From contig DASXSU010000031.1 in the NCBI GenBank assembly GCA_036505795.1, positions 72,471 to 136,470 on the forward strand: 64,000 nt of DNA. Reading direction: 5' to 3'. This DNA is from Nitrospirales bacterium. GTDB lineage: Bacteria; Nitrospirota; Nitrospiria; Nitrospirales; NS-4. This document shows, piece after piece, positions 1-64,000 of this stretch. Numbering within the stretch: the first letter of the stretch is position 1; each line of letters begins with the position of its first letter. Below the pieces are notes generated by a model. It was not told the DNA's origin and did no database searches. It was given only the letters and a program-made list of their open reading frames with translations. The position numbers and the translations under genes are program-made.

Positions 1-468
1 CATGCCGTGGTAGACCTCCGGCGACCCCAGACCGTAAATGCATGACACCGAGGCGACAATAATAATGTCGTCGCGCTCAAACAGCGATCGTGTCGCCGAA
101 TGCCGCATCCGATCGATGGCGTCGTTAATGGAGGAATCCTTGGCAATGTAAGTGTCCGTGGAGGGAATGTAGGCTTCCGGCTGGTAGTAATCGTAATAGC
201 TGACAAAATACTCGACCGCGTTATCCGGAAAGAAGCTTTGAAATTCGTGGTACAGCTGAGCGGCCAGGGTTTTGTTATGTACCACCACCAGCGTGGGCTT
301 TTGGACCTTCGCAATCACGTTTGCGAGGGTAAACGTTTTGCCCGAGCCGGTCACGCCAAGGAGGACTTGATGCACCTCCCCCGCCGATATTCCGTCCGCC
401 AAGCTGTCGATAGCCTGTGGTTGATCTCCTCGGGGTTCAAACTCCGAGACAAGTCTGAATTGTCCCAT
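1..468 (-). CDS. uvrB: Excinuclease ABC subunit B, N-terminal 156 codons; the gene continues past the left edge of the window
   Basis: Absent from the ORF track because it runs off the edge. Manual reverse translation from the ATG (complement of 466-468) gives [115 protein letters not shown]... This has the Walker A GSGKT and a typical UvrB N-terminus, and stays in frame to base 1. Confidence 0.9.
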
Positions 469-535
469 GGCGTCTTGAGCGTAACACAGCGCTGACCGAA
501 TTGACGAGAGGGGGAGATTGCTGCCCAGGCTTCCG

Positions 536-1498
536 CTAGACGTCGAATCCCGATCCGACGCCGAAACTAGTTTCGGCTCGCTGGATGCACTGGCCGATAA
601 AACTATGCCGCATCGTGAGGGGAGAGGTCGTCCCATCCACTGCGAAACAGGCATGATCGAGGTCCACCTGACTGCCGAACTCCATCGCCTTAAAGAAGGC
701 GTCCGCCATGAGCGTTTCAATGTCCGAGGCCGGCTTGCCGACGACCTGCGCGAGTTCCGTCATGGACGTTTCGAACTGGGTCACGATCTGCGGAGACTCC
801 GGGCCGAAGATGTTTGTGGCGCAGATAGTGGTGAGCTCGACCACGATCTGTCGCGGGTCCAATGATGGCGCAACGATAAGATCTTGAGGAAGCTCCATCG
901 TTTTCGCCACAATTTCGGTAACCTCGTGCGGGGTCATGCCGGTCGCTTCAAGATGGGCTTCTTCCCGGGGCAATCCCGTTCGCTCCATCGTGTGGTCTAC
1001 CTGAAGGTAAACATTTGGCAGATACGCGGCCAACGCGAATTCCCCCAGGCTCTCCAGAAGGACGTTCGTAAAAAGAGTCTCGGGGTCCGGCAACCGGCGG
1101 ACTTCGGCCAGAGCACACGCCTGATGGCCGGCCACAAAAGTCTTCGCGAGAAGACGGCGAAGGCTAAGTGTCTGAGGCAGACGCTTTTGGACCAACTCAG
1201 CGAACTCCGTCGCGATGGCGATATCCCGTACCGTATCGTAGCCGGTGCGCATGATGGCCTGGGCAAGCGTGGTGATCTTGTCGTTGCGCCTTTGATAGAA
1301 GACGCTGTTTGCGACTTTTAAGACCCGCGCCGTAAAGGCCTGATCATGAAGAATCGCGTTCGAGATGGCGTCGAGCTTACTCTGGGGATCGGAAAGTAGC
1401 GCGATGACCTTGACAGCGGTCTGACGGATGATCGGGAGGGGCCGTCCCGCGAGAATTGTCGTTAAAGATGCGCGCAGTTCGGATGGATCAGCCGCCAT
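536..1498 (-). CDS. HDOD domain-containing signalling protein
   Basis: 320-aa ORF. It shows an HDOD-like stretch [50 protein letters not shown]. It lies directly upstream of uvrB on the same strand. Confidence 0.7.
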
Positions 1499-1572
1499 AT
1501 TTCTATTGCCTCGTATCGAGCCTGGGTGAGCAAATAACCGGCCGATTGGACGCGGTCTCGATCCTCTTTACA

Positions 1573-1601
1573 TTGACAGTGCTGGTCACATTATATAGCA
1601 T
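1573..1601 (+). promoter_or_regulatory. Candidate sigma-70 promoter: TTGACA-N17-TAGCAT
   Basis: TTGACA at 1573-1578, a 17-nt spacer, and TAGCAT at 1596-1601. It sits in the divergent intergenic region upstream of the 1639 gene. This is a motif match only. Confidence 0.3.
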
Positions 1602-1638
1602 ATACACCTAGATAGAAGCAACGGTAGCGCCCGACCCA

Positions 1639-2535
1639 TTGAACCTTTCTGTTAGCGGCCCCACAAGCCCGAGGCCACTGAGCCTGCTGATTTGGCTCGT
1701 CATCATCGGCATTGCTCTATTCGTTACCACCCTCGTGCTTCTCCATGAATTTCCCATGATGGTATCCGGCGCAGGTCGCGGGCCTGCTCCTGACCGTCTC
1801 TTTATTCTGCTTCTTGGGGGCATGGCGGGGGGCGTCGCACTGTTTTGCTATGGATTCGTTCTCGGCCAAAAGAAACGGTTAGTAGAGACGACGCCTACTT
1901 CCGCCATCCGCTCGCTGGCGGTCGGACTTGTTGAAATCGTCGGGACAGCCGAGCTGAGTGGTCCAGCGCTTCTCGCCCCCTTTAGCCGGCTCTCGTGCGT
2001 CTTCTTTTCATACAGAGTCGAGGAGCAGCAGGGTTCGGGCGACCACCGCCGATGGAATACTATCGCCGAAGGCGCTTCCGACCAGCCGTTTGGTACGAGG
2101 GACGCAACGGGTCTCGTGCAGGTCTTCCCTCAGGGAGCAGACCTCATGCTAGAAGATGCCCGGACCTACCGCAACGACTGGCTGGGGGATCTTCCTCTGA
2201 ACGTTACGACCGGTCTTGCCGCGCTCGGGATTACGGGCGCCGGATGGCTGGGGCAAAAGACCTTGCGCTGTCATGAGTCGTGCCTGCTGGCCGGCGCGCC
2301 GGTATATGTTCTCGGAACGGCCCAGGAAAATACGGCGGCGAAGAGCAGCGTCAACGAATCTCGACTCTTTATCGGCCGCGCACGCGACGGGCAGTTATTA
2401 ATTTCCGACCGCATGGAACAAGATCTGCTCACGCGCTGGGGTTGGCAAATTCCTGTCTGCCTCTACGGCGGGCCCACCATGACCGTCGCCTGCCTGTTTG
2501 CAATGTTTCACTCGTACGTGCGCAACGGGCCTTAA
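1639..2535 (+). CDS. Membrane protein with a GIDE-like (bacterial E3-ligase-like) domain
   Basis: 298-aa ORF with a TTG start in the track. It has N-terminal TM helices followed by VGLVEIVGTAE...LLAPFSRLSCVFFSYRVEE, and another hydrophobic segment at the C-terminus. I associate this pattern, and the pairing with a downstream LemA gene, with GIDE-domain proteins. The start is uncertain. Confidence 0.55.
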   Translation: MNLSVSGPTSPRPLSLLIWLVIIGIALFVTTLVLLHEFPMMVSGAGRGPAPDRLFILLLGGMAGGVALFCYGFVLGQKKRLVETTPTSAIRSLAVGLVEIVGTAELSGPALLAPFSRLSCVFFSYRVEEQQGSGDHRRWNTIAEGASDQPFGTRDATGLVQVFPQGADLMLEDARTYRNDWLGDLPLNVTTGLAALGITGAGWLGQKTLRCHESCLLAGAPVYVLGTAQENTAAKSSVNESRLFIGRARDGQLLISDRMEQDLLTRWGWQIPVCLYGGPTMTVACLFAMFHSYVRNGP

Positions 2536-2551
2536 CGCCAAGGAGACGCAT

Positions 2552-3139
2552 ATGAATCCTCTGTTGCTTGTCGGCATACTGCTGATCTTCGGTCTCATCG
2601 GAATGGCCGTGTACCTCGTCGGCGCCTACAATACATTGATCCGCATGGCGAATGATGCCGGAAAGGCTTGGGCCAACATCGACGTGATCCTCAAGCAACG
2701 CCATGACGAACTCCCGAAGCTCGTAGAGGTCTGCAACAGTTACATGGGCTTCGAGCGCGATACCTTGGAAGCCGTGACAAAAGCGCGGACGGCCTATCGA
2801 AACAGCGTCACGAGTGACGACAAGGCCTCGGCAGAGAACATGATCACGGGGGCGTTAGGCAAGCTCTTCGCTGTCGCGGAAAATTATCCCGAGCTCAAAG
2901 CCAATCAAGATTTTCAACACGTCCAAGACAGAATTTCGACGATCGAGGAGACGATTGCGGACCGGCGTGAGTTCTATAATGACTCGGTGAACCTCTACAA
3001 TATCCGAATCGCGCAGGTTCCGGACCTGTGGGTAGCAAACCAAATGGGCTTTGAATCCAAGCCGCTCTTGGCGGTCCCGCAGGGGGATCGAGAGGATAAA
3101 CCGCTTGGCTTTGCCAATCGCCCGCACCCCACGGTATGA
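2552..3139 (+). CDS. lemA: LemA family protein
   Basis: The ORF track frame begins at 2498. An internal ATG at 2552 is preceded by AAGGAGA (2540-2546). The protein begins MNPLLLVGILLIFGLIGMAVYLVGAYNTLIRMANDAGKAWANIDVILKQRHDELPKLVE, a single TM followed by a typical LemA core. Confidence 0.85.
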   Translation: MNPLLLVGILLIFGLIGMAVYLVGAYNTLIRMANDAGKAWANIDVILKQRHDELPKLVEVCNSYMGFERDTLEAVTKARTAYRNSVTSDDKASAENMITGALGKLFAVAENYPELKANQDFQHVQDRISTIEETIADRREFYNDSVNLYNIRIAQVPDLWVANQMGFESKPLLAVPQGDREDKPLGFANRPHPTV

Positions 3140-3258
3140 CATATCCTGGCGGCCCAGCTTAAAGGGTAGATCGCCCCACTTCGGCCTAGACTAGACCCGC
3201 TACACCATACCCGGATAAAATGCTGGGGGATCATCGTTCCGTGCCAGGAGGAGTAGAC

Positions 3259-4104
3259 ATGAGATCTCAACTTACGACGGCGCTGACCCGCTCGGCTTTT
3301 CTCCTCGTAGCGTTCAGTATAGTGGCCTGCAGTACGAATCCATATACCGGTCGCCACCAGCTGATGATGATCCCGGCTTCACAGGAGATGGCGATGGGCG
3401 CTCAGGCTTATCAGGAAGTCCTCCACGATCCGAAGATGCCGCCGTCCCAGGATCCGCGGGAAATCGAACCGGTCAAACGAGTGGCCGCGAGAATCATTGA
3501 AGCGGCCAAAAAATCCAAATATGCAGACACCGCCAACAAATTTGAGTGGGAAGTGACCGTTATCAAAGACGACAAGACGATGAATGCTTTCGCGCTGCCG
3601 GGCGGGAAAATCGCGGTGTATACCGGCATTTTCCCGGTGGCAAAGAACGAGGCCGGGTTAGCTGCCATCCTTGGGCATGAGGTCACCCATGCCTTAGCCC
3701 GTCACGGCGGCGAACGCATGAGCCAAGGTCTCCTCGCACAGGGAGGAGTATTAATAGGTTCACTCGTGGGGGCTGGCTACGGCATTGACCCTCAAATAAC
3801 TCAGCTTGCCGGTGGCGCTTTAGCCCAATATGGTGTCATCTTGCCGTACAGTCGTGCACATGAATCGGAAGCTGACCATATCGGATTGCTCCTTGCAGCA
3901 GATGCCGGGTATGATCCGCATGAAGCCGTGCGCGTTTGGCAACGAATGCAGGAAGTCTCCAAAGGCCAGCCGCCTGAATTCCTTTCTACCCATCCGGGCC
4001 ATGAGACCCGCATTCAACAACTCGAAACCTGGATGCCGGAAGCCCTGACACACTACCATCCCCAACCGGGTATGCAAGTGGCGGAACTGCCACGAGTCCC
4101 CTGA
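3259..4104 (+). CDS. M48 family zinc metalloprotease, probable lipoprotein
   Basis: Contains the HEXXH site ILGHEVTHALARH plus the downstream ESEADHIGL motif. The lipobox-like signal is LLVAFSIVAC-S. The ATG at 3259 follows GGAGGAG. The track ORF starts earlier, at 3220. Confidence 0.8.
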   Translation: MRSQLTTALTRSAFLLVAFSIVACSTNPYTGRHQLMMIPASQEMAMGAQAYQEVLHDPKMPPSQDPREIEPVKRVAARIIEAAKKSKYADTANKFEWEVTVIKDDKTMNAFALPGGKIAVYTGIFPVAKNEAGLAAILGHEVTHALARHGGERMSQGLLAQGGVLIGSLVGAGYGIDPQITQLAGGALAQYGVILPYSRAHESEADHIGLLLAADAGYDPHEAVRVWQRMQEVSKGQPPEFLSTHPGHETRIQQLETWMPEALTHYHPQPGMQVAELPRVP

Positions 4105-4113
4105 ACTAGCAGG

Positions 4114-4833
4114 TTGGTCCTCCAAGACTTCGCCCCGGCCGCAACCTCGCAATCCCTCCGCGATCAGGACCACCCGGTGCCACCCGAGCGGGCGGCCTGG
4201 CTCGTCCTGCTCCCGTTGGCCGCTACTGCTCTCTACTATTTCCTCCCCGACCGACTGCGCCAAAATTCGTGGATGGTCTTCGCTCCGCAGATCGCCGCGT
4301 ACGGCATGCTCGCGATCTGGCTGCTGCCAAATCGCGCCCGCGGCCGCCGGCTTTTTCTCGAACCGTCCCGGTTGTTCGAAGGCATGTACCGGGGCATGCT
4401 CATCGGCCTGGTCATGGGTACGCTAAATTTGACCCTGCTTATCGTGGTGATTCCCGGCCTTGGAGGAGACCTGAGCTTTCTACCAACTACACCTCACGCG
4501 CAAGCGCCACCGTGGCTCATGTTCCCATGGGGGATCGCCGCCATCGGCATTTTAGTGGAACTGAACTTCAGGGGATTTCAGCTGGGCAGAATACTAGCCC
4601 TAGGTGGAAACTCTCTCGCGGCGCAGGCCATTGCTGTCATCGTGTCGGCCTTGGCCTTCGCCTGGGACCCGTTCATGGTGCAGGTCTTCCGTTCGTTGCA
4701 TTGGATGGCCTTTATGGACGGCCTTGTCTGGGGGACTCTGTTATTGCGGACACGGAGTCTTTATGCCACCATGGCGGCGCACACGGTCGAGGTCTGGATC
4801 CTGTACGCAGGGCTCAAACTCTGGTTGCAGTAG
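4114..4833 (+). CDS. CPBP-like (CAAX/Abi type) intramembrane protease family protein
   Basis: 239-aa polytopic ORF. It has VELNFRGF, resembling the EExxxR motif, and a late AAHTVEVW histidine motif. The middle motif looks degenerate. Confidence 0.5.
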   Translation: MVLQDFAPAATSQSLRDQDHPVPPERAAWLVLLPLAATALYYFLPDRLRQNSWMVFAPQIAAYGMLAIWLLPNRARGRRLFLEPSRLFEGMYRGMLIGLVMGTLNLTLLIVVIPGLGGDLSFLPTTPHAQAPPWLMFPWGIAAIGILVELNFRGFQLGRILALGGNSLAAQAIAVIVSALAFAWDPFMVQVFRSLHWMAFMDGLVWGTLLLRTRSLYATMAAHTVEVWILYAGLKLWLQ

Positions 4834-4843
4834 GCACGCCGTC

Positions 4844-5167
4844 TTGCGATATCTTCTCTATTTCGTGATCGGTGGTACCGTCGTCACACTGACGACCTGG
4901 TTCGGCAGCTTCGGCCGGAGTTGGCTGGCGGCCTTTGTCTCCACCTTTCCCGCTCTGACCGCCCTCACATTCATTCTGATCTACCTGAACGGCGGCGTCG
5001 CCGAGACGGTGCCGTATGCCAAACATCTCATCTATTTCGTCGTCCCCTGGGTCGCGTACGTCGGGCTCTTCCTCTTGACGGTGAATCGGCTGGGGTTCTG
5101 GACCGCCTTGACCTGTTCAGTCGCAGCGTTCGTAGGAGTCGCAAGCCTCTTCCGCCTGATAGTCTGA
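4844..5167 (+). CDS. Small membrane protein, DUF3147/GlpM-like
   Basis: This is the 3' part of the track ORF 4604-5167. Upstream of 4834 that frame overlaps the CPBP gene. An in-frame TTG lies at 4844. The sequence LRYLLYFVIGGTVVTLTTWFGSFGRSWLAAFVSTFPALTALTFILIY resembles DUF3147. The start is uncertain. Confidence 0.45.
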   Translation: MRYLLYFVIGGTVVTLTTWFGSFGRSWLAAFVSTFPALTALTFILIYLNGGVAETVPYAKHLIYFVVPWVAYVGLFLLTVNRLGFWTALTCSVAAFVGVASLFRLIV

Positions 5168-5200
5168 AGAAGTCAGATCTGTCGTTTTCTCTTTGTTGGC

Positions 5201-5229
5201 TTGCGGGGGCAGAGCCATTTTGCCATAAT
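5201..5229 (+). promoter_or_regulatory. Candidate sigma-70 promoter with extended -10: TTGCGG-N17-(TGc)CATAAT
   Basis: TTGCGG at 5201-5206, and TG at 5221-5222 followed by CATAAT at 5224-5229. It lies about 75 nt upstream of the pdxJ GTG start. This is a motif match only. Confidence 0.3.
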
Positions 5230-5305
5230 ACCGACCCATCCGCTCATCACGGCATTTCGGAAATTCACGCGCATAGAAGGAAGACCCGCCAATTCGTGAG
5301 ACGCT

Positions 5306-6019
5306 GTGGCCAGATTAGGCGTTAACATCGATCACGTTGCGACCGTGCGCCAGGCGCGTGGAGGGAAAGAGCCCGACCCGGTCGCCGCTGCTCCGTTTGT
5401 CGAGATGGCCGGCGCCGACGGCCTTGTGATGCACCTTCGCGAAGACCGGCGTCATATGCAGGACCGCGACCTCAAATTGCTTCGTGAGATTGTTCAGACC
5501 AAGCTCAACCTGGAAATGGCGGCCACCGATGCCATGACACGCATTGCCATGGAGGTCAAGCCTCACCTCGTCACACTCGTCCCTGAGCGGCGCGAAGAAT
5601 TGACCACCGAAGGCGGATTGGACGTCACGAGCCAGCAGGCACGGCTCAAAGACGTGATCCTCGTGCTTCACCAGTCGGGCATAGCGGTGAGTCTCTTTAT
5701 CGACCCGGTGTTGGAGCAGATCAAAGCGGCCCGTCGCGTGGAGGCGGACTGTGTGGAACTGCACACCGGACGCTATGCCAATGCCTTGGGGTTGAAGGAG
5801 CAGGACACGGAATTTGAAGCGCTCGCGCAAGGCGCGCGCGCGGCCTATAAATTGGAACTTGCGGTCAGCGCCGGCCATGGGCTGAACTACCACAATGTAC
5901 GCCGTTTGCGGACCATCGGTGAGATCGTGGAGTACAATATCGGTCATAGCATCATTGCCAGAGCGATATTCATCGGCCTGGAGCGAGCCGTGCGCGAAAT
6001 GAAGGATCTCTTGCGCTAG
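5306..6019 (+). CDS. pdxJ: Pyridoxine 5'-phosphate synthase
   Basis: 237 aa with a GTG start. The N-terminus [19 protein letters not shown] and the overall TIM-barrel PdxJ pattern are present. Confidence 0.9.
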
Positions 6020-6039
6020 TGGCTGTCTGAACGATCAGT

Positions 6040-7614
6040 ATGGAACTCGTCACCGCAGCCGAGATGCGTGCCCTTGATCGCGCCGCGATCGAGGAGCGAA
6101 GGATCCCCGGCCTCCGGTTGATGGAAAATGCGGGCAAGGCGGTCGTCGAGGAGATGGAGCGGCAGTTCGGCCGCTTGCGGGACCGAACCGTGACTGTCGT
6201 GTCCGGCAAAGGCCAAAACGGCGGCGACGGCTTTGTCGTCGCACGGATCCTGCGTCACCGCGGCTGCCGGATTCGCGTGGTTCTTCTCGCGCCAGTGACT
6301 CAGCTCACCGGAGACTCCGCGAAGACGTTTCGGAAGTATAAACAGGCGGGCGGCCGCACCTATCAAGTCCCGGATGAAGCTTCCGTAGCCGGAATAGAAT
6401 CCCTGGTGCGCGAAAGCGAGATCCTCGTGGATGGAATTTTTGGCACCGGCTTGAACGCGCCCGTTCACGGTACGGCAGCAGGCATCATAAATCTAATGAA
6501 TAAGTCACGCCGACGGATCGTGGCTATTGATCTGCCATCCGGTCTGCACGCCGATACCGGAGAGGTCCTCGGAACCGCCGTCCAGGCATTCTTGACGGTG
6601 ACCCTCGCACGGCCAAAACGCGGGTTGTATCTCGGAGAGGGTCCGAATATCGCCGGGATCATCCGCATCGCCGACATCGGAATTCCACCGGAAGTCATCG
6701 CGCGCGCCAAAATCCCGCTTCAATTGCTGGACGCGGCTTCCGTTCGGGCTCTTTTTCCCACACGAAAGCGCGCGGCACATAAAGGCTCCTTCGGTCATGC
6801 AGGCATCATTGCCGGATCCTCAGGAAAAACGGGCGCGGCGGCCATGGCAGCCTTCGGAGCGCTTCGCGTAGGAGCGGGCCTCGTGACGGTGAGTATCCCT
6901 GAGGGTCTGAATGCCATCTTGGAGGCGAAACTCTTGGAGGCCATGACCTTCCCGGTCGCGGAAACCGCTTCGCACGGACTGGCTGAAGCTGCCAAGGCGA
7001 GTCTTCTCGGATTTGCTGCCACCAAGACCGCCCTGGCAATCGGACCCGGCATTGGAGGCGAGGCCGAGACCATCGGCCTCGTTCACGATTTGATCACTGA
7101 GATCAAACAACCCCTGGTCCTCGATGCCGACGGGATCAATGCGCTGGCGGGTCAGGCGCAGATCTTACGACGCGCGCAAGCCCCGGTCATTCTCACTCCC
7201 CATCCCGGAGAAATGGCGAGGCTGCTCGGGACAAGCGTCGGGGACGTGCAGAATGATCGCTTGGGGGTGGCAGGCGGCTTTGCTCGAGAGTTCAATGTAC
7301 ACGTGGTCTTGAAGGGGGCTGGAACGGTGATCGCTGCTCCGGATGGCGCGCTCGCGGTAAATCCCACCGGCAATCCGGGCATGGCAACAGGCGGGACCGG
7401 CGATGTTTTGACCGGCATGATTGCCGGGTTCCTTGCTCAGGGGCTTGCCCCATGGGACGCTGCCTGCGCAGGAACCTATCTGCATGGGCTCGCGGGAGAT
7501 CTCGCCGCCGCTCGGCGCGGGGAAATCGGGATGATCGCCCGGGATTTGCTGGATGCCGTTCCGGAGGCGATTCGCGCCGTACAGTCTGAAGAGAATCTGG
7601 TGCAATTCCGTTGA
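6040..7614 (+). CDS. nnr: Bifunctional NAD(P)H-hydrate repair enzyme (epimerase / ADP-dependent dehydratase)
   Basis: 524 aa. The N-terminal half has the YjeF_N motif GKGQNGGDGFVVAR. The C-terminal half has the carbohydrate-kinase motif GGTGDVLTGMIAG. Confidence 0.9.
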   Translation: MELVTAAEMRALDRAAIEERRIPGLRLMENAGKAVVEEMERQFGRLRDRTVTVVSGKGQNGGDGFVVARILRHRGCRIRVVLLAPVTQLTGDSAKTFRKYKQAGGRTYQVPDEASVAGIESLVRESEILVDGIFGTGLNAPVHGTAAGIINLMNKSRRRIVAIDLPSGLHADTGEVLGTAVQAFLTVTLARPKRGLYLGEGPNIAGIIRIADIGIPPEVIARAKIPLQLLDAASVRALFPTRKRAAHKGSFGHAGIIAGSSGKTGAAAMAAFGALRVGAGLVTVSIPEGLNAILEAKLLEAMTFPVAETASHGLAEAAKASLLGFAATKTALAIGPGIGGEAETIGLVHDLITEIKQPLVLDADGINALAGQAQILRRAQAPVILTPHPGEMARLLGTSVGDVQNDRLGVAGGFAREFNVHVVLKGAGTVIAAPDGALAVNPTGNPGMATGGTGDVLTGMIAGFLAQGLAPWDAACAGTYLHGLAGDLAAARRGEIGMIARDLLDAVPEAIRAVQSEENLVQFR

Positions 7615-8162
7615 GCTCAATAGACCACACCGGGATCGCCAACATGTCATCGGACAATCTCCGCGTTCCCCAAACCGACTCCACAGTGGAAACGGGCTCC
7701 GCTACCGAGACTGAGGCTTTAGGAGAGCGTCTTGGACAGGCCTGCCGAGGGGGTGAGATTATCGCCTTGGTCGGCCCGTTGGGCGCAGGGAAAACCTGCT
7801 TGACGCGTGGATTTGCACGGGGGCTCGGTGTCTCCGAGGGCAAGACGACAAGCCCAACGTTCGTTTTGATTCACGAATACCGCGGGCGACTGCCGCTTGT
7901 ACATGTCGACTTGTATCGGCTCGACGCAGAGGCGGCAGGCAACTTAGGGCTTGAGGAATATCTCGAATCATCTGCCGTAACGGTGATCGAATGGGCCGAT
8001 AAGATCCGGGCACAACTGCCCCGCGATTATCTTCGGATCGAATTGGAACATCGTGGTGGTGATCGGCGGCGAATCACGTTGACTCCCTTCAGCGCCGGCT
8101 ACCAGAGTCTTGTCCAGGTTGCTCTCAACAGCGCGCTGCGCCATGGAACCCAGTCGGCATGA
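7611..8162 (+). CDS. tsaE: tRNA t6A biosynthesis ATPase TsaE
   Basis: 183 aa with GPLGAGKTCLTRGFARGLG...SPTFVLIHEY. It overlaps the nnr stop by 4 nt. The nnr-tsaE pairing is common. Confidence 0.8.
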   Translation: MSSIDHTGIANMSSDNLRVPQTDSTVETGSATETEALGERLGQACRGGEIIALVGPLGAGKTCLTRGFARGLGVSEGKTTSPTFVLIHEYRGRLPLVHVDLYRLDAEAAGNLGLEEYLESSAVTVIEWADKIRAQLPRDYLRIELEHRGGDRRRITLTPFSAGYQSLVQVALNSALRHGTQSA

Positions 8163-8181
8163 AGCTGGCGGATCTTAAACC

Positions 8182-8526
8182 ATGATCCGTCTGATTCTAG
8201 TCGTCGTCCTACTCACGTTATCCTTGACGTTTTTCCTGCAGAACCGTGACGAAGAGGCCACCCTGCATTACTTCGGCGCGACCAGCAAGCCGACCCCCAT
8301 TTATAAGCCGATACTGATTTCATTCGGGGCGGGAGTTCTGATCATGGGAATTCTACTCTTTCCAGCATGGGTAAAACTGCGTATGGAATTACGGCGGTCC
8401 CGCAAAGCCTTGCAATTAGCGGAAGGGGAACTGGATCGGCGCCGCAGCCCGCTGGGGACACCCGGGAGCCGCCCTTCGTTATCCTATCCGCACGGCGAGA
8501 ACATCGAAGATGACGATGTTCTCTGA
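8182..8526 (+). CDS. Small membrane protein, LapA-like (DUF1049-type)
   Basis: 114 aa. It has two TM helices followed by a basic coiled segment, KLRMELRRSRKALQLAEGELDRRR. Its 3' end overlaps the mutS start by 17 nt. Confidence 0.45.
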   Translation: MIRLILVVVLLTLSLTFFLQNRDEEATLHYFGATSKPTPIYKPILISFGAGVLIMGILLFPAWVKLRMELRRSRKALQLAEGELDRRRSPLGTPGSRPSLSYPHGENIEDDDVL

Positions 8527-11125
8527 TCTAAGCCCGCTCATGCGGCAGTATCGAGAATTGAAACAACGTTATCCGCAGTCGCTGCTGTTCTTTCGCGTCG
8601 GCGATTTCTACGAGATGTTCTATGAGGACGCTGTCGAAGGCGCCCGGCTCTTAAACATTGCGCTGACATCACGCGATAAGAACAAAACGGAACAGGTGCC
8701 TCTCTGCGGCGTACCGTACCATGCGGCCTCCGGATATCTGGACAAGCTGCTCAAGGCCGGACGTTCTGTGGCGTTGTGCGAACAGGTGGAGGATCCACGC
8801 CAGGCGAAAGGCCTGGTCCGGCGCGAAGTGGTCCGGGTCTACACACCCGGCACCCTGATTGAATCCAACTTGCTGACGGCGGGGCAGCCGAACTTCCTTG
8901 CGGCCTTGTATTTGACTCCCGGCGGAGCCGGACTCGCTTGGCTGGATCTCTCCACCGGCGAATTTCGGGCCTTGGAACTGTCTGAGGCATGGGAAGGCCG
9001 TCTTGCTGACGAACTTCTCCGGATCGAACCTCGGGAACTCCTGGCACCGGATGATCAGTTGGAACGGGTCCGGCGGCTCTTCGGGGCGGTTGTCCCTGCC
9101 GTGACTTCCGTCGAGGCTGCGGCATTTGAAGGGGCCGTCTCGAGGGCTCTGCTGTTGGAACATTTTCAGGTGGCCTCGCTGGTCGGATTCGGATGCGAGG
9201 AGAAGTCGCTTGCCGTAAGGACCGCAGGGGCGCTTCTCAGCTACGTCAAGCAGACGCAACCCGGGGTGCCTCTTTCGCACATCGTCAGACTCACCATGCA
9301 GGATGCCGGGCCCATTATGGCTCTTGATCGGGCCACTCAACGCAATCTCGAACTCGTCCGAAGGGCTTTTGATGGTCGTACAGAAGGCTCGCTGCTGAGT
9401 GCTCTGGACCGGACCATGACATCGATGGGAGCGCGCCTGCTGCGCGATTGGATCTTGCACCCGCTGACCGAGATTCCTCCGATCTTGGACCGCCAGAAAG
9501 CGGTCGCAGAATTGCATGCGGACTTTGAACGGCGTAGCCGGCTTCGGGCGGCAATGAAAAGTATCGCGGACATTGAGCGCCTGATGGCTCGGATCGTTCT
9601 AGGCGCCGCGAATGCGAGAGATCTGCTGGCGTTGAAAAAGTCTTTGAGCGCGCTGCCGCAAATCAACCAGCAACTTTCAGCTTGCACCGCGCCGTTTCTT
9701 CAAAGTCGCCATGAGCCGTGGGACGACCTTGCTGAGTTGGCGCTCACGATCGAGCGGGCCATCGAGCCGGAGGCTCCAATGGCGGTGAAAGAGGGGGGGC
9801 TCATTCGCGAGGGGTACCACGCTGCGCTCGATGAGCTGAAGGTCATCAGCCGGGAGGGAAAAGCGTGGATCGCCGGGATCGAGCGTCAGGAACGGGAGAA
9901 CACCGGCATCGCGTCGCTGAAAATCCGCTTCAATCAGGTCTTCGGCTATTACATCGAGATCACCAAAACCAACCTTGAGCGGGTTCCGGCTCACTACGCC
10001 CGCAAGCAAACCCTCGCGAATGCGGAGCGGTTCACCACCCCGGAGCTCAAAACCCTGGAAGATAAAGTGATGGGCGCCGAAGAGCGGATCCGGACTTTGG
10101 AGTTTGAGCTGTTCGATTCGCTGCGCCGAAACGTTGCCACGGCCGCACTCCGTGTACAAAAGCTCGCGCAGACGGTCGCCGCCATCGACGTCGTGACCGG
10201 ACTCTCGCTGGTGGCCTCAGAAAATTCCTATTGCCGTCCCGAACTGAGCTTGGATGATTGTCTCATCATCAAGGACGGGCGCCACCCGGTTCTCGAGCAG
10301 CAGCGCCTCGCGGGCGGCTTCATTCCGAATGACGTGCAACTCGGCGGTCCCACTCATCGTCTGCTTGTCATCACCGGACCCAATATGGCAGGAAAAAGCA
10401 CGTATCTGCGACAAACCGCGCTGATCGTGTTAATGGCCCAGATCGGCTCCTTCGTGCCGGCAAAGGTCGCCGCGATTGGGGCAGTGGACCGCATTTTTAC
10501 ACGGGTCGGCGCCTCCGACAATCTCTTAGAGGGCCAAAGCACGTTCATGGTGGAGATGACCGAAACAGCCAACATCCTTCATCATGCGACGGAGCGAAGC
10601 CTGATTATCCTGGATGAGATTGGGCGCGGCACCAGCACATTCGATGGGCTCAGCATTGCGTGGGCGGTCGCCGAGGCACTGGCGGATCCCTCCCGGATCG
10701 GGGCCCGGACCCTGTTTGCCACTCACTACCACGAACTCACCGAACTCGCGCATTCCCACTCCGGCGTCCGCAACTATAACGTCTTGGTCAGAGAGCGGGG
10801 AGATGAAATCCTATTCTTGCGAAAAATCGTTCCAGGCGGCAGCGACCGCAGTTACGGCATTCATGTGGCGCGCCTGGCGGGCCTTCCTCGTGATGTCATC
10901 GCGCGCGCCCAAAATGTGTTGGCGCGGCTGGAAACCGGCATGAGCCACGAGGACAGGAACCAGGAAGAAATGCATGGGGGTGAACCTGCCGTCGACCCCA
11001 CCCTGCCGGCAGCCCACCCGATGCTGGATGAAGTGCGGCAGATGGATCTCTTCAAGATGACCCCGCTGGACGCGCTGAACAAACTGTCCGAGATGAAGGA
11101 GCGCTTGGAGCAAGAACGCGGGTGA
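8510..11125 (+). CDS. mutS: DNA mismatch repair protein MutS
   Basis: 871 aa. The N-terminal mismatch-binding motif is FFRVGDFYEMF. The Walker A is GPNMAGKSTYLRQ, and STFMVEM and DEIGRGTS are present. Confidence 0.95.
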   Translation: MTMFSDLSPLMRQYRELKQRYPQSLLFFRVGDFYEMFYEDAVEGARLLNIALTSRDKNKTEQVPLCGVPYHAASGYLDKLLKAGRSVALCEQVEDPRQAKGLVRREVVRVYTPGTLIESNLLTAGQPNFLAALYLTPGGAGLAWLDLSTGEFRALELSEAWEGRLADELLRIEPRELLAPDDQLERVRRLFGAVVPAVTSVEAAAFEGAVSRALLLEHFQVASLVGFGCEEKSLAVRTAGALLSYVKQTQPGVPLSHIVRLTMQDAGPIMALDRATQRNLELVRRAFDGRTEGSLLSALDRTMTSMGARLLRDWILHPLTEIPPILDRQKAVAELHADFERRSRLRAAMKSIADIERLMARIVLGAANARDLLALKKSLSALPQINQQLSACTAPFLQSRHEPWDDLAELALTIERAIEPEAPMAVKEGGLIREGYHAALDELKVISREGKAWIAGIERQERENTGIASLKIRFNQVFGYYIEITKTNLERVPAHYARKQTLANAERFTTPELKTLEDKVMGAEERIRTLEFELFDSLRRNVATAALRVQKLAQTVAAIDVVTGLSLVASENSYCRPELSLDDCLIIKDGRHPVLEQQRLAGGFIPNDVQLGGPTHRLLVITGPNMAGKSTYLRQTALIVLMAQIGSFVPAKVAAIGAVDRIFTRVGASDNLLEGQSTFMVEMTETANILHHATERSLIILDEIGRGTSTFDGLSIAWAVAEALADPSRIGARTLFATHYHELTELAHSHSGVRNYNVLVRERGDEILFLRKIVPGGSDRSYGIHVARLAGLPRDVIARAQNVLARLETGMSHEDRNQEEMHGGEPAVDPTLPAAHPMLDEVRQMDLFKMTPLDALNKLSEMKERLEQERG

Positions 11126-11128
11126 TAT

Positions 11129-11166
11129 TAAAAAAAAGGCGGCGGACGTTTGCCACGCCCGCCGCC
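11129..11166 (-). terminator. Rho-independent terminator, possibly bidirectional, between the convergent mutS and 11193 genes
   Basis: GGCGGCGG (11138-11145) pairs perfectly with CCGCCGCC (11159-11166) around a 13-nt loop. The A8 run at 11130-11137 becomes a U-tract on the minus strand. On the plus strand the tail is TCGAGTCTTTCG, which is weaker. Confidence 0.65.
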
Positions 11167-11192
11167 TCGAGTCTTTCGTTGAGAAACTTGCT

Positions 11193-11837
11193 TTAGCAGC
11201 CCTTGAAGTCCTTGAAGCGCACGTGCTTACCGATCTTCGTGCTGCCGCCGGGCATATCCGCACCTAGCACATCAGCCGGCACCGGCGTTCCCATCTTCCC
11301 GCACTCAGCCTTCATCTCCGGGAATCCAGGCTGGCCTTTCATGGCGACCGGAGAAAGGCCGGGTGAAGAGCCTGCCGCTACGGGCATCATTCCCGCCCAG
11401 AGCTTGTCGTCCACATCTTTCACGGCCGTCGCAACGCGCTTGTTTTGCTCCACTTCCTGTACGACCATTTCGACCACGTCGGCGTTGGTGCCGGGCGCCA
11501 CTTTATCGGCAGCGGCCGGTCCGGGCGCCGGCCGGGCTTTGGATTTCAGGAGCTCGAGGTCTTTGCCGGAGGCGAAGACGCGCATGTTCTTGCCCGGAAG
11601 CATCTTGCCCCAAAACTGATCGATTTCACCGCTGTTCCGGACGCCCTTCCAGGTCCAGTTTACCCAGACGGCATCTTCGTACGGATCCACAATGATGATG
11701 CGCGCCAGGATCGTCTTGGGCGTGCTAAAGTCCTCCTCGAATCGCTCCGAGAAGGCTTCGATGGCCAGGGCGACACCGGCTGCACCCGTTATTAGGATTG
11801 CAGCGCTTACCGCCAGTAGTTTGGAATACGCCTTCAT
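11193..11837 (-). CDS. Hypothetical secreted protein
   Basis: The track ORF runs 11193-11930. An internal ATG at 11837 follows GGAGGGAG and yields the signal peptide MKAYSKLLAVSAAILITGAAGVALA. I recognise no family. A Pro/Ala-rich linker lies mid-protein, and the protein ends KDFKGC. Confidence 0.55.
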   Translation of the reverse strand: MKAYSKLLAVSAAILITGAAGVALAIEAFSERFEEDFSTPKTILARIIIVDPYEDAVWVNWTWKGVRNSGEIDQFWGKMLPGKNMRVFASGKDLELLKSKARPAPGPAAADKVAPGTNADVVEMVVQEVEQNKRVATAVKDVDDKLWAGMMPVAAGSSPGLSPVAMKGQPGFPEMKAECGKMGTPVPADVLGADMPGGSTKIGKHVRFKDFKGC

Positions 11838-11874
11838 GAGACTCCCTCCTTCGTAGTAAAAATTTGAGGATAAA

Positions 11875-12321
11875 TTATTTGAGTACCTTGAAGGCCGTAA
11901 TCGTGGGGCGGCCCCCGATATCTTCAACATTCACTTCCATGTTCACGAGTTCTTGGTTGGCCTTCATCATCTGGTCCATCAAGTTTTTATCTTTAACGGC
12001 CAGGCGCACGGTAGTCTGGGCATGGTACCAGCCGGCATAAGGCGCATTCTTCTCAGGCCCGCCTTGGAACCCCCACGCGCCCCCCGCCGCGTAGCCGTCC
12101 GGCGTTTCTGTGGTGGTAGAAGACGTCCGCCCGCCTGGGGTTCCGGAACCGGGCGACCCGGTATTCCAGTATTGGATCCCGAAAAGGACTTCATTATCCG
12201 GATTTTCGGCCCAAGCCGACCAGATCCGACCCTTTAAGGCTTCAGCTGATGCCTGATCCACGGGCCAGGCGCTGATTATAAACAGGGCAAAGACTGCAGC
12301 AAAGATAACTGCTCGTTTCAT
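11875..12321 (-). CDS. Hypothetical secreted protein
   Basis: 148 aa with the signal peptide MKRAVIFAAVFALFIISAWPVDQASA. The central segment is Gly/Ser/Thr/Pro-rich. I recognise no family. GGAGGGAG lies upstream of the ATG. Confidence 0.55.
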   Translation of the reverse strand: MKRAVIFAAVFALFIISAWPVDQASAEALKGRIWSAWAENPDNEVLFGIQYWNTGSPGSGTPGGRTSSTTTETPDGYAAGGAWGFQGGPEKNAPYAGWYHAQTTVRLAVKDKNLMDQMMKANQELVNMEVNVEDIGGRPTITAFKVLK

Positions 12322-12388
12322 GCCGGCTCCCTCCTTGAATTAAGCTTTATCATCGGATGACATACGCGTAAGACCTTCAAGGGGACCG

Positions 12389-12417
12389 ATGCTACTAGAG
12401 GCCTTTTTTTTTGTCAA
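12389..12417 (-). promoter_or_regulatory. Candidate sigma-70 promoter: TTGACA-N17-TAGCAT (minus strand)
   Basis: The complement of 12412-12417 is TTGACA and the complement of 12389-12394 is TAGCAT, with exactly 17 nt between them. It sits in an AT-rich gap about 65 nt upstream of the 12321 start. Confidence 0.4.
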
Positions 12418-12463
12418 GAAAATTTTGGATAAGGCTGTGAGGCATGTAACGTACTGATAGTAT

Positions 12464-13174
12464 TTATGTTTTTGTATCTACATGATCCATCAAAATGTTC
12501 GCAATTCCGGCCGTTAGACGGACGTCTTTTTGATCTAGCCCGGGTACAAAAAGATACGTACCTATCTTCCATGTCAACAGCGAGAAGAGCGGTTCTTGTC
12601 CTTCCTCTGTGCCGAGTTCGGCTCCCACGATGCGCCCGTCTTTCAAATACAACACCCCTGACTCGCTGTGATGCTTAAGTAGTAACGCCCCAGTTTGCTG
12701 GTACATCTCGACCGCCTGGATCAGATCCATCAGCTCTGTGTCGGCAAGCTTTCCGGTCATGCGGATACCGTCTAATGGAAGGCGACGTGCAGCCTCTACC
12801 CGAGCCAGTAGAGCTCGGATCCGGACATTGATTTCCTCCAGATCACACGGCTTAGCCAGATAATCGTCCGCCCCGATTTTTAAGCCGTGGATGCGGTCAA
12901 TATCCTCATCTTTAGCGGTGAGAAACAAAAACGGAATCGTGCAGGAACGGGGATCGGATCGGAGGCGTCGGCACAAGGTGTAGCCGTCCATGACAGGCAT
13001 CATAATGTCCGCGACAATGACATCGGGGCGGGCCGCACTGACGCACTCGAGTGCTTCCGCACCATGCGCAGCCGTCCGTGTCTCATAGCCTCGAGGGCTT
13101 AAATACAGGGCGATCGCCCGTGCCAGTTTGGGTTCGTCCTCGACGATCAATACACTTACGCGGCTAGAAGTCAC
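12464..13174 (-). CDS. Response regulator: receiver domain fused to a DUF4388-like (PATAN-associated) C-terminal domain
   Basis: 236 aa. The REC motifs are [21 protein letters not shown] and [24 protein letters not shown]. The C-terminal half, [44 protein letters not shown], resembles DUF4388. The GTG start overlaps the clpX TGA stop (GTGA). Confidence 0.75.
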
Positions 13175-14475
13175 TTTCCCTCTTTCTCGGCTAAGGGATG
13201 GCTGAGGATTTCCGGCATGCTGCGTCCTTCGATCACATCCTCCGTAATCGTCACGGCACGGACATTAGTTTTGGCCGGGATTTCGTACATGAGCTCCAAC
13301 ATGACTTCTTCCATGATGGCTCGCAGTGCGCGAGCGCCGGTTCGGAGCTGAACCGCCCGCTTCGCCACAGCCCGCACCGCCTGATCCGTGAAAATGAGAT
13401 CGACCCCTTCCAACGTAAACATCGTCTGATACTGCTTGAAGAGCGCGTTGCGCGGCTCCGTGAGAATCCGCATAAGGTCCGGTTCGTTCAATTCTGACAG
13501 GGTGGCCAGAACCGGGAAACGGCCAACGAACTCGGGAATAAGGCCGAACCGAAGCAGATCCTCCGGTTGCACCTGTGCCAAGAGCTCCCCCAAATCCCCA
13601 TCATTTGCCGGACGCACGTCGGCGCCAAAACCCATAGCGCGCTCCCGTGTTCGCCGACGCACGAGATTATCGAGTCCGACAAACGCCCCCCCACAGATAA
13701 ATAAAATGTTGGCCGTGTCAATTTTAATGAAGTCCTGTTCCGGGTGCTTGCGGCCGCCTTTGGGGGGAACACTGCAGGTCGTCCCCTCGACAAGCTTCAA
13801 CAAGGCCTGTTGCACCCCTTCCCCCGATACATCGCGGGTAATCGAAGCTGACTCCGATTTACGGCTGATCTTATCGATCTCGTCGATGTAAATGATTCCC
13901 GTCTCCGCTCGCGCCGCGTCGAAGTCCGCCGCCTGCAGCAGCTTGAGCACGACGTTTTCAACATCCTCGCCGACATAGCCCGCTTCCGTCAGGGTCGTCG
14001 CGTCGGCAATCGCAAACGGGACTTCCAAGATTCGAGCGAGCGTCTGGCACAGAAGAGTTTTACCGGTCCCTGTGGGGCCTATGAGAAAGACGTTTCCCTT
14101 CTGCAGTTCCACATCACCCACGCGAGCATTGCTCTGGATCCGCCGGTAATGATTATGGACCGCCACCGAAAGGACTTTTTTCGCCCTCTCCTGGCCAATC
14201 ACATAGTCATCCAGAATGCGCTTAATGGCCGGCGGATTTAACAATTTGAAGGCAGGCACCTCGGCCGGAGCGGAGGGACGACGGCTTTGTCCTACAACCG
14301 TCTGGCACCGCGCCACACACTCGGTGCAGATCCAGAGCGTCGTCACGGCGTGACAACCGTCGCACAAATGCGCCGTAGGACTTTCAATGAGCTCCCCGGC
14401 TCCGGCTTTGGATTTTCCACAAAACGAACACAGTAACTTTTTCGAGGAACGATTCCCCTTATTGCCCCATAGCAC
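13171..14475 (-). CDS. clpX: ATP-dependent protease ATPase subunit ClpX, with an atypical N-terminal zinc-binding domain
   Basis: 434 aa. The GTG start is preceded by GAGGAGGT. The Walker A is GPTGTGKT, the Walker B is IIYIDEIDK, and GFGA and the ClpX C-terminal pattern are present. The N-terminus CSFCGKS...[22 protein letters not shown] contains an extra CxxC. No clpP is adjacent. Confidence 0.9.
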
Positions 14476-14593
14476 GTGCTACCTCCTCATGACTCCGGCC
14501 GATAGTAATGTATGATACTGAGTGAATCCAGAGAACACAATCTTTGACTAACGCCTCGCTTTACCGCACCATTCTCGAGTCCAGGGAGAATTG

Positions 14594-16399
14594 ATGTCCG
14601 CTCTGATCCATGGTCGAAAACTGAGCAAGGCGTACGGCGCCAAACGACTGTTCCACGATCTTACCATCAGTATTTCCGAGAAAGATCGCATGGGTATCAT
14701 CGGCCCGAACGGGATGGGCAAGAGCACGCTCCTCAAGATCTTGGCCGGCCTTGAACAACCCGACGAGGGACTTGTGACACGGCGCCAACGCCTTCGCATT
14801 GCCTATCTCCCGCAACGGTCGGAGTTTGATCCGGAAACGACAGTGATCGAGGAAGTTGAGCGCGCCGCGCTGGCCTCGAGTATCCGCAAAGATGAAAAGA
14901 GTATACGCGTACAAGAAACGCTGGGAAGATTCGGGTTTGAGAAAGGCACCCAACGAGTGGGCGACCTCTCCGGCGGATGGGCGAAGCGACTTGCGATTGC
15001 ATGCGGCTGGGTCCAGGCCCCGGATGTGATGTTGCTGGACGAGCCCACGAATCATCTCGACCTGGAAGGAATGCAGTGGCTGGAGCAACTCATGTCTGAA
15101 GCGCCCTGGGCCTGGGTCATGGTGAGCCATGATCGGTGGTTCCTGGAGCGCGCCACAAACACCGTGGCGGAGGTGAACACTCGGTATCCCGACGGCATTT
15201 TTTCTGTCCCTGGCACGTATTCTGAGTTCCTCTTGAAGCGAGAGGAATACCAGGGGCTACAAGCCGAACAGGCACAGGCGTTGGCCGGAAAAGTGCGGCG
15301 TGAAGTGCAATGGCTGCGGCAGGGAGCCAAGGCAAGAACCACGAAAGCCAAATATCGAGTGGAAGGCGCTCAAGCGCTGCAGGCGGAGCTTGCGGAAACC
15401 ACAGCCCGGTTACGGCAGGGGGAGACCGCTATCGAGTTTGTCGGCTCCGGGCGCAAGACCAAACGCCTGATCGTGGCCGAGCGCATCAGCAAAGCCTTTG
15501 GGGGGAGCCCGGTGATTCAGGACCTTCATGTGGTCTTGTCCCCCAAAATGGCGCTCGGGATTTTGGGGCCTAACGGTTCTGGTAAATCCACACTGCTTCA
15601 ATTGCTGGCAAAGACGTTAGAGCCGGATCAAGGCACCGTCTCCCATGCGGACGCGCTTCGCGTCGTGTACTTCGATCAGCACCGAAAGCAACTCGACCCG
15701 AAGATGACCTTGAGAAAAACGCTGTCGGACACGGGAGAGTACGTCACCTATCGGGAGCATCCCACCCATATCGTCTCCTGGGCCAAACGCTTTCGTTTCA
15801 CGCCCGAACAGCTCGACATACAGGTGGGGCTGTTGTCGGGCGGTGAGCAAGCACGAGCGGTGATTGCCCGGTTGATGCTACAGCCCGCTGATGTGCTGCT
15901 GTTGGATGAACCGACGAACGATCTCGACATTCCTACGCTGGAGATACTGGAAGAGAGTTTGACGGATTTTCCGGGCGCGCTGGTCCTGGTCACTCACGAC
16001 CGCTTTGTGCTGGGCCAGGTATGCAACCAGTTTGTAGGGTTAGACGGCACCGGAGCGCATGGCCTATTTGCCGACTACGACCAGTGGGACACGTGGGCTC
16101 TGCGCGAAGCGTCTCCACCAACGCCGGCGCCAACACTCGCGTCCGACAGCGTTCCCGCCCGTCGTCCCCTGTCCAAAAAGCTTAACTATCGGGAACAGCA
16201 AGAGCACAGCACCATCGAGGAGCGGATCCTAGCCGCCGAGTCCGAGCTCGCAACCTGCCGTGTCCGCATGGAAGATCCGGCCATCGCCGCCGACCACCTG
16301 CAATTGCAAAAAGCAGTGGACGCGCTCAAAGAAGCGGAACAACAGGTGGAGAGGCTTTACACCCGATGGGCAGAGCTCGAGGCGAAATTAAAAGCGTAG
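14594..16399 (+). CDS. ABC-F family ATPase (two ABC domains, no TM domain)
   Basis: The track ORF begins at a TTG at 14591, and an ATG lies at 14594 after GGGAGA. It has two Walker A motifs (GPNGMGKST, GPNGSGKST), two signature motifs (LSGGWAKR, LSGGEQAR), and a C-terminal coiled coil. Confidence 0.85.
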   Translation: MSALIHGRKLSKAYGAKRLFHDLTISISEKDRMGIIGPNGMGKSTLLKILAGLEQPDEGLVTRRQRLRIAYLPQRSEFDPETTVIEEVERAALASSIRKDEKSIRVQETLGRFGFEKGTQRVGDLSGGWAKRLAIACGWVQAPDVMLLDEPTNHLDLEGMQWLEQLMSEAPWAWVMVSHDRWFLERATNTVAEVNTRYPDGIFSVPGTYSEFLLKREEYQGLQAEQAQALAGKVRREVQWLRQGAKARTTKAKYRVEGAQALQAELAETTARLRQGETAIEFVGSGRKTKRLIVAERISKAFGGSPVIQDLHVVLSPKMALGILGPNGSGKSTLLQLLAKTLEPDQGTVSHADALRVVYFDQHRKQLDPKMTLRKTLSDTGEYVTYREHPTHIVSWAKRFRFTPEQLDIQVGLLSGGEQARAVIARLMLQPADVLLLDEPTNDLDIPTLEILEESLTDFPGALVLVTHDRFVLGQVCNQFVGLDGTGAHGLFADYDQWDTWALREASPPTPAPTLASDSVPARRPLSKKLNYREQQEHSTIEERILAAESELATCRVRMEDPAIAADHLQLQKAVDALKEAEQQVERLYTRWAELEAKLKA

Positions 16400-16431
16400 C
16401 CGCATGGTGGCTCGAATGCAGAAGAGAAATG

Positions 16432-16674
16432 TCAGATTCTCTTGGACACCGCACGCAGTCTCAGCACGGCATACGGTGTCAGATAGTAGCCTGAGACTGA
16501 AATGACCAGTCCCATCACCGCCCCGGACATACCTCCGACAAAGACCCCCACAATCGGTAACAGGAGCACGATAAGGATCATCAAAACGGCAATGGGCTTG
16601 TTCTGTTCATAGAAGCCCTTGCGCTGTTCACTTTTAAGGGAACTCGCGAAGGACAGTTCGGAGTCGGGTTGCAT
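16432..16674 (-). CDS. Small two-TM membrane protein
   Basis: 80 aa with a hydrophobic core, PIAVLMILIVLLLPIVGVFVGGMSGAVMGLVISVSGYY. It starts 2 nt after the hydrolase stop. Confidence 0.4.
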   Translation of the reverse strand: MQPDSELSFASSLKSEQRKGFYEQNKPIAVLMILIVLLLPIVGVFVGGMSGAVMGLVISVSGYYLTPYAVLRLRAVSKRI

Positions 16675-16676
16675 AA

Positions 16677-17774
16677 TCAGACAATGCCGGGCTTTTCTAT
16701 GCCCTTCAGGAATTCTGAAAGCGCAGCGAGGTATTCCTCACGGTTGTCATCGAAGATGCTGTTGTGGTCTCCCTCGGGCAGCAAACGCAGGGTGGCTCGC
16801 CGCGCATAACTGGCATTGCGCACTGCATGAGAGCAATCGACCATCGTGTCTTCTTTCGCGTGAAGCACCAAGACAGGACCGGCGTAACCTGCGAGCTTGG
16901 TCTGTGGGTCCAGGCGGGCGCGCACCTCGGCAGCGAGGTCAGGGGCAGTTGCATCCACGTCAGTAGGACTTACTCGCATTAGAATCCGCTCCAGGGGATC
17001 AGCGATCCCGCTTTCGATGATAAGGCCTGCGGCGTCCGGAAAACGATGCACAAGCTCGATGGCGTACAACGACCCTAACGAGCGTCCGAAGGCCACCAAT
17101 CGACTTGGCGTGGCGGGCAGGGCTTCAACAATCGAAGGGACATCATCAAGGATGCGAGCCAGACCCGGCTCACCGCTGGAGGCTCCATAGCCGCGGTACT
17201 CCACAAAGAGGACATTGACTCCGAGAGCCGTGAGATCAGCGGCAAACTCCGGCAGGCTGTCCGACACGACTTCTCCATTTCCATGGAAATGCACAAGCGT
17301 GAGAGCACCGGGGTGAGGGGCGACATAGACGCAGGCAAGACGTGCCTCTTTGCAATCGACCCAGAAGATCTCCGGAGGCGCCTCGCGTCGAGGGCAGAAA
17401 TAGCGCCTGCTCAGTGTCGGATGATCAAGAATAGATCGAGGCGTCTTTTCTTCGGTATTGGCAGTGAGATACTCGACGATGACTCTGGCATCCCTGATCG
17501 GATCAGCTGTGAACGGAGCTTCATGTCGCCGGGACACCGTGGTGCTCAATCGCTCAGCCGCCTGACGGATGAGTATAGGAAAGGTTACTGCCTGCTGAAT
17601 TTGACGAAGATGTTCCATCGCATCCCCGCGCCATGGCGCGACGTGAAGGCTCGCCATCCAGGCCTCGGCTGCGAGCGCGACGGCCCGCCGGGCACAGACC
17701 CGCGCCTTGCCCTCGTTGCCGTCGTTCCAAGCGGCCTCGGCGGCGGCGAGTTCTTGTTTAATCCGAGCCGCCAT
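16677..17774 (-). CDS. Alpha/beta hydrolase with an N-terminal helical extension of about 120 aa
   Basis: The track ORF extends to 17858, but that part overlaps the upstream gene. The ATG at 17774 (MAARIKQELAAAEAAW) avoids the overlap. The hydrolase core has HFHGNGE, the nucleophile elbow GRSLGS, and the late EGDHNS. Confidence 0.7.
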   Translation of the reverse strand: MAARIKQELAAAEAAWNDGNEGKARVCARRAVALAAEAWMASLHVAPWRGDAMEHLRQIQQAVTFPILIRQAAERLSTTVSRRHEAPFTADPIRDARVIVEYLTANTEEKTPRSILDHPTLSRRYFCPRREAPPEIFWVDCKEARLACVYVAPHPGALTLVHFHGNGEVVSDSLPEFAADLTALGVNVLFVEYRGYGASSGEPGLARILDDVPSIVEALPATPSRLVAFGRSLGSLYAIELVHRFPDAAGLIIESGIADPLERILMRVSPTDVDATAPDLAAEVRARLDPQTKLAGYAGPVLVLHAKEDTMVDCSHAVRNASYARRATLRLLPEGDHNSIFDDNREEYLAALSEFLKGIEKPGIV

Positions 17775-17790
17775 TGACGCCAATTCGGGT

Positions 17791-19200
17791 CTACTCACCC
17801 CCGTGCCCTTTGATGTATTCGTTGATGCGGCTGAAATCCTCCATGGTGAGACGCTCATGCCGCAACAGCGTTAAAGCCATTTTCCGGATGTGCGTCAGAT
17901 AATGCGAGTATTTATGAATTCGGGGTTTCTCCGGTGACGTCTTGAATGCGCTCTCCGCACGATCCACGGCGAGCAGGAGGCGATGTACACGATAGTTTCT
18001 CAAAAATTGCATCGACAATTTGTAACCCGCAAAGATGATCGACAGATAGCCTCCGATGCCGGCGAGCGTGTGCGGATCGAGAATCAACGGCGGGTTATGG
18101 TTGTAGAACCTGACCGCGCCATCATGCAGCGGATAATAAAGTTCCTTTTGAGGCGTCGTCTCCACCAGTTTTGTCGCATTCAGGGGCACGTCTTTCAACA
18201 AGTCATGAATACTCGCGGCGAGTTTCGATGCGATTTGATAGACCTGATTGTCACTCAGATCGCTCGACACGGCAAGAATGGTCTTGGTGCCGAGGGTCGT
18301 AATCTCGGACGTTGACACCTTATAGGTGGCCGCGGGTATGGTGACCACTTCGAGGTACGGATAGAGCACCGTGATCGCGGGGGCGTGTTCGATCGTGAGC
18401 AACGTGAGATGCTCGTATTGCGAAATCTGCTGTATGGCCTCGGCATTGAGGCCGACCAAAAAGAAGGCCACGTCAATCTGATCGTGGATCATCTGCTGCA
18501 TGGCTTGCTTGAAATTGAGGTTCTTCACCACCCGATCCACCGGAATGCCGTAGTGGTCCAGCACCAACTGGGCCAGAAACGCGGTCGCGCCGCCGTCCGG
18601 TCCAACATAGACTTTGGAATTGGGTTTTATCTGCCGGACGTCCGTGATCTCCAGATTTTTGCGCGCGACGATATGCAGCGGTGATTTATACAGCGGCATC
18701 AACGCCCGCAATCTGATTTCATGCACCCCTTGACTATGCGACGGTTCACGCCGCTGCAGATCAATCGAGCACAACGGCGGTTTTTCAAAATGCATCGGAA
18801 GCCCATCTTCAGCCAGCGCGAGCTGAGCGCGACCGGTATTGAGGTAGTAGATGTTATCCAGAGCGCCGCACGATTCGCGGGACACGACACGCGGCACGAT
18901 TTTCACCTTCGTCAGACGTTCCATGTCGGTCGGCTTGTTGATCGCTTCCGCCAATCCCGGTCCCAGCGTCGCACTCGTGCCCCCAGCGGGGCCGGTATAC
19001 AGATAATACGTGGTCTGACTGCGGATCACGAGAAGAGCCCCGGCGTAGAACAAGGGGATGAGCAGCAGAAAGAGGACGACCCACCACTGATGGCTCAGGA
19101 AAAACCTGTTCAAGAAACGTGTGTGCCGTATCCGGGTGTAGGCTACATTGAGCTTCTTGAGTGCCCGATATCCGGGTGCGAGCTGCGGCGTGCGACTCAT
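17791..19200 (-). CDS. Membrane-anchored TAXI-like (TRAP-type) solute-binding domain protein
   Basis: 469 aa. An N-terminal TM is followed by YTGPAGGTSATLGPGLAEAINK and, near the end of the domain, PLHDGAVRFYN; both resemble TAXI-family motifs. A second TM and a helical cytoplasmic tail follow. No DctQ/DctM permease gene is nearby. Confidence 0.5.
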   Translation of the reverse strand: MSRTPQLAPGYRALKKLNVAYTRIRHTRFLNRFFLSHQWWVVLFLLLIPLFYAGALLVIRSQTTYYLYTGPAGGTSATLGPGLAEAINKPTDMERLTKVKIVPRVVSRESCGALDNIYYLNTGRAQLALAEDGLPMHFEKPPLCSIDLQRREPSHSQGVHEIRLRALMPLYKSPLHIVARKNLEITDVRQIKPNSKVYVGPDGGATAFLAQLVLDHYGIPVDRVVKNLNFKQAMQQMIHDQIDVAFFLVGLNAEAIQQISQYEHLTLLTIEHAPAITVLYPYLEVVTIPAATYKVSTSEITTLGTKTILAVSSDLSDNQVYQIASKLAASIHDLLKDVPLNATKLVETTPQKELYYPLHDGAVRFYNHNPPLILDPHTLAGIGGYLSIIFAGYKLSMQFLRNYRVHRLLLAVDRAESAFKTSPEKPRIHKYSHYLTHIRKMALTLLRHERLTMEDFSRINEYIKGHGGE

Positions 19201-19648
19201 CGCGTCCCCTGCGTAACTTTTCGCTATTTAAAAGGTAGAGACGCAAGCGGTGAGGAGCAATACCACTCCCGTGGTGTAATAAGAAGCGAGGCGGTCATGC
19301 GGGACGCACGACAGGGAGAAAGCGCGGCTGACGCGAATGTAGGCTGGCCTCTTCGACCACTGCCGCGTGGCCGGCCACAGATGTGCGCAGAAAATCGACT
19401 CTGAATCGAATTATTTATTTGCATCCGGCCGAAATTGTTATCGCTGATGTGTTGAAAATCGCCGTTGTAGAGCTTGTTGATGAGCCCGGGATCGTAACAA
19501 ACGCTTTCCATCGAAGCCAAGGCGGCCAACGAAAAAGACCCAAGACCCTTGACACTTTCGGCGTGGATGAATAAGAGTTGGCTCGTCGCTTTTCTGTAGG
19601 GTGGAGTGAATTGCGCAACGAGTTCATCAATTGCGAAAGGGTTAGTCA

Positions 19649-21352
19649 GTGAGCATGTCGCTTGGGATGCTGGTGCCGCTGCTGCCCCTTCTGGCAGTGA
19701 TTATTGTCCTCGTGGGGGAACCCGAGACGCAGTACGTACGGTCGAAGGTAGGCGTTCTGCCTCTGGCCGCGTCGTTCGGTGGTTCCCTCATCACGTTAGT
19801 GCTGGTCGCGTCGGATGGAGCTATTACCATCCGGTTCTATGATCCATCGTTCATCGCCAATGTTGCCCTTCCTTTAGGCTTCCACATCGATCGACTCAGC
19901 GCAGTCATGCTGGTCCTTATCTCGGGCGTTGGGACCATTGTCTACGGCTATTCAGTCAATTACATGTTCCAGGACCGTGGCTATCGCCGTTTCCTCGCCC
20001 TCATCGGGGTCACCACCTTTGTCCTCCTTTGCATGGTATCGAGCATCAACTTGGTGATGCTGTTTGTGTTCTGGCAACTCCTGAGTTACCTGCTCGCGTT
20101 GCTTGCTCACAATCTGTCGCATCCAGCCACGCTACAGGGAGCGTTCCGAACGTTTACGCTCCTACGAGTGGGCGACGTGGCATTTCTCGCGGGGATCATT
20201 CTCGCGTATGCCTTGTACGGAACAATCGAGTTTCAGGAGTTATTCAGCCGGGCCGCCGATACACCGATCACGCTCTCACTCTTTCCTGGAATCGAGATGA
20301 CGGGGAGCACAGCGGTGACGCTCCTTATTTTCATCGGGGCGATGAGCAAGTCGGCACAGTTTCCGCTCCACATTTGGCTTCCGAGTTCGCTCTATGCTCC
20401 GACGCCGGTCCATGCGCTGCTTCATGCCGGAATTATTAATGCCGGAGGATTCTTGATAAACCGACTCGCCCCTTTATACGGATTAAGCCCGCCAACCCTA
20501 CACGTTGCTTTTGTGATCGGCACGCTCACCGCTTTCCTGGGGGCCTCCATGATGCTGACACAAAATGACATCAAAAAAACGCTGGGTTTCTCCACGATCG
20601 GCCAAATGGGCTATATGATCATGGAATGCGGCTTAGGGGCATTCGCTTTAGCAATCTTTCATCTCATTGCGCACGGGCTTTTCAAAGCGACGGTGTTCCT
20701 GAATTGCGGCAATGTCATCCATAAAGCCCGGCAGGAGCCCTTGCTTCCGATGAGGCCGGCGGCCCAAGAGGCGGAGTTTTCAGGTCTCACCTGGACAACC
20801 GGGTTTTTCACAATACTCCTGATGCCACTCATAATTCTGCTCGCGGCCCATGGAGCGTTGCAGATCCCGATCCTCGATTCTCAGGGGTCGGTGATCTTCC
20901 TCTTCTTTATCTGGGTAACCTCTACCCAGGCGATTTTGACACTCACCCGCTTGCGTGGGGTCGCGTCGTGGAAAGTTTCGGGCGCCATGCTCCTCATTCT
21001 GCTTTTCGTGGTGTTCACCTATCTCTTCGCCGCCAAGCGCTTCACAACATTTCTCTACCCGGATCGAGAAGAGGTGGCTGCTTACTTCAGGGCTGCTGCG
21101 CTTCCCGGGCCGGTTTTTGATAGCCTCGTGGTGATCAGCACTGTGCTTATTGTCGCGGGCTGGTTTTACCTCTACTCACGGACGCGTGGCGAGCGGATAC
21201 CATTACCCTCGTGGGTGGAAACAGTCCGCGCTAGCCTGTACCTGTTATTCATGAATCGCCTCTATCTCGATGTGGCGTATTCTAAACTTGGAGCCGCTGT
21301 GATGCGCCTGGCTTACCGCTTAGACCGGAGCTGGCTCGGGAGGGTGCTCTGA
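19649..21352 (+). CDS. dabB: DabB-type NuoL/MrpA-like proton-conducting membrane subunit
   Basis: 567 aa and polytopic. The Proton_antipo_M signatures are SAQFPLHIWLPSSLYAPTPVHALLHAGIINAGG and NDIKKTLGFSTIGQMGYM. It is the first gene of an operon that contains a DUF2309 gene. The start is GTG at 19649 or ATG at 19655. Confidence 0.75.
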   Translation: MSMSLGMLVPLLPLLAVIIVLVGEPETQYVRSKVGVLPLAASFGGSLITLVLVASDGAITIRFYDPSFIANVALPLGFHIDRLSAVMLVLISGVGTIVYGYSVNYMFQDRGYRRFLALIGVTTFVLLCMVSSINLVMLFVFWQLLSYLLALLAHNLSHPATLQGAFRTFTLLRVGDVAFLAGIILAYALYGTIEFQELFSRAADTPITLSLFPGIEMTGSTAVTLLIFIGAMSKSAQFPLHIWLPSSLYAPTPVHALLHAGIINAGGFLINRLAPLYGLSPPTLHVAFVIGTLTAFLGASMMLTQNDIKKTLGFSTIGQMGYMIMECGLGAFALAIFHLIAHGLFKATVFLNCGNVIHKARQEPLLPMRPAAQEAEFSGLTWTTGFFTILLMPLIILLAAHGALQIPILDSQGSVIFLFFIWVTSTQAILTLTRLRGVASWKVSGAMLLILLFVVFTYLFAAKRFTTFLYPDREEVAAYFRAAALPGPVFDSLVVISTVLIVAGWFYLYSRTRGERIPLPSWVETVRASLYLLFMNRLYLDVAYSKLGAAVMRLAYRLDRSWLGRVL

Positions 21353-21357
21353 CGGCA

Positions 21358-22656
21358 ATGATGACTGCATGTGTTGTGCTCGTCGCGACTCCAGTCGCGG
21401 GCGCGATGCTGGGCCTGCTCCTGTGGAGCAACGCTCAGGCGCTAAAGGTATGTCTTCTCCTCACCACAGTGGTGAGTCTCGTCACTATCGGATGGACTGC
21501 AGGAACCTTGCCAGGAGACATTGGTGGATTTCCCTTACTCACGCTCCTTCCGCTCATAGCGTTTATAACCTTGTTGGGACAGCCCGTACACCATAGCCTC
21601 CGTGCGACCTGGTTGGTAACGCTACTTTTTCTTGGATTGGGACTGGGCGCCTTGGTTTGCGAGCCACCAGTATCACAAATCTTCTTTCTTGTTCTCCTAG
21701 CCCTCGTCGGTTTGACGCTCTATCAATATCGGCACCAAGCAGTATTTGATGCTTGGTTGGGGATAGGGACGGTGGGTCTCGGAATGCTCTGTCTCATAGT
21801 CGCCATGATCCTAGCCCCTCCAGTTTCATTCATTATGTTCGCCGTCGCATGTGGCATCGCGCTACCGCTGGTGCCGTTTCACAAAAGTTATGTTGCGGCA
21901 CTGACAGGGTTGCCGGGCAACCTGCCGTCCTTTCTTGCAGTCTTGCTGCCCGTCGTTGGATTCCAGGGGCTACTGACCCTGTACCCTCAACTTCCTGACG
22001 TCCTGATTGAGGGAGCCTCCATACTTGCACTGGTGGGAATGGTCTACGGTTCCTTGAAAGCATTGACTCAATCCCGCGCGGCATCGGTCGTGACCTACGG
22101 CAGTCTGGCCTTCTTCTCTATTCTTTGGTGGAATCTCGCCACAACGAGGACTGCAGCACCACCGACTGTCGTATATCTCAGTGCGGTTGGTCTCGCCACG
22201 AGTGGGCTGCTCATTGCCAGGTATGCGCTGCGGGCTCGTTACGGTGAGATTGATCTGCGTGCGTTGACCGGGCTGGCCGAGCGCATGCCTCGATTCGCCC
22301 TCGCCCTGTCACTATTGACCGTCGCAGCCTTGGGTCTCCCGCCGTTTGGAGTGTTTTCCGGTTTTATCGGGATGCTGCTCGCTCCGTCGTTGACGTTGTC
22401 CGGGGGCTTGGCCGTTATTCTTATGGTCTGGCTGTGCGCCTCCTGGTATTTTTTTGATCTCGCGCACGGACTGTTGTTCGGTCGCCAACGACATGAGCGG
22501 CAGCATGAGGATCTGCGCCCTTCTGAACTGGCTTCTTTGGCCATCGTGCTGGCGCTCTTAATCGCCTTGGGTGTTGCGCCCGCTCACCTTTTTGACCCTG
22601 GACCGGCAACCCTCCAGCCGACCGTCGCGATGGAGCCCCCTGCATGGACCAAATAA
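21358..22656 (+). CDS. Second, degenerate NuoM/NuoN/MrpD-like membrane subunit
   Basis: 432 aa and polytopic. It has recognisable but substituted family motifs: LPLVPFHKSYVAALTGLPG, LKALTQSRAASVVTYGSLAFFS and AALGLPPFGVFSGF. A 5-nt gap separates it from dabB, and it overlaps dabA by 13 nt. Confidence 0.6.
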   Translation: MMTACVVLVATPVAGAMLGLLLWSNAQALKVCLLLTTVVSLVTIGWTAGTLPGDIGGFPLLTLLPLIAFITLLGQPVHHSLRATWLVTLLFLGLGLGALVCEPPVSQIFFLVLLALVGLTLYQYRHQAVFDAWLGIGTVGLGMLCLIVAMILAPPVSFIMFAVACGIALPLVPFHKSYVAALTGLPGNLPSFLAVLLPVVGFQGLLTLYPQLPDVLIEGASILALVGMVYGSLKALTQSRAASVVTYGSLAFFSILWWNLATTRTAAPPTVVYLSAVGLATSGLLIARYALRARYGEIDLRALTGLAERMPRFALALSLLTVAALGLPPFGVFSGFIGMLLAPSLTLSGGLAVILMVWLCASWYFFDLAHGLLFGRQRHERQHEDLRPSELASLAIVLALLIALGVAPAHLFDPGPATLQPTVAMEPPAWTK

Positions 22657-25600
22657 AACGCACCGGAGACCCCGACACCCGACGCATGGAGCTTCGCGGC
22701 GTTGTTCGCGTCGCCGGCGAAGTGATTGCGCAGTACTGGCCGATGCGTACCTTCATACATCACAATCCGCTTCATAGCTTGGAGTATCTTCCTTTTGAGA
22801 CAACAGTCCGGCGTGGCCAGAAGTTCTTGGGAGGCTACGGTTACGTCTCCGGAAGGAACTTTCGAGGCTACCTTCGCTCCGGCAGAATCCTGTTCCGTCA
22901 TCTTGACGAGGCCATACAACGGCTGGCACATAATCAGTCCGTCACCGTTGGTCCCTGCCGAATCGCACACCAAGATGTTCTGCGAGCCTGCATGACTCAT
23001 GGACTCTGCGCGACGACTCCGGAACCGCTGGACGTCTTGCTGAATCCAGGATCGAACGAAGAGCTGGTGTTCGCACTGGCCGATCACCTGACAGCAGCTT
23101 TGACCGCCCCAACGATCGAGGATCGGATTGCAACCGATGTCCGCGAAGACCTGGCTGAGTTGGGGAGCTATGTCCCTCTCTCTAACTGGTGCGACCGTAC
23201 CCTCGGCACGGAGATCGTCAGCCTCGTGAACACCGAACTGATCAAGTGGTGTGAGGCATTCCTGGACGAGGGGGATGCCACCTGGTCGATGCCGGGACGA
23301 GACCAGGGGCTTTATAATGCCTGGAAGGCGCTTGCCGCCCAGGAGTGGTCGCCCTGCAGCATTAAGGACAGTCGCCGAAAGATAGGCGATCTTCCGGAGC
23401 ACCCGGAAGATGCGGTAATCGAGAGCCTTGAGATCCTTGGAATTCCCGACGAGCACCGACAGGACTATCTCTCGCTCCAGCTTACGGCTCTTCCCGGTTG
23501 GGCGGGCTACATCAAATGGCGCGCGGAACAGCAGAACTACAGCTGGCAACAGGTTTATCCAGCCAATCTCGTACAGTTCCTCGCAGTCCGTCTGTGGTAT
23601 GTGCGCGAGCTGGTCCAAAAAGCCTGCCATGAAGCGCTGGATATTCAGGGAAACTTCCGCGCAATCTCGGGCTACATGCAGAACCATCCGCACGCGTATT
23701 TCTTGCGGAAGGAACAGGTTGCCGGACGGTTGCCTGCCGCCTATTCGGAGCAGGTACAACGGCTATCGAGGAGCAACAGCAACGAATGGAAGGAGTTATC
23801 CGAGCGTTTGGAAATCGACACCCGGCCGCAACGGGACCTGTCGCTGCGCCTTGTTGCAGCCCGCCGGCTTCTTAACCTGGGGCAGGCCTTGGAAATCGTG
23901 CCAACCGCGTTGATCGGCGCCAATCCAAAGGATCTTGCCAAGCTCGTCAGCTGGATGGATGCATTTCCCGAACCCGAGCACGGACCGGTTTGGCTCAAAG
24001 CGTTTGAAGCAAGATACCAGGAACAATTATTCCGAATGCTGATGCGGACGGCGGGAAGTCACGGAAGTTCCGCACCCGTACGACCTCAGTCACAAGCAGT
24101 CTTTTGTATCGATGTGCGCTCTGAGCCCTTTCGACGTCACCTGGAATCGACGGGAGCGAATGAGACTTACGGATTCGCCGGCTTTTTTGCCGTCTTTATT
24201 CGTCATCGCGCGTGGGGAAAGGAACATTACACAGAGCAGTTCCCGGCGATCATGCGGGCTCGAAATGAAGTGCGGGAGCTACCCCGCAGTTATCTCGAAC
24301 ACATGGTGCCCAAGCATACGTCGAGAACTAAATTGGTTCATGCAGGCCACACACTCTTGCACGATTTGAAAGAGAACGTGGTCACGGCCTATGTCATGGT
24401 GGAATCTCTGGGATGGTTCTATGGCATTCCAATCGTCGGCAAAACTGTAACGCCTGCCCTGTACAAGCGTCTGGCATCGTGGGTACAACGCCGATTGGTG
24501 CCTTCGATCGCCACCATTCTCACCGTGGATAAATTATCACCCGCAGACATCGAGGAGATGTTGGTGGCGGAACAGCGTTCCACCATCTGGAAAGCCTTAC
24601 GCGACCGGGTCGGGGTCCGCGCCTCCCGGATTTCTGCGGAATTCGTGGAAGCGCTGCGCCTCCAGGCCTTGAACGGAGAAAAAGGTGCGGAGCCGTCGTT
24701 GATCGGGGCCGGCCGGGAACTCGCGCTCTCGAAAGATGATCTCGTAGCGTTTGTTGAGACGCTGCGGCGACAGTACCGGATCACTCAACGATCAGCCTCG
24801 TGGCAAAAGGAACGGATCACGCGCACCGGGTTCACGCTCGACGAGCAGGTACTCACGGTGGAAACGGCCCTCCGCATGATGGGGCTTATCCGTAACTTCG
24901 CCCGGGTCGTGCTGTTTTGCGCCCACGCCAGCACCTCCGAGAATAATCCGTATGAATCTGCTTTGGATTGCGGAGCCTGCGGGGGCAATGAGGGAAAACC
25001 TAACGCGCGCGTGCTCGCCATGATGGCGAACAATCCCAAGGTGAGGGAACGGTTGACGAAGAATGGCATCGACATTCCTTCGGACACGCATTTTCTCGCC
25101 GGCCAAGTCGACACGACTACCGACGAGGTGCAACTCTTCGACCTTGAAGATGTGCTGCCCAGCCATCGGAAGGACGTGGCTCGGCTGCTGGACGATCTTC
25201 ACGAGGCCGCACAGCTTACGAGCCAGGAGCGCTGTGCCCGGTTCCCGGAGGCTAAAGAAGCGTTACCCCCGGCGCAGGCCTGGACGTACGCACGCGAGCG
25301 CAGTGTAGACTGGAGTCAGGTGCGTCCTGAGTGGGGCTTATCCGGCAATACCTCATTCATCATCGGCCGGCGTGACCTCACGAAGGGCCTGAATCTAGGC
25401 GGGCGCGTCTTCCTGCATTCCTATGATTACCGAGAAGACCCGACCAATAGGTTGTTGGAGGTAATCATGACGGGGCCGCAAGTCGTCGCCCAATGGATCA
25501 ACATGGAGCATTACTTCTCTACCGTCGATAATGAGGTGTACGGCAGCGGAAGCAAAATTTATCATAACGTCGTCGGGAGACTCGGGATCATGTCGGGGCC

Positions 25601-25895
25601 TTGGAGCGATCTACGACTCGGCTTGGCCTGGCAGACGGTGATGAACGGAGAGGCGCCCTATCACGAGCCCATGCGACTGTTGACCATTATTGAAGCCCGA
25701 TGTTCGGACATCGAGAAACTAATCAGGCGGCACGAGGTGTTGCAGCATTTCTATCACAACGAGTGGGTGCACCTCGTCGCGCTCGACCCAGAGGACGGAA
25801 CCTTGTATCGGTACAGATCAACGGGGGGGTGGAGCAATGTCGCCGTTGGACCGACACGCATAAATGGAACGAAGGGAAAGGAGTCGGTTGAATGA
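22644..25895 (+). CDS. dabA: DabA (DUF2309) inorganic-carbon pump subunit, long form
   Basis: 1083 aa. The DUF2309-type N-terminus is YWPMRTFIHHNPLHSLEYLPFE. Putative Zn ligands are FCIDVRSE (Cys at 24105, Asp at 24111) and CAHAS...LDCGACGG (His at 24924, Cys at 24969). It is adjacent to a NuoL-like gene. Confidence 0.85.
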   Translation: MDQIKRTGDPDTRRMELRGVVRVAGEVIAQYWPMRTFIHHNPLHSLEYLPFETTVRRGQKFLGGYGYVSGRNFRGYLRSGRILFRHLDEAIQRLAHNQSVTVGPCRIAHQDVLRACMTHGLCATTPEPLDVLLNPGSNEELVFALADHLTAALTAPTIEDRIATDVREDLAELGSYVPLSNWCDRTLGTEIVSLVNTELIKWCEAFLDEGDATWSMPGRDQGLYNAWKALAAQEWSPCSIKDSRRKIGDLPEHPEDAVIESLEILGIPDEHRQDYLSLQLTALPGWAGYIKWRAEQQNYSWQQVYPANLVQFLAVRLWYVRELVQKACHEALDIQGNFRAISGYMQNHPHAYFLRKEQVAGRLPAAYSEQVQRLSRSNSNEWKELSERLEIDTRPQRDLSLRLVAARRLLNLGQALEIVPTALIGANPKDLAKLVSWMDAFPEPEHGPVWLKAFEARYQEQLFRMLMRTAGSHGSSAPVRPQSQAVFCIDVRSEPFRRHLESTGANETYGFAGFFAVFIRHRAWGKEHYTEQFPAIMRARNEVRELPRSYLEHMVPKHTSRTKLVHAGHTLLHDLKENVVTAYVMVESLGWFYGIPIVGKTVTPALYKRLASWVQRRLVPSIATILTVDKLSPADIEEMLVAEQRSTIWKALRDRVGVRASRISAEFVEALRLQALNGEKGAEPSLIGAGRELALSKDDLVAFVETLRRQYRITQRSASWQKERITRTGFTLDEQVLTVETALRMMGLIRNFARVVLFCAHASTSENNPYESALDCGACGGNEGKPNARVLAMMANNPKVRERLTKNGIDIPSDTHFLAGQVDTTTDEVQLFDLEDVLPSHRKDVARLLDDLHEAAQLTSQERCARFPEAKEALPPAQAWTYARERSVDWSQVRPEWGLSGNTSFIIGRRDLTKGLNLGGRVFLHSYDYREDPTNRLLEVIMTGPQVVAQWINMEHYFSTVDNEVYGSGSKIYHNVVGRLGIMSGPWSDLRLGLAWQTVMNGEAPYHEPMRLLTIIEARCSDIEKLIRRHEVLQHFYHNEWVHLVALDPEDGTLYRYRSTGGWSNVAVGPTRINGTKGKESVE

Positions 25896-26230
25896 GTGAG
25901 CTGACGTTGCACCCGATGAAGGAAATCCGTGTGATTGTCGCAGGTGAACACAAGGCTTTTGTGACCGAGTTGCTGGAGGCTCAAGCGACCGGCTACACGG
26001 TTATCGGCAATGTCTCCGGGAAAGGCCATCACGGCGTTCGTGAAGCTCACTTTATGTTCAGTGAGCAGGAGAGCCTCGTGATGATTATGACGGTCGTGCC
26101 CGAAGAGAAGGTCGAACCGATCTTGGCCGGATTGCGGCCGCTGTTCGCCCGTCACTCCGGCGTGATGTTCGTGGCTGATGTGGCGGTCAGCCGACGGGAG
26201 TACTTCGGGAAAAGCTTGACCGGTTCCTGA
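25892..26230 (+). CDS. PII-like signal transduction protein
   Basis: 112 aa. The sequence MKEIRVIVAGEHKAFVTELLEAQATGYTVIGNVSGKGHHG... has the beta-alpha-beta layout and G-x-G loop region of the P-II family. Its ATG overlaps the dabA TGA stop (ATGA). Confidence 0.65.
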   Translation: MSELTLHPMKEIRVIVAGEHKAFVTELLEAQATGYTVIGNVSGKGHHGVREAHFMFSEQESLVMIMTVVPEEKVEPILAGLRPLFARHSGVMFVADVAVSRREYFGKSLTGS

Positions 26231-26250
26231 GCGGCCTGCGGCGACCGGCT

Positions 26251-27633
26251 TCAGACGGATTGTTCCGGCACCCTGAGATGATATTTCCCCATGCGATAGC
26301 GAAGGGTGTTACGGGTGACTTTGAGAAGCCGCGCGGCCTCGGACACGTTCCCTTTGGACCGGCCCAACGCCTCTTGCAGCATGATCTTTTCCACTTCCTC
26401 AACGGAAAGACCGAAGGAAAGCAACGAGGGAAGCGGTGTTTCGGCAGACGTCTCCCTGCTGGCCCTTAGATACGCCGGAAGATTATCAACGTCGACTCGC
26501 GTGCCTTTACACGTGATTGTCACCCATTCCACCATATTTTGAAATTCGCGTATGTTGCCCGGCCAGGAATAGCTCTCGACGAGCCGGAGCGCCTCCGGCG
26601 TGAAGCCCGAGATCCTCAGGCCTCGTTCCCGGTTGTACCGCGCCAGTAAGTGATCCAGCAGCACCTGAATGTCACCTCTGCGTTCCCTCAACGGCGGTAG
26701 ATGGAGGGGGCAGACGCTGATACGGTAGAAAAGATCTTCTCGAAACTTGCCCTTCTGCACCGAATCCCTTAGATCGCGGTTGGTCGCCACGACGAGCCGC
26801 AGATCCACCTTGATTCCTTTGAGTCCCCCTAGCGGCTCCACCATGCGATCCTCGATCACCCGCAGCAACTTCGCCTGCGTCGGCGCGCTCATCTCACCGA
26901 TTTCGTCGAGAAACAGCGTCCCCCTGTGGGCCAGAAGAAATCGGCCCGGTTTGGCCTTTTTCGCATCGGTAAACGCGCCCTTCTCATAGCCGAACAACTC
27001 GGATTCGAGCAGGGGTTCCGGGATCGCCGCGCAGTTGATTGCAACCATCGGTCCTCCCCTCCTCGGACTGGCATAGTGAATCGCTCTCGCCAGCAATTCC
27101 TTGCCGGTGCCGCTCTCGCCGCTGATCAGCACCGTCGAATCGGTGACTGCGATATCGCACGCCAGGGCTTTGATCTTTTGGAGTTCCGGAGACTGCCCCA
27201 CGATATTCTCAAAGCCGAACTGCCCGCGCAGTTCCTGGCTCAGCCCTCGATTTTCCTGTTTCAGGCGTCGCATGTCGAGCGCCCGCTTCACGACGATTTT
27301 CAACTCTTCGTTGTCTACCGGTTTGCTAATGAAGTCGAAGGCCCCCTTCTTGATGGCTTCAACGGCCGACTTGACCGTGCCGAAACCGGTAATGATGATG
27401 ACCGGAATTTCAGACCCTTCCTTGACCACATGGTCCAGGACATCAAAACCCCCGGCTCTGCCCATCTGGAGATCCGTGAGCACGAGATCGATCCCGCCTT
27501 CATCCACCAGTTTGATTCCTGCTTCTCCTGAATCGGCCAACACCAAGCGATAGCCTTCACCCCTCAGGACGAGATCCAAGATCCGACGCATCCGCTCCTC
27601 GTCCTCTATGATCAGGATCGTTGATTCAGGCAT
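26251..27633 (-). CDS. Sigma-54-dependent response regulator (NtrC family)
   Basis: 460 aa. It has a REC domain (ILIIEDE, DLVLTDLQM), an AAA+ domain with GESGTGKE and the sigma-54 contact loop GAFTDA, and a C-terminal Fis-type HTH (NVSEAARLLKVTRNTLRYRM). Confidence 0.9.
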   Translation of the reverse strand: MPESTILIIEDEERMRRILDLVLRGEGYRLVLADSGEAGIKLVDEGGIDLVLTDLQMGRAGGFDVLDHVVKEGSEIPVIIITGFGTVKSAVEAIKKGAFDFISKPVDNEELKIVVKRALDMRRLKQENRGLSQELRGQFGFENIVGQSPELQKIKALACDIAVTDSTVLISGESGTGKELLARAIHYASPRRGGPMVAINCAAIPEPLLESELFGYEKGAFTDAKKAKPGRFLLAHRGTLFLDEIGEMSAPTQAKLLRVIEDRMVEPLGGLKGIKVDLRLVVATNRDLRDSVQKGKFREDLFYRISVCPLHLPPLRERRGDIQVLLDHLLARYNRERGLRISGFTPEALRLVESYSWPGNIREFQNMVEWVTITCKGTRVDVDNLPAYLRASRETSAETPLPSLLSFGLSVEEVEKIMLQEALGRSKGNVSEAARLLKVTRNTLRYRMGKYHLRVPEQSV

Positions 27634-29636
27634 GCCTCCTCCTTCTGCGCACCGGCCCGAACCACCGTGGGAAATTTGAGGACGACTTCCGTCCCTTGGC
27701 CTTCGGTACTGTGAATCACCATCTGTCCTCCGTTGTTCTCAACCAACCGCTTGGCGTTCGTCAAGCCCAGCCCCGTCCCATATTCCTTGGTCGTAAAGAA
27801 CGGGTCGTAGATATGCCGGAGGTGCTCTGTGCTGATGCCCATGCCGGTGTCCGCCACCAATAACTCGATCATGGCGGGTGCGCCGATAGTCTGGGCCAGC
27901 TGCGCCGAGAGCCGTAGGGTGCCTCCGGCCGGCATTGCTTCCCGCGCGTTGACGAGCAGGTTGACCAGGGCTTCTTTCACCTGATCAGGATCGACTAAGA
28001 GCTCCGGCAGATCGCGGCCGACTTCGGTCAGCACGTGAATTTTTTCGCCCTTTCCCAGCGCTCGCCATTCTTGTACGGACGCGTCGAGCAAAACCTTCGC
28101 CAAAACCGGCCGGAGTTCAGGAGGCATCTGTCGCGCAAATCGCAAGAAATGATTGATACGATTGGTGAGCCGGTCCACCTCGTCGATCACATACTGCGCC
28201 ACCTCGCGCTTGACCGACTCAGGCTGGTGCTCATCCATCACGAGTTGCGCCGAGCTTCGAACCACGCCGAGCGGGTTCTTGATGTCATGAGCGAGCGCCG
28301 CCAGCAACTGGCCGACGGAGGCAAGCTTTTCCTTCCGCAATAATTCTCCCTCCTGGTCATGTATCTTCTTGAAGCTCTCCTCCAAGGTCTCCGCCATTTG
28401 ATTAAAGGCCAATGCCAGTGACTCCAGCTCATCCCCTGTACGAACCGCTACGCGACGATTCGTGGTTTCGCGCAAGCCGCGATCAAATCGACCTGCGGCA
28501 GCCAAATCGCTGACGTCCCGGCGGATCGCGTCAGCCTGCTCGTGCAACAGGACGATAGGTTTTACAATCTTTTGTCCAATATAGAACCCCAGAGACGCGA
28601 GAACCGTCACCATTCCGAATCCAATGATCCCGACCACCCGCAAGAGCGTGTAGACCGGAGCGTAGGTCTCTGCCGGGTCCTGCCGGACAAAGGCGTACCA
28701 TTCTGTCCCCCCCAGACTGGATTTGGACAGCTGGTGCGAAAAACGGATCGGCGCATACCCGACGATTGAGTTGTGACCCCCGTGGGCATCGTCCTCGGCC
28801 ACGACCCATCCCGGGGTCGGTCGCATCAACTGCTGCATCAGCGCATCGTTGATCAGATGGGCCTTGGGCGGCAGAACCGGACAGATCAGCGGGGTGCCTT
28901 CGGTGTTCAGCAACATCCCATGGCCCCGCTCTCCAACATGAATCTCCATGATGGCCTTCGTCAGGTTGTCCCGGCGTAGAATCAGCTTCACGACGCCAAC
29001 CGCTCGGGTTCCCTCGTCATTGAGCACCGGCACCGCGATGTCCAATAAAAAGAGACCGGGTGCCTGCTCATATAGATCGCTCACGTAGGTATTCCCCGCT
29101 CCTTGGTTGAATGCCTCGTTCCACCAGAGCTTGTCGTGGTGAAGAAATTCGACATCGGGCTGCATGCTGGCCACAAGCGCTCCATTTTGGTCCGTCACTA
29201 AAATGTTCTGGTAGGTCTCGCTGCGAATGTTGGACCAGGATCGAATATAGAGCATCGTCTGCTGACTGATGAACTCTGGAAACGCGTGGGTTTGTCCCTT
29301 GCGGAACGCGTCCCAGCGCTGGCTTCGCTCCTGGAGCAGCCCCGCCAATCTCTTGCCTCGATATGAGGCGTTGACAGCCTCCACTGACGCGCGTACCGCC
29401 TGCGGAGCCGCCCCCAGGTGCCGTGCAGCATCCACTTCGTCATCCAACATGACCTCGATTCGGCGCGCGGTGGCCGACGCGATCTGTTGGAAGCTATCGC
29501 CGATCGTGTTCTTGAGGGTATGGGTGCTGTAAAGGTAGGTTGCAAACAATGCCACGATGCCGGGAGCAAATCCGACAATCAGCAGAGAGGCGACGAATTT
29601 TTTCTGAAGGCCGCGTCGAGCCCGACCGATTTCCAT
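27612..29636 (-). CDS. Sensor histidine kinase (Cache-like periplasmic domain, HAMP, HisKA, HATPase)
   Basis: The track ORF extends to 29699. The ATG at 29636 (MEIGRARRGLQKKF) precedes TM1. The H-box is LAALAHDIKNPL, the N box is NLLVNAREAM, and the G boxes are DTGMGI and GTGLGL. It overlaps the regulator start by 22 nt. Confidence 0.85.
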   Translation of the reverse strand: MEIGRARRGLQKKFVASLLIVGFAPGIVALFATYLYSTHTLKNTIGDSFQQIASATARRIEVMLDDEVDAARHLGAAPQAVRASVEAVNASYRGKRLAGLLQERSQRWDAFRKGQTHAFPEFISQQTMLYIRSWSNIRSETYQNILVTDQNGALVASMQPDVEFLHHDKLWWNEAFNQGAGNTYVSDLYEQAPGLFLLDIAVPVLNDEGTRAVGVVKLILRRDNLTKAIMEIHVGERGHGMLLNTEGTPLICPVLPPKAHLINDALMQQLMRPTPGWVVAEDDAHGGHNSIVGYAPIRFSHQLSKSSLGGTEWYAFVRQDPAETYAPVYTLLRVVGIIGFGMVTVLASLGFYIGQKIVKPIVLLHEQADAIRRDVSDLAAAGRFDRGLRETTNRRVAVRTGDELESLALAFNQMAETLEESFKKIHDQEGELLRKEKLASVGQLLAALAHDIKNPLGVVRSSAQLVMDEHQPESVKREVAQYVIDEVDRLTNRINHFLRFARQMPPELRPVLAKVLLDASVQEWRALGKGEKIHVLTEVGRDLPELLVDPDQVKEALVNLLVNAREAMPAGGTLRLSAQLAQTIGAPAMIELLVADTGMGISTEHLRHIYDPFFTTKEYGTGLGLTNAKRLVENNGGQMVIHSTEGQGTEVVLKFPTVVRAGAQKEEACLNQRS

Positions 29637-29785
29637 CGACGACCCTACCTCAATGCCATGGCGGCGGTCCGAGGAGACATGACGGGAAAGCCATGTCACT
29701 ATAGAGCACGCCCCAAAGGCGTGGCAAGGGAGGCGGAGGATAAACAGCCCTGTCGGGTCGCTCGTTCAGAGCAGGCCCATTGGCG

Positions 29786-30184
29786 TTACTGCCCCGAAGG
29801 GCGATTCGGAAGGTCGGAGGGAGGATACAGCTGTTCCAAACGTTCCAGCAAGGGGAGCGCCTCTGGAGTGCTCGTTCGAGAAGCCGGGCTTGGAGGATGA
29901 TCCCAGGTCAGTTTCCGAATGTCGAGTTCACTGAGCGCGCTGCGGATCAGGTCGACCATCGCTTGGAGGGCTAATTCATCGCCGGCGCGCAAATCCAATA
30001 TCCGCTCTTCCTTTTTCTTGGGAGAGGGCTCGCTGTGAAGCATGGCCCAGCACCCATCAAAAAGGCTGATGCGCACAGATTCCGGCAGGTTGAGATTTTC
30101 AAGCTCCGACGTGCATAAGGCCAGGACGAGCAGAACAAATTGCAGATCCGGGATCCCGGGGTGATTGACATCAAGTGTCGGCAT
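29786..30184 (-). CDS. Hypothetical protein
   Basis: 132-aa ORF starting 7 nt after the M16 peptidase stop, on the same strand. I recognise no family. Confidence 0.45.
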   Translation of the reverse strand: MPTLDVNHPGIPDLQFVLLVLALCTSELENLNLPESVRISLFDGCWAMLHSEPSPKKKEERILDLRAGDELALQAMVDLIRSALSELDIRKLTWDHPPSPASRTSTPEALPLLERLEQLYPPSDLPNRPSGQ

Positions 30185-30191
30185 ATAACAG

Positions 30192-31445
30192 CTACGGGAT
30201 GACCCGCTCCAGGGTGGCTTTTTTGATAGGGCCCAACGCCGTCACGGTAAGATGCCGATCCTCAAATAGATCGCGGCTGAGAGTCCAGATTTGCTCCGGC
30301 GATACCCGGTCGATATCTTCCATAATCTCTTCACAAGAGATATATCTTCCGAAGTACAGCTCATCTTTCGCCGCTTTACACATCCGGCTGCTGGAGGTTT
30401 CCAGACTGAGCATGAGGTTGCCCTTCAGTTGGGACTTCGCTCGTTGAAGTTCCGCGCGGTTCACCGGCGTCGTCTTCAAACGTCGCAGCTCGGAAAGCAC
30501 GAGTGCCAGGACCTTGGGCGCGGCCTCGGCACGCGTCCCGGCATACACGGTAAACAGTCCGCTATCCACAAAGCACCCCAGCGACGAATGAATTGCGTAT
30601 GCCAGCCCCCGTTTCTCCCGCACCTCCTGGAACAACCGTGAGCTGACACCGCCACCGAGGATCGCATTGAGCAGGTAAGCCGCGTACCGGTCCTTGTCCG
30701 ATACCGAGACCCCTTTGAGCCCCACGCAGAGATGCGCCTGTTCCAGGGCTTTGGCACGCACATGGACTCCCCCACCAATGCTCGGCGGGATCCGGCCAGG
30801 GGGCGAAGCCTCCGCCCCTGCCTCATCTCCAAAGGCGGCCGCGATTTGCTTGAGCACCCGGCTCCGGGAGAAATTACCGGCCACGGCGATGACGATCTGA
30901 GCCGGGCGGTAAAAGCGGGACCGGTAGGAAAGCACTTTTTTTCGCCGAAGGCTTTCGATCGTGGCCACTTCTCCGAGAATGGGACGGCCAAGCGGGTGCT
31001 CTCCAAAGATGTTCTTGGTATGCAGGTCGTGTAAGTGTTCTTCCGGGTCGTCCTCGACCATGCGGATCTCCTCCAGGACGACCCGCTTTTCCTTGCTTAA
31101 TTCCCTCGAATCAAATCGCGAATGGTGAAAAATGTCGGCCAGCAGATCGATCCCCTCCGCGGCGTATTCATCCAACACGGTCGAATAGAAGGTCGTGCAT
31201 TCCCGCGACGTAAACGCGTTGAGTTCTCCACCTAACGCATCAATCTCCCGCGAGATCGCTTCGGCGCTGCGCCGCCGTGTCCCCTTAAAAACCATATGCT
31301 CTATAAAATGGGAGAGTCCTTCTTCGCCGGGGCGCTCGTCCCTGGAGCCGACGTCCACCCAGACTCCTATCGAGACGGACCGCACGGACGTCACCTCTTC
31401 GGTGACGACTCGCACCCCGTTATCCAGCACCTCCCTTTTAACCAT
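30192..31445 (-). CDS. M16 family zinc peptidase (pitrilysin-like)
   Basis: 417 aa with the inverted zinc motif GLSHFIEHMVFKGT (HxxEH). It lies downstream of pnp, as in many bacteria. Confidence 0.85.
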   Translation of the reverse strand: MVKREVLDNGVRVVTEEVTSVRSVSIGVWVDVGSRDERPGEEGLSHFIEHMVFKGTRRRSAEAISREIDALGGELNAFTSRECTTFYSTVLDEYAAEGIDLLADIFHHSRFDSRELSKEKRVVLEEIRMVEDDPEEHLHDLHTKNIFGEHPLGRPILGEVATIESLRRKKVLSYRSRFYRPAQIVIAVAGNFSRSRVLKQIAAAFGDEAGAEASPPGRIPPSIGGGVHVRAKALEQAHLCVGLKGVSVSDKDRYAAYLLNAILGGGVSSRLFQEVREKRGLAYAIHSSLGCFVDSGLFTVYAGTRAEAAPKVLALVLSELRRLKTTPVNRAELQRAKSQLKGNLMLSLETSSSRMCKAAKDELYFGRYISCEEIMEDIDRVSPEQIWTLSRDLFEDRHLTVTALGPIKKATLERVIP

Positions 31446-31467
31446 TCTCTCCTCGCTTCTTGAACGC

Positions 31468-33570
31468 CTACGGTTCCTGAGGGGTTTGCGGAGCCGGCAT
31501 CGCCTCTTTCCGACTTAACCGGATCTTTCCTTGACGATCAACCTCAAGGACCTTCACCAAAATTTCATCGCCCTCCTTGACCTCATCGGTCACTGCCTTG
31601 ACCCGATGATGGGCCAGTTGGGAGATGTGCACCAGACCGTCCACCCCGGGCATCACTTCCACAAATGCCCCGAAGTCCATGATCTTTCTGACTTTACCGA
31701 GATAGATCTTTCCGATTTCCACTTCCTCGGTGATTTGATTCACCCGCTCAATGGCTTTTTTCGCGGAGGCTTCATCGTTAGATGCAATCGTGACAGTCCC
31801 GTCATCCTGGACATCCATCTTGACGCCGCACGTGGCGACAATATCCCTGATGACTTTGCCCCCTGGGCCGATGATTTCGCGGATCTTCTCCGGCTTGATC
31901 TTCAAGGTGTAGATACGAGGGGCGAACGCAGACATCTGCTCGCGAGGTGTCGCCAGCGCCGTGCGCATGCGATCCAAGATGTGCAAACGTCCCTCGCGCG
32001 CCTGGGCCAGAGCCTGACGCATGAGCTGGGCCGTGATACCGCCGATCTTGATGTCCATCTGTAGGGCAGTCACGCCTTGCTCCGTGCCACACACCTTGAA
32101 GTCCATATCACCGAGATGGTCCTCCAGTCCGAGGATGTCCGACAGAACCACCACCTGGTCGCCTTCTTTGATCAAACCCATGGCGATCCCGGCCACCGGA
32201 TTTTTAATCGGCACGCCGGCATCCATCAAGGCCAGACTGCCGCCGCAGACGGTGGCCATGGATGAAGACCCATTGGATTCGAGAATGTCGGATACGAGGC
32301 GCAGGGTATAAGGGAAGTCCTTCTTCGTTGGCAGGACCGGCTTGAGCGCGCGCTCTGCCAGCGCCCCATGCCCTATCTCCCTCCGCCCCGGAGAGCGCAG
32401 AGGCCGCGCCTCCCCTACGCTGAAGGGCGGAAAGTTGTAGTGAAGCATGAAGGTCCGGTAGTACTCGCCTTCGAGCGCGTCGATCCGCTGTTCATCATCG
32501 GACGTCCCAAGCGTGACGACAGCGAGCGCTTGCGTTTCGCCGCGGGTGAAGAGCGCCGACCCGTGAGTGCGAGGCAAGATCGAGACCTCGCAGGTGATCG
32601 GGCGAATGTCGGCAGGCCCCCGGCCATCAGCACGTTTTCGTTTCTCCAAAATCATTTTCCGGACTTCCGTGTACTCCAACTCGTGGAATATGAGCTTGAC
32701 ATGCCGCTCTCGATCCGGGTCTCCCTCCTTTTTAAGTGCCTTGATCGCCTCAGCCACGATTTCATCGAGACGTTCTTGGCGAGCTGATTTGTTGGGAATA
32801 AGGATCGCCTCGCAAATCGCCGCAGCCGTCAGGTCTCTGACGGTCGTGCGCAACGCCGGATCGATCTGTTCGGTGATAACAGCGCGTTTTGTTTTTCCAC
32901 TCGCCGCGCTCAGCCGGCGGATCTGCTCTATGACCCGCTTGATCTCTTGATGGGCATGTTCGATAGCGGCGATCATCGCATCTTCCGGAAGACCTTCCGC
33001 GCCTCCCTCCACCATCATGACGGCATCTGCCGTGCCGGCCACCACCAGATTCAAGTCGCAGCCTTCCAGGGTCGCGAGATCCGGATTGATGAGAAATTGG
33101 CCGTCACGGCGGCCGACCCGCACCGCTGCCACCGGACCGTTAAAAGGGATATTGGATACGGCTAGCGCAGCGGATGCCGCGATAATGCCGATCACATCGG
33201 CGCTCCCCGATTGGTCCGCGGAGATCACCGTTGCGATCACCTGGGTTTCGGAATACCACCCTTTAGGAAACAACGGCCGCAGCGGCCGATCAATCAAGCG
33301 GCTGGAGAGCTTTTCTTTCTCCGACGGCTGCCCTTCGCGCCTGAAGTAGCCGCCGGGAATCTTTCCGGCCGCATAGGCTTTCTCTTGATAATCGACCGTG
33401 AGCGGAAGGAAATCGATGTCCTTCTTGGCCGACATAGAGGCCACCGCGGTGGCAAGGACATAGGTATCGCCGTACGTTGCCAGGACCGCGCCGTCGGCCT
33501 GTTTTGCGAGCCGTCCGGTTTCAAGTTTCAGTATCCGTCCGGCCAATTCGAGTTCAACTGTGTTCGCCAT
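31468..33570 (-). CDS. pnp: Polyribonucleotide nucleotidyltransferase (PNPase)
   Basis: 700 aa. It has two RNase PH-like halves (RREIGHGALAERAL) and C-terminal KH and S1 domains (GKIYLGKVRKIMDFGAFVEV). Confidence 0.95.
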   Translation of the reverse strand: MANTVELELAGRILKLETGRLAKQADGAVLATYGDTYVLATAVASMSAKKDIDFLPLTVDYQEKAYAAGKIPGGYFRREGQPSEKEKLSSRLIDRPLRPLFPKGWYSETQVIATVISADQSGSADVIGIIAASAALAVSNIPFNGPVAAVRVGRRDGQFLINPDLATLEGCDLNLVVAGTADAVMMVEGGAEGLPEDAMIAAIEHAHQEIKRVIEQIRRLSAASGKTKRAVITEQIDPALRTTVRDLTAAAICEAILIPNKSARQERLDEIVAEAIKALKKEGDPDRERHVKLIFHELEYTEVRKMILEKRKRADGRGPADIRPITCEVSILPRTHGSALFTRGETQALAVVTLGTSDDEQRIDALEGEYYRTFMLHYNFPPFSVGEARPLRSPGRREIGHGALAERALKPVLPTKKDFPYTLRLVSDILESNGSSSMATVCGGSLALMDAGVPIKNPVAGIAMGLIKEGDQVVVLSDILGLEDHLGDMDFKVCGTEQGVTALQMDIKIGGITAQLMRQALAQAREGRLHILDRMRTALATPREQMSAFAPRIYTLKIKPEKIREIIGPGGKVIRDIVATCGVKMDVQDDGTVTIASNDEASAKKAIERVNQITEEVEIGKIYLGKVRKIMDFGAFVEVMPGVDGLVHISQLAHHRVKAVTDEVKEGDEILVKVLEVDRQGKIRLSRKEAMPAPQTPQEP

Positions 33571-33595
33571 GGCTACGTCTCCTCATTTTGCGCCC

Positions 33596-33659
33596 ACAGA
33601 TGTCCACGGATGAAGCCACCTTCTTTCGCGGGAAGAGGACCACATCGGTGTCCATCTGT
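33596..33659 (-). promoter_or_regulatory. Long imperfect hairpin in the pnp 5' leader (candidate RNase III / autoregulation stem)
   Basis: On the minus strand, ACAGATGGACACCGATGTGGTCCTCTTC pairs with GAAGGTGGCTTCATCCGTGGACATCTGT around a CCGCGAAA loop. About 20 of 28 positions pair by hand, counting G-U pairs. It ends 25 nt upstream of the pnp ATG. Confidence 0.5.
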
Positions 33660-33686
33660 AAGGCCTCATCAACTATCGTGCATTCC

Positions 33687-33775
33687 TTTTGCACCCGCCC
33701 AGCCCCGCGTCCGCCGAGACGGCCGCTTTTCCCGTGGGACGCGCCGCTTCCCGGGGGGTCTGCCGAGACAGGCTA
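33687..33775. repeat. Intergenic structured repeat (GCACCCGCCC box plus CCGAGA-loop hairpin plus T-run): one full copy and one degenerate copy
   Basis: The full copy is TTTTGCACCCGCCCAGCCCC, then GCGTCCG-CCGAGA-CGGCCGC (33707-33726), then TTTTCCC. A second, weaker hairpin GTCTG-CCGAGA-CAGGC lies at 33758-33773 and abuts the rpsO stop. The architecture closely matches 62394-62438. Confidence 0.6.
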
Positions 33776-34042
33776 ACGGCGAATACCAAGCTGGGCAATC
33801 AAAGACTTGTACCGCTCTTCGTTATGGCGCCGTAAATAATCCAACAGTCGCCGGCGCCGGCTGACCATAGTCAACAAACCCCGGCGCGAGTGATGGTCCT
33901 TTTTATGGCCTTGAAAATGTTCGGTCAGATAGGTGATACGATGGGTCAACACCGCGATCTGCACTTCTGGAGAGCCCGTATCCCCTTCATGCTTGCGGTA
34001 TTCCTGAACCAGATTCGTCTTCGCCTCTTTCGTTAATGCCAT
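33773..34042 (-). CDS. rpsO: 30S ribosomal protein S15
   Basis: The internal ATG at 34042 follows GAGGAGGG. The protein [57 protein letters not shown]... is 89 aa. Confidence 0.95.
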
Positions 34043-34061
34043 GAGCCCTCCTCGATGAGTA

Positions 34062-35036
34062 TTACACCAACACTTTTGCAATTTTGACGACAGCGGTAGA
34101 ATCAGCGCCCTTGCGGTCCTCGGATCCCCACGGCGCGGTCGCGATGGCGATCAACCGTCCATCGGCGCCATGCACGCGGATCGGCGATCCGACGATCCAT
34201 TGACCCTCGGTGTTCAGGATTCCAGCCCCAGAAAACCCGGTTCCATGGCGGGCCGATTCGGAACAGATAGGATCCAACACGAACGCCGGCAGCTCTGACA
34301 GCGCCTCACCCAGGGAGAGAAGATGGCTGTGCACGTCGTTGCGTGCCACCACGTCTGCGAATTCCTCAAGGCTTAGAGCCTGTTCAATTCCAAAGCGACC
34401 GACTCGTCGGCGTTCCAGGGAAGCCAGGTGTCCACCGACACTTAATGTTTCTCCGATGTCGGCACATAATGTCCGGATGTACGTCCCCTTGCTGCACACA
34501 ACGTCGAATACCACATCGACCATGGGAGTTCGCACAAACGAGACAATCCGGATGTCGTGAATCACGCACGGGCGGCTGCTCCGAGCCACGGTGCGGCCCG
34601 CGCGAGCCGACTTGTACAGCGGCACCCCGTCGACCTTCACCGCGGAGTACATCGGCGGCACTTGACGAGTGATTCCGACACATGCCTGCATTACGGAACG
34701 GATGGTGTGATCCTCGGGGTATGGTCCCTCGTGCCGTGAGAGGATAGCGCCTGCGGCATCCTGCGTGTCCGTTGTCACGCCAAGACGAAGCGTGGCGCGG
34801 TACGCCTTGTCCGCCAGTACCAGGTACTCGGCGATGCGCGTCGCCTTTCCGAGACACAACACCAACACGCCGGTCGCGGAGGGATCTAAGGTGCCGGTAT
34901 GGCCCACTTTTTGGATTCCCAGCAGCCTTCGCACCTTTGCGACCACATCATGAGAAGTCCAGCCGCTGGGCTTGTCAATGATCAGTACACCATCGAACCC
35001 GGTCCCGACCGCTTGTTCTGACAGACTCAATCCCAT
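34062..35036 (-). CDS. truB: tRNA pseudouridine(55) synthase TruB
   Basis: 324 aa with the catalytic motif [16 protein letters not shown]-terminal PUA-like extension is present. Confidence 0.9.
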
Positions 35037-35037
35037 G

Positions 35038-35469
35038 CTATGGTCTTTCGCCGGAAGGATCTTCCGGACTCATTTCCGGACTGCCGATAGGCTCGCTCAT
35101 TTCAGACGCTTCGAGCGGCTTCTTCCCGCCGTGTAGTTCGTCCAGCAAGCTCATCACGTGCCGAACCTGATCAACGGAGGGGTCACGGACAAAGGTCAAC
35201 TCCGGGACGTATCGAAGCTTGAGCCGCCGTCCCAATTCTCTCCGGATAAAGCCGGTCGCTCGCGCAAGCGTCGCGATCGCTTCGTTCCCTTGTTCACCTT
35301 CCTGGAGCACCGTGACATACACCCACGCCTGCTTTAAATCCGCGGTCACATCAACCGACGTAATCGTGACGAATCCAACCCGCGGATCCCTCATCCGGCG
35401 GCTCAGGATATCGGCGATCTCCAGCTGAATCTGATCGCCGACCCGCTCTGTGCGTTTAAATCCCTGCAT
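35038..35469 (-). CDS. rbfA: Ribosome-binding factor A
   Basis: 143 aa. The sequence RTERVGDQIQLEIADILSRRMRDPRVGFVTITSVDVTADLKQAWVYV is a typical RbfA pattern. Confidence 0.9.
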   Translation of the reverse strand: MQGFKRTERVGDQIQLEIADILSRRMRDPRVGFVTITSVDVTADLKQAWVYVTVLQEGEQGNEAIATLARATGFIRRELGRRLKLRYVPELTFVRDPSVDQVRHVMSLLDELHGGKKPLEASEMSEPIGSPEMSPEDPSGERP

Positions 35470-35473
35470 GAAT

Positions 35474-35755
35474 CTACAAGAACTCCATGCGCTGGCGGAC
35501 GAGCTCTACGGAAGGATTCGCTCGCACGACGTTTAGGACCGAGTCCAACACCTGATTGGTGTACCGCTGCTCATTGGCCACACACGCCACTCCCAGAACC
35601 GCTCGCTGCCACATATCCTGTTCGTCGACTTCCGCGATCGAGACATTAAATTTTCTCTGAATCCGATCCTTCAGGCTGAGAAGGATCTGCCGTTTACCCT
35701 TGAGCGAATCAACGCCCGGGAGATGGAGCTCTACAGTACAGACGCCGACGATCAT
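35474..35755 (-). CDS. DUF503 (YlxP-like) protein
   Basis: 93 aa beginning MIVGVCTVELHLPGVDSLKGKRQILLSLKDRI. It occupies the conserved position between infB and rbfA. Confidence 0.75.
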   Translation of the reverse strand: MIVGVCTVELHLPGVDSLKGKRQILLSLKDRIQRKFNVSIAEVDEQDMWQRAVLGVACVANEQRYTNQVLDSVLNVVRANPSVELVRQRMEFL

Positions 35756-35764
35756 AGGGGCGGA

Positions 35765-38278
35765 TTACAGTTTCCCCAGCACCTTGTCCAAGGTGTACAC
35801 TTCGAAGCGGTCGCCGGGTTTCAGGTCGTTGAAGTTCTCCACACTGATCCCGCATTCATAGCCAGCCTGTACTTCCTTCACATCATCCTTGAACCGGCGC
35901 AGCGAGCCGATCTTGCCTTCGTAAACCACGGCGCTGTCGCGCACAACGCGGATCCCGGCGCTCGTTCGAGTGATCGAGCCGTCGGTGACATAGCAGCCCG
36001 CCACCGCTCCTGCTTTCGGAATCACGAACACTTTTCGGACCTCCGCGCGGCCGGTCACGCGCTCTTTGAAAGTCGGTTCGAGAAGGCCTTCCATCGCTGC
36101 TCGGATATCATTGAGCGCTTCATAAATAATGCTGTAGTTCCGGATATCGATGCCCTCGCGCTCGGCCAAGGTGGCAGCCTTCGTCTCGGGTCGCACGTTG
36201 AATCCAATGATAATGGCGTTGGATGCGGACGCCAGTTGGACATCGTTTTCGGTAATTCCCCCGACACCCTTTAGAATTATGTTGGGTTTGACGGCCTCCG
36301 CGCTTAGACGCTCGACCGCGTCCGCGAGCGCTTCGGCCGATCCCTGAACATCGGCGCGAATGATAATCCCCAGCTCTTTGACGGTCCCTTCTTTGACCTG
36401 GGCAAACAGATCATCCAGGGTCACTTTGCGCACGGGGGCCATGTCGACTGAGCGCTGCTTGGCCAGACGAGATTCCGCGATTTCGCGGGCAATGCGTTCA
36501 TCTTTCGTGACGACAAACTCCTGCCCGGCCATCGGACAACCGAGCAGTCCGACGACCTCGACCGGAATCGAAGGCCCGGCCTCTTTGACCGGTCGGCCGG
36601 CATGATTGAAAAGCGCCCGTACTCGGCCGCTGTAGGTTCCCACCACAAACGGGTCTCCCAGACGCAGAGTTCCGTTCTGGACCAGTACGGTGGCGACAGG
36701 ACCTCGACCTCGATCGATCTTGGCTTCAATCACGATCCCCCGCGCCAACCGCTCGGGCGCCGCTCGTAACTCCAGGACTTCTGCCTGCAGGAGAATCATT
36801 TCCAGGAGCGTCTCCAGGCCTGTTTTCTTTTTGGCGGAGACTTCTACAAAAATCGTCTCGCCGCCCCAAGCCTCAGGCACCAGCCCGCGTTCGGAGACCT
36901 GATTTTTGATCCGGTCGGGGTTGGCGTCCGGCTTGTCCATCTTATTGATGGCGACGATGACCGGAACCTCGGCCGCCCGAGCGTGATCGAGGGCCTCAAT
37001 GGTTTGCGGCATCACCCCATCGTCTGCGGCGACGACCAGCACAACGATGTCCGTGACTTTGGCGCCTCGCGCGCGCATTGCTGTGAACGCTTCATGGCCG
37101 GGCGTATCCAGAAACGTGATAAGTTGGCCCCGGGCCTTTACAACATAGGCACCAATGTGTTGAGTAATCCCCCCCGCTTCGCCTTCCGTCACCTTTGTCT
37201 CCCGAATGGCATCCAGCAGCGAGGTCTTGCCGTGATCGACGTGTCCCATAATGGTGACCACCGGCGGCCTGGACACAAGCGACTCCTGGACTTCGGCGGG
37301 CGCTTCAACAAGGAGCTCTTCAGCCGGCCGCTCCGTGACCATCTCCACCCGCACCGAAAACGATTCCGCAAGCAAGCTGGCAGCCTCGGAGGCGAGCGGC
37401 TGGTTGAGCGTCAGGAGCATTCCCATCTCCATAAGCCGTTTCATCACATCGGCCGGCTTTTGCCCTACGGCTTCAGCAAACTCCTTTACCGTCAGGCCTT
37501 CGGCTAGCCTCACAGCCCTGAGCCGGGGTTTCGTGACCTCTGCGATCGCGCCAGGCGTCGTGTGACGGGATTTCTCTTCACGCCGATGCATCGGCATCGC
37601 GCGGAGATCCCGCCACCGGGTCGCGTCATCTCGCAGCGGAAGCGGTTCGTCCTCACGATCCCGCACTGCGCGGCGCGTTTTCTTGCTTTTATCTTTCAAG
37701 CTCTGATCCGGAAGTGGAGGCACAATTTCGGCCTTTTTGGCCCATGCGGGGCGTTCGGTCTGGCCTGCCGGCAGCGGAATTCCAGTCGTGGGCAGGCCCG
37801 GTAGCGCGAACGGCGGTGGCATGGCGCCGGGCTCAGGACTCGACGGCAGAGCGCTCGGCGTCAGCTCCGGCGCCGAAGGAATGACCCCGGCCGCGGGAGT
37901 CGCCTCGGTCAGCTCCTCCACCGGCATCATCTCTTCCTCCGGCTTTAGCGGAAGCAGATCGGGACCGAGCAAGGGTTCGCTCTGGCGCCGCTTCACCAGG
38001 ATCAGCTTTTTTTCTCCCTTCGGCAGTTCGGCAGGGACGGGAGCGGCTTTTGCGGCGGCCTGCGGGCGAGCCGTCAGAGTCTTTTTCTTCACGACCAGTG
38101 TCGAAGCGGGTTTCGACGTTTCCTTTTTGACAGATCCGAACTTATTCAAAATTTGAGTCACTGCGTCCTCTTCAAGGGCTGCCATATGGTTAGAAACGCT
38201 CACCCCGATCGTCTTCAGGTCGTTGATCAGGTCCTTACTCGGCACACTCAGTTGTTTGGCTAATTCAAAAACCCGCAT
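35765..38278 (-). CDS. infB: Translation initiation factor IF-2
   Basis: The ATG at 38278 ([18 protein letters not shown]) lies 19 nt after the nusA stop. The G domain is [24 protein letters not shown]. The track ORF extends spuriously to 38371. Confidence 0.95.
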
Positions 38279-38297
38279 GTGGCTGTCTTCTATTCTC

Positions 38298-39509
38298 CTA
38301 TGCGGTCGCGGCCCCGCGTTGCTCCTCGTCTTCGTCCTTGTCCATCTTGGATTCTTCAGCCTTCTGATCATCCGCCTTCTGAGCGGCGGCCGATTCCGCT
38401 TCCATCAATTTCGCATGCTGGTCCTGCAATTGCTGGGCGATCGCCGCGCGGGTTTCCTGGTCGCGCACGGCCTTCTCTTTCTCGTATTCGCTGGCGCCGA
38501 TGATATCGATTTTCCAACCGGTCAGCTTTGCGGCGAGCCGGACGTTCTGACCGTTCCTGCCGATAGCCAGCGAGAGCTGATTGTCGGCGACGACCACAAG
38601 CGCCGATTTCTTTTCCTCATCGACGCCGACTTTTTCGATGACCGCGGGATTGAGCGCCTCCGCGATGAAGACCCGGGGATCGGGCGTCCATCCGATGATG
38701 TCGATTTTTTCACCCCGCAACTCTCGAACCACGGCCTGGACCCTCGAGCCTTTCATCCCGACGCAGGCGCCTACCGGATCCACCGCGCGATCACGGGACA
38801 CGACCGCGATCTTCGTGCGATCGCCCGGTTCGCGAACCACGGCTTTGATCTCCAGGATCTTTTCGGCGATCTCGGGCACCTCAGCCTCGAACAGCTTGAC
38901 GATAAAGTTCGGATGCGTCCGGGAGAGGATCACCTGCACATCACGCATCGTCCGTTTGACCTCGAGAAGGTAGGCCTTGATGCGATCACCACGGCGGTAT
39001 ACCTCTCGCGGGATCTGCTCATGCGCAGGCAAGATCGCTTCGGTCCTGCCGAGATCAACGATGTAATTGCGGCGTTCCTGCCCGAGAATAATACCGTTGA
39101 CCAGATCGCCTTGGCGCGTCGAAAACTCCCGCTGGACAGCCTCCCATTCCGCCTCGCGCACTTTCTGGAAGATGACCTGCTTGGCGGTCTGTGCCGCAAT
39201 ACGGCCGAACTCTTCAATCTCAATCAGCGATCCGATCTCATCCCCGAGTTCGGCCTCGCTGTCCACCTTCTGCGCGTCTTGCAAGGAGACTTCGGATTTC
39301 GAATTGGTCACCTCGTTGACGATCTTCTTCAGCGAAATCGCCTCGATCTCGCCGCTTTTCCGATCGATTTTTATTTGGATGTTCTCCGCGCCATACCGCT
39401 TCTTGGCCGCGGTCTGCAAGGCAGCTTCGACCGCCTCTAAAATCCGGCCGGTATCGATCCCCTTCTCTCGTCCGATCTGTTCAATCACCGTCAACAGCTC
39501 ACGTCCCAT
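38298..39509 (-). CDS. nusA: Transcription termination/antitermination factor NusA
   Basis: 403 aa. The N-terminus is [15 protein letters not shown], followed by S1 and two KH regions ([40 protein letters not shown]). Confidence 0.95.
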
Positions 39510-39542
39510 TGGATGTTCCTGTATGAATCCCCATTCCTGGTG

Positions 39543-40049
39543 TTAGAACTCGACCTCCAACCTGGCTTCCTCGATGTCGTCCAAAACAAGCGGGATCGGA
39601 GTTGTGTCCCGCTGCCGCGCTCCCTTGCGACCTGGGGAGGGCGACCTCTCGATCCATACTTGATGGCCGTCCAACCTTTGAATGCGCCCGATGACGACCC
39701 CTTGCCCGCTCAGCGGCTTGGCCAGCTTGAAGCGCGCCAGTCTCCCCTGAAATCGCTCATACTCTGTAGCGGACCGGATTCGGCGATCCAATCCCGGGGA
39801 CGATACTTCCAGCACGTAGGCGTGGGGAATGGGATCCTCTACGTCAAGCGCATGCCCGATGAGAACGTGCGCGCGCTCGCAATCCTGAACCGTGACGTTA
39901 TCGATTGCTCCCCCGTCGGGCATCGTCCGCTCGATCACCAAGCGAAGAAAGGAGTTGCCACCGCGACCACGGAGTTCAACGTCAACGAGCACCAACCCGA
40001 GCGCATCTAGAATCGGCTGCACGATACGCCTGACTACAGGCTCTTGCAC
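39543..40049 (-). CDS. rimP: Ribosome maturation factor RimP
   Basis: The sequence LEVSSPGLDRRI and the N-terminal IVQPILDALGLVLVDVEL match RimP. The GTG start at 40049 gives an N-terminus the same length as E. coli RimP. AAGGAG lies 14 nt upstream. The alternative ATG at 40115 sits in the U-tract of the terminator listed next. Confidence 0.8.
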   Translation of the reverse strand: MQEPVVRRIVQPILDALGLVLVDVELRGRGGNSFLRLVIERTMPDGGAIDNVTVQDCERAHVLIGHALDVEDPIPHAYVLEVSSPGLDRRIRSATEYERFQGRLARFKLAKPLSGQGVVIGRIQRLDGHQVWIERSPSPGRKGARQRDTTPIPLVLDDIEEARLEVEF

Positions 40050-40112
40050 AGACTCTCGGCCTACTCCTTTTGGAATACCTTCGGATTGTCGATACAAATG
40101 GTTTTGACCTGG

Positions 40113-40146
40113 CATAAAACGAAAAAGTGGGTTTTCACCCACTTTA
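40113..40146 (-). terminator. Rho-independent terminator after the aminotransferase operon
   Basis: On the minus strand: AAAGTGGGT-GAAA-ACCCACTTT followed by TTCGTTTTAT. The stem is perfect. It lies about 50 nt downstream of the stop at 40192. Confidence 0.75.
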
Positions 40147-40191
40147 CTGGGAAAACGCTAACATAGGGCACATCGTCAAATCAAGGGGAAA

Positions 40192-41031
40192 CTAGGCGTG
40201 AAGCTTTCGAAAACGCGCCATCAAATCTTGAGTCGTGGGTCCGGGACGGCCTGCTCCGATTGGTCGGCCGTCCACCCGGCCAACCGGCAGAATCTCGATG
40301 GTAGTACCCGTCAAAAATACCTCCTCGGCACGGAAGACGTCAGTCTTCGTGAGGGGACGCTCTGCCACCGACAAGCCCGCCTCTCGCGCCAGTTGCAGCA
40401 CATGGGAGCGAGTGACCCCTGATAATAACAGCGGCCCTTCGGGAGGCGTGACGACACAGCCCTCACGGATCGCCATAACATTGCTCGTGGCTCCTTCGAG
40501 AACAAATCCATCCCTCACGAACACGGCCTCAAACGCCCCGGCATTGCGCGCCTGCTGTTTGGCAAGTACGTTGGCCAGGAGGCTGATGGACTTGATATCA
40601 CAGCGATCCCATCGAAGATCAGAAACCATGACGACATCAGCCCCGCCGGTATAGAGCGCCTCCGGCGGGGGCGACATTGCCCGCACCGTCATGACCACCG
40701 TCGGTGCCAGTCCAGCAGCGTACGTATGGTCCCGAGGGGCAACCCCACGCGTCACCTGGATGTACACTTTGGCCTCGGGATGTCCGCTTCGCTCCACGGC
40801 CTGCGTCACAACGCCGTTCCACCTATCATTATCGAAAGGCAGGATGATACCGAGAGCGGCCGCACTGCGCGCCAGGCGAGCGAGATGCTCTGAGAGGCAG
40901 AACGGGACTCCTCCATAGACCCGCAGTAACTCATAGACCCCGTCCCCGAATTGAAATCCCCGATCTTCGACCGACACCGTGGCCTGGACCAGCGGCATAA
41001 AGACGCCATTGACGAACGCAATATCAGGCAT
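40192..41031 (-). CDS. Class IV (fold type IV) aminotransferase: branched-chain amino acid or D-amino acid aminotransferase
   Basis: 279 aa. The family patterns RGFQFGDGVYE and EGATSNVMAIREGCVVTPPEGPLLLSGVTR are present. Substrate class cannot be resolved by eye. Confidence 0.8.
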   Translation of the reverse strand: MPDIAFVNGVFMPLVQATVSVEDRGFQFGDGVYELLRVYGGVPFCLSEHLARLARSAAALGIILPFDNDRWNGVVTQAVERSGHPEAKVYIQVTRGVAPRDHTYAAGLAPTVVMTVRAMSPPPEALYTGGADVVMVSDLRWDRCDIKSISLLANVLAKQQARNAGAFEAVFVRDGFVLEGATSNVMAIREGCVVTPPEGPLLLSGVTRSHVLQLAREAGLSVAERPLTKTDVFRAEEVFLTGTTIEILPVGRVDGRPIGAGRPGPTTQDLMARFRKLHA

Positions 41032-41371
41032 GGTTGCCGCTAGAGTCCACGTTCTCCTCGTTTACCATGAGGACGTACACGCGCCGATCCTCAGCCGTAA
41101 AGCGCCAGCCCATGCGTTTCTCAAATACAATGCGGTGCACGCCGGGCTTCAGCGCACGAAACTCAAAGACATGCTTGCCGGAGTCGACGACATTCCAATT
41201 CTCCCCCATGGACCTGTCGTAATCATCATTCGCCAGCGCGACGCCGGTATTGTCAAAGAGCGGTATATAAATTTCCCCCCGCGTCCGATCTTCCCAGAGA
41301 CGGATGATCACAGTTCCGCCGAGCCGAGTACTGAGAACCTTGTCTTGGGTCCAGGCTTCCCCAGCATTCAT
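41024..41371 (-). CDS. Hypothetical small protein
   Basis: 115-aa ORF whose 3' end overlaps the aminotransferase start by 8 nt. It is rich in beta-strand-like segments. I am confident of no family. Confidence 0.5.
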   Translation of the reverse strand: MNAGEAWTQDKVLSTRLGGTVIIRLWEDRTRGEIYIPLFDNTGVALANDDYDRSMGENWNVVDSGKHVFEFRALKPGVHRIVFEKRMGWRFTAEDRRVYVLMVNEENVDSSGNHA

Positions 41372-41437
41372 CGGTAGGCCAGTGCCGCCGAATCCGGGCG
41401 CTGGAGAGCCATGTCTGAGAGATTGAAACTCACCAAA

Positions 41438-41914
41438 TTAGAGCTGCAAGATGAAACGCAGGTCCGCACCCGGGATGAGATGTTCCCTCTGAACGAATCC
41501 GGCGGGCGCCGCGATAACATACCGGTCCTTCTGAGAAGCCGGCCCGTAAGTGGGGCACTGCTCAGCAGCGCAGGGCGCAACCTGCTCCGCGAGGAGAATC
41601 ACGCGTCTCGCCTCATCCAACCAGAGCAGGTCGACCGGAAATCGATATTGGCGGGTTGTGAACCGATGAAAGTCTGCCCGGTCATAGATGAATAACATTC
41701 CCCAATCAGGCGGAAGGGAGTCGCGAAACGCGAGGCCCGCCTGCAGCATCAACGGATTGTCCACCACTTCGACATGCATTTGGGTCCCGGAGGGAAACGT
41801 CACCAACAAGGACTCCGGTCCATGGCTGGTCGACATCAGGTAGTTGCCTCCAAGGAGCAGCCCTAAGGCCATGATGGCCAATATCCCCAAGCGCGTTGCC
41901 TTTGTCTTCTCCAT
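41438..41914 (-). CDS. DUF192 domain protein, membrane-anchored or secreted
   Basis: 158 aa. An N-terminal hydrophobic anchor is followed by QAGLAFRDSLPPDWGMLFIY...FPVDLLWLD, which resembles the DUF192 core. Confidence 0.65.
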   Translation of the reverse strand: MEKTKATRLGILAIMALGLLLGGNYLMSTSHGPESLLVTFPSGTQMHVEVVDNPLMLQAGLAFRDSLPPDWGMLFIYDRADFHRFTTRQYRFPVDLLWLDEARRVILLAEQVAPCAAEQCPTYGPASQKDRYVIAAPAGFVQREHLIPGADLRFILQL

Positions 41915-42044
41915 ATAAAATCAGTGTTTTTTTGAGGATTCATCGCATACTTTCCCCGGAAAAAGCAATGGAAGTCCCATTGGGATGAGGCTTTTTATCG
42001 GGGCTCAACAGGCCTTCTGGCCTACCACTGGCACTAGAAACACG

Positions 42045-42074
42045 TTGACAAGAACTGACGCCACTTCTTACAAT
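42045..42074 (+). promoter_or_regulatory. Candidate sigma-70 promoter: TTGACA-N18-TACAAT
   Basis: TTGACA at 42045-42050 and TACAAT at 42069-42074. It would produce an AT-rich leader of about 85 nt ahead of the ferredoxin ATG, whose RBS is GAAGGAGG. Confidence 0.45.
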
Positions 42075-42165
42075 GCAAGACCAACACAGTATTATTTCCT
42101 TTATTTCAACGTACTGAAAGCTAGCAAGTTAGATTGTTCTGGAGTAGAAGAAGGAGGCAAGTGTC

Positions 42166-42513
42166 ATGGCATTATTGATTACCGAAGAATGCATTTCCTG
42201 CGGGGCCTGTCTTCCCGAGTGCCCGAATGAAGCGATTTTCGAGACCCGCAGCGACGCAGAGACAAAGGGGAATCATGTCGGAGATGGTCAGGGTGTCGGC
42301 GACAACATCTATGTCATTACCCATGACCGCTGCACCGAATGCGTCGGGCATTTCGACGAGCCGCAATGCGCAGCCGTCTGTCCTGTCGATAACTGCTGCA
42401 TCTCAGATCCTCTGTATCCGGAGTCGACTGAGATTCTGCTAGAGCGCGCACGCACCCTCAATCCGGACAAAGAGATCGATCCGAATAAGATCTGGAGCGG
42501 CGTTCGCAACTAG
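42166..42513 (+). CDS. YfhL-type 2x[4Fe-4S] ferredoxin
   Basis: 115 aa. The cluster motifs are CISCGACLPECP and CTECVGHFDEPQCAAVCPVDNC, followed by a C-terminal extension. Confidence 0.85.
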   Translation: MALLITEECISCGACLPECPNEAIFETRSDAETKGNHVGDGQGVGDNIYVITHDRCTECVGHFDEPQCAAVCPVDNCCISDPLYPESTEILLERARTLNPDKEIDPNKIWSGVRN

Positions 42514-42535
42514 TTCCAGGCTTCCCTGAGACATC

Positions 42536-42578
42536 AAGGCCCTCTCTTCGACGTCCGAGGAGAGGGCCTTCGTTTTTT
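42536..42578 (+). terminator. Rho-independent terminator
   Basis: AAGGCCCTCTC (42536-42546) pairs perfectly with GAGAGGGCCTT (42560-42570), followed by CGTTTTTTC. It lies in the 66-nt gap between the convergent ferredoxin and CBS genes. Confidence 0.8.
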
Positions 42579-42579
42579 C

Positions 42580-42999
42580 TTACAATGTTCCCCAGTTTTT
42601 GAAGTACCGGAGCAGGTCGCGGACGGACAGCACACCCACAATGTGGCCGTCTTCCGTGACGGCCAGATGTCGGATCGCGCGCTCTGCCATTAAATCGCTG
42701 GCGTCATGCGCGGACCGATCGATTTCGATCGTGATGATAGGCGCCGTCATCACCTCAGATACCAGAACCCTGCTCGCATCGCGCTCAGCCGCCAAAACTT
42801 TGCGAACAAGATCGGTCTCGGTGAGGACCCCGATGTAGCGACCATCCTCCCCCGATACGAGGAGCGCTCCGATCTTGGCGTCACGCATGGTCCGAGCGGC
42901 CTCGATCACCGGAGCTGACACCGACACCCCGAGAATCCGCCGGCTCATCATCACTGCAAGGGGTCTTTGAATTGCCGACCCGCCCATACCCGGCCTCAC
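42580..42999 (-). CDS. CBS domain pair protein
   Basis: 139-aa track ORF with two CBS repeats (VIEAARTMRDAKIGALLV; AHDASDLMAERAIRHLAV). The true start may be an internal ATG at 42987 (GAGG lies 8 nt upstream) or at 42951. Confidence 0.8.
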   Translation of the reverse strand: MRPGMGGSAIQRPLAVMMSRRILGVSVSAPVIEAARTMRDAKIGALLVSGEDGRYIGVLTETDLVRKVLAAERDASRVLVSEVMTAPIITIEIDRSAHDASDLMAERAIRHLAVTEDGHIVGVLSVRDLLRYFKNWGTL

Positions 43000-43196
43000 A
43001 AGCGAAGGATTGTAGGGACGATTCGGTGGACAGTCAATATAGCGTTAGGCCGCACGTTCCTTAACTCACAATTCCCCGAGACCCCCCTATTCGTGGTGCA
43101 CCGGTGCGTTTGGGCGAACACGTAGGGTTGAACCTTCCCGACACGCTTGCTATAGTGACCGCTGCTGCCGCCACCATCAAACCGACAGGGAGCTTC

Positions 43197-44513
43197 ATGA
43201 ATATCACCATCATCGGCACAGGGTACGTTGGCCTCGTCACCGGCGCATGTTTCGCGGAATTTGGGCTCCAAGTCACCTGTATGGATAAGGATGAGCAGCG
43301 GGTCGCCGCACTGGAAAAAGGAAAGATACCGATCTACGAACCCGGACTCTCGGAGCTGGTTCACAAGGGTCTGTCCGAAGGACGGCTCGCGTTTACGACG
43401 AATCTCGGTCGGGCCGTGGATTCCGCCCTCGTAATTTTCATCGCCGTCGGCACTCCCTCCCAGGATGACGGGTCGGCGGATCTCTCATTTGTTGAAGATG
43501 TGGGCCGCGGCATCGCGGCGCACTTAAACGGCTATAAAGTGATCGTCACCAAATCGACCGTCCCGGTCGGCACAGGCGAGCGGCTTCGGAAGCTGATCGG
43601 ATCCCTTGTCGGGAAAGAGGGGGCCTTCGATATCGTTTCCAACCCGGAATTCCTGAGGGAGGGTTCCGCGATCGAGGATTTCATGCGGCCGAACCGCGTA
43701 GTCATTGGCGCGCAGAGCCCGCACGCGATCGCCGTCATGCGCGATCTATACCGGCCTCTCTATCTGATCGAAACCCCGTTCGTGCTGACAGATGTCGCGA
43801 CCGCCGAAATGATCAAGTACGCTTCCAATTCATTTCTCGCCACGAAGGTGTCCTTCATCAACGAGGTCGCGACCTTGTGCGAACGGGTGGGCGCCGATGT
43901 CCAGGTCGTCGCGAAAGGTATGGGTCTTGACCATCGCATCGGGGCCAAGTTTCTTCATCCTGGACCGGGGTTTGGCGGATCATGTTTCCCCAAGGACGTG
44001 GCGGCCTTGGTTCAAACCGGCCAGCGGGCAGACTGCCCCATGGAGATCGCCGAGGCCACGGTGCGCGCGAATAAAACGCAGCGAACCCGGATGGTCGAGA
44101 AGATCCGGCAGGCGGCGGGCGGTCAGGTCCGGGGCAAACGGATCGCCATGTTGGGCCTCTCCTTCAAGCCGAACACCAATGACTTGCGTGATGCTCCAGC
44201 CCTGGAGATTGTGCGCTGCTTGCAAGAGGAAGGCGCCGTGATACGGGCCTATGATCCTGCCGCCATGGAAGAGGCCAGCAAACTATTACCGGGTATCGAA
44301 CTCTGTGAGAATTCCTATGAAGCCGCGGCTGGAGCCGATATGTTGGTTCTCATGACCGAGTGGAACCAGTTTCGGAACCTGGATCTGGACCGGATCAAGT
44401 CCGCGCTGAAGACGCCGATCTTTGTAGATCTTCGCAACGTCTACGAGCCTGCGCGCATGGCATCGCTCGGTTTTCAGTACACGTCAGTAGGCCGGTCGAC
44501 ACCCTCGAATTAA
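43197..44513 (+). CDS. ugd: UDP-glucose 6-dehydrogenase
   Basis: The ATG at 43197 follows GGGAG. The protein begins MNITIIGTGYVGLVTGACFAEFG (Rossmann fold). The catalytic region is GFGGSCFPKD. Confidence 0.9.
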   Translation: MNITIIGTGYVGLVTGACFAEFGLQVTCMDKDEQRVAALEKGKIPIYEPGLSELVHKGLSEGRLAFTTNLGRAVDSALVIFIAVGTPSQDDGSADLSFVEDVGRGIAAHLNGYKVIVTKSTVPVGTGERLRKLIGSLVGKEGAFDIVSNPEFLREGSAIEDFMRPNRVVIGAQSPHAIAVMRDLYRPLYLIETPFVLTDVATAEMIKYASNSFLATKVSFINEVATLCERVGADVQVVAKGMGLDHRIGAKFLHPGPGFGGSCFPKDVAALVQTGQRADCPMEIAEATVRANKTQRTRMVEKIRQAAGGQVRGKRIAMLGLSFKPNTNDLRDAPALEIVRCLQEEGAVIRAYDPAAMEEASKLLPGIELCENSYEAAAGADMLVLMTEWNQFRNLDLDRIKSALKTPIFVDLRNVYEPARMASLGFQYTSVGRSTPSN

Positions 44514-44518
44514 GCCGA

Positions 44519-45235
44519 CTATAGTACCTCGGTTTTCGGCTTGGGTTTGTAGCCCATGCGGTCCAGGAGCTTGCGGATTTTCGCCTGGAGAGTGTCGTCG
44601 GCGCCCACCATCACATCAGTCAACGGCTCCACGGCCGGCTTGCCGATTTTCCGGATGATTTCGCCCGCGGACTGGCGAAGGTCGTCATCCTCGTGCGTCA
44701 GTAAGCTCGCGACGGCGGTCACACTGGGGGCGCCGATTTTGATGAGCGCATCATAGGCCCGCTGACGGATGTCGTTGACCTCGTCAGTCAGCGCGTCAAT
44801 GAGCGGTCCCACAGCCCGCGCGTCACCCAACGCTCCGAGCACTTCCACTGCGTATTTGCGGGTGAGCCAATGCGGCTCTTTTAGGGCCGAGAGCATTTCA
44901 TCGGCCCGGCTTTTATTGGCGTCCCGCGACCGAATCGTAAAGCCCTTAACGATCCGCCGCTTCGTCGGCGCGCCATGCAGCGTCCCTCCGGGTTCCTCCT
45001 CAACCACGCGCACCGTGACGCCGTCCCCGATCTTCAGCGTCTTCAGCTCTTCGAGCAGCTCTTCTCCCACCTCCAAGACCACCGTCTTACCTTCGTACGC
45101 CAGCAGCTCAATCTCCATGGTCCGGTGTTCGATATCAACTTTCACCACGTTTTCCGAAATGAGATTAAAGCCGTCTTTCTTAATTCCGGGGCCGCCCTTG
45201 CTGATCTGAATCAATTTCGGCGATTCTTCTGCCAT
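44519..45235 (-). CDS. HEAT-repeat protein 5 of 5: non-HEAT N-terminal domain of about 105 aa plus about four PBS-lyase-type HEAT repeats
   Basis: The ATG at 45235 follows AGGAG. The longer track ORF, extending to 45430, overlaps the preceding gene. The C-terminal half has the repeats VLGALGDARAVGPLIDAL and LIKIGAPSVTAV. Confidence 0.7.
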   Translation of the reverse strand: MAEESPKLIQISKGGPGIKKDGFNLISENVVKVDIEHRTMEIELLAYEGKTVVLEVGEELLEELKTLKIGDGVTVRVVEEEPGGTLHGAPTKRRIVKGFTIRSRDANKSRADEMLSALKEPHWLTRKYAVEVLGALGDARAVGPLIDALTDEVNDIRQRAYDALIKIGAPSVTAVASLLTHEDDDLRQSAGEIIRKIGKPAVEPLTDVMVGADDTLQAKIRKLLDRMGYKPKPKTEVL

Positions 45236-45263
45236 CGTCTCTCCTTTACGCGCTACGAGCTGC

Positions 45264-46025
45264 CTACTCGCTGGGCGGAACCCATCCGAGGCTGGCCAGC
45301 GTCCCCTCGACGGTTTCTCGCACCATCTCGTTCTCGTCTTCCAACAGAGGCACCAGCGCCTCCACCACCTGCCGGTCTCCCAGTCTCGCCAAAGACTCGG
45401 CCGCATTGCGGCGCACAAGCCAATCCTCATCTTGAAGCGCCTGCGCGAGCCCTTGCAACGCGCGTCGGTCTCCGATAAGGCCCAAGGCCTCAGCCGCGTG
45501 CCGCTTGACGATCCAGTTCTCTCCCGCCAATCCGTTCAACAGCCCATCCACCGCGCGCGGGTCCGGAATCTTTTTGAGCGCTCGAGCGGCCTCCTCACGG
45601 ACGGTCTGGTCCATCAAGGCTTCCATCAGGCCTTCCACAGCCCGCGGATCGCCGATCTTCTCGAGGGCTTCCACTGCCGCCAGACGTACCGCCCCGTCCC
45701 GATCTTTGAGCGCCCGGATCAAGAGGGGAAGCGCCCGTACGTCTTTGAGGTGCCCAAGCGCAATCGCCGCCTGTTCGCGGACCGCCCATTCATCATCGTG
45801 CAAGGCCTCCAAGAGCGGCTCCACGGCAGCAGGCCCGACTTGCACGAGAGCCTGGCGGGCTGCCTCGCGGATTACCCGATCATCATCGGTAAAGAGCCCG
45901 ATCAGCTGCCCGATTACAGAGGAACCGATCTGGCCCAGACTAGCCACGGCGTGGTCGCGCAGTGCCTCGTTTTCGTCGCGCAAGGCTGCCAGGAGTTGCT
46001 CGATCCGACGATCGCTCTCACTCAT
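45264..46025 (-). CDS. HEAT-repeat protein 4 of 5 (about eight PBS-lyase-type repeats)
   Basis: 253 aa built from units of about 31 aa, for example HDDEWAVREQAAIALGHLKDVRALPLLIRAL. Confidence 0.8.
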   Translation of the reverse strand: MSESDRRIEQLLAALRDENEALRDHAVASLGQIGSSVIGQLIGLFTDDDRVIREAARQALVQVGPAAVEPLLEALHDDEWAVREQAAIALGHLKDVRALPLLIRALKDRDGAVRLAAVEALEKIGDPRAVEGLMEALMDQTVREEAARALKKIPDPRAVDGLLNGLAGENWIVKRHAAEALGLIGDRRALQGLAQALQDEDWLVRRNAAESLARLGDRQVVEALVPLLEDENEMVRETVEGTLASLGWVPPSE

Positions 46026-47154
46026 CCTTGGATATTCCTCCCGTTGGCTGCTTGGCTACCGGCGCTTCCTCGTCCCATGGATCTTCTTCCTTTTGTGTTT
46101 CCCCCGTCAGCTTCTCCAACTTATCCAGCATCAGTCCGCCAAGGTAACTGACCAACCCGTCCCGGTCGGTCTTCATGGTTTGAATGAGTTTCACGTGCGG
46201 CAGCAGCACCGTGATGTCCTTGATCTTTGACATCGCCTCGGTGGCTGCCAGCCGGGTCGTACGATCTTCCACCGCCTCCACGAGAACTTCGATTGACCGC
46301 GCATCTCCAAACTCGCCCAACGCCTTAATGCAGCTTTCGCGGACTCCCCGGTCCCGGTCCGTCTTGGCCTTGTGCAACAACGGCTCAACCGCGCGGAGAT
46401 CCCCGATAATCCCGAGCGCCTGGGCCGCCGCTTCGCGAACGACCCAGAGGTCGTCCGTCAACGCTTCGAGCAGTTCTGTGACGGCGGGGCGGCCGAGCTC
46501 GATTAACCCCATCGAGACGCCGATGCGGGCTTCTTCCAATTCGACCGGATCCTCAATATCACGCAGGCGATCGAAGATGTCCGCAATCCGCTCCCGCAGA
46601 TCCGAAATGCGCTTGAGCGAACGGGAGGCGATGTCCAGAAGGTCGGGATAGGCCATGGCTGCAATCCAGGCATCGACGCTGCGGGGATCGGCCAGCTGCT
46701 CCAGTGCTTCCGCCGCCATCCGTCGCGCCGTCGCATCAGCGCTTCTCATCATCATCACAAGTGGCTCCATCGCCGACGGATCTTTCAGCCGTCCCAGCAC
46801 GTCCGCCGCAATGTCCCGTGTGGCCGCGTCCTCCAGGAGCTGGACCATTGCATGTAACGCCGGAGGATCGGCCACCTGCCCGATCGCTTCGGCCGCGGCC
46901 TCTCGGACATGGGGATCAACATCTTTTAAAAGGGGCACCAGCGAGACGCCTGCGGTGCGGTCCTTGATGCGCCCGAGCATCTTCGCGGTTTCGACACGTA
47001 ACACGGGATTCTCGGCCGAGAGTCCTTCGGCAATCAGGTGACTGACGGCCTCGGGCCCGCGTTTCAGAAGTTCGGCTGTGGCATTCATCCTCTTCCAGTC
47101 TTCCTCGTGAATGAGATCCTTCACGAGATCTTCTGTCTTATCCTTTTTTGCCAT
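46018..47154 (-). CDS. HEAT-repeat protein 3 of 5
   Basis: 378 aa. Units include TDDLWVVREAAAQALGIIGDLRAVEPLLHKA. It has an acidic C-terminal tail. Its 3' end overlaps the next gene by 8 nt. Confidence 0.8.
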   Translation of the reverse strand: MAKKDKTEDLVKDLIHEEDWKRMNATAELLKRGPEAVSHLIAEGLSAENPVLRVETAKMLGRIKDRTAGVSLVPLLKDVDPHVREAAAEAIGQVADPPALHAMVQLLEDAATRDIAADVLGRLKDPSAMEPLVMMMRSADATARRMAAEALEQLADPRSVDAWIAAMAYPDLLDIASRSLKRISDLRERIADIFDRLRDIEDPVELEEARIGVSMGLIELGRPAVTELLEALTDDLWVVREAAAQALGIIGDLRAVEPLLHKAKTDRDRGVRESCIKALGEFGDARSIEVLVEAVEDRTTRLAATEAMSKIKDITVLLPHVKLIQTMKTDRDGLVSYLGGLMLDKLEKLTGETQKEEDPWDEEAPVAKQPTGGISKDE

Positions 47155-47159
47155 GACCC

Positions 47160-48476
47160 CTACGATGACGTCTTCGCGTCCCCGGCCGCGTTCTCGCGGG
47201 TCTCTTGGCCGGCGGCCTCCTCAGGAGGCGTCCACCCCAATTGCGTCAGGATATCCAGGACACAGGCCCGGAGCCCGGCCTGCGCGTCGAGCCGGTTCGT
47301 CGCGAATGACATGATGTTCTGGTTGTGATCTTCTACGAACGAGGCTTCCGGATCGTTGAAGAAATCCACGAGCTGGTCCATGACCTGCGGCCCCAGCTCC
47401 ACCAAAGCACCGGCAGCCTTCTCCCGCAGCCGCGTATCTTTGAGCGCCTGCAGTAACGCGGGCAAGCTGCGGGTGTCATTGAAGTGCCCCAGAGCCTTGG
47501 CCGCCTCTTCACGCACAAACCACTCCTCGCTGACAATGCAGCCCGGTGTAGGCGTCCCTTTCTGGTAGATGCCGATCCCTTGGAGAATCTGGATCAACGG
47601 CTCAACCGCCCGGGTATCGCCGATCATGCCCAAGGCCATGATGGCCCGCACCTTCACCTGCCCGTCCTTCAACGCTTCGATGAGGGTGGGCACGGCGCTC
47701 GTATCGCCGATCATGCCGAGCGCGATCGCGGCGTCCTCGCGCACGGCGCGGTCTCTGTCCTTCAAACAGGCGATCAACCCGGAAACCGGCCGGGAATCGC
47801 GCAGCCAGGACCGACCGGTCGGATAGTCACTGGTGATGCCGCCGAGGGCCTGGACGGAATGAAGGCGAACCTGGAAATTCTCATCCTTGAGCCCGGCAAT
47901 CAATGGGTCCACGGTCTCTTCACCGATCTGCGTCAGGGCGATCGTGGCGCTTACCCTTACCAGCTTCGAGCTGTCCTTAAAGAGCGCGATCAGGCCTTTA
48001 ATAGCCTTGGCATCGCCGAGCCGACCCAATGCTTCCGCCGCCACCGTGCGCACGGCACCGTCACGGTCGCGAAGCGCGGCGATCAATCCGTCGACCGCGC
48101 GCCTGTCTCCGATTCGCCCGAGCGCCCTCGCGGCACATTCCCGCACCCGCCAGCGCTCATCACGAAGGCCGGCGATAAGCCGTTCAACCGCCAGCGGCCC
48201 GATGGCCACAAAATCTTCTACGGCGCCGTCCCGGCATTCTTTGATCAGGTCTCCGAGGAGCGGCACCAGAGCTTCGATGATCCGTGGCCCCGGGATTTTC
48301 GCGAGGGCGTGCGCCGCATACATCCGAACGGACCAATATTCGTCCGCCAGAGCTTCGATCAACGCATCGGTCGCCTTTGCATCCGGGTGCGCGACAAGGG
48401 CTTGCGCCGCCTCTTCGCGTGTCGCATCGTCCGGATCGGCCAACGCTTCCAATAGATCTGTCAGGGTCTGCGCCAT
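47160..48476 (-). CDS. HEAT-repeat protein 2 of 5
   Basis: 438 aa. Units include RDERWRVRECAARALGRIGDRRAVDGLIAAL. Its ATG directly abuts the upstream TAA stop. Confidence 0.8.
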   Translation of the reverse strand: MAQTLTDLLEALADPDDATREEAAQALVAHPDAKATDALIEALADEYWSVRMYAAHALAKIPGPRIIEALVPLLGDLIKECRDGAVEDFVAIGPLAVERLIAGLRDERWRVRECAARALGRIGDRRAVDGLIAALRDRDGAVRTVAAEALGRLGDAKAIKGLIALFKDSSKLVRVSATIALTQIGEETVDPLIAGLKDENFQVRLHSVQALGGITSDYPTGRSWLRDSRPVSGLIACLKDRDRAVREDAAIALGMIGDTSAVPTLIEALKDGQVKVRAIMALGMIGDTRAVEPLIQILQGIGIYQKGTPTPGCIVSEEWFVREEAAKALGHFNDTRSLPALLQALKDTRLREKAAGALVELGPQVMDQLVDFFNDPEASFVEDHNQNIMSFATNRLDAQAGLRACVLDILTQLGWTPPEEAAGQETRENAAGDAKTSS

Positions 48477-49586
48477 TTAGATACCTGCTTTCATGTTGGC
48501 TCGTGGCCGCCATCCGACACTCGTCAGGATGGCTCGCGCGTGGTACAGAATGTTCGAGTCGGTTTCACTTTTCATCTTGGCCAGCAGAGGGTCGGCCACG
48601 CGCAGTCCGAAACGACCCAGGGCGGCCGCGGCCGCGGAGCGAAGCCGGGTATCCTTGAGCGCGCCGATCATCGGCTCAATCGCGCGTTCATCCCCGATGT
48701 CCGCCAACGCCCCGATCGCCTGTTCCTGCACTTCCATCTCTTCCAGATATATTTCACCGGATTCATCGCCGCAACTCGGAACCTTCCGAGAATTGGCCGG
48801 CCGTCCCGCGCCGGTGACGATCTCGATCAGCGCCGGCACGGCGCCCTTATCTTTGAGTTTTCCCAACGCCTCGACCGCAAAGGGCCGGACATCCAGGTCT
48901 TGAAGCGCCCCGGTCAGGGCTTCCAGCGCCCGTGGATGGCCGATTCCGCCCAGCGCTTTTGCCGCGTCCTGCCGGACCGCCGCGTCGCGATCGTTCTGCA
49001 TCACCCGGCACAACGGTTCGATTGCTTCCTCGCCGCCCATCTTCCCCAACGCCTCGCAGGCGTGAAGCCGAAGCATCCATTGATCATGATTCAGCGCGGC
49101 CAATACCGATTCCAAGGCCGCCCGCCCCAAGCGCGCCAACGCCTCGGTCGTATCGACCCGGACCGCCTTCACGGGATCCATCAGCAACGGAATCAAGGGT
49201 CGCACCGCCCGCTCGTCCGCTATTGTTCCCAATGCCTTGGCAGCGTGCATACGCAAGATCCAATTCGTGCTGGTGAGGCACTTGACCAGCGGTTCGACGG
49301 TGGAAGCCTCGGCGAAGTCCTTGAGGATCGAGATGGCGGCCTCTTGCACATTTGCATTGGGATCTTCCAACGCCAGCGTCAAGGCCGCCAGGCCGGCTCG
49401 GCCGATTTTTCGCAGCGCCGTTGTCGCAGCCTCCCGCACCGCTCGGTCCTCATCATGAAGGACCTCGATCAGCGGCTGGACCGCGCGGGGGTCGGCGAAC
49501 TGGCCCAATAGGGTGGCCGCATCCTCGCGCAATGCCCAGTCCTCGTCCTTGAGGGCCGCGATTTCTTCAAGCACGCGATCGCTCAT
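48477..49586 (-). CDS. HEAT-repeat protein 1 of 5
   Basis: The ATG at 49586 begins MSDRVLEEIAALKDEDWALRED. The track ORF starts 33 nt further upstream. Units include HDEDRAVREAATTALRKIGRAGLAAL and NHDQWMLRLHACEALGKMGGEEAIEPL. Confidence 0.8.
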   Translation of the reverse strand: MSDRVLEEIAALKDEDWALREDAATLLGQFADPRAVQPLIEVLHDEDRAVREAATTALRKIGRAGLAALTLALEDPNANVQEAAISILKDFAEASTVEPLVKCLTSTNWILRMHAAKALGTIADERAVRPLIPLLMDPVKAVRVDTTEALARLGRAALESVLAALNHDQWMLRLHACEALGKMGGEEAIEPLCRVMQNDRDAAVRQDAAKALGGIGHPRALEALTGALQDLDVRPFAVEALGKLKDKGAVPALIEIVTGAGRPANSRKVPSCGDESGEIYLEEMEVQEQAIGALADIGDERAIEPMIGALKDTRLRSAAAAALGRFGLRVADPLLAKMKSETDSNILYHARAILTSVGWRPRANMKAGI

Positions 49587-49731
49587 GTGAGGCACCTCAA
49601 GAACGCAAAGGGGTGGCAAGCGGAGAATATGACCGCTCAGGTTAGCACACCGTTTTGCGCATGGTCAACGGGACTACAAAGCAGTGTTGTACAGCATCCG
49701 AAGCGGGGAATCCTGAGAAGAAGTCTGAGCT

Positions 49732-52374
49732 TTAGGGATGCGACTCGCGCCAGTTTTTCCCGATCCCGATATCCACCTTGAGAGGCACCAGGAGCTCGAT
49801 CACCCCCTCCATGGCCTCTGTGACTATCCGGCGCACCGCGTCCCGTTCTGCCTCCGGGAGTTCCAGGATCAGCTCGTCGTGCACTTGCAGCAGGATTCGG
49901 GCAGCCCGGCCTCCATCAGCCAACCGGCGGTGCACCGCCAGCATCGCCAGCTTGATGACGTCGGCGGCAGCACCCTGGATCGGCGAGTTCATGGCGACCC
50001 TCTCCCCGAAGCTGCGTTGCGTAGGATCGGCGCTCCGCAGCTCAGGAATGGGACGACGCCGCCCCAAGAGCGTCGTGCTGTAGCCGTTCGATTTGGCTTC
50101 GGCGACGGTGCGATCAATATATGCCTTGACGCCTTGAAACCGGGCAAAATAGGCCTCGATGTATCGCTTTGCTTCCTGATTGGAGATTCCAAGTTGGGAG
50201 GAGAGCCCGAATGGGCTGATCCCGTAGATGATGCCGAAGTTGACGGTCTTGGCCACGCGCCGCATATCCTTGGTGATCTGATCGGCCGGCAGACCAAAAA
50301 TCTCCATGGCGGTGGTCGCATGGACGTCGTCGCCCCGCTCATAGGCGCCGATGAGGACCGGATCACGTGAGAGATGCGTCAGGATCCGCAACTCGATCTG
50401 ATTATAGTCGGCCGATAGCAGGACCCAACCCGGAGGCGCTACGAACGCCGCGCGGATGCGGCCGCCCCATTCGCCTTTGATAGGAATGTTCTGAAGATTC
50501 GGCTCCGATGACGAGAGCCGGCCGGTGGCAGTGACGGTCTGATGCAGCGATGTGTGAAGCCGTCCGGTGTCGGGATTCACGAGCCGCGGAAGTGCGTCCA
50601 CATAGGTCGACTTTAATTTGCTCAGACTTCGATAATTGAGAATCTCCGCCGGCAGTTCATGCTGCACGGCCAGCTGAGTCAAGACATCCTCATCCGTCGA
50701 ATAGCCCGTCTTGGTCTTTTTGATCGGCGGAAGCTTGAGCTTTTCAAAGAGCACTTCACAGAGTTGCTTTGGGGAATTCACGTTGAACTCCACGCCGGCG
50801 ATCCGATAAATTCCCTGTAGGATTGACGCCAGCTGCTGGTCGAGTTCCTTCCCGACCTCCGCCAGCACATCTGTATCCAGCCGGAATCCGTTCGCCTCGA
50901 TTTCGGCCAGCACCGCCATTAACGGCAATTCCACCCGCTCGTACAGATCCGAAAGCCCCTGGGTGGCCAGTTTCGCGGCCAACACGGGCTGAAGCCGGGC
51001 GATTGCGGAGGCGGCGGAACCGGCCCGTAGAGCCGCTTGATCGGTCTCGCTCGCTTCGAAAAGATCTTCCTTGGGCTCACTCGCAGGAGCCACACTGCCC
51101 TCGAGCGATTCAGCAAAACACTCCTGCATGAGGATTTCGAGCGCCGGGCTGCGGCGGTTTGGATTGAGGAGATAGGCGGCCAGCATCGTGTCGAATGCGG
51201 CCCGTACCGGTACGATGCCGGCAGTCCTGAGAGCCAACCAGGCGGCTTTGTAATCATGGACATACAGCTTGACCCCAGGCGACTCAAGCGCCGGCTGTAA
51301 CGTTTTCAACTCGGTTCCGGCCGGCACATAGACCGGCGCTCCGTCCGGAAGGCATAAGCCGACACCCACCAATGTCGACCGAAGGAGGTCCCCCCCGCTC
51401 AATTCACAGCGCAGAGCCACCGCGCCGGCCGCAGTAATCGCCTCCAGAAAAGATGCGGCGGCTCGTTGATCGGCGATAACCGACACGGGAACCCTCGTCG
51501 TGGTCTCCGATCCGCAGTCCCCCTGCAGGGCCTTGAGCAGTCCCCAGAATTCCAGTTCTCGGAATAAGGCGGCAAGGTCGTCCGTCTTGGCCTGCCCCAA
51601 GCGGAACAGATCTCCATTGAACGAGACGGGACAATCGAGGACGAGGGTGGCGAGCTCTCGGCTCCGTAGGGCCTCCTGACCCTGGGTCTCGAGCAGGCCG
51701 CGAACTTTCGCGGCCTTCACCTCTGCCACGCGAGCCAGCAGATTTTCAATGGTTTGAAATTCCTCAATCAGCTTTCTGGCCGTCTTCTCGCCGATGCCCT
51801 TCACACCAGGGATGTTGTCAATGGAATCGCCCATGAGTCCCATGATCTCAATGACCCGGGCCGGTGGCACGCCGAACCGCTCCAGACAGTCCTCCTCGGT
51901 AAAGACCTTATCCTTCACCGGATCGTAAATCCGAATGGAAGGGGAGAGGAGTTGAAACATGTCCTTATCGGACGTGACGATCACGACATCCATATTGTTG
52001 GCCGCCGCTTGCATCGCCAGGGTACCGATGAGATCGTCCGCCTCATACCCTTCGCACTTGACCACCGGGATGGCATACCCGGCGACCGCCCGGTGAATAT
52101 AGGGAATTTGCTGTGACAGGGAATCCGGCATGGGGCGCCGCTGCGCCTTATAATCCTTGAACTGCTCATGCCGGTGCGTCGGCCCTTTTTCATCGAAGAC
52201 AACGGCGAGATAGTCCGGGCGCCGCTCGCGGACGATTTTCTGCAGCATGGTGGTAAACCCATAGACGGCGTGCGTGGGCAAACCGGTCGTGGTGGACAAC
52301 TGTGGCAGAGCAAAGAAGGCCCTGTAGATATAGCCGCTGCCGTCGATGAGATAGAGGGTCGGACGCTCCTGCAT
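49732..52374 (-). CDS. polA: DNA polymerase I
   Basis: The ATG at 52374 begins MQERPTLYLIDGSGYIYRAFFAL, the 5'-3' exonuclease domain. The polymerase motifs are ADYNQIELRILTHLS and LLQVHDELILE. The 139-codon 5' extension in the track is spurious. Confidence 0.95.
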   Translation of the reverse strand: MQERPTLYLIDGSGYIYRAFFALPQLSTTTGLPTHAVYGFTTMLQKIVRERRPDYLAVVFDEKGPTHRHEQFKDYKAQRRPMPDSLSQQIPYIHRAVAGYAIPVVKCEGYEADDLIGTLAMQAAANNMDVVIVTSDKDMFQLLSPSIRIYDPVKDKVFTEEDCLERFGVPPARVIEIMGLMGDSIDNIPGVKGIGEKTARKLIEEFQTIENLLARVAEVKAAKVRGLLETQGQEALRSRELATLVLDCPVSFNGDLFRLGQAKTDDLAALFRELEFWGLLKALQGDCGSETTTRVPVSVIADQRAAASFLEAITAAGAVALRCELSGGDLLRSTLVGVGLCLPDGAPVYVPAGTELKTLQPALESPGVKLYVHDYKAAWLALRTAGIVPVRAAFDTMLAAYLLNPNRRSPALEILMQECFAESLEGSVAPASEPKEDLFEASETDQAALRAGSAASAIARLQPVLAAKLATQGLSDLYERVELPLMAVLAEIEANGFRLDTDVLAEVGKELDQQLASILQGIYRIAGVEFNVNSPKQLCEVLFEKLKLPPIKKTKTGYSTDEDVLTQLAVQHELPAEILNYRSLSKLKSTYVDALPRLVNPDTGRLHTSLHQTVTATGRLSSSEPNLQNIPIKGEWGGRIRAAFVAPPGWVLLSADYNQIELRILTHLSRDPVLIGAYERGDDVHATTAMEIFGLPADQITKDMRRVAKTVNFGIIYGISPFGLSSQLGISNQEAKRYIEAYFARFQGVKAYIDRTVAEAKSNGYSTTLLGRRRPIPELRSADPTQRSFGERVAMNSPIQGAAADVIKLAMLAVHRRLADGGRAARILLQVHDELILELPEAERDAVRRIVTEAMEGVIELLVPLKVDIGIGKNWRESHP

Positions 52375-52495
52375 CGTGGCATCGTAACACCTGAATACCA
52401 TCACGACAAGGCGGCACGGCGATTTACTATTAGCGGTTTCGGCATGTATAATAAGTAGCGGTACGGATATCGAACACTCACTGCGGCGTCCAAGC

Positions 52496-52888
52496 ATGAC
52501 AACGAGAAGCCATGATGGCGAGACTGTTCGGCCGCGACTTCGGGCTGCGGTTTTTTCCCGCATTATCGCGTCGCTCTGTGCAGTTCTAAGTTTCACCTTG
52601 CTGATGGCCTGGGCGCCGGCCTGGGCTGAACTGACCCTTGCGTCCCCTGAGGTTGAAATCAAGAAACATTCAACCGGAAAAGAAGCGTTCGTCAGGCAGG
52701 GCGAAAAGGAGTGGTTCATCCATATTGATGTCGACCAAGACCGGACGATGATCCTGCGGACGGAGTCCGATAAAGGCCACGAAATCAACAATCAGGCTGA
52801 AATCATCGATCGACCGATGAGCAATTCAGAGGTCGATCGTTTAGTCGGTGATTTTGTAAGCGGCATCAAGTCGACCTTGAAGCCGTGA
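52496..52888 (+). CDS. Hypothetical secreted protein
   Basis: 130 aa with a signal-like segment IIASLCAVLSFTLLMAWAPAWA-E. I recognise no family. Its TGA stop overlaps the GTG of the next gene (GTGA). Confidence 0.5.
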   Translation: MTTRSHDGETVRPRLRAAVFSRIIASLCAVLSFTLLMAWAPAWAELTLASPEVEIKKHSTGKEAFVRQGEKEWFIHIDVDQDRTMILRTESDKGHEINNQAEIIDRPMSNSEVDRLVGDFVSGIKSTLKP

Positions 52889-53319
52889 GCGCGACCCCGC
52901 CCGGCAAGAAACCCCGCTTCGTGATCTTCCTACATGGGGGCACATATGACAAACTGCATCAGGCGGCGACAATCGGTTTGACGGCAGCCGCAATGGGCAA
53001 GGAGGTCTACGTCTTTCTGATGTTCTGGGCGATTAAAAAGCTTGCGATGGGGGAGTTGGACCGGATTGATTTCTCACCGGCTTATGAAGCCCATGCGGAG
53101 GAAGTCGCTCGGATAATGACGGAAAAAAAGGCACCCAAGATTTCGGAGATGTTTGAAGAGGCCAAGGAGGTCGGAAGTTTCAAGCTCATCGCCTGCAGCG
53201 CGGGCCTCGAGTACATGAGCGTAAAATACGAAGATTTTGCTTCCAAGGTGGACGATGTGCTGGGTTTGCCGCTCATTCTGAATCTCGCCGCCGACGCCGA
53301 GACCACCCTGTTCATCTGA
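52885..53319 (+). CDS. DsrE/DsrF-like (DrsE-type) sulfur-relay family protein
   Basis: 144 aa. It has RFVIFLHGGTYDKLHQAATIGLTAAAMGKEVYVFLMFWA, a conserved Cys context (KLIACSAGL), and a C-terminal TTLFI. It is a paralog of the 57662-58201 gene. Confidence 0.6.
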   Translation: MSATPPGKKPRFVIFLHGGTYDKLHQAATIGLTAAAMGKEVYVFLMFWAIKKLAMGELDRIDFSPAYEAHAEEVARIMTEKKAPKISEMFEEAKEVGSFKLIACSAGLEYMSVKYEDFASKVDDVLGLPLILNLAADAETTLFI

Positions 53320-53340
53320 CGACCACGTCCGGAAACTTCT

Positions 53341-53997
53341 TTATCGTGAACTGGTGACGCCCACCCGGCTGCAATAGCGCCTCAGTTTGCATTCGCTGCA
53401 CCGCGGCGAAATCGGCGTGCAGATATTCTGGCCGAACGGTACCAGCAGATCGTTGTAAATGATCCAATATTCCTTGGGCAGTTTGGCGCGAAGGGCCTCC
53501 TCGCTTTCGGCGGGGCTCCGCGTCCGGATGTAGCCCCATCGATTGCTGATCCGATGGACGTGGATGTCCACACAAATCCCAGGCTTCCCAAAGCCCAGGG
53601 TGACCACGAGATTCGCCGTCTTGCGTCCCACACCTTTGAAGGTCAGCAGTTCCGCAATGTCGTCCGGGACCCGGCCGCGGTAGCTCTCCAACAGATCATG
53701 ACAGATCTGCAGGATCTGACGGGCCTTGGTCCGGTAAAAACCGACCGGATAGATAGCGCGCTCGATCTGCCGCGCCGAGAGCCTCGACATCGCTCTCGGA
53801 GTCTTCGACAGTCGGAACAGACGCTCCGATGCCTCTGCGGTCGTCTGATCCCTTGTCCGCAAGCTCAGGATCGTGGCGATCAAAATCTGAAAAGGGTCGC
53901 TTGAGGCTTTGGCGACGATGCCCACCACCGGTTCCGTCCAGCGACGCACCTCCTGCTTAAGAATGCGCATGCAGGCATGGATGTCACGATCCTTCAT
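53341..53997 (-). CDS. nth: Endonuclease III
   Basis: 218 aa. The HhH-GPD motif is LLTFKGVGRKTANLVV. The C-terminal Fe-S cluster loop is CTPISPRCSECKLRRYC. Confidence 0.9.
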   Translation of the reverse strand: MKDRDIHACMRILKQEVRRWTEPVVGIVAKASSDPFQILIATILSLRTRDQTTAEASERLFRLSKTPRAMSRLSARQIERAIYPVGFYRTKARQILQICHDLLESYRGRVPDDIAELLTFKGVGRKTANLVVTLGFGKPGICVDIHVHRISNRWGYIRTRSPAESEEALRAKLPKEYWIIYNDLLVPFGQNICTPISPRCSECKLRRYCSRVGVTSSR

Positions 53998-54163
53998 CGC
54001 ATTCCCCGTACAAGTCCTTTTGGAATTACAATGCTATCGAGATTTTATCTCAGGGGCTATAGGCTGAAAAGACTTCAGGGGTGATCGCGACGAAGCGAGA
54101 GGAGTCCTCGCAGGCTGAAAATTGAAAGGTGAGAGGAGGGCAAAAACCGGAGGAGGAAAGAAA

Positions 54164-54358
54164 TCAGCCCGTACGGTGCTTGGCCAGCCATTTCTGGCGT
54201 CGGCGTTGAGCTTCTCGCTCCTTGTTTTTCTTCTTTAGACTCGGCTTCTCGTAGAATCTGCGGCGCTTGAGCTCTCGGAAGAGGCCCTCCCCTGCCAGTT
54301 TTTTCTTGGCGATCTTCAGCGCCTTTTCTACATTGTTGTTGAAAACCTTGATTTCCAT
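54164..54358 (-). CDS. rpsU: 30S ribosomal protein S21
   Basis: The internal ATG at 54358 gives MEIKVFNNNVEKALKIAKKKLAGEGLFRELKRRRFYEKPSLKKKNKEREAQRRRQK (64 aa). Confidence 0.9.
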   Translation of the reverse strand: MEIKVFNNNVEKALKIAKKKLAGEGLFRELKRRRFYEKPSLKKKNKEREAQRRRQKWLAKHRTG

Positions 54359-54467
54359 TAAGTGCTCCGGTCTCGGTGAAAGGTGACAGCCCGAAACTGT
54401 AGCACAGATGGAAGTGGCAGGCAAGATTCGGCCTATGAACGAATCGACCGTCTACGACCCTGGACGC

Positions 54468-54806
54468 TTACCCTCGGGCGGAGGCTAACACGTCCGAACA
54501 GCCCTTGATGGAACAACGGATTGCGCCGTTCAGCGGCGCCGTCGGGTGGTCGACGTTATCCGTCGGGTGATACCGATGGTACCAGGCGCATTCAAGTTCA
54601 TGCGCACCTGCGGCTCGCCCTGTGTATTCAAACCAAAAGTAGCGGTACTTGCCCTCGCCTGCCGCCCGGTGTAGATCCTGTGCGAGGTTCTCATCAGCGC
54701 GGCCTACCCGGTCCGCCATCCTTCCGTTTCGGGAAAGGATAAAGGCGCCGGGCGACACCTCTGTGACAAAGAGGTGGATGTACTTCAGGTTATATGGCCC
54801 TGACAT
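54468..54806 (-). CDS. Small hypothetical protein with a possible GIY-YIG-like core
   Basis: 112 aa. The segment PGAFILSRNGRMADRVGRADENLAQDL...YFWFEY...ELECAWYHRY loosely follows the GIY-YIG layout. This is a weak call by eye. Confidence 0.35.
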   Translation of the reverse strand: MSGPYNLKYIHLFVTEVSPGAFILSRNGRMADRVGRADENLAQDLHRAAGEGKYRYFWFEYTGRAAGAHELECAWYHRYHPTDNVDHPTAPLNGAIRCSIKGCSDVLASARG

Positions 54807-54825
54807 AGTACCTCCTTCTAGGTTG

Positions 54826-57171
54826 CTACCAGCAGCGAGAATATCCGCAGAAGCACTTCTCGCAGTTTTCAGAATGGATCAATGGCGCTCCGCAATCAGG
54901 ACAGGGCAGGCCCTGAGGCTGCATGGCCAACACGCTCGCCGCCTGTTCCTGCCGCTGTTCGGCCGGATGGAAGCTGGCCAGCGCCTTCGCAATGGCATCC
55001 CAGAGCGAGAGCACCCGGTTGGCGCCGATTCCATAGGGGTTGCCGTCCTGGATGCCGATCAACTGCCGGGTGATCTCATGCATCGGAATCCGATAACGAA
55101 GCGCCAGGCTGATGAGACGACAGACGCACTCCAGATCGGCCTGGATCATCCCGCCGGCCTTGGCCACCGTCGCGAAGGTCTCAAACGGCTCGCCGTTCAT
55201 CGAATTGATCGTGAGGTACATCTTTCCATAGCTGGTATTGATGGCGATGGTCTCCCCGCTCACGCGCACCGGCCGTTCCAATTTGAATGGATGACCGGCG
55301 TCAGCAAAAGGCGGTAGAGCCGGCGCGGCTGCGTTCTCCGAGACAGGCATCTCCTGCGGCGTAGATTCGGAAGGCACGCCGCTTGTTTTCTCTTTTTTTG
55401 AGGATACGCCGACATTCATCACCTGCTGGTCGCGGCTGCCGTCGCGGTACACGGTGATGCCCTTGCAGCCAAGCTCATGCGCCATCAAATAGGCGTTCAT
55501 CACGTCCTCGGTCGTGGCCTCAGTCGGAAGGTTGATTGTCTTCGAGACCCCGCTGTCGGTGTACCGTTGGAAAGCGGCCTGCATTTGCACATGCCATTCC
55601 GGAGCGACGTCGTGCGCGGTGGCGAACACCTTTTGCCACCGGTCGGGAATCTGGGGAATACCGCGTGCCGAGCCGTGGTTGGCGAGAATTTTATCCATCA
55701 GCCCTTCTTTCCAGAATCCCTCGCGCTTAGCGGTCTCGATAAAGTCCTCGAGGACGTAGGGCAGGTGCTCGCCGTCCATGACATTTTTGAACCAAATGAG
55801 GCTGAATTCCGGCTCGCAGCCGCCGGAGGTCTCTGCAATCATGCTGATCGTGCCCGTTGGTGCCACCGTGGTCACGTAGGAATTTCTGACCCGCTGGCCG
55901 CGCGACTCATGCAGTGAACCCTTCCATGCGGGATAGAGCCCGCGCTGCTCTGCCAGACGCATCGATTCCTCGTACCCCTTATCGGAGATGAATTTCATGA
56001 CCTTCGCGCCCATCTCCACACCGCTTTCCGAATCGTACGGAATTTCGAGCTTAAACAGCATCCGCGCAAAACCCATGACCCCCAAGCCGATTTTACGGTT
56101 GTCTTTCGTGCATTTTTCAATCTCCGGAATCGGATATTTATTCATGTCAATGACGTTGTCCAGCAAATGCACCGACGTCCGAACCGACTGCTCAAGGCGC
56201 GTCCAGTCAATGTCGTAGCGGCCGTCCGGTTTTCGCTCGACATGCGTTTCGAGGTTGACGCTCCCGAGGTTGCACGACTCATATGGCAGAAGCGGCTGCT
56301 CGCCGCAGGGATTGGTCGCCTCAATCATCGCGTAATGCGGCGTGGGGTTCGTGCGGTTGGCCTCGTCGATAAAAAATAGGCCGGGTTCCCCGTTTTGCCA
56401 TGCTGACTGGGCGATCTTCTTCAATACCTCCCGCGCGTCGAGTTGCCCGACTACCTTTCCTGAACGGGGACTGATCAGGTTGTATTGTTCACCGTTCTCG
56501 GCCGCCTTCATAAAAGCATCGGTGACCGCGACACTAATGTTGAAGTTGGTGATCTCCTTCGTATCCGTCTTACAGGTGATAAACTCTAAAATGTCCGGAT
56601 GATCGACGCGCAGAATGCCCATATTCGCGCCCCGCCGTGTTCCACCCTGTTTGATGTGTTCGGTCGATTGGTTGTAGACCTTCATGAAGGACACGGGGCC
56701 GGAGGCCACGCCGCCGGTGCTGCGGACCATATCGTCTTTGGGCCGAAGCCGGGAGAATGAGAAGCCGGTCCCTCCTCCGGTCTGATGGATCAGCGCCTGA
56801 TGTTTAAGCGTGTCATAGATCCCCGAGATTGAATCCTCGACCGGAAGAACGAAGCAGGCCGCGAGCTGTTGCAGAGGACGACCGGCATTCATGAGTGTGG
56901 GAGAGTTCGGGAGAAAGTCCAGACCGGACATCAGCTGGTAAAACTGCTCTTCCGTCGCACGAACGTCTTCGGACTTCGCCCCGTACAAAGCGTCCGCCTG
57001 CGCCAAATTATGGGCCACACGTCGGAACATGCCCTCCGGCGTCTCTACCACCTTCCCATGTTCATCCTTTGACAGGTAGCGCTTCTCTAAGACCCGCAGT
57101 GCATTCGGCGAAATTCGAAGAGCCCCTTCTCCTTTGCCAAATTCCCCTGCAGCGCCACCGGTATTCTTCAT
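54826..57171 (-). CDS. nrdJ: Class II (adenosylcobalamin-dependent) ribonucleotide reductase
   Basis: The ATG at 57171 follows AGGAGGA. The active-site region is NPCGEQPLLPYESCNLGS. The C-terminal Cys-rich tail is CPDCGAPLIHSENCEKCFCGYSRCW. Confidence 0.9.
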   Translation of the reverse strand: MKNTGGAAGEFGKGEGALRISPNALRVLEKRYLSKDEHGKVVETPEGMFRRVAHNLAQADALYGAKSEDVRATEEQFYQLMSGLDFLPNSPTLMNAGRPLQQLAACFVLPVEDSISGIYDTLKHQALIHQTGGGTGFSFSRLRPKDDMVRSTGGVASGPVSFMKVYNQSTEHIKQGGTRRGANMGILRVDHPDILEFITCKTDTKEITNFNISVAVTDAFMKAAENGEQYNLISPRSGKVVGQLDAREVLKKIAQSAWQNGEPGLFFIDEANRTNPTPHYAMIEATNPCGEQPLLPYESCNLGSVNLETHVERKPDGRYDIDWTRLEQSVRTSVHLLDNVIDMNKYPIPEIEKCTKDNRKIGLGVMGFARMLFKLEIPYDSESGVEMGAKVMKFISDKGYEESMRLAEQRGLYPAWKGSLHESRGQRVRNSYVTTVAPTGTISMIAETSGGCEPEFSLIWFKNVMDGEHLPYVLEDFIETAKREGFWKEGLMDKILANHGSARGIPQIPDRWQKVFATAHDVAPEWHVQMQAAFQRYTDSGVSKTINLPTEATTEDVMNAYLMAHELGCKGITVYRDGSRDQQVMNVGVSSKKEKTSGVPSESTPQEMPVSENAAAPALPPFADAGHPFKLERPVRVSGETIAINTSYGKMYLTINSMNGEPFETFATVAKAGGMIQADLECVCRLISLALRYRIPMHEITRQLIGIQDGNPYGIGANRVLSLWDAIAKALASFHPAEQRQEQAASVLAMQPQGLPCPDCGAPLIHSENCEKCFCGYSRCW

Positions 57172-57261
57172 GCGGGTCCTCCTGATTGGTAGGTTCAAAA
57201 AACCCTTAACACGAACGCGGCTCACCTTTATCATTCAGTCTAAGTCGAGTCAAGATAAAAA

Positions 57262-57307
57262 TACCAGATATGGTGGAAAAAATATTCTCAAAACCTAAAT
57301 ATTGTGG
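57262..57307 (-). promoter_or_regulatory. Two candidate NrdR boxes upstream of nrdJ
   Basis: Read on the minus strand the boxes are CACAATATTTAG (57295-57306) and CACCATATCTGG (57264-57275), compared with the remembered consensus acaCwAtATaTwGtgt. The centres are 31 nt apart. They lie just upstream of a TTGACT-N17-TAAAGG promoter-like pair (57225-57253). Confidence 0.45.
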
Positions 57308-57401
57308 AAAACTTGTGATTAACAAATGGACAACGTGTTGAAAACCGGTGAACTCAGAGGGGACAAATCTCGGCTCAATGGAGGCAGAACCAGAGGGCGA
57401 G

Positions 57402-57644
57402 CTATTTGCTCTTCTTGACGTACGCCTTGTAGTGGATAGCACCAGGGTTCGCTTCTTCCTCCAGACCTAAATACTCGTGTCCAGTGGTCTCGCACCACGC
57501 CGGCATGTCCTTTTTGATCCCTTCATCGTCTGAGATCACCTCTAAGACCTGACCGACGATGAGTTCTTTGATTTTCTTGGACGTCTTGATGATCGGCATC
57601 GGACAGAACAACCCCAACGTATCGAGCACCACATCTTTTTGCAT
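57402..57644 (-). CDS. tusA: TusA-family sulfurtransferase
   Basis: The internal ATG at 57644 gives MQKDVVLDTLGLFCPMPIIKTSKKIKEL, which contains the CPxP active-site motif (80 aa). It starts 17 nt after the DsrE-like stop. Confidence 0.8.
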   Translation of the reverse strand: MQKDVVLDTLGLFCPMPIIKTSKKIKELIVGQVLEVISDDEGIKKDMPAWCETTGHEYLGLEEEANPGAIHYKAYVKKSK

Positions 57645-57661
57645 GTAAAAACCTTCTAGGA

Positions 57662-58201
57662 CTAAATAAACAGATTGACCTGGGCGTCTTTGGCTTCCGC
57701 CAGATAGGTCGAGACGCCGGCGAGTTGATCCACGCCTTCCATGAGGGTCTCCTTCCCGATCCCCATCATGCCTAGCGTGGTCGTGCACGCAATGAATTTG
57801 ACCCCGAGATCCTTGGCGACCTCCATGAGTTCCGGCACGCCGGGCATGCGCTGTTGTTTCATCACGAGCTTCATCATCCGAGTCCCGAGCCCCCAGAAAT
57901 GAAAACGCGATAACGGCAAATTCTCCGCCCCCGCTTTATTAAAGGCTCCAAACGAACGGCGCAACCAATCCTTTGCTTTTCCGGTCGTCCCAGGACGCCG
58001 AATGGCATTGAGCCCCCAGAAAGTGAAGAACATCGTCACCTGCATCCCCATCGACGCCGCACCGGTGGCGATAATAAACGCCGCCATCACCCGGTCCATA
58101 TCGCCGCTCAGGACCACAAGCGTGACCCGCTCCGGTTTCTTCTCTTCCAATTCCGCCAGAGCGACTCGCGGGTCAAGCTTCGCGGTCATGACCGTGTCCA
58201 T
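57662..58201 (-). CDS. DsrE2/DrsE-like sulfur-relay family protein
   Basis: 179 aa. It has VTLVVLSGDMDRVMAAFIIATGAASMGMQVTMFFTFWG, a conserved Cys context (KFIACTTTLG), and a C-terminal VNLFI. Confidence 0.7.
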   Translation of the reverse strand: MDTVMTAKLDPRVALAELEEKKPERVTLVVLSGDMDRVMAAFIIATGAASMGMQVTMFFTFWGLNAIRRPGTTGKAKDWLRRSFGAFNKAGAENLPLSRFHFWGLGTRMMKLVMKQQRMPGVPELMEVAKDLGVKFIACTTTLGMMGIGKETLMEGVDQLAGVSTYLAEAKDAQVNLFI

Positions 58202-58217
58202 TCAAGCCTCCAAAGAT

Positions 58218-58255
58218 AATCGGGGAGGCCGGCATGACCCGTAACCTCCCCGATT
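58218..58255 (-). promoter_or_regulatory. Perfect 11-bp hairpin in the leader of the dsrE-like/tusA operon
   Basis: AATCGGGGAGG (58218-58228) pairs with CCTCCCCGATT (58245-58255) around a 16-nt loop. On the minus strand it is followed by ATTATCTTTGGAGGCTTGA-ATG, so it ends 5 nt before the RBS. Confidence 0.5.
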
Positions 58256-58276
58256 CCCCTCTAGCATCGCAGTATT

Positions 58277-58305
58277 ACTTTAATGCGTACCTTTACTGTT
58301 GTCAA
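58277..58305 (-). promoter_or_regulatory. Candidate sigma-70 promoter: TTGACA-N17-TAAAGT (minus strand)
   Basis: The complement of 58300-58305 is TTGACA and the complement of 58277-58282 is TAAAGT, with a 17-nt spacer. It sits in an AT-rich gap upstream of the hairpin. Confidence 0.4.
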
Positions 58306-58414
58306 GTTTTACGGAAAACCATAAACCAACATTAAATCAATCACTTGCGACGATTATGCTGCACTCGTGAGGTTGGGATCTCTCCCCATCTGACGGTTAT
58401 TGGTTTGGTGATTT

Positions 58415-60172
58415 CTATTCATCTACGTACCGCTCATCAACGCGCTCAGTGACAATCTCCTTCCATGGGGTGTGCCCCCGTCGCAACAGAGCATATCCCT
58501 GTCTGCGGATTCGTTCAGCCTTTTCAGCGATGATACCGGGAGGCACCCGGTAATCCTGAAGGACCAAGCAGAAGATCTCAATGGACGTTTCAAATTCTTC
58601 AGGGACAACCTGGTCCGCTCCCGAGGCAAGCAAGTCATCAATTTCACGAAGATACCGCGTGCGGGAAATGATATGAATGCTCGTGTTCAGCTCACGAGCG
58701 ACCTTGATAGCCCGCCGATTTGCCAAGGGATCGGAAATCGCCAATACAAGGCAGCGAGCATCTTGGATGCCGAGGCGCCGGAGCGTCTGGGGATGGGTCA
58801 CGTCCCCGAAGTGGATCGGCACCTCCCTTTTCTGTTCGCGCCGAACCACATCGCCGTCCATCTCGACAATCACGAACGGGATTTCCGTTTCTCGCAGCAC
58901 CTGCGCCAGGTTGCGCCCATTAATCCCATAGCCGGCGATAATGGTATGGTCCCTCAACGCGACGGGCGGCTCTTCGACTACCCACGGCGGGCGAGTCCAA
59001 TGATGGAGCCGCTGTATAGCCTCCGCTCGCCGCGCGATCTTCGGCGCGGCCACTATCAAAAAGGGTGTCACCAAAATGGTGAGAACGGATACCGCGAGGA
59101 AAACTTGAAAAGAGCCGGGCGACAGGAGACCGACGTCTTTTCCCGCTTTCGAGAGAATAAAAGAAAATTCTCCCACCTGCGCAAGAGCCATCCCCATTAA
59201 AATTGCCGGCCGCCACGCATAGCCGGTGGCCACCGCCGCGACCGCCGCAATCAAGGACTTTCCGAAGATCACCGTCACCACCAGGCCGGTCACTAGGAAC
59301 GGATGGGCGAGCAAGACCCGCAGATCCAACAACATGCCGATAGAGATAAAGAACAGACTGTTAAAGCCGTGCCGAAACGGAAGAACTTCAACCATCGCCT
59401 GGTGGCTGTATTCCGATTCCGAAATAATAAGGCCCGCGATAAAGGCGCCCAGGGCCAGGGAGAGGCCTGCAAGGGAGCTGAGCCAGGCGATCCCCAGACA
59501 GACGAGGATGATGGTGATCAAGAACAGCTCCCGGCTGCGGCTTCGAACCACGCGTTCGAGCATGCGGGGCACCAGGACCCGGGCGGTGATCAGGATCACG
59601 GTTACGAGCACGAGAGCCTTGCCTAAGGACCACGCGATCTCCCACGCGCTCCCGCCTTGATGAGCAAGCGCCGGTGTCAGTATCATCATCGGCAACACCG
59701 CAAGATCCTGGATAATCAGGATCCCGATACTTAACCGGCCCTGGGGGGAATTGGTCTCGCCGCGATCCGCGATCATCTTCAAGACGATGGCTGTGCTGCT
59801 CATCGCTATCAGAAAACCCCAGAAGACCCCTTGATTCAGGGTCAGCCCGAAGGCCAACCCGGCGGCCGCGCATAGCGCGATCGTGGTTCCGATCTGAAGG
59901 CCTCCAGTCCCCAACACTCCTCCAAGCGAAGGGATCTGAGCCAGCGAGAATTCTACGCCGATTGTGAACAGGAGCAGGACGACCCCGATCTCAGCGAATA
60001 CTTCAACACGAGATACGTCCTGAACAAAATCCAGTCCGTACGGGCCGACCATAGCACCCGCCACCAGAAAGCCGATTAGCGCGGGCAATCCGAGTTTGTC
60101 AAAAAAATACACCACCACCACCGAGACGCTAAAGAGCACAACGAGATCGCGAAGAAAGGCTATTTCAGACAT
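58415..60172 (-). CDS. Kef-type monovalent cation:proton antiporter (CPA2) with a C-terminal RCK/TrkA-N domain
   Basis: 585 aa. A polytopic N-terminal Na+/H+ exchanger domain is followed by a Rossmann-type domain (IIAGYGINGRNLAQVL). Confidence 0.85.
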   Translation of the reverse strand: MSEIAFLRDLVVLFSVSVVVVYFFDKLGLPALIGFLVAGAMVGPYGLDFVQDVSRVEVFAEIGVVLLLFTIGVEFSLAQIPSLGGVLGTGGLQIGTTIALCAAAGLAFGLTLNQGVFWGFLIAMSSTAIVLKMIADRGETNSPQGRLSIGILIIQDLAVLPMMILTPALAHQGGSAWEIAWSLGKALVLVTVILITARVLVPRMLERVVRSRSRELFLITIILVCLGIAWLSSLAGLSLALGAFIAGLIISESEYSHQAMVEVLPFRHGFNSLFFISIGMLLDLRVLLAHPFLVTGLVVTVIFGKSLIAAVAAVATGYAWRPAILMGMALAQVGEFSFILSKAGKDVGLLSPGSFQVFLAVSVLTILVTPFLIVAAPKIARRAEAIQRLHHWTRPPWVVEEPPVALRDHTIIAGYGINGRNLAQVLRETEIPFVIVEMDGDVVRREQKREVPIHFGDVTHPQTLRRLGIQDARCLVLAISDPLANRRAIKVARELNTSIHIISRTRYLREIDDLLASGADQVVPEEFETSIEIFCLVLQDYRVPPGIIAEKAERIRRQGYALLRRGHTPWKEIVTERVDERYVDE

Positions 60173-60238
60173 CAGGACTCCCTGAAGTTGATGTATGCAG
60201 GTACAGTCGACGCATAGCCGTCACCCTAGAGAGGCCCT

Positions 60239-61078
60239 TTATGGCCCACTCTCCTCAGGCTGGGCTTGATCCTCCTGATCGCCAGCGCTGCTAATCACAA
60301 AGCCTGGTTCGACTTTTCGCGCGACCGTGAGAAATCCGCTGTGCGCGACCATCCGATGATCAGGACGAACACTGCGACCGGCGATGTTCCAGGTCCGCAG
60401 TAAGGTTTCAAAGCTTTGGATCATGGAGAACACCGCGACGCGATGGAGCGCTTCGACGGTCTGCATCACTTGGGGAATCGTAGGCACGTAACTCAAGTAA
60501 ATACCGCCGGAGCGCAGGGCGGACACGGCATGCGGGACGACGCGCCAGGGTTCCGGGAGGTCGAGAATCAAGCGGTCTAGCTCCGTCTCCTCAATGCCCT
60601 CATAGGCGTCCTTCTGCCGAACGGTTAAATTTTCACACGGCCCTAAATACCGCTCGATATTCTTCATCGCGGTTCGAGTAAAGTCTTCGCGGGCTTCGTA
60701 ACTGAAGACATGGCCGCGATCACCCACTGCTCGTAAGAGGGCCATGGTCAGCGCGCCGGATCCGGTGCCGGCCTCAAAGACCCGGGCACCGGGATAGATG
60801 TCCGCCCATTGCACGATCACCCCTAAATCTTTGGGGTAGATCACCTGCGCGCCCCGAGGCATCTTCAGCACGTATTCCGACAGCGTCGGCCGCAGCGCCA
60901 AAAGCCGGCGTCCCCGCGACAGCATCACGAGACTGCCGTCCGGTCTTCCTATGAGGGAGTCATGCGCAATCGTCTCCCCGCTCAATTGAAACACATCGCC
61001 CGCTTTAAGAACCAGCGCGTAGTGACGGGTCTTAATGTCCACCAGATGAATGCGTTCGCCGTCTTGAAGGACAGTCAT
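60239..61078 (-). CDS. trmI: tRNA (adenine58-N1)-methyltransferase TrmI (GCD14 family)
   Basis: 279 aa. The SAM-binding motif is VFEAGTGSGALTMALL, and the GCD14-type N-terminal beta domain (RGAQVIYPKDLG) is present. Confidence 0.85.
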   Translation of the reverse strand: MTVLQDGERIHLVDIKTRHYALVLKAGDVFQLSGETIAHDSLIGRPDGSLVMLSRGRRLLALRPTLSEYVLKMPRGAQVIYPKDLGVIVQWADIYPGARVFEAGTGSGALTMALLRAVGDRGHVFSYEAREDFTRTAMKNIERYLGPCENLTVRQKDAYEGIEETELDRLILDLPEPWRVVPHAVSALRSGGIYLSYVPTIPQVMQTVEALHRVAVFSMIQSFETLLRTWNIAGRSVRPDHRMVAHSGFLTVARKVEPGFVISSAGDQEDQAQPEESGP

Positions 61079-61108
61079 GCGTCTCTCATGATTTGGGAAG
61101 GACGAGGA

Positions 61109-61288
61109 TCAGCTCGGTTTGATCGGGCCGCAGGCGTTCTCCCCGAAGGCAATAAGCTTCCGCCTGACCAAAGCATGGCAGTGAGGGCAAGGAAAGCGGA
61201 AAGTCGTTTCATCCAGCCATTCAATGGACTCATCCTTGACCCACATGAGCTTTTCGCAATACGGGCAGGGTTTCACGGTCACCGTCAT
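61109..61288 (-). CDS. Small zinc-ribbon protein
   Basis: The internal ATG at 61288 gives MTVTVKPCPYCEKLMW...FRFPCPHCHALV, with two CPxC knuckles (59 aa). The longer track ORF would overlap the ttuA 3' end. Confidence 0.45.
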   Translation of the reverse strand: MTVTVKPCPYCEKLMWVKDESIEWLDETTFRFPCPHCHALVRRKLIAFGENACGPIKPS

Positions 61289-61374
61289 AACGCTCTCTTT
61301 AAAATAATTTTCAACTGTGATCTTGTACCTTAACCGCGCCGATCCCGCAAGGTTCTGGCGGCCGAAACCGCACG

Positions 61375-62289
61375 CTATCGCGTTTGAGCTCGCGCCATCA
61401 TACGGCAGTATCCGCAGATTTGGCCCGTTGTCGGCTGGTTGCATTGTGAGCACGGGTGAAGGAGTGCTTGATCGTTCGCCGTCATTGAGAGCTCAGGATT
61501 GTCGGTTTTCTGCCTGGCGAGGAATCCCCAATAGAACATTTGCTTTGTACCAGGCGATTCCGCTTCCAATCGATTCAACATGTCCTTGTAGAGCAGCATC
61601 TTGGCGCCTTTGGCATTGGGGCATTCTTCCACAATATAGTCCAGCCCATTCACGATTGCATACGCCGCGACTTCACGCTCTGCCAGCCGATAGAGCGGTT
61701 TGACCTTCTTGGCGAAGCCCTCGACCGAGCCCGGCAGAGACGGTCCTTGTTTCTGCAAATAATCAGTTTGCCAATGCAGCACATTTCCCAGCAACCGAGC
61801 AGCCTCATCATCCAGGTTGTGGCCCGTGGCCAGGACGGTATAGCCGTGTTCCACCGCGGTCCGGTTGAAATGGTATCGCTTAATGGTCCCACAGGCGGAG
61901 CAGGCGGGTCGATGAAGCCGGATGGCTAAGTCGTTGATACCCGCGCCTTCGTTTTCTTGAACCTCATGCACATGCAAGGTAATCTCACGCGTTTGGCAAA
62001 ACTGCTGCACTTTGGACTTCGACGCTCGCGAATACTCCCCGATACCGAGGTCCACATAGAGGGCGGCGCTGTCGTACCCGAGACGATGCAAGACATCCAG
62101 CAGCGTGAGGCTGTCCTTGCCGCCGGAGACCGCGACCAGCACGCGGTCTGACTTCGTGAACATGGCCTCTTCATGAATGGCGCGTTCAATTTGATGGGTG
62201 ACGAATTCCGTCAGACAGGACCGGCAAAAGGCCGTATGGTGACGAGGGATACCCAGCACCGCTTTGTTCGGGAATTTACGGCAGCGCAT
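61375..62289 (-). CDS. ttuA: TtuA/NcsA-type PP-loop tRNA 2-thiolation enzyme
   Basis: 304 aa. The PP-loop is LVAVSGGKDSLTLL. The Fe-S cluster cysteines are PACSACG and EECPNAKG. The C-terminal zinc finger is CSQCNQPTTGQICGYC. Confidence 0.7.
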   Translation of the reverse strand: MRCRKFPNKAVLGIPRHHTAFCRSCLTEFVTHQIERAIHEEAMFTKSDRVLVAVSGGKDSLTLLDVLHRLGYDSAALYVDLGIGEYSRASKSKVQQFCQTREITLHVHEVQENEGAGINDLAIRLHRPACSACGTIKRYHFNRTAVEHGYTVLATGHNLDDEAARLLGNVLHWQTDYLQKQGPSLPGSVEGFAKKVKPLYRLAEREVAAYAIVNGLDYIVEECPNAKGAKMLLYKDMLNRLEAESPGTKQMFYWGFLARQKTDNPELSMTANDQALLHPCSQCNQPTTGQICGYCRMMARAQTR

Positions 62290-62301
62290 AAATTATCACC
62301 A

Positions 62302-62438
62302 TTGCACTCTCCCACCCTGGCTCGTATTGCACCCACCATCCCTGGAGTCTGCCGAGACAGACTCCCTTAGCCCCTGGACGGAGCCTTTTCCCTTTCGCAC
62401 CCGCCCTCCCTGGCTCCGCCGAGACGGAGCCTTTTTTT
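62302..62438. repeat. Array of structured intergenic repeat units (three box copies, two perfect CCGAGA-loop hairpins)
   Basis: The three boxes are TTGCACTCTCCCACCCTGG (62302-62320), TTGCACCCACCATCCCTGG (62327-62345) and TTCGCACCCGCCCTCCCTGG (62394-62413). The hairpins are GGAGTCTG-CCGAGA-CAGACTCC (62344-62365) and GGCTCCG-CCGAGA-CGGAGCC (62412-62431), the latter followed by T7. Confidence 0.7.
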
Positions 62439-62441
62439 CCC

Positions 62442-62636
62442 CTAGCCTCCCGAGATCACCGGGCGGATCTCGACGTGATCATCGTCCCGCAGTGTGTCGT
62501 CTTCGGTCACGAGGTCGTCGCCCCGTACCACAAGGACGCTTTCCGGTAGCAGGTCCAGTTCTCTGAGCAGATCTTTCACGCGCTTCGGTCCTTGAATCTC
62601 GACTTCCCGGACTGGATGGTTCAGCAAGACCTTCAT
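62442..62636 (-). CDS. MoaD/ThiS-family ubiquitin-like sulfur carrier (TtuB-like), ending in Gly-Gly
   Basis: 64 aa ending HVEIRPVISGG. It lies immediately upstream of the TtuA-type gene on the same strand. Confidence 0.7.
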   Translation of the reverse strand: MKVLLNHPVREVEIQGPKRVKDLLRELDLLPESVLVVRGDDLVTEDDTLRDDDHVEIRPVISGG

Positions 62637-62650
62637 GATTTCCTATTGTG

Positions 62651-63652
62651 TCAGATCTCTGCATCCCGCAAGAACATTGCCGCCTCTTCCGGAAGCACCG
62701 GATTAATGTAAAAGCCCGTGCCCCATTCGAACCCCGCCACTTGGGTCAGCTTCGGGATGATCTCGATATGCCAGTGGTAGAAGTCACCCGTGGATTCGCG
62801 CAAGGGGGAGGTGTGCAGGATATAGTTGAATGCGGGCATCCTCAAAACTCGATCGAGCCGCCGAAATGTGTCGGAGAAGATACGGGCAAGCCCTTCGACT
62901 TCAAACTTCTGGGTCTCGTCAAAAGATGCGCTATGCCGCTTCGGCAAGACCCAGATTTCAAAGGGAAATCGCGGTGCGAACGGCACCACAGCCAGAAATT
63001 CTCCATTTTCGGTGACGACCCGGGCCCGATCCGCGCTCTCCTGCCGGATGATGTCGCAGTAGATACACCGCTCTTTGTTGTGATAGTGCTCCCGGCAGCC
63101 TTCGATTTCCGCCGTAACATTCGTCGGAACGATCGGTAAAGCGATCAGCTGCGAATGGGGATGTTCCAGTGTCGCCCCTGCGGCCGGCCCATTGTTTTTA
63201 AAAATCAGCACATATCGCAGGCGCAGGTCCTTACGCAAGTCCAGAATCCGGTCGCGAAACACCCAGAATAGGTCTTCCAGCGATCGCTCGGGTAGCGTCG
63301 CGAGTGTGGCCTTGTGGTCGGGCGTCTCAACGATCACTTCGTGCGCGCCGACTCCCTTCATACGATCATAGAGCCCGATGCCCTCGCGGCCGAGGTCGCC
63401 CTCGATCTGGAGAGCCGGAAATTTGTTCGGGATGACCCGCAGATTCCAACCGGGGCCGTTCGGGCGCGTCCCGGCGTCGCGGTAAGCCAGAATCTCGGGA
63501 GGTGTCTGAGCCTCATTGCCGGGGCAAAACGGACAGAGGGGCAGAACCGGAAGGGTAGCCTGAGGCGCTGTGAAATCGGTCGGTCGATGCATCCGATCGG
63601 TTGAGATGATCACCCAACGGCCGACTACGGGATCACGTCGAAATTCAGGCAC
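62651..63652 (-). CDS. galT: Galactose-1-phosphate uridylyltransferase family (HIT superfamily) nucleotidyltransferase
   Basis: 333 aa. The zinc site is CPFCPGNE. The active site is LEHPHSQLIALP (H-x-H-x-Q). Substrate specificity (UDP- versus ADP-hexose) is not resolvable by eye. Confidence 0.8.
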   Translation of the reverse strand: MPEFRRDPVVGRWVIISTDRMHRPTDFTAPQATLPVLPLCPFCPGNEAQTPPEILAYRDAGTRPNGPGWNLRVIPNKFPALQIEGDLGREGIGLYDRMKGVGAHEVIVETPDHKATLATLPERSLEDLFWVFRDRILDLRKDLRLRYVLIFKNNGPAAGATLEHPHSQLIALPIVPTNVTAEIEGCREHYHNKERCIYCDIIRQESADRARVVTENGEFLAVVPFAPRFPFEIWVLPKRHSASFDETQKFEVEGLARIFSDTFRRLDRVLRMPAFNYILHTSPLRESTGDFYHWHIEIIPKLTQVAGFEWGTGFYINPVLPEEAAMFLRDAEI

Positions 63653-63667
63653 AGGCTTCCTCGTACG

Positions 63668-63818
63668 TTGTCATTCGGTATGTTGTCATCCTCCGCCAAG
63701 CCCTTGTCATTCTGAGCGAAGCGAAGAATCTAGACCCTTCATGGAGTTTACCCTGAGCGGGACGGCTTAGATGCTTCGTTTCACTCAGCATGACAAGCCG
63801 AAGGGTTCAGGGTGACAA
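63668..63818. repeat. Palindromic REP/MITE-like element built on the GTCATTCTGAGCGAAGCGAAG motif
   Basis: The inverted repeat is TTGTCATTCTGAGCGAAGCGAAG (63704-63726) against CTTCGTTTCACTCAGCATGACAA (63774-63796), matching at 20 of 23 positions. Extra TTGTCAY half-sites lie at 63668, 63683 and, inverted, at 63812. Confidence 0.6.
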
Positions 63819-63841
63819 AGAGTGGTGTTGTAGTTTCCTTT

Positions 63842-64000
63842 TTACAGTTCACTGAACTCCAGTCTGGCCTCGAGGCTCGCCGGGACGCCGGGCTTCAGAT
63901 CAAGACGGCATGATGCCAGAAGAGCGGACCCCTGATAAATTCTCTCAAAGCCCTCCTCCGATTGAGAGACGGTTTCAATGGGTGCGAACCACATGTCGAT
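63842..64000 (-). CDS. C-terminal 52 codons of an unidentified protein; the gene continues past the right edge
   Basis: Manual reverse translation is in frame to base 64000: IDMWFAPIETVSQSEEGFERIYQGSALLASCRLDLKPGVPASLEARLEFSEL, with the stop as the complement of 63842-63844. There is too little sequence to name it. Confidence 0.5.
   Translation of the reverse strand: MDMWFAPIETVSQSEEGFERIYQGSALLASCRLDLKPGVPASLEARLEFSEL

Follow-up and report, generated by a model that had tools for sequence, protein, structure and literature searches.

The operon and its second gene

The window, the whole stretch of 64,000 nucleotides from a Nitrospirales bacterium that was analysed here, contains a compact operon of four genes on the forward strand, in the order dabB, a second gene that is probably a long form of dabC and is called the long-form gene below, dabA and a P-II gene. 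The remainder of the window is occupied by ordinary chromosomal housekeeping genes (MutS, PNPase, IF-2, TruB, PdxJ). The first gene of the operon, dabB (19649-21352), encodes a NuoL-like protein of 567 aa, which matches PF00361 with 161.9 bits and PF00662 with 51.4 bits and, among solved structures, the DabB2 chain 9rd0_B (E 1e-36) as well as NuoL/ND5 chains. The first-pass annotation had claimed that the upstream DabB keeps the canonical motifs, and this is what was found, MSKSAQFPLHIWLP, LLHAG and QNDIKKTLGFST all being present; DabB retains the TM7 Lys (MSKSAQ), LLHAG and QNDIKK. Its TM5 reads FWQLLS, with Gln in place of NuoL Glu144, a position at which DabB2 has Ile.

The long-form gene (21358-22656) runs from an ATG at 21358, 5 nt past the dabB stop, to a stop codon at 22654-22656, and encodes a protein of 432 aa with 14 predicted transmembrane helices. 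A Shine-Dalgarno-like GGGAGGG (21339-21345) lies inside the end of dabB, 13 nt 5' of this ATG. At its other end the stop of the gene overlaps the start of dabA by 13 nt, with a GGAG 8 nt 5' of the dabA ATG, and we count this overlap in favour of translational coupling of the long-form gene to dabA. The dabA gene (22644-25895) encodes the beta-carbonic-anhydrase-like cytoplasmic subunit, which at 1083 aa has the DabA1-type length, matches PF10070 with 878.7 bits and DabA2 (9rd0_A) with E 3e-104, and aligns in one piece with DabA1 of Nitrobacter hamburgensis over 97% of its length. The final gene of the operon encodes a P-II family protein of 112 aa (25892-26230; PF00543, 76.4 bits). With dabB, dabA and P-II as its neighbours, the long-form gene has no nuo gene adjacent to it and no other mrp genes alongside. 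A recent duplication of dabB was considered as the source of the gene and rejected, there being no significant BLASTP similarity.

Family membership and fold

The 432-aa protein gives a weak pass against Pfam PF00361 (42.1 bits against a cut-off of 21.5, E 8e-11), and the match is confined to residues 157-356, corresponding to profile positions 84-285. Its closest solved relative, and the sole solved match by sequence, is E. coli NuoM (phmmer E 2e-10). When 30 relatives were combined in a profile, NuoM/ND4 chains were matched with E 1e-19, over residues 161-420 only, and hhalign of the long-form family against a canonical NuoM profile gives 99.7% over TM7-14. With the NuoM equivalog model TIGR01972 the protein reaches 75.9 bits where 263.8 are required, and every NuoM/NuoN equivalog falls far under its cut-off. 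The N-terminal extension, residues 1-158 with predicted TM1-TM6 (21358-21831), which is missing from published short DabC, gave no alignment to NuoM by phmmer, hmmsearch or hhalign.

The AlphaFold2 model (pTM 0.74, pLDDT 68) has 14 helices, with breaks at residues 169-174 in TM7 and 325-331 in TM12, and Foldseek superposes it over its whole length (445-499 aligned columns) on NuoM, ND4, NdhD, NuoN and MrpD with TM-scores of 0.70-0.80. Residues 1-158 are confidently modelled (pLDDT mostly 75-93) and are included in these whole-length superpositions. The C-terminal third of the model is poorly confident, with pLDDT below 50 at residues 298-330 and 365-432. It is also the part that is proposed below to touch DabB.

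The NuoM/NuoN/MrpD layout that had been read from the sequence at first pass is therefore upheld, by the PF00361 match and by a predicted fold that is antiporter-like over the full length. The 432-aa protein shares with NuoM the P-x-x-P-x-H motif, Q308, Y317, GLP..G and D..E, and we conclude that it descends from a NuoM/ND4/MrpD-type antiporter-like subunit. Among the known systems, NuoM/ND4/Nqo13 is its best relative by both sequence and fold, with a TM-score of up to 0.80, 14 helices and the same broken TM7 and TM12, but the long-form protein falls short of it by ~70 residues and has an N-terminal stretch of 158 residues that cannot be aligned by sequence. The operon resembles the MrpA/MrpD arrangement in placing a NuoL/MrpA-like and a NuoM/MrpD-like protein side by side, and Foldseek matched the MrpD-type chains 6z16_D and 9a6h_B; MrpD, however, is active and has the full charge set. 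The second chain in the fold search was 6tjv_D, from the cyanobacterial NDH-1MS complex, in which an antiporter-like pair (NdhD3/NdhF3) likewise carries a vectorial carbonic-anhydrase-like protein, CupA, although that complex is redox-driven and CupA is an unrelated protein.

Probable identity as a long form of DabC

It is a known feature of DAB1 operons that dabB and dabA are separated by a third gene (Desmarais et al. 2018/2019). Examples of its product, DabC, are those of Thermocrinis albus (fused to DabB), H. neapolitanus (Hneap_0908) and N. hamburgensis (WP_011504819). In the cryo-EM structure of T. albus DAB1, the DabC helices align with the NuoM helices that adjoin NuoL, conserved hydrophilic residues have turned hydrophobic and the water chain is absent, and deletion of dabC in T. 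albus and in H. neapolitanus abolished function (bioRxiv 10.64898/2026.05.01.722082). The same preprint describes DabC as small, "half of NuoM" and without a Pfam domain, and its list of DAB1 operons includes N. hamburgensis among those with DabC, gives the Aquificae entries as "fused" and is without Nitrospira (bioRxiv 10.64898/2026.05.01.722082). In the PDB we found DAB2 (9rd0) and no DAB1.

Plasmid 1 of N. hamburgensis carries dabB (565 aa), a hypothetical gene (253 aa), dabA (1037 aa) and P-II, and the 253-aa protein is the published DabC. When our family profile A2 was compared with it by hhalign, the two matched with 97.2% (E 3e-11, 237 columns), residues 4-245 of the N. hamburgensis protein corresponding to residues 162-407 of the 432-aa protein, that is, to TM7-TM14. 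A Nitrospira-only profile gave 79% (E 1.6e-5, 86 columns), and pairwise BLASTP of the two proteins E 1e-3. On its own, the 253-aa DabC has no Pfam match and no PDB sequence match, and reaches only 27% probability against the canonical NuoM profile; with 99.7% for the long family on that same profile, the long form makes a sequence bridge between the short DabC and NuoM.

The shared features are therefore the position between dabB and dabA, the P-II gene downstream, the long DabA1-type partner, the NuoM-like helices with hydrophobic residues along the proton path, and profile homology over TM7-TM14. The Nitrospira form is unlike published DabC in its 432 aa, its six extra N-terminal helices, its PF00361 pass and its detection of NuoM by plain sequence search. 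Taking these together, we consider it likely that the gene is a long form of DabC, the membrane-embedded third subunit of a DAB1-type complex. Since its size and its PF00361 match are unlike those of published DabC, it is filed as a variant and not as a typical member.

Loss of the charged residues

The three peptides that had been quoted at first pass are all present in the open reading frame, and the claim attached to them was that motif positions which normally hold charged residues are neutral here. The first, the TM7 break motif LPLVPFHKSYVAALTGLPG (residues 169-187; 21862-21918), aligns to NuoM 235-253. In the phmmer alignment, NuoM K234 in TM7 is replaced by A168 and D246 by A180, and NuoM H241 is retained as H175, within the Pro-x-x-Pro-x-His motif. 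K265 in TM8 is replaced by P198, and Pro stands at this position in 75 of 84 family representatives. The second peptide, LKALTQSRAASVVTYGSLAFFS (residues 233-254; 22054-22119), has as its NuoM counterpart Q-x-D-x-K-R-x-x-A-Y-x-S-x-S-H; here D310 has become R240, K312 has become A242 and H322 has become F252, while Q308 is kept as Q238. H348 corresponds to V277. The third is the TM12 break motif AALGLPPFGVFSGF (residues 323-336; 22324-22365), in which GLP..G.F.G persists and F336 stands in place of NuoM E407. The claim that GLPP-x-x-GF is retained holds for this peptide, and the claim of neutral positions agrees with the replacements at the TM7, TM8, TM10/TM11 and TM12 sites. Thus the protein aligns to PF00361 as a member, yet the key Lys/Glu residues of that family are gone.

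The same pattern runs through the family. At the TM7 position, Lys was found in none of 81 DabC-like representatives as against all eight canonical controls, and at the TM12 position neither Glu nor Lys occurs in any of 112 DabC-like representatives, of which 62 have F, 21 L and 19 Y. Nine canonical NuoM-like proteins close the list from the same search, and these have K, H and H throughout, with the TM12 Glu in four of the eight that cover it. No acidic residue lies in predicted TM5 (residues 103-123) in any of 30 family members, although this helix was assigned from the model, residues 1-158 being unalignable to NuoM, and so the absence of the TM5 Glu rests on the model. Scoring the TM5 Glu together with the TM7, TM8 and TM12 Lys/Glu positions, as had been suggested at first pass, therefore gave none retained, with TM5 judged by its predicted helix. 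In comparison with NuoM, the long form has lost K234, K265, H322, H348 and E407, and would lack the TM5 Glu by the model's assignment.

What is conserved is of another kind. In the alignment of 30 sequences 41 columns are invariant, among them P170, P173 and H175 at the TM7 break and G326, P328, P329 and F330 at the TM12 break. The conserved charged residues of the family lie in loops or at helix ends, and acidic or basic residues reach no more than a few residues into the predicted helices. The only conserved titratable positions in mid-membrane are H175 and position 203 in TM8, the latter occupied by Gln in the 432-aa protein and by His in 26 of 30 relatives.

These remaining positions bear on whether the subunit could still translocate ions through non-canonical residues, giving Nitrospira a complex with two working channels. 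Such a path could be built from H175, His/Gln203, Q238 and waters bound to the backbone at both helix breaks, and it would be in keeping with the strict conservation of the broken TM7 and TM12 with their Pro/Gly motifs, with the invariance of H175, with His at position 203 in 26 of 30 relatives, and with a complete 14-helix fold under purifying selection. Against this, each of the five canonical Lys/His/Glu positions holds a hydrophobic residue or Pro, with no reversion among 81-112 representatives; position 203 is Gln in the 432-aa protein itself, and the counterpart of H175 in the N. hamburgensis DabC is Ser; charged residues never stand more than a few residues deep in the predicted helices; and the solved T. 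albus DabC is without a water chain (bioRxiv 10.64898/2026.05.01.722082). We therefore regard a second working channel as quite improbable. H175 and His/Gln203 are nevertheless still in the membrane, which is a point against the explanation that we favour.

That explanation, a non-translocating structural subunit beside DabB, had been put forward at first pass, together with the thought that the DAB complex would then resemble a miniature complex I/Mrp membrane arm, and by analogy with the solved complex the evidence supports it, yet the same conclusion has already been published for the DabC of DAB1.

Distribution and selection

An exhaustive profile search gave 110 cluster representatives at E <1e-30, and a scan of one genome per species with the narrow profile A3 gave 231 relatives. 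The best 80 of these 231 all come from Nitrospira-lineage genomes, those of N. moscoviensis, Ca. N. defluvii and N. lenta among them, and in all 80 of these best loci the order dabB, long-form gene, dabA, P-II is found wherever the contig reaches far enough; N. moscoviensis has this order as well. The P-II gene lies 3' of dabA in the operons of Nitrospira, Nitrospina and Nitrobacter alike.

The long-form gene is the fastest evolving member of the operon, with 45-80% identity to its relatives, compared to 63-85% for DabB, 57-87% for DabA and 73-96% for P-II. Across 14 independent pairs its dN/dS is 0.13-0.37, as compared to 0.05-0.24 for dabB and 0.07-0.19 for dabA. The N-terminal part by itself gives 0.14-0.54, and residues 1-158 are conserved across Nitrospira, with P65, L73 and Q75 invariant. 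Of 82 sequences, these being the 81 fetched loci and the window, 78 have an uninterrupted frame and an alignment that begins at or before residue 30. The gene is under purifying selection and is thus not dead.

It could be argued from the faster evolution relative to its neighbours (45-80% identity), and from the loss of all catalytic residues, that the gene is a functionless, decaying relic of a duplicated antiporter gene. With dN/dS well below 1, this reading is already contradicted by the selection data, and it sits badly with the intact frame in 78 of 82 sequences, with the 41 invariant columns among 30 sequences, and with a gene end that overlaps the start of dabA. Moreover, deletion of dabC abolishes function in two other species (bioRxiv 10.64898/2026.05.01.722082). 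A decaying relic is, in our judgement, scarcely credible.

A different doubt concerns the start of the protein. A JGI gene call of identical sequence begins at the internal Met160 and gives 273 aa (P0013, 100% identity over 63% of the query; also P0052), a length near that of the 253-aa Nitrobacter DabC, which itself aligns from residue 162. It can be asked, then, whether the true product is a 273-aa short DabC and the upstream 477 nt are untranslated. This upstream part, however, stays free of stops in 78 of 82 sequences, with the alignment starting no later than residue 30, has a dN/dS of 0.14-0.54 with P65, L73 and Q75 invariant, and is modelled as six confident helices; GGGAGGG precedes the ATG at 21358, which stands 5 nt past the dabB stop, and no such motif precedes Met160. 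The shorter product is accordingly very improbable.

An apparent series of N-terminal truncations

The relatives of the long form differ in length. The complete gene in the same operon context encodes 432 aa in Nitrospira. The Nitrospina watsonii form, also in the same context, is called as 384 aa, although its true length is probably ~412 aa, from an upstream in-frame start; a 412-aa cluster is found in other Nitrospina. A 358-aa form (L084) with the same gene arrangement occurs in a complete genome and clusters with Nitrospirales proteins, and since its profile match begins near position 60, it lacks TM1-2. A 71-aa open reading frame that precedes it was considered as a split-off TM1-2 and rejected, being basic and non-hydrophobic. 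The Nitrobacter form of 253 aa spans TM7-14. Apparent DabB-DabC fusions (P0145, P0192 and others), of which two were checked against Pfam and which are known from protein records and not from long DNA records, carry ~290 or ~205 DabC residues. These fusions agree with the Aquificae entries that the preprint gives as "fused" (bioRxiv 10.64898/2026.05.01.722082). A 459-aa form and a fusion of 763-783 aa are labelled Melainabacteria.

Short "representatives" may be fragments and were left uncounted, so that the evidence for the series consists of complete genes on long records together with the apparent DabB-DabC fusions. One apparent short form (P0204), used as a query, gave three matches, on contigs of <2 kb. 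A word-filtered search with the C-terminal-half profile A4 gave 45 proteins and no proteobacterial DabC.

Read in this way, the forms of 358-459 aa, ~250 aa and, in fusions with DabB, ~205 aa appear to make up a series of truncations from the N-terminal side. The C-terminal half is common to all DabC forms, and by analogy with complex I it would be the side that faces the NuoL-like partner. The long form suggests that DAB1 began as a module of two antiporters, the second of which first shed its charges and only afterwards its N-terminal helices. In the literature that was searched, a full-length, Pfam-detectable DabC and the truncation series both appear to be undescribed.

A proposed working of the complex

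In the model that we favour, DabC would be the third subunit of a DAB1-type complex, alongside a buried beta-carbonic anhydrase, DabA, and a NuoL-like proton channel, DabB, and in this complex the proton motive force would drive the one-way hydration of CO2 to bicarbonate. The C-terminal half of DabC (TM9-14) would pack on DabB as NuoM packs on NuoL, and DabC would support DabB, and possibly the membrane-proximal parts of DabA too, mechanically or allosterically. Protons would pass solely by way of DabB and the DabA finger, DabC itself conducting none. As the TM5 coupling site of DabB is neutral too (Gln here, Ile in DabB2), no charge relay between DabB and DabC is expected. We infer the contact site, the lack of translocation and the functional need for DabC by analogy, from the work on T. 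albus and H. neapolitanus. In this way the much shorter DabC of another phylum is the source for both the contact surface and the non-translocating role.

The six N-terminal helices are under purifying selection without a known role, and calling the subunit "structural" may therefore miss a function. It can be envisioned that the hydrophobic remnant of the channel, perhaps together with these six helices, has taken on a new job, either as a path for CO2 to DabA or as a dock for the long DabA1 or P-II. The six helices are dispensable elsewhere, in the 253-aa and ~205-aa forms, yet are conserved and selected here, and the introduction of the DAB1 preprint refers to a proposal, made for the cyanobacterial NDH-1/CupA complex, that CO2 passes by a hydrophobic channel through the antiporter-like subunit NdhF3 (bioRxiv 10.64898/2026.05.01.722082). 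On the other hand, the published DAB1 model has both the substrate and the product channels in DabA (bioRxiv 10.64898/2026.05.01.722082), and packing alone can account for the conservation of transmembrane helices. We consider such a new job unlikely. If it were true, the Nitrospira/Nitrospina complex would differ in its working from the T. albus DAB1 that was solved, and the job would have been lost step by step, as recorded by the truncation series (14, ~12, 8 and 6 helices).

Implications

DAB complexes are widespread CO2 pumps of chemoautotrophs and of some pathogens and are candidates for the engineering of carbon fixation, and the role and origin of DabC are the least understood part of them. 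The long form ties DabC to the complex I/Mrp antiporter family by sequence, beyond structure alone, and the database label "NADH-quinone oxidoreductase subunit M", which is common for these genes, is corrected. As natural constructs, the forms with 14, ~12, 8 and 6 helices would help to test which part of DabC is needed. Nitrospira, a nitrite oxidiser of global importance that uses the reductive TCA cycle for carbon fixation, is shown by the operons described here to carry a three-subunit system of the DAB1 type.

Gene call and subunit sequences

A public JGI gene call, whose sequence is identical to the DabC of the window (21358-22656, (+) strand), is only 273 aa long and begins at the internal Met160, at window position 21835 (cluster representatives P0013 and P0052), and the majority of the relatives carry the label "NADH-quinone oxidoreductase subunit M". 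Both the Met160 start and this name look wrong.

The DabB of the window (19649-21352) carries a Gln, within the motif FVFWQLLSYLL, at the TM5 site equivalent to Glu144 of NuoL, and the same W-Q pair occupies this position in all seven of the DabB-DabC fusion proteins that were read. According to the DAB2 paper, the equivalent TM5 position of DabB is Ile151 in that system, and changing it back to Glu halved the activity. The DabA of the window (22644-25895) is 1083 aa long compared to the 747 positions of the Pfam model, with ~270 residues extra. It aligns in a single piece only with proteins of the DabA1 type, while its alignment with the solved DabA2 is split into three stretches.

Genes surrounding the DAB operon

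Immediately past the P-II gene, and convergent to the DAB operon, lie two genes (26251-29699, (-) strand). One encodes a sigma-54-dependent response regulator of 460 aa, the other a histidine kinase of 695 aa with dCache and HAMP domains. Elsewhere in the window (44519-49619, (-) strand), four genes in a row encode HEAT/PBS-lyase-like repeat proteins of 303, 378, 438 and 380 aa.

In Nitrospira moscoviensis, a gene with an MpsC domain (PF10057; L001:5584-5955, (-) strand) is located upstream of dabB and divergent from it. The domain takes its name from mpsABC of S. aureus, a DAB-like operon. No counterpart was seen in the window among ORFs of at least 40 aa in the 450 nt upstream of dabB. The dabB-dabC-dabA-P-II operon of Nitrospina watsonii is followed, about 1 kb downstream and after a small gene on the opposite strand, by a gene for a SulP/STAS transporter (L083:12816-14471). 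The SulP/STAS family includes bicarbonate transporters among its members.

Additional copies of DAB genes

An additional DabB-like match was found immediately upstream of the DAB operon in about 12 Nitrospira genomes (loci L009, L010, L016, L022, L023, L028, L029, L037, L057, L064, L074 and L080). In L010 (2406-4094 and 4286-5986) the additional match is a second dabB gene, which is adjoined by a DDE transposase gene and is 81% identical to the first; both genes encode PF00361 and PF00662. Plasmid 1 of N. hamburgensis (L082) has a tandem pair of dabB-dabC-dabA clusters (2527-8413 and 9446-13039), for both of which a single DabC protein accession is annotated. For each of two distinct long DabC-like proteins, P0104 (436 aa) and P0140 (426 aa), the longest contig listed is 200,670 bp. 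One Nitrospira-lineage genome may hold two paralogous operons of the DAB1 type.
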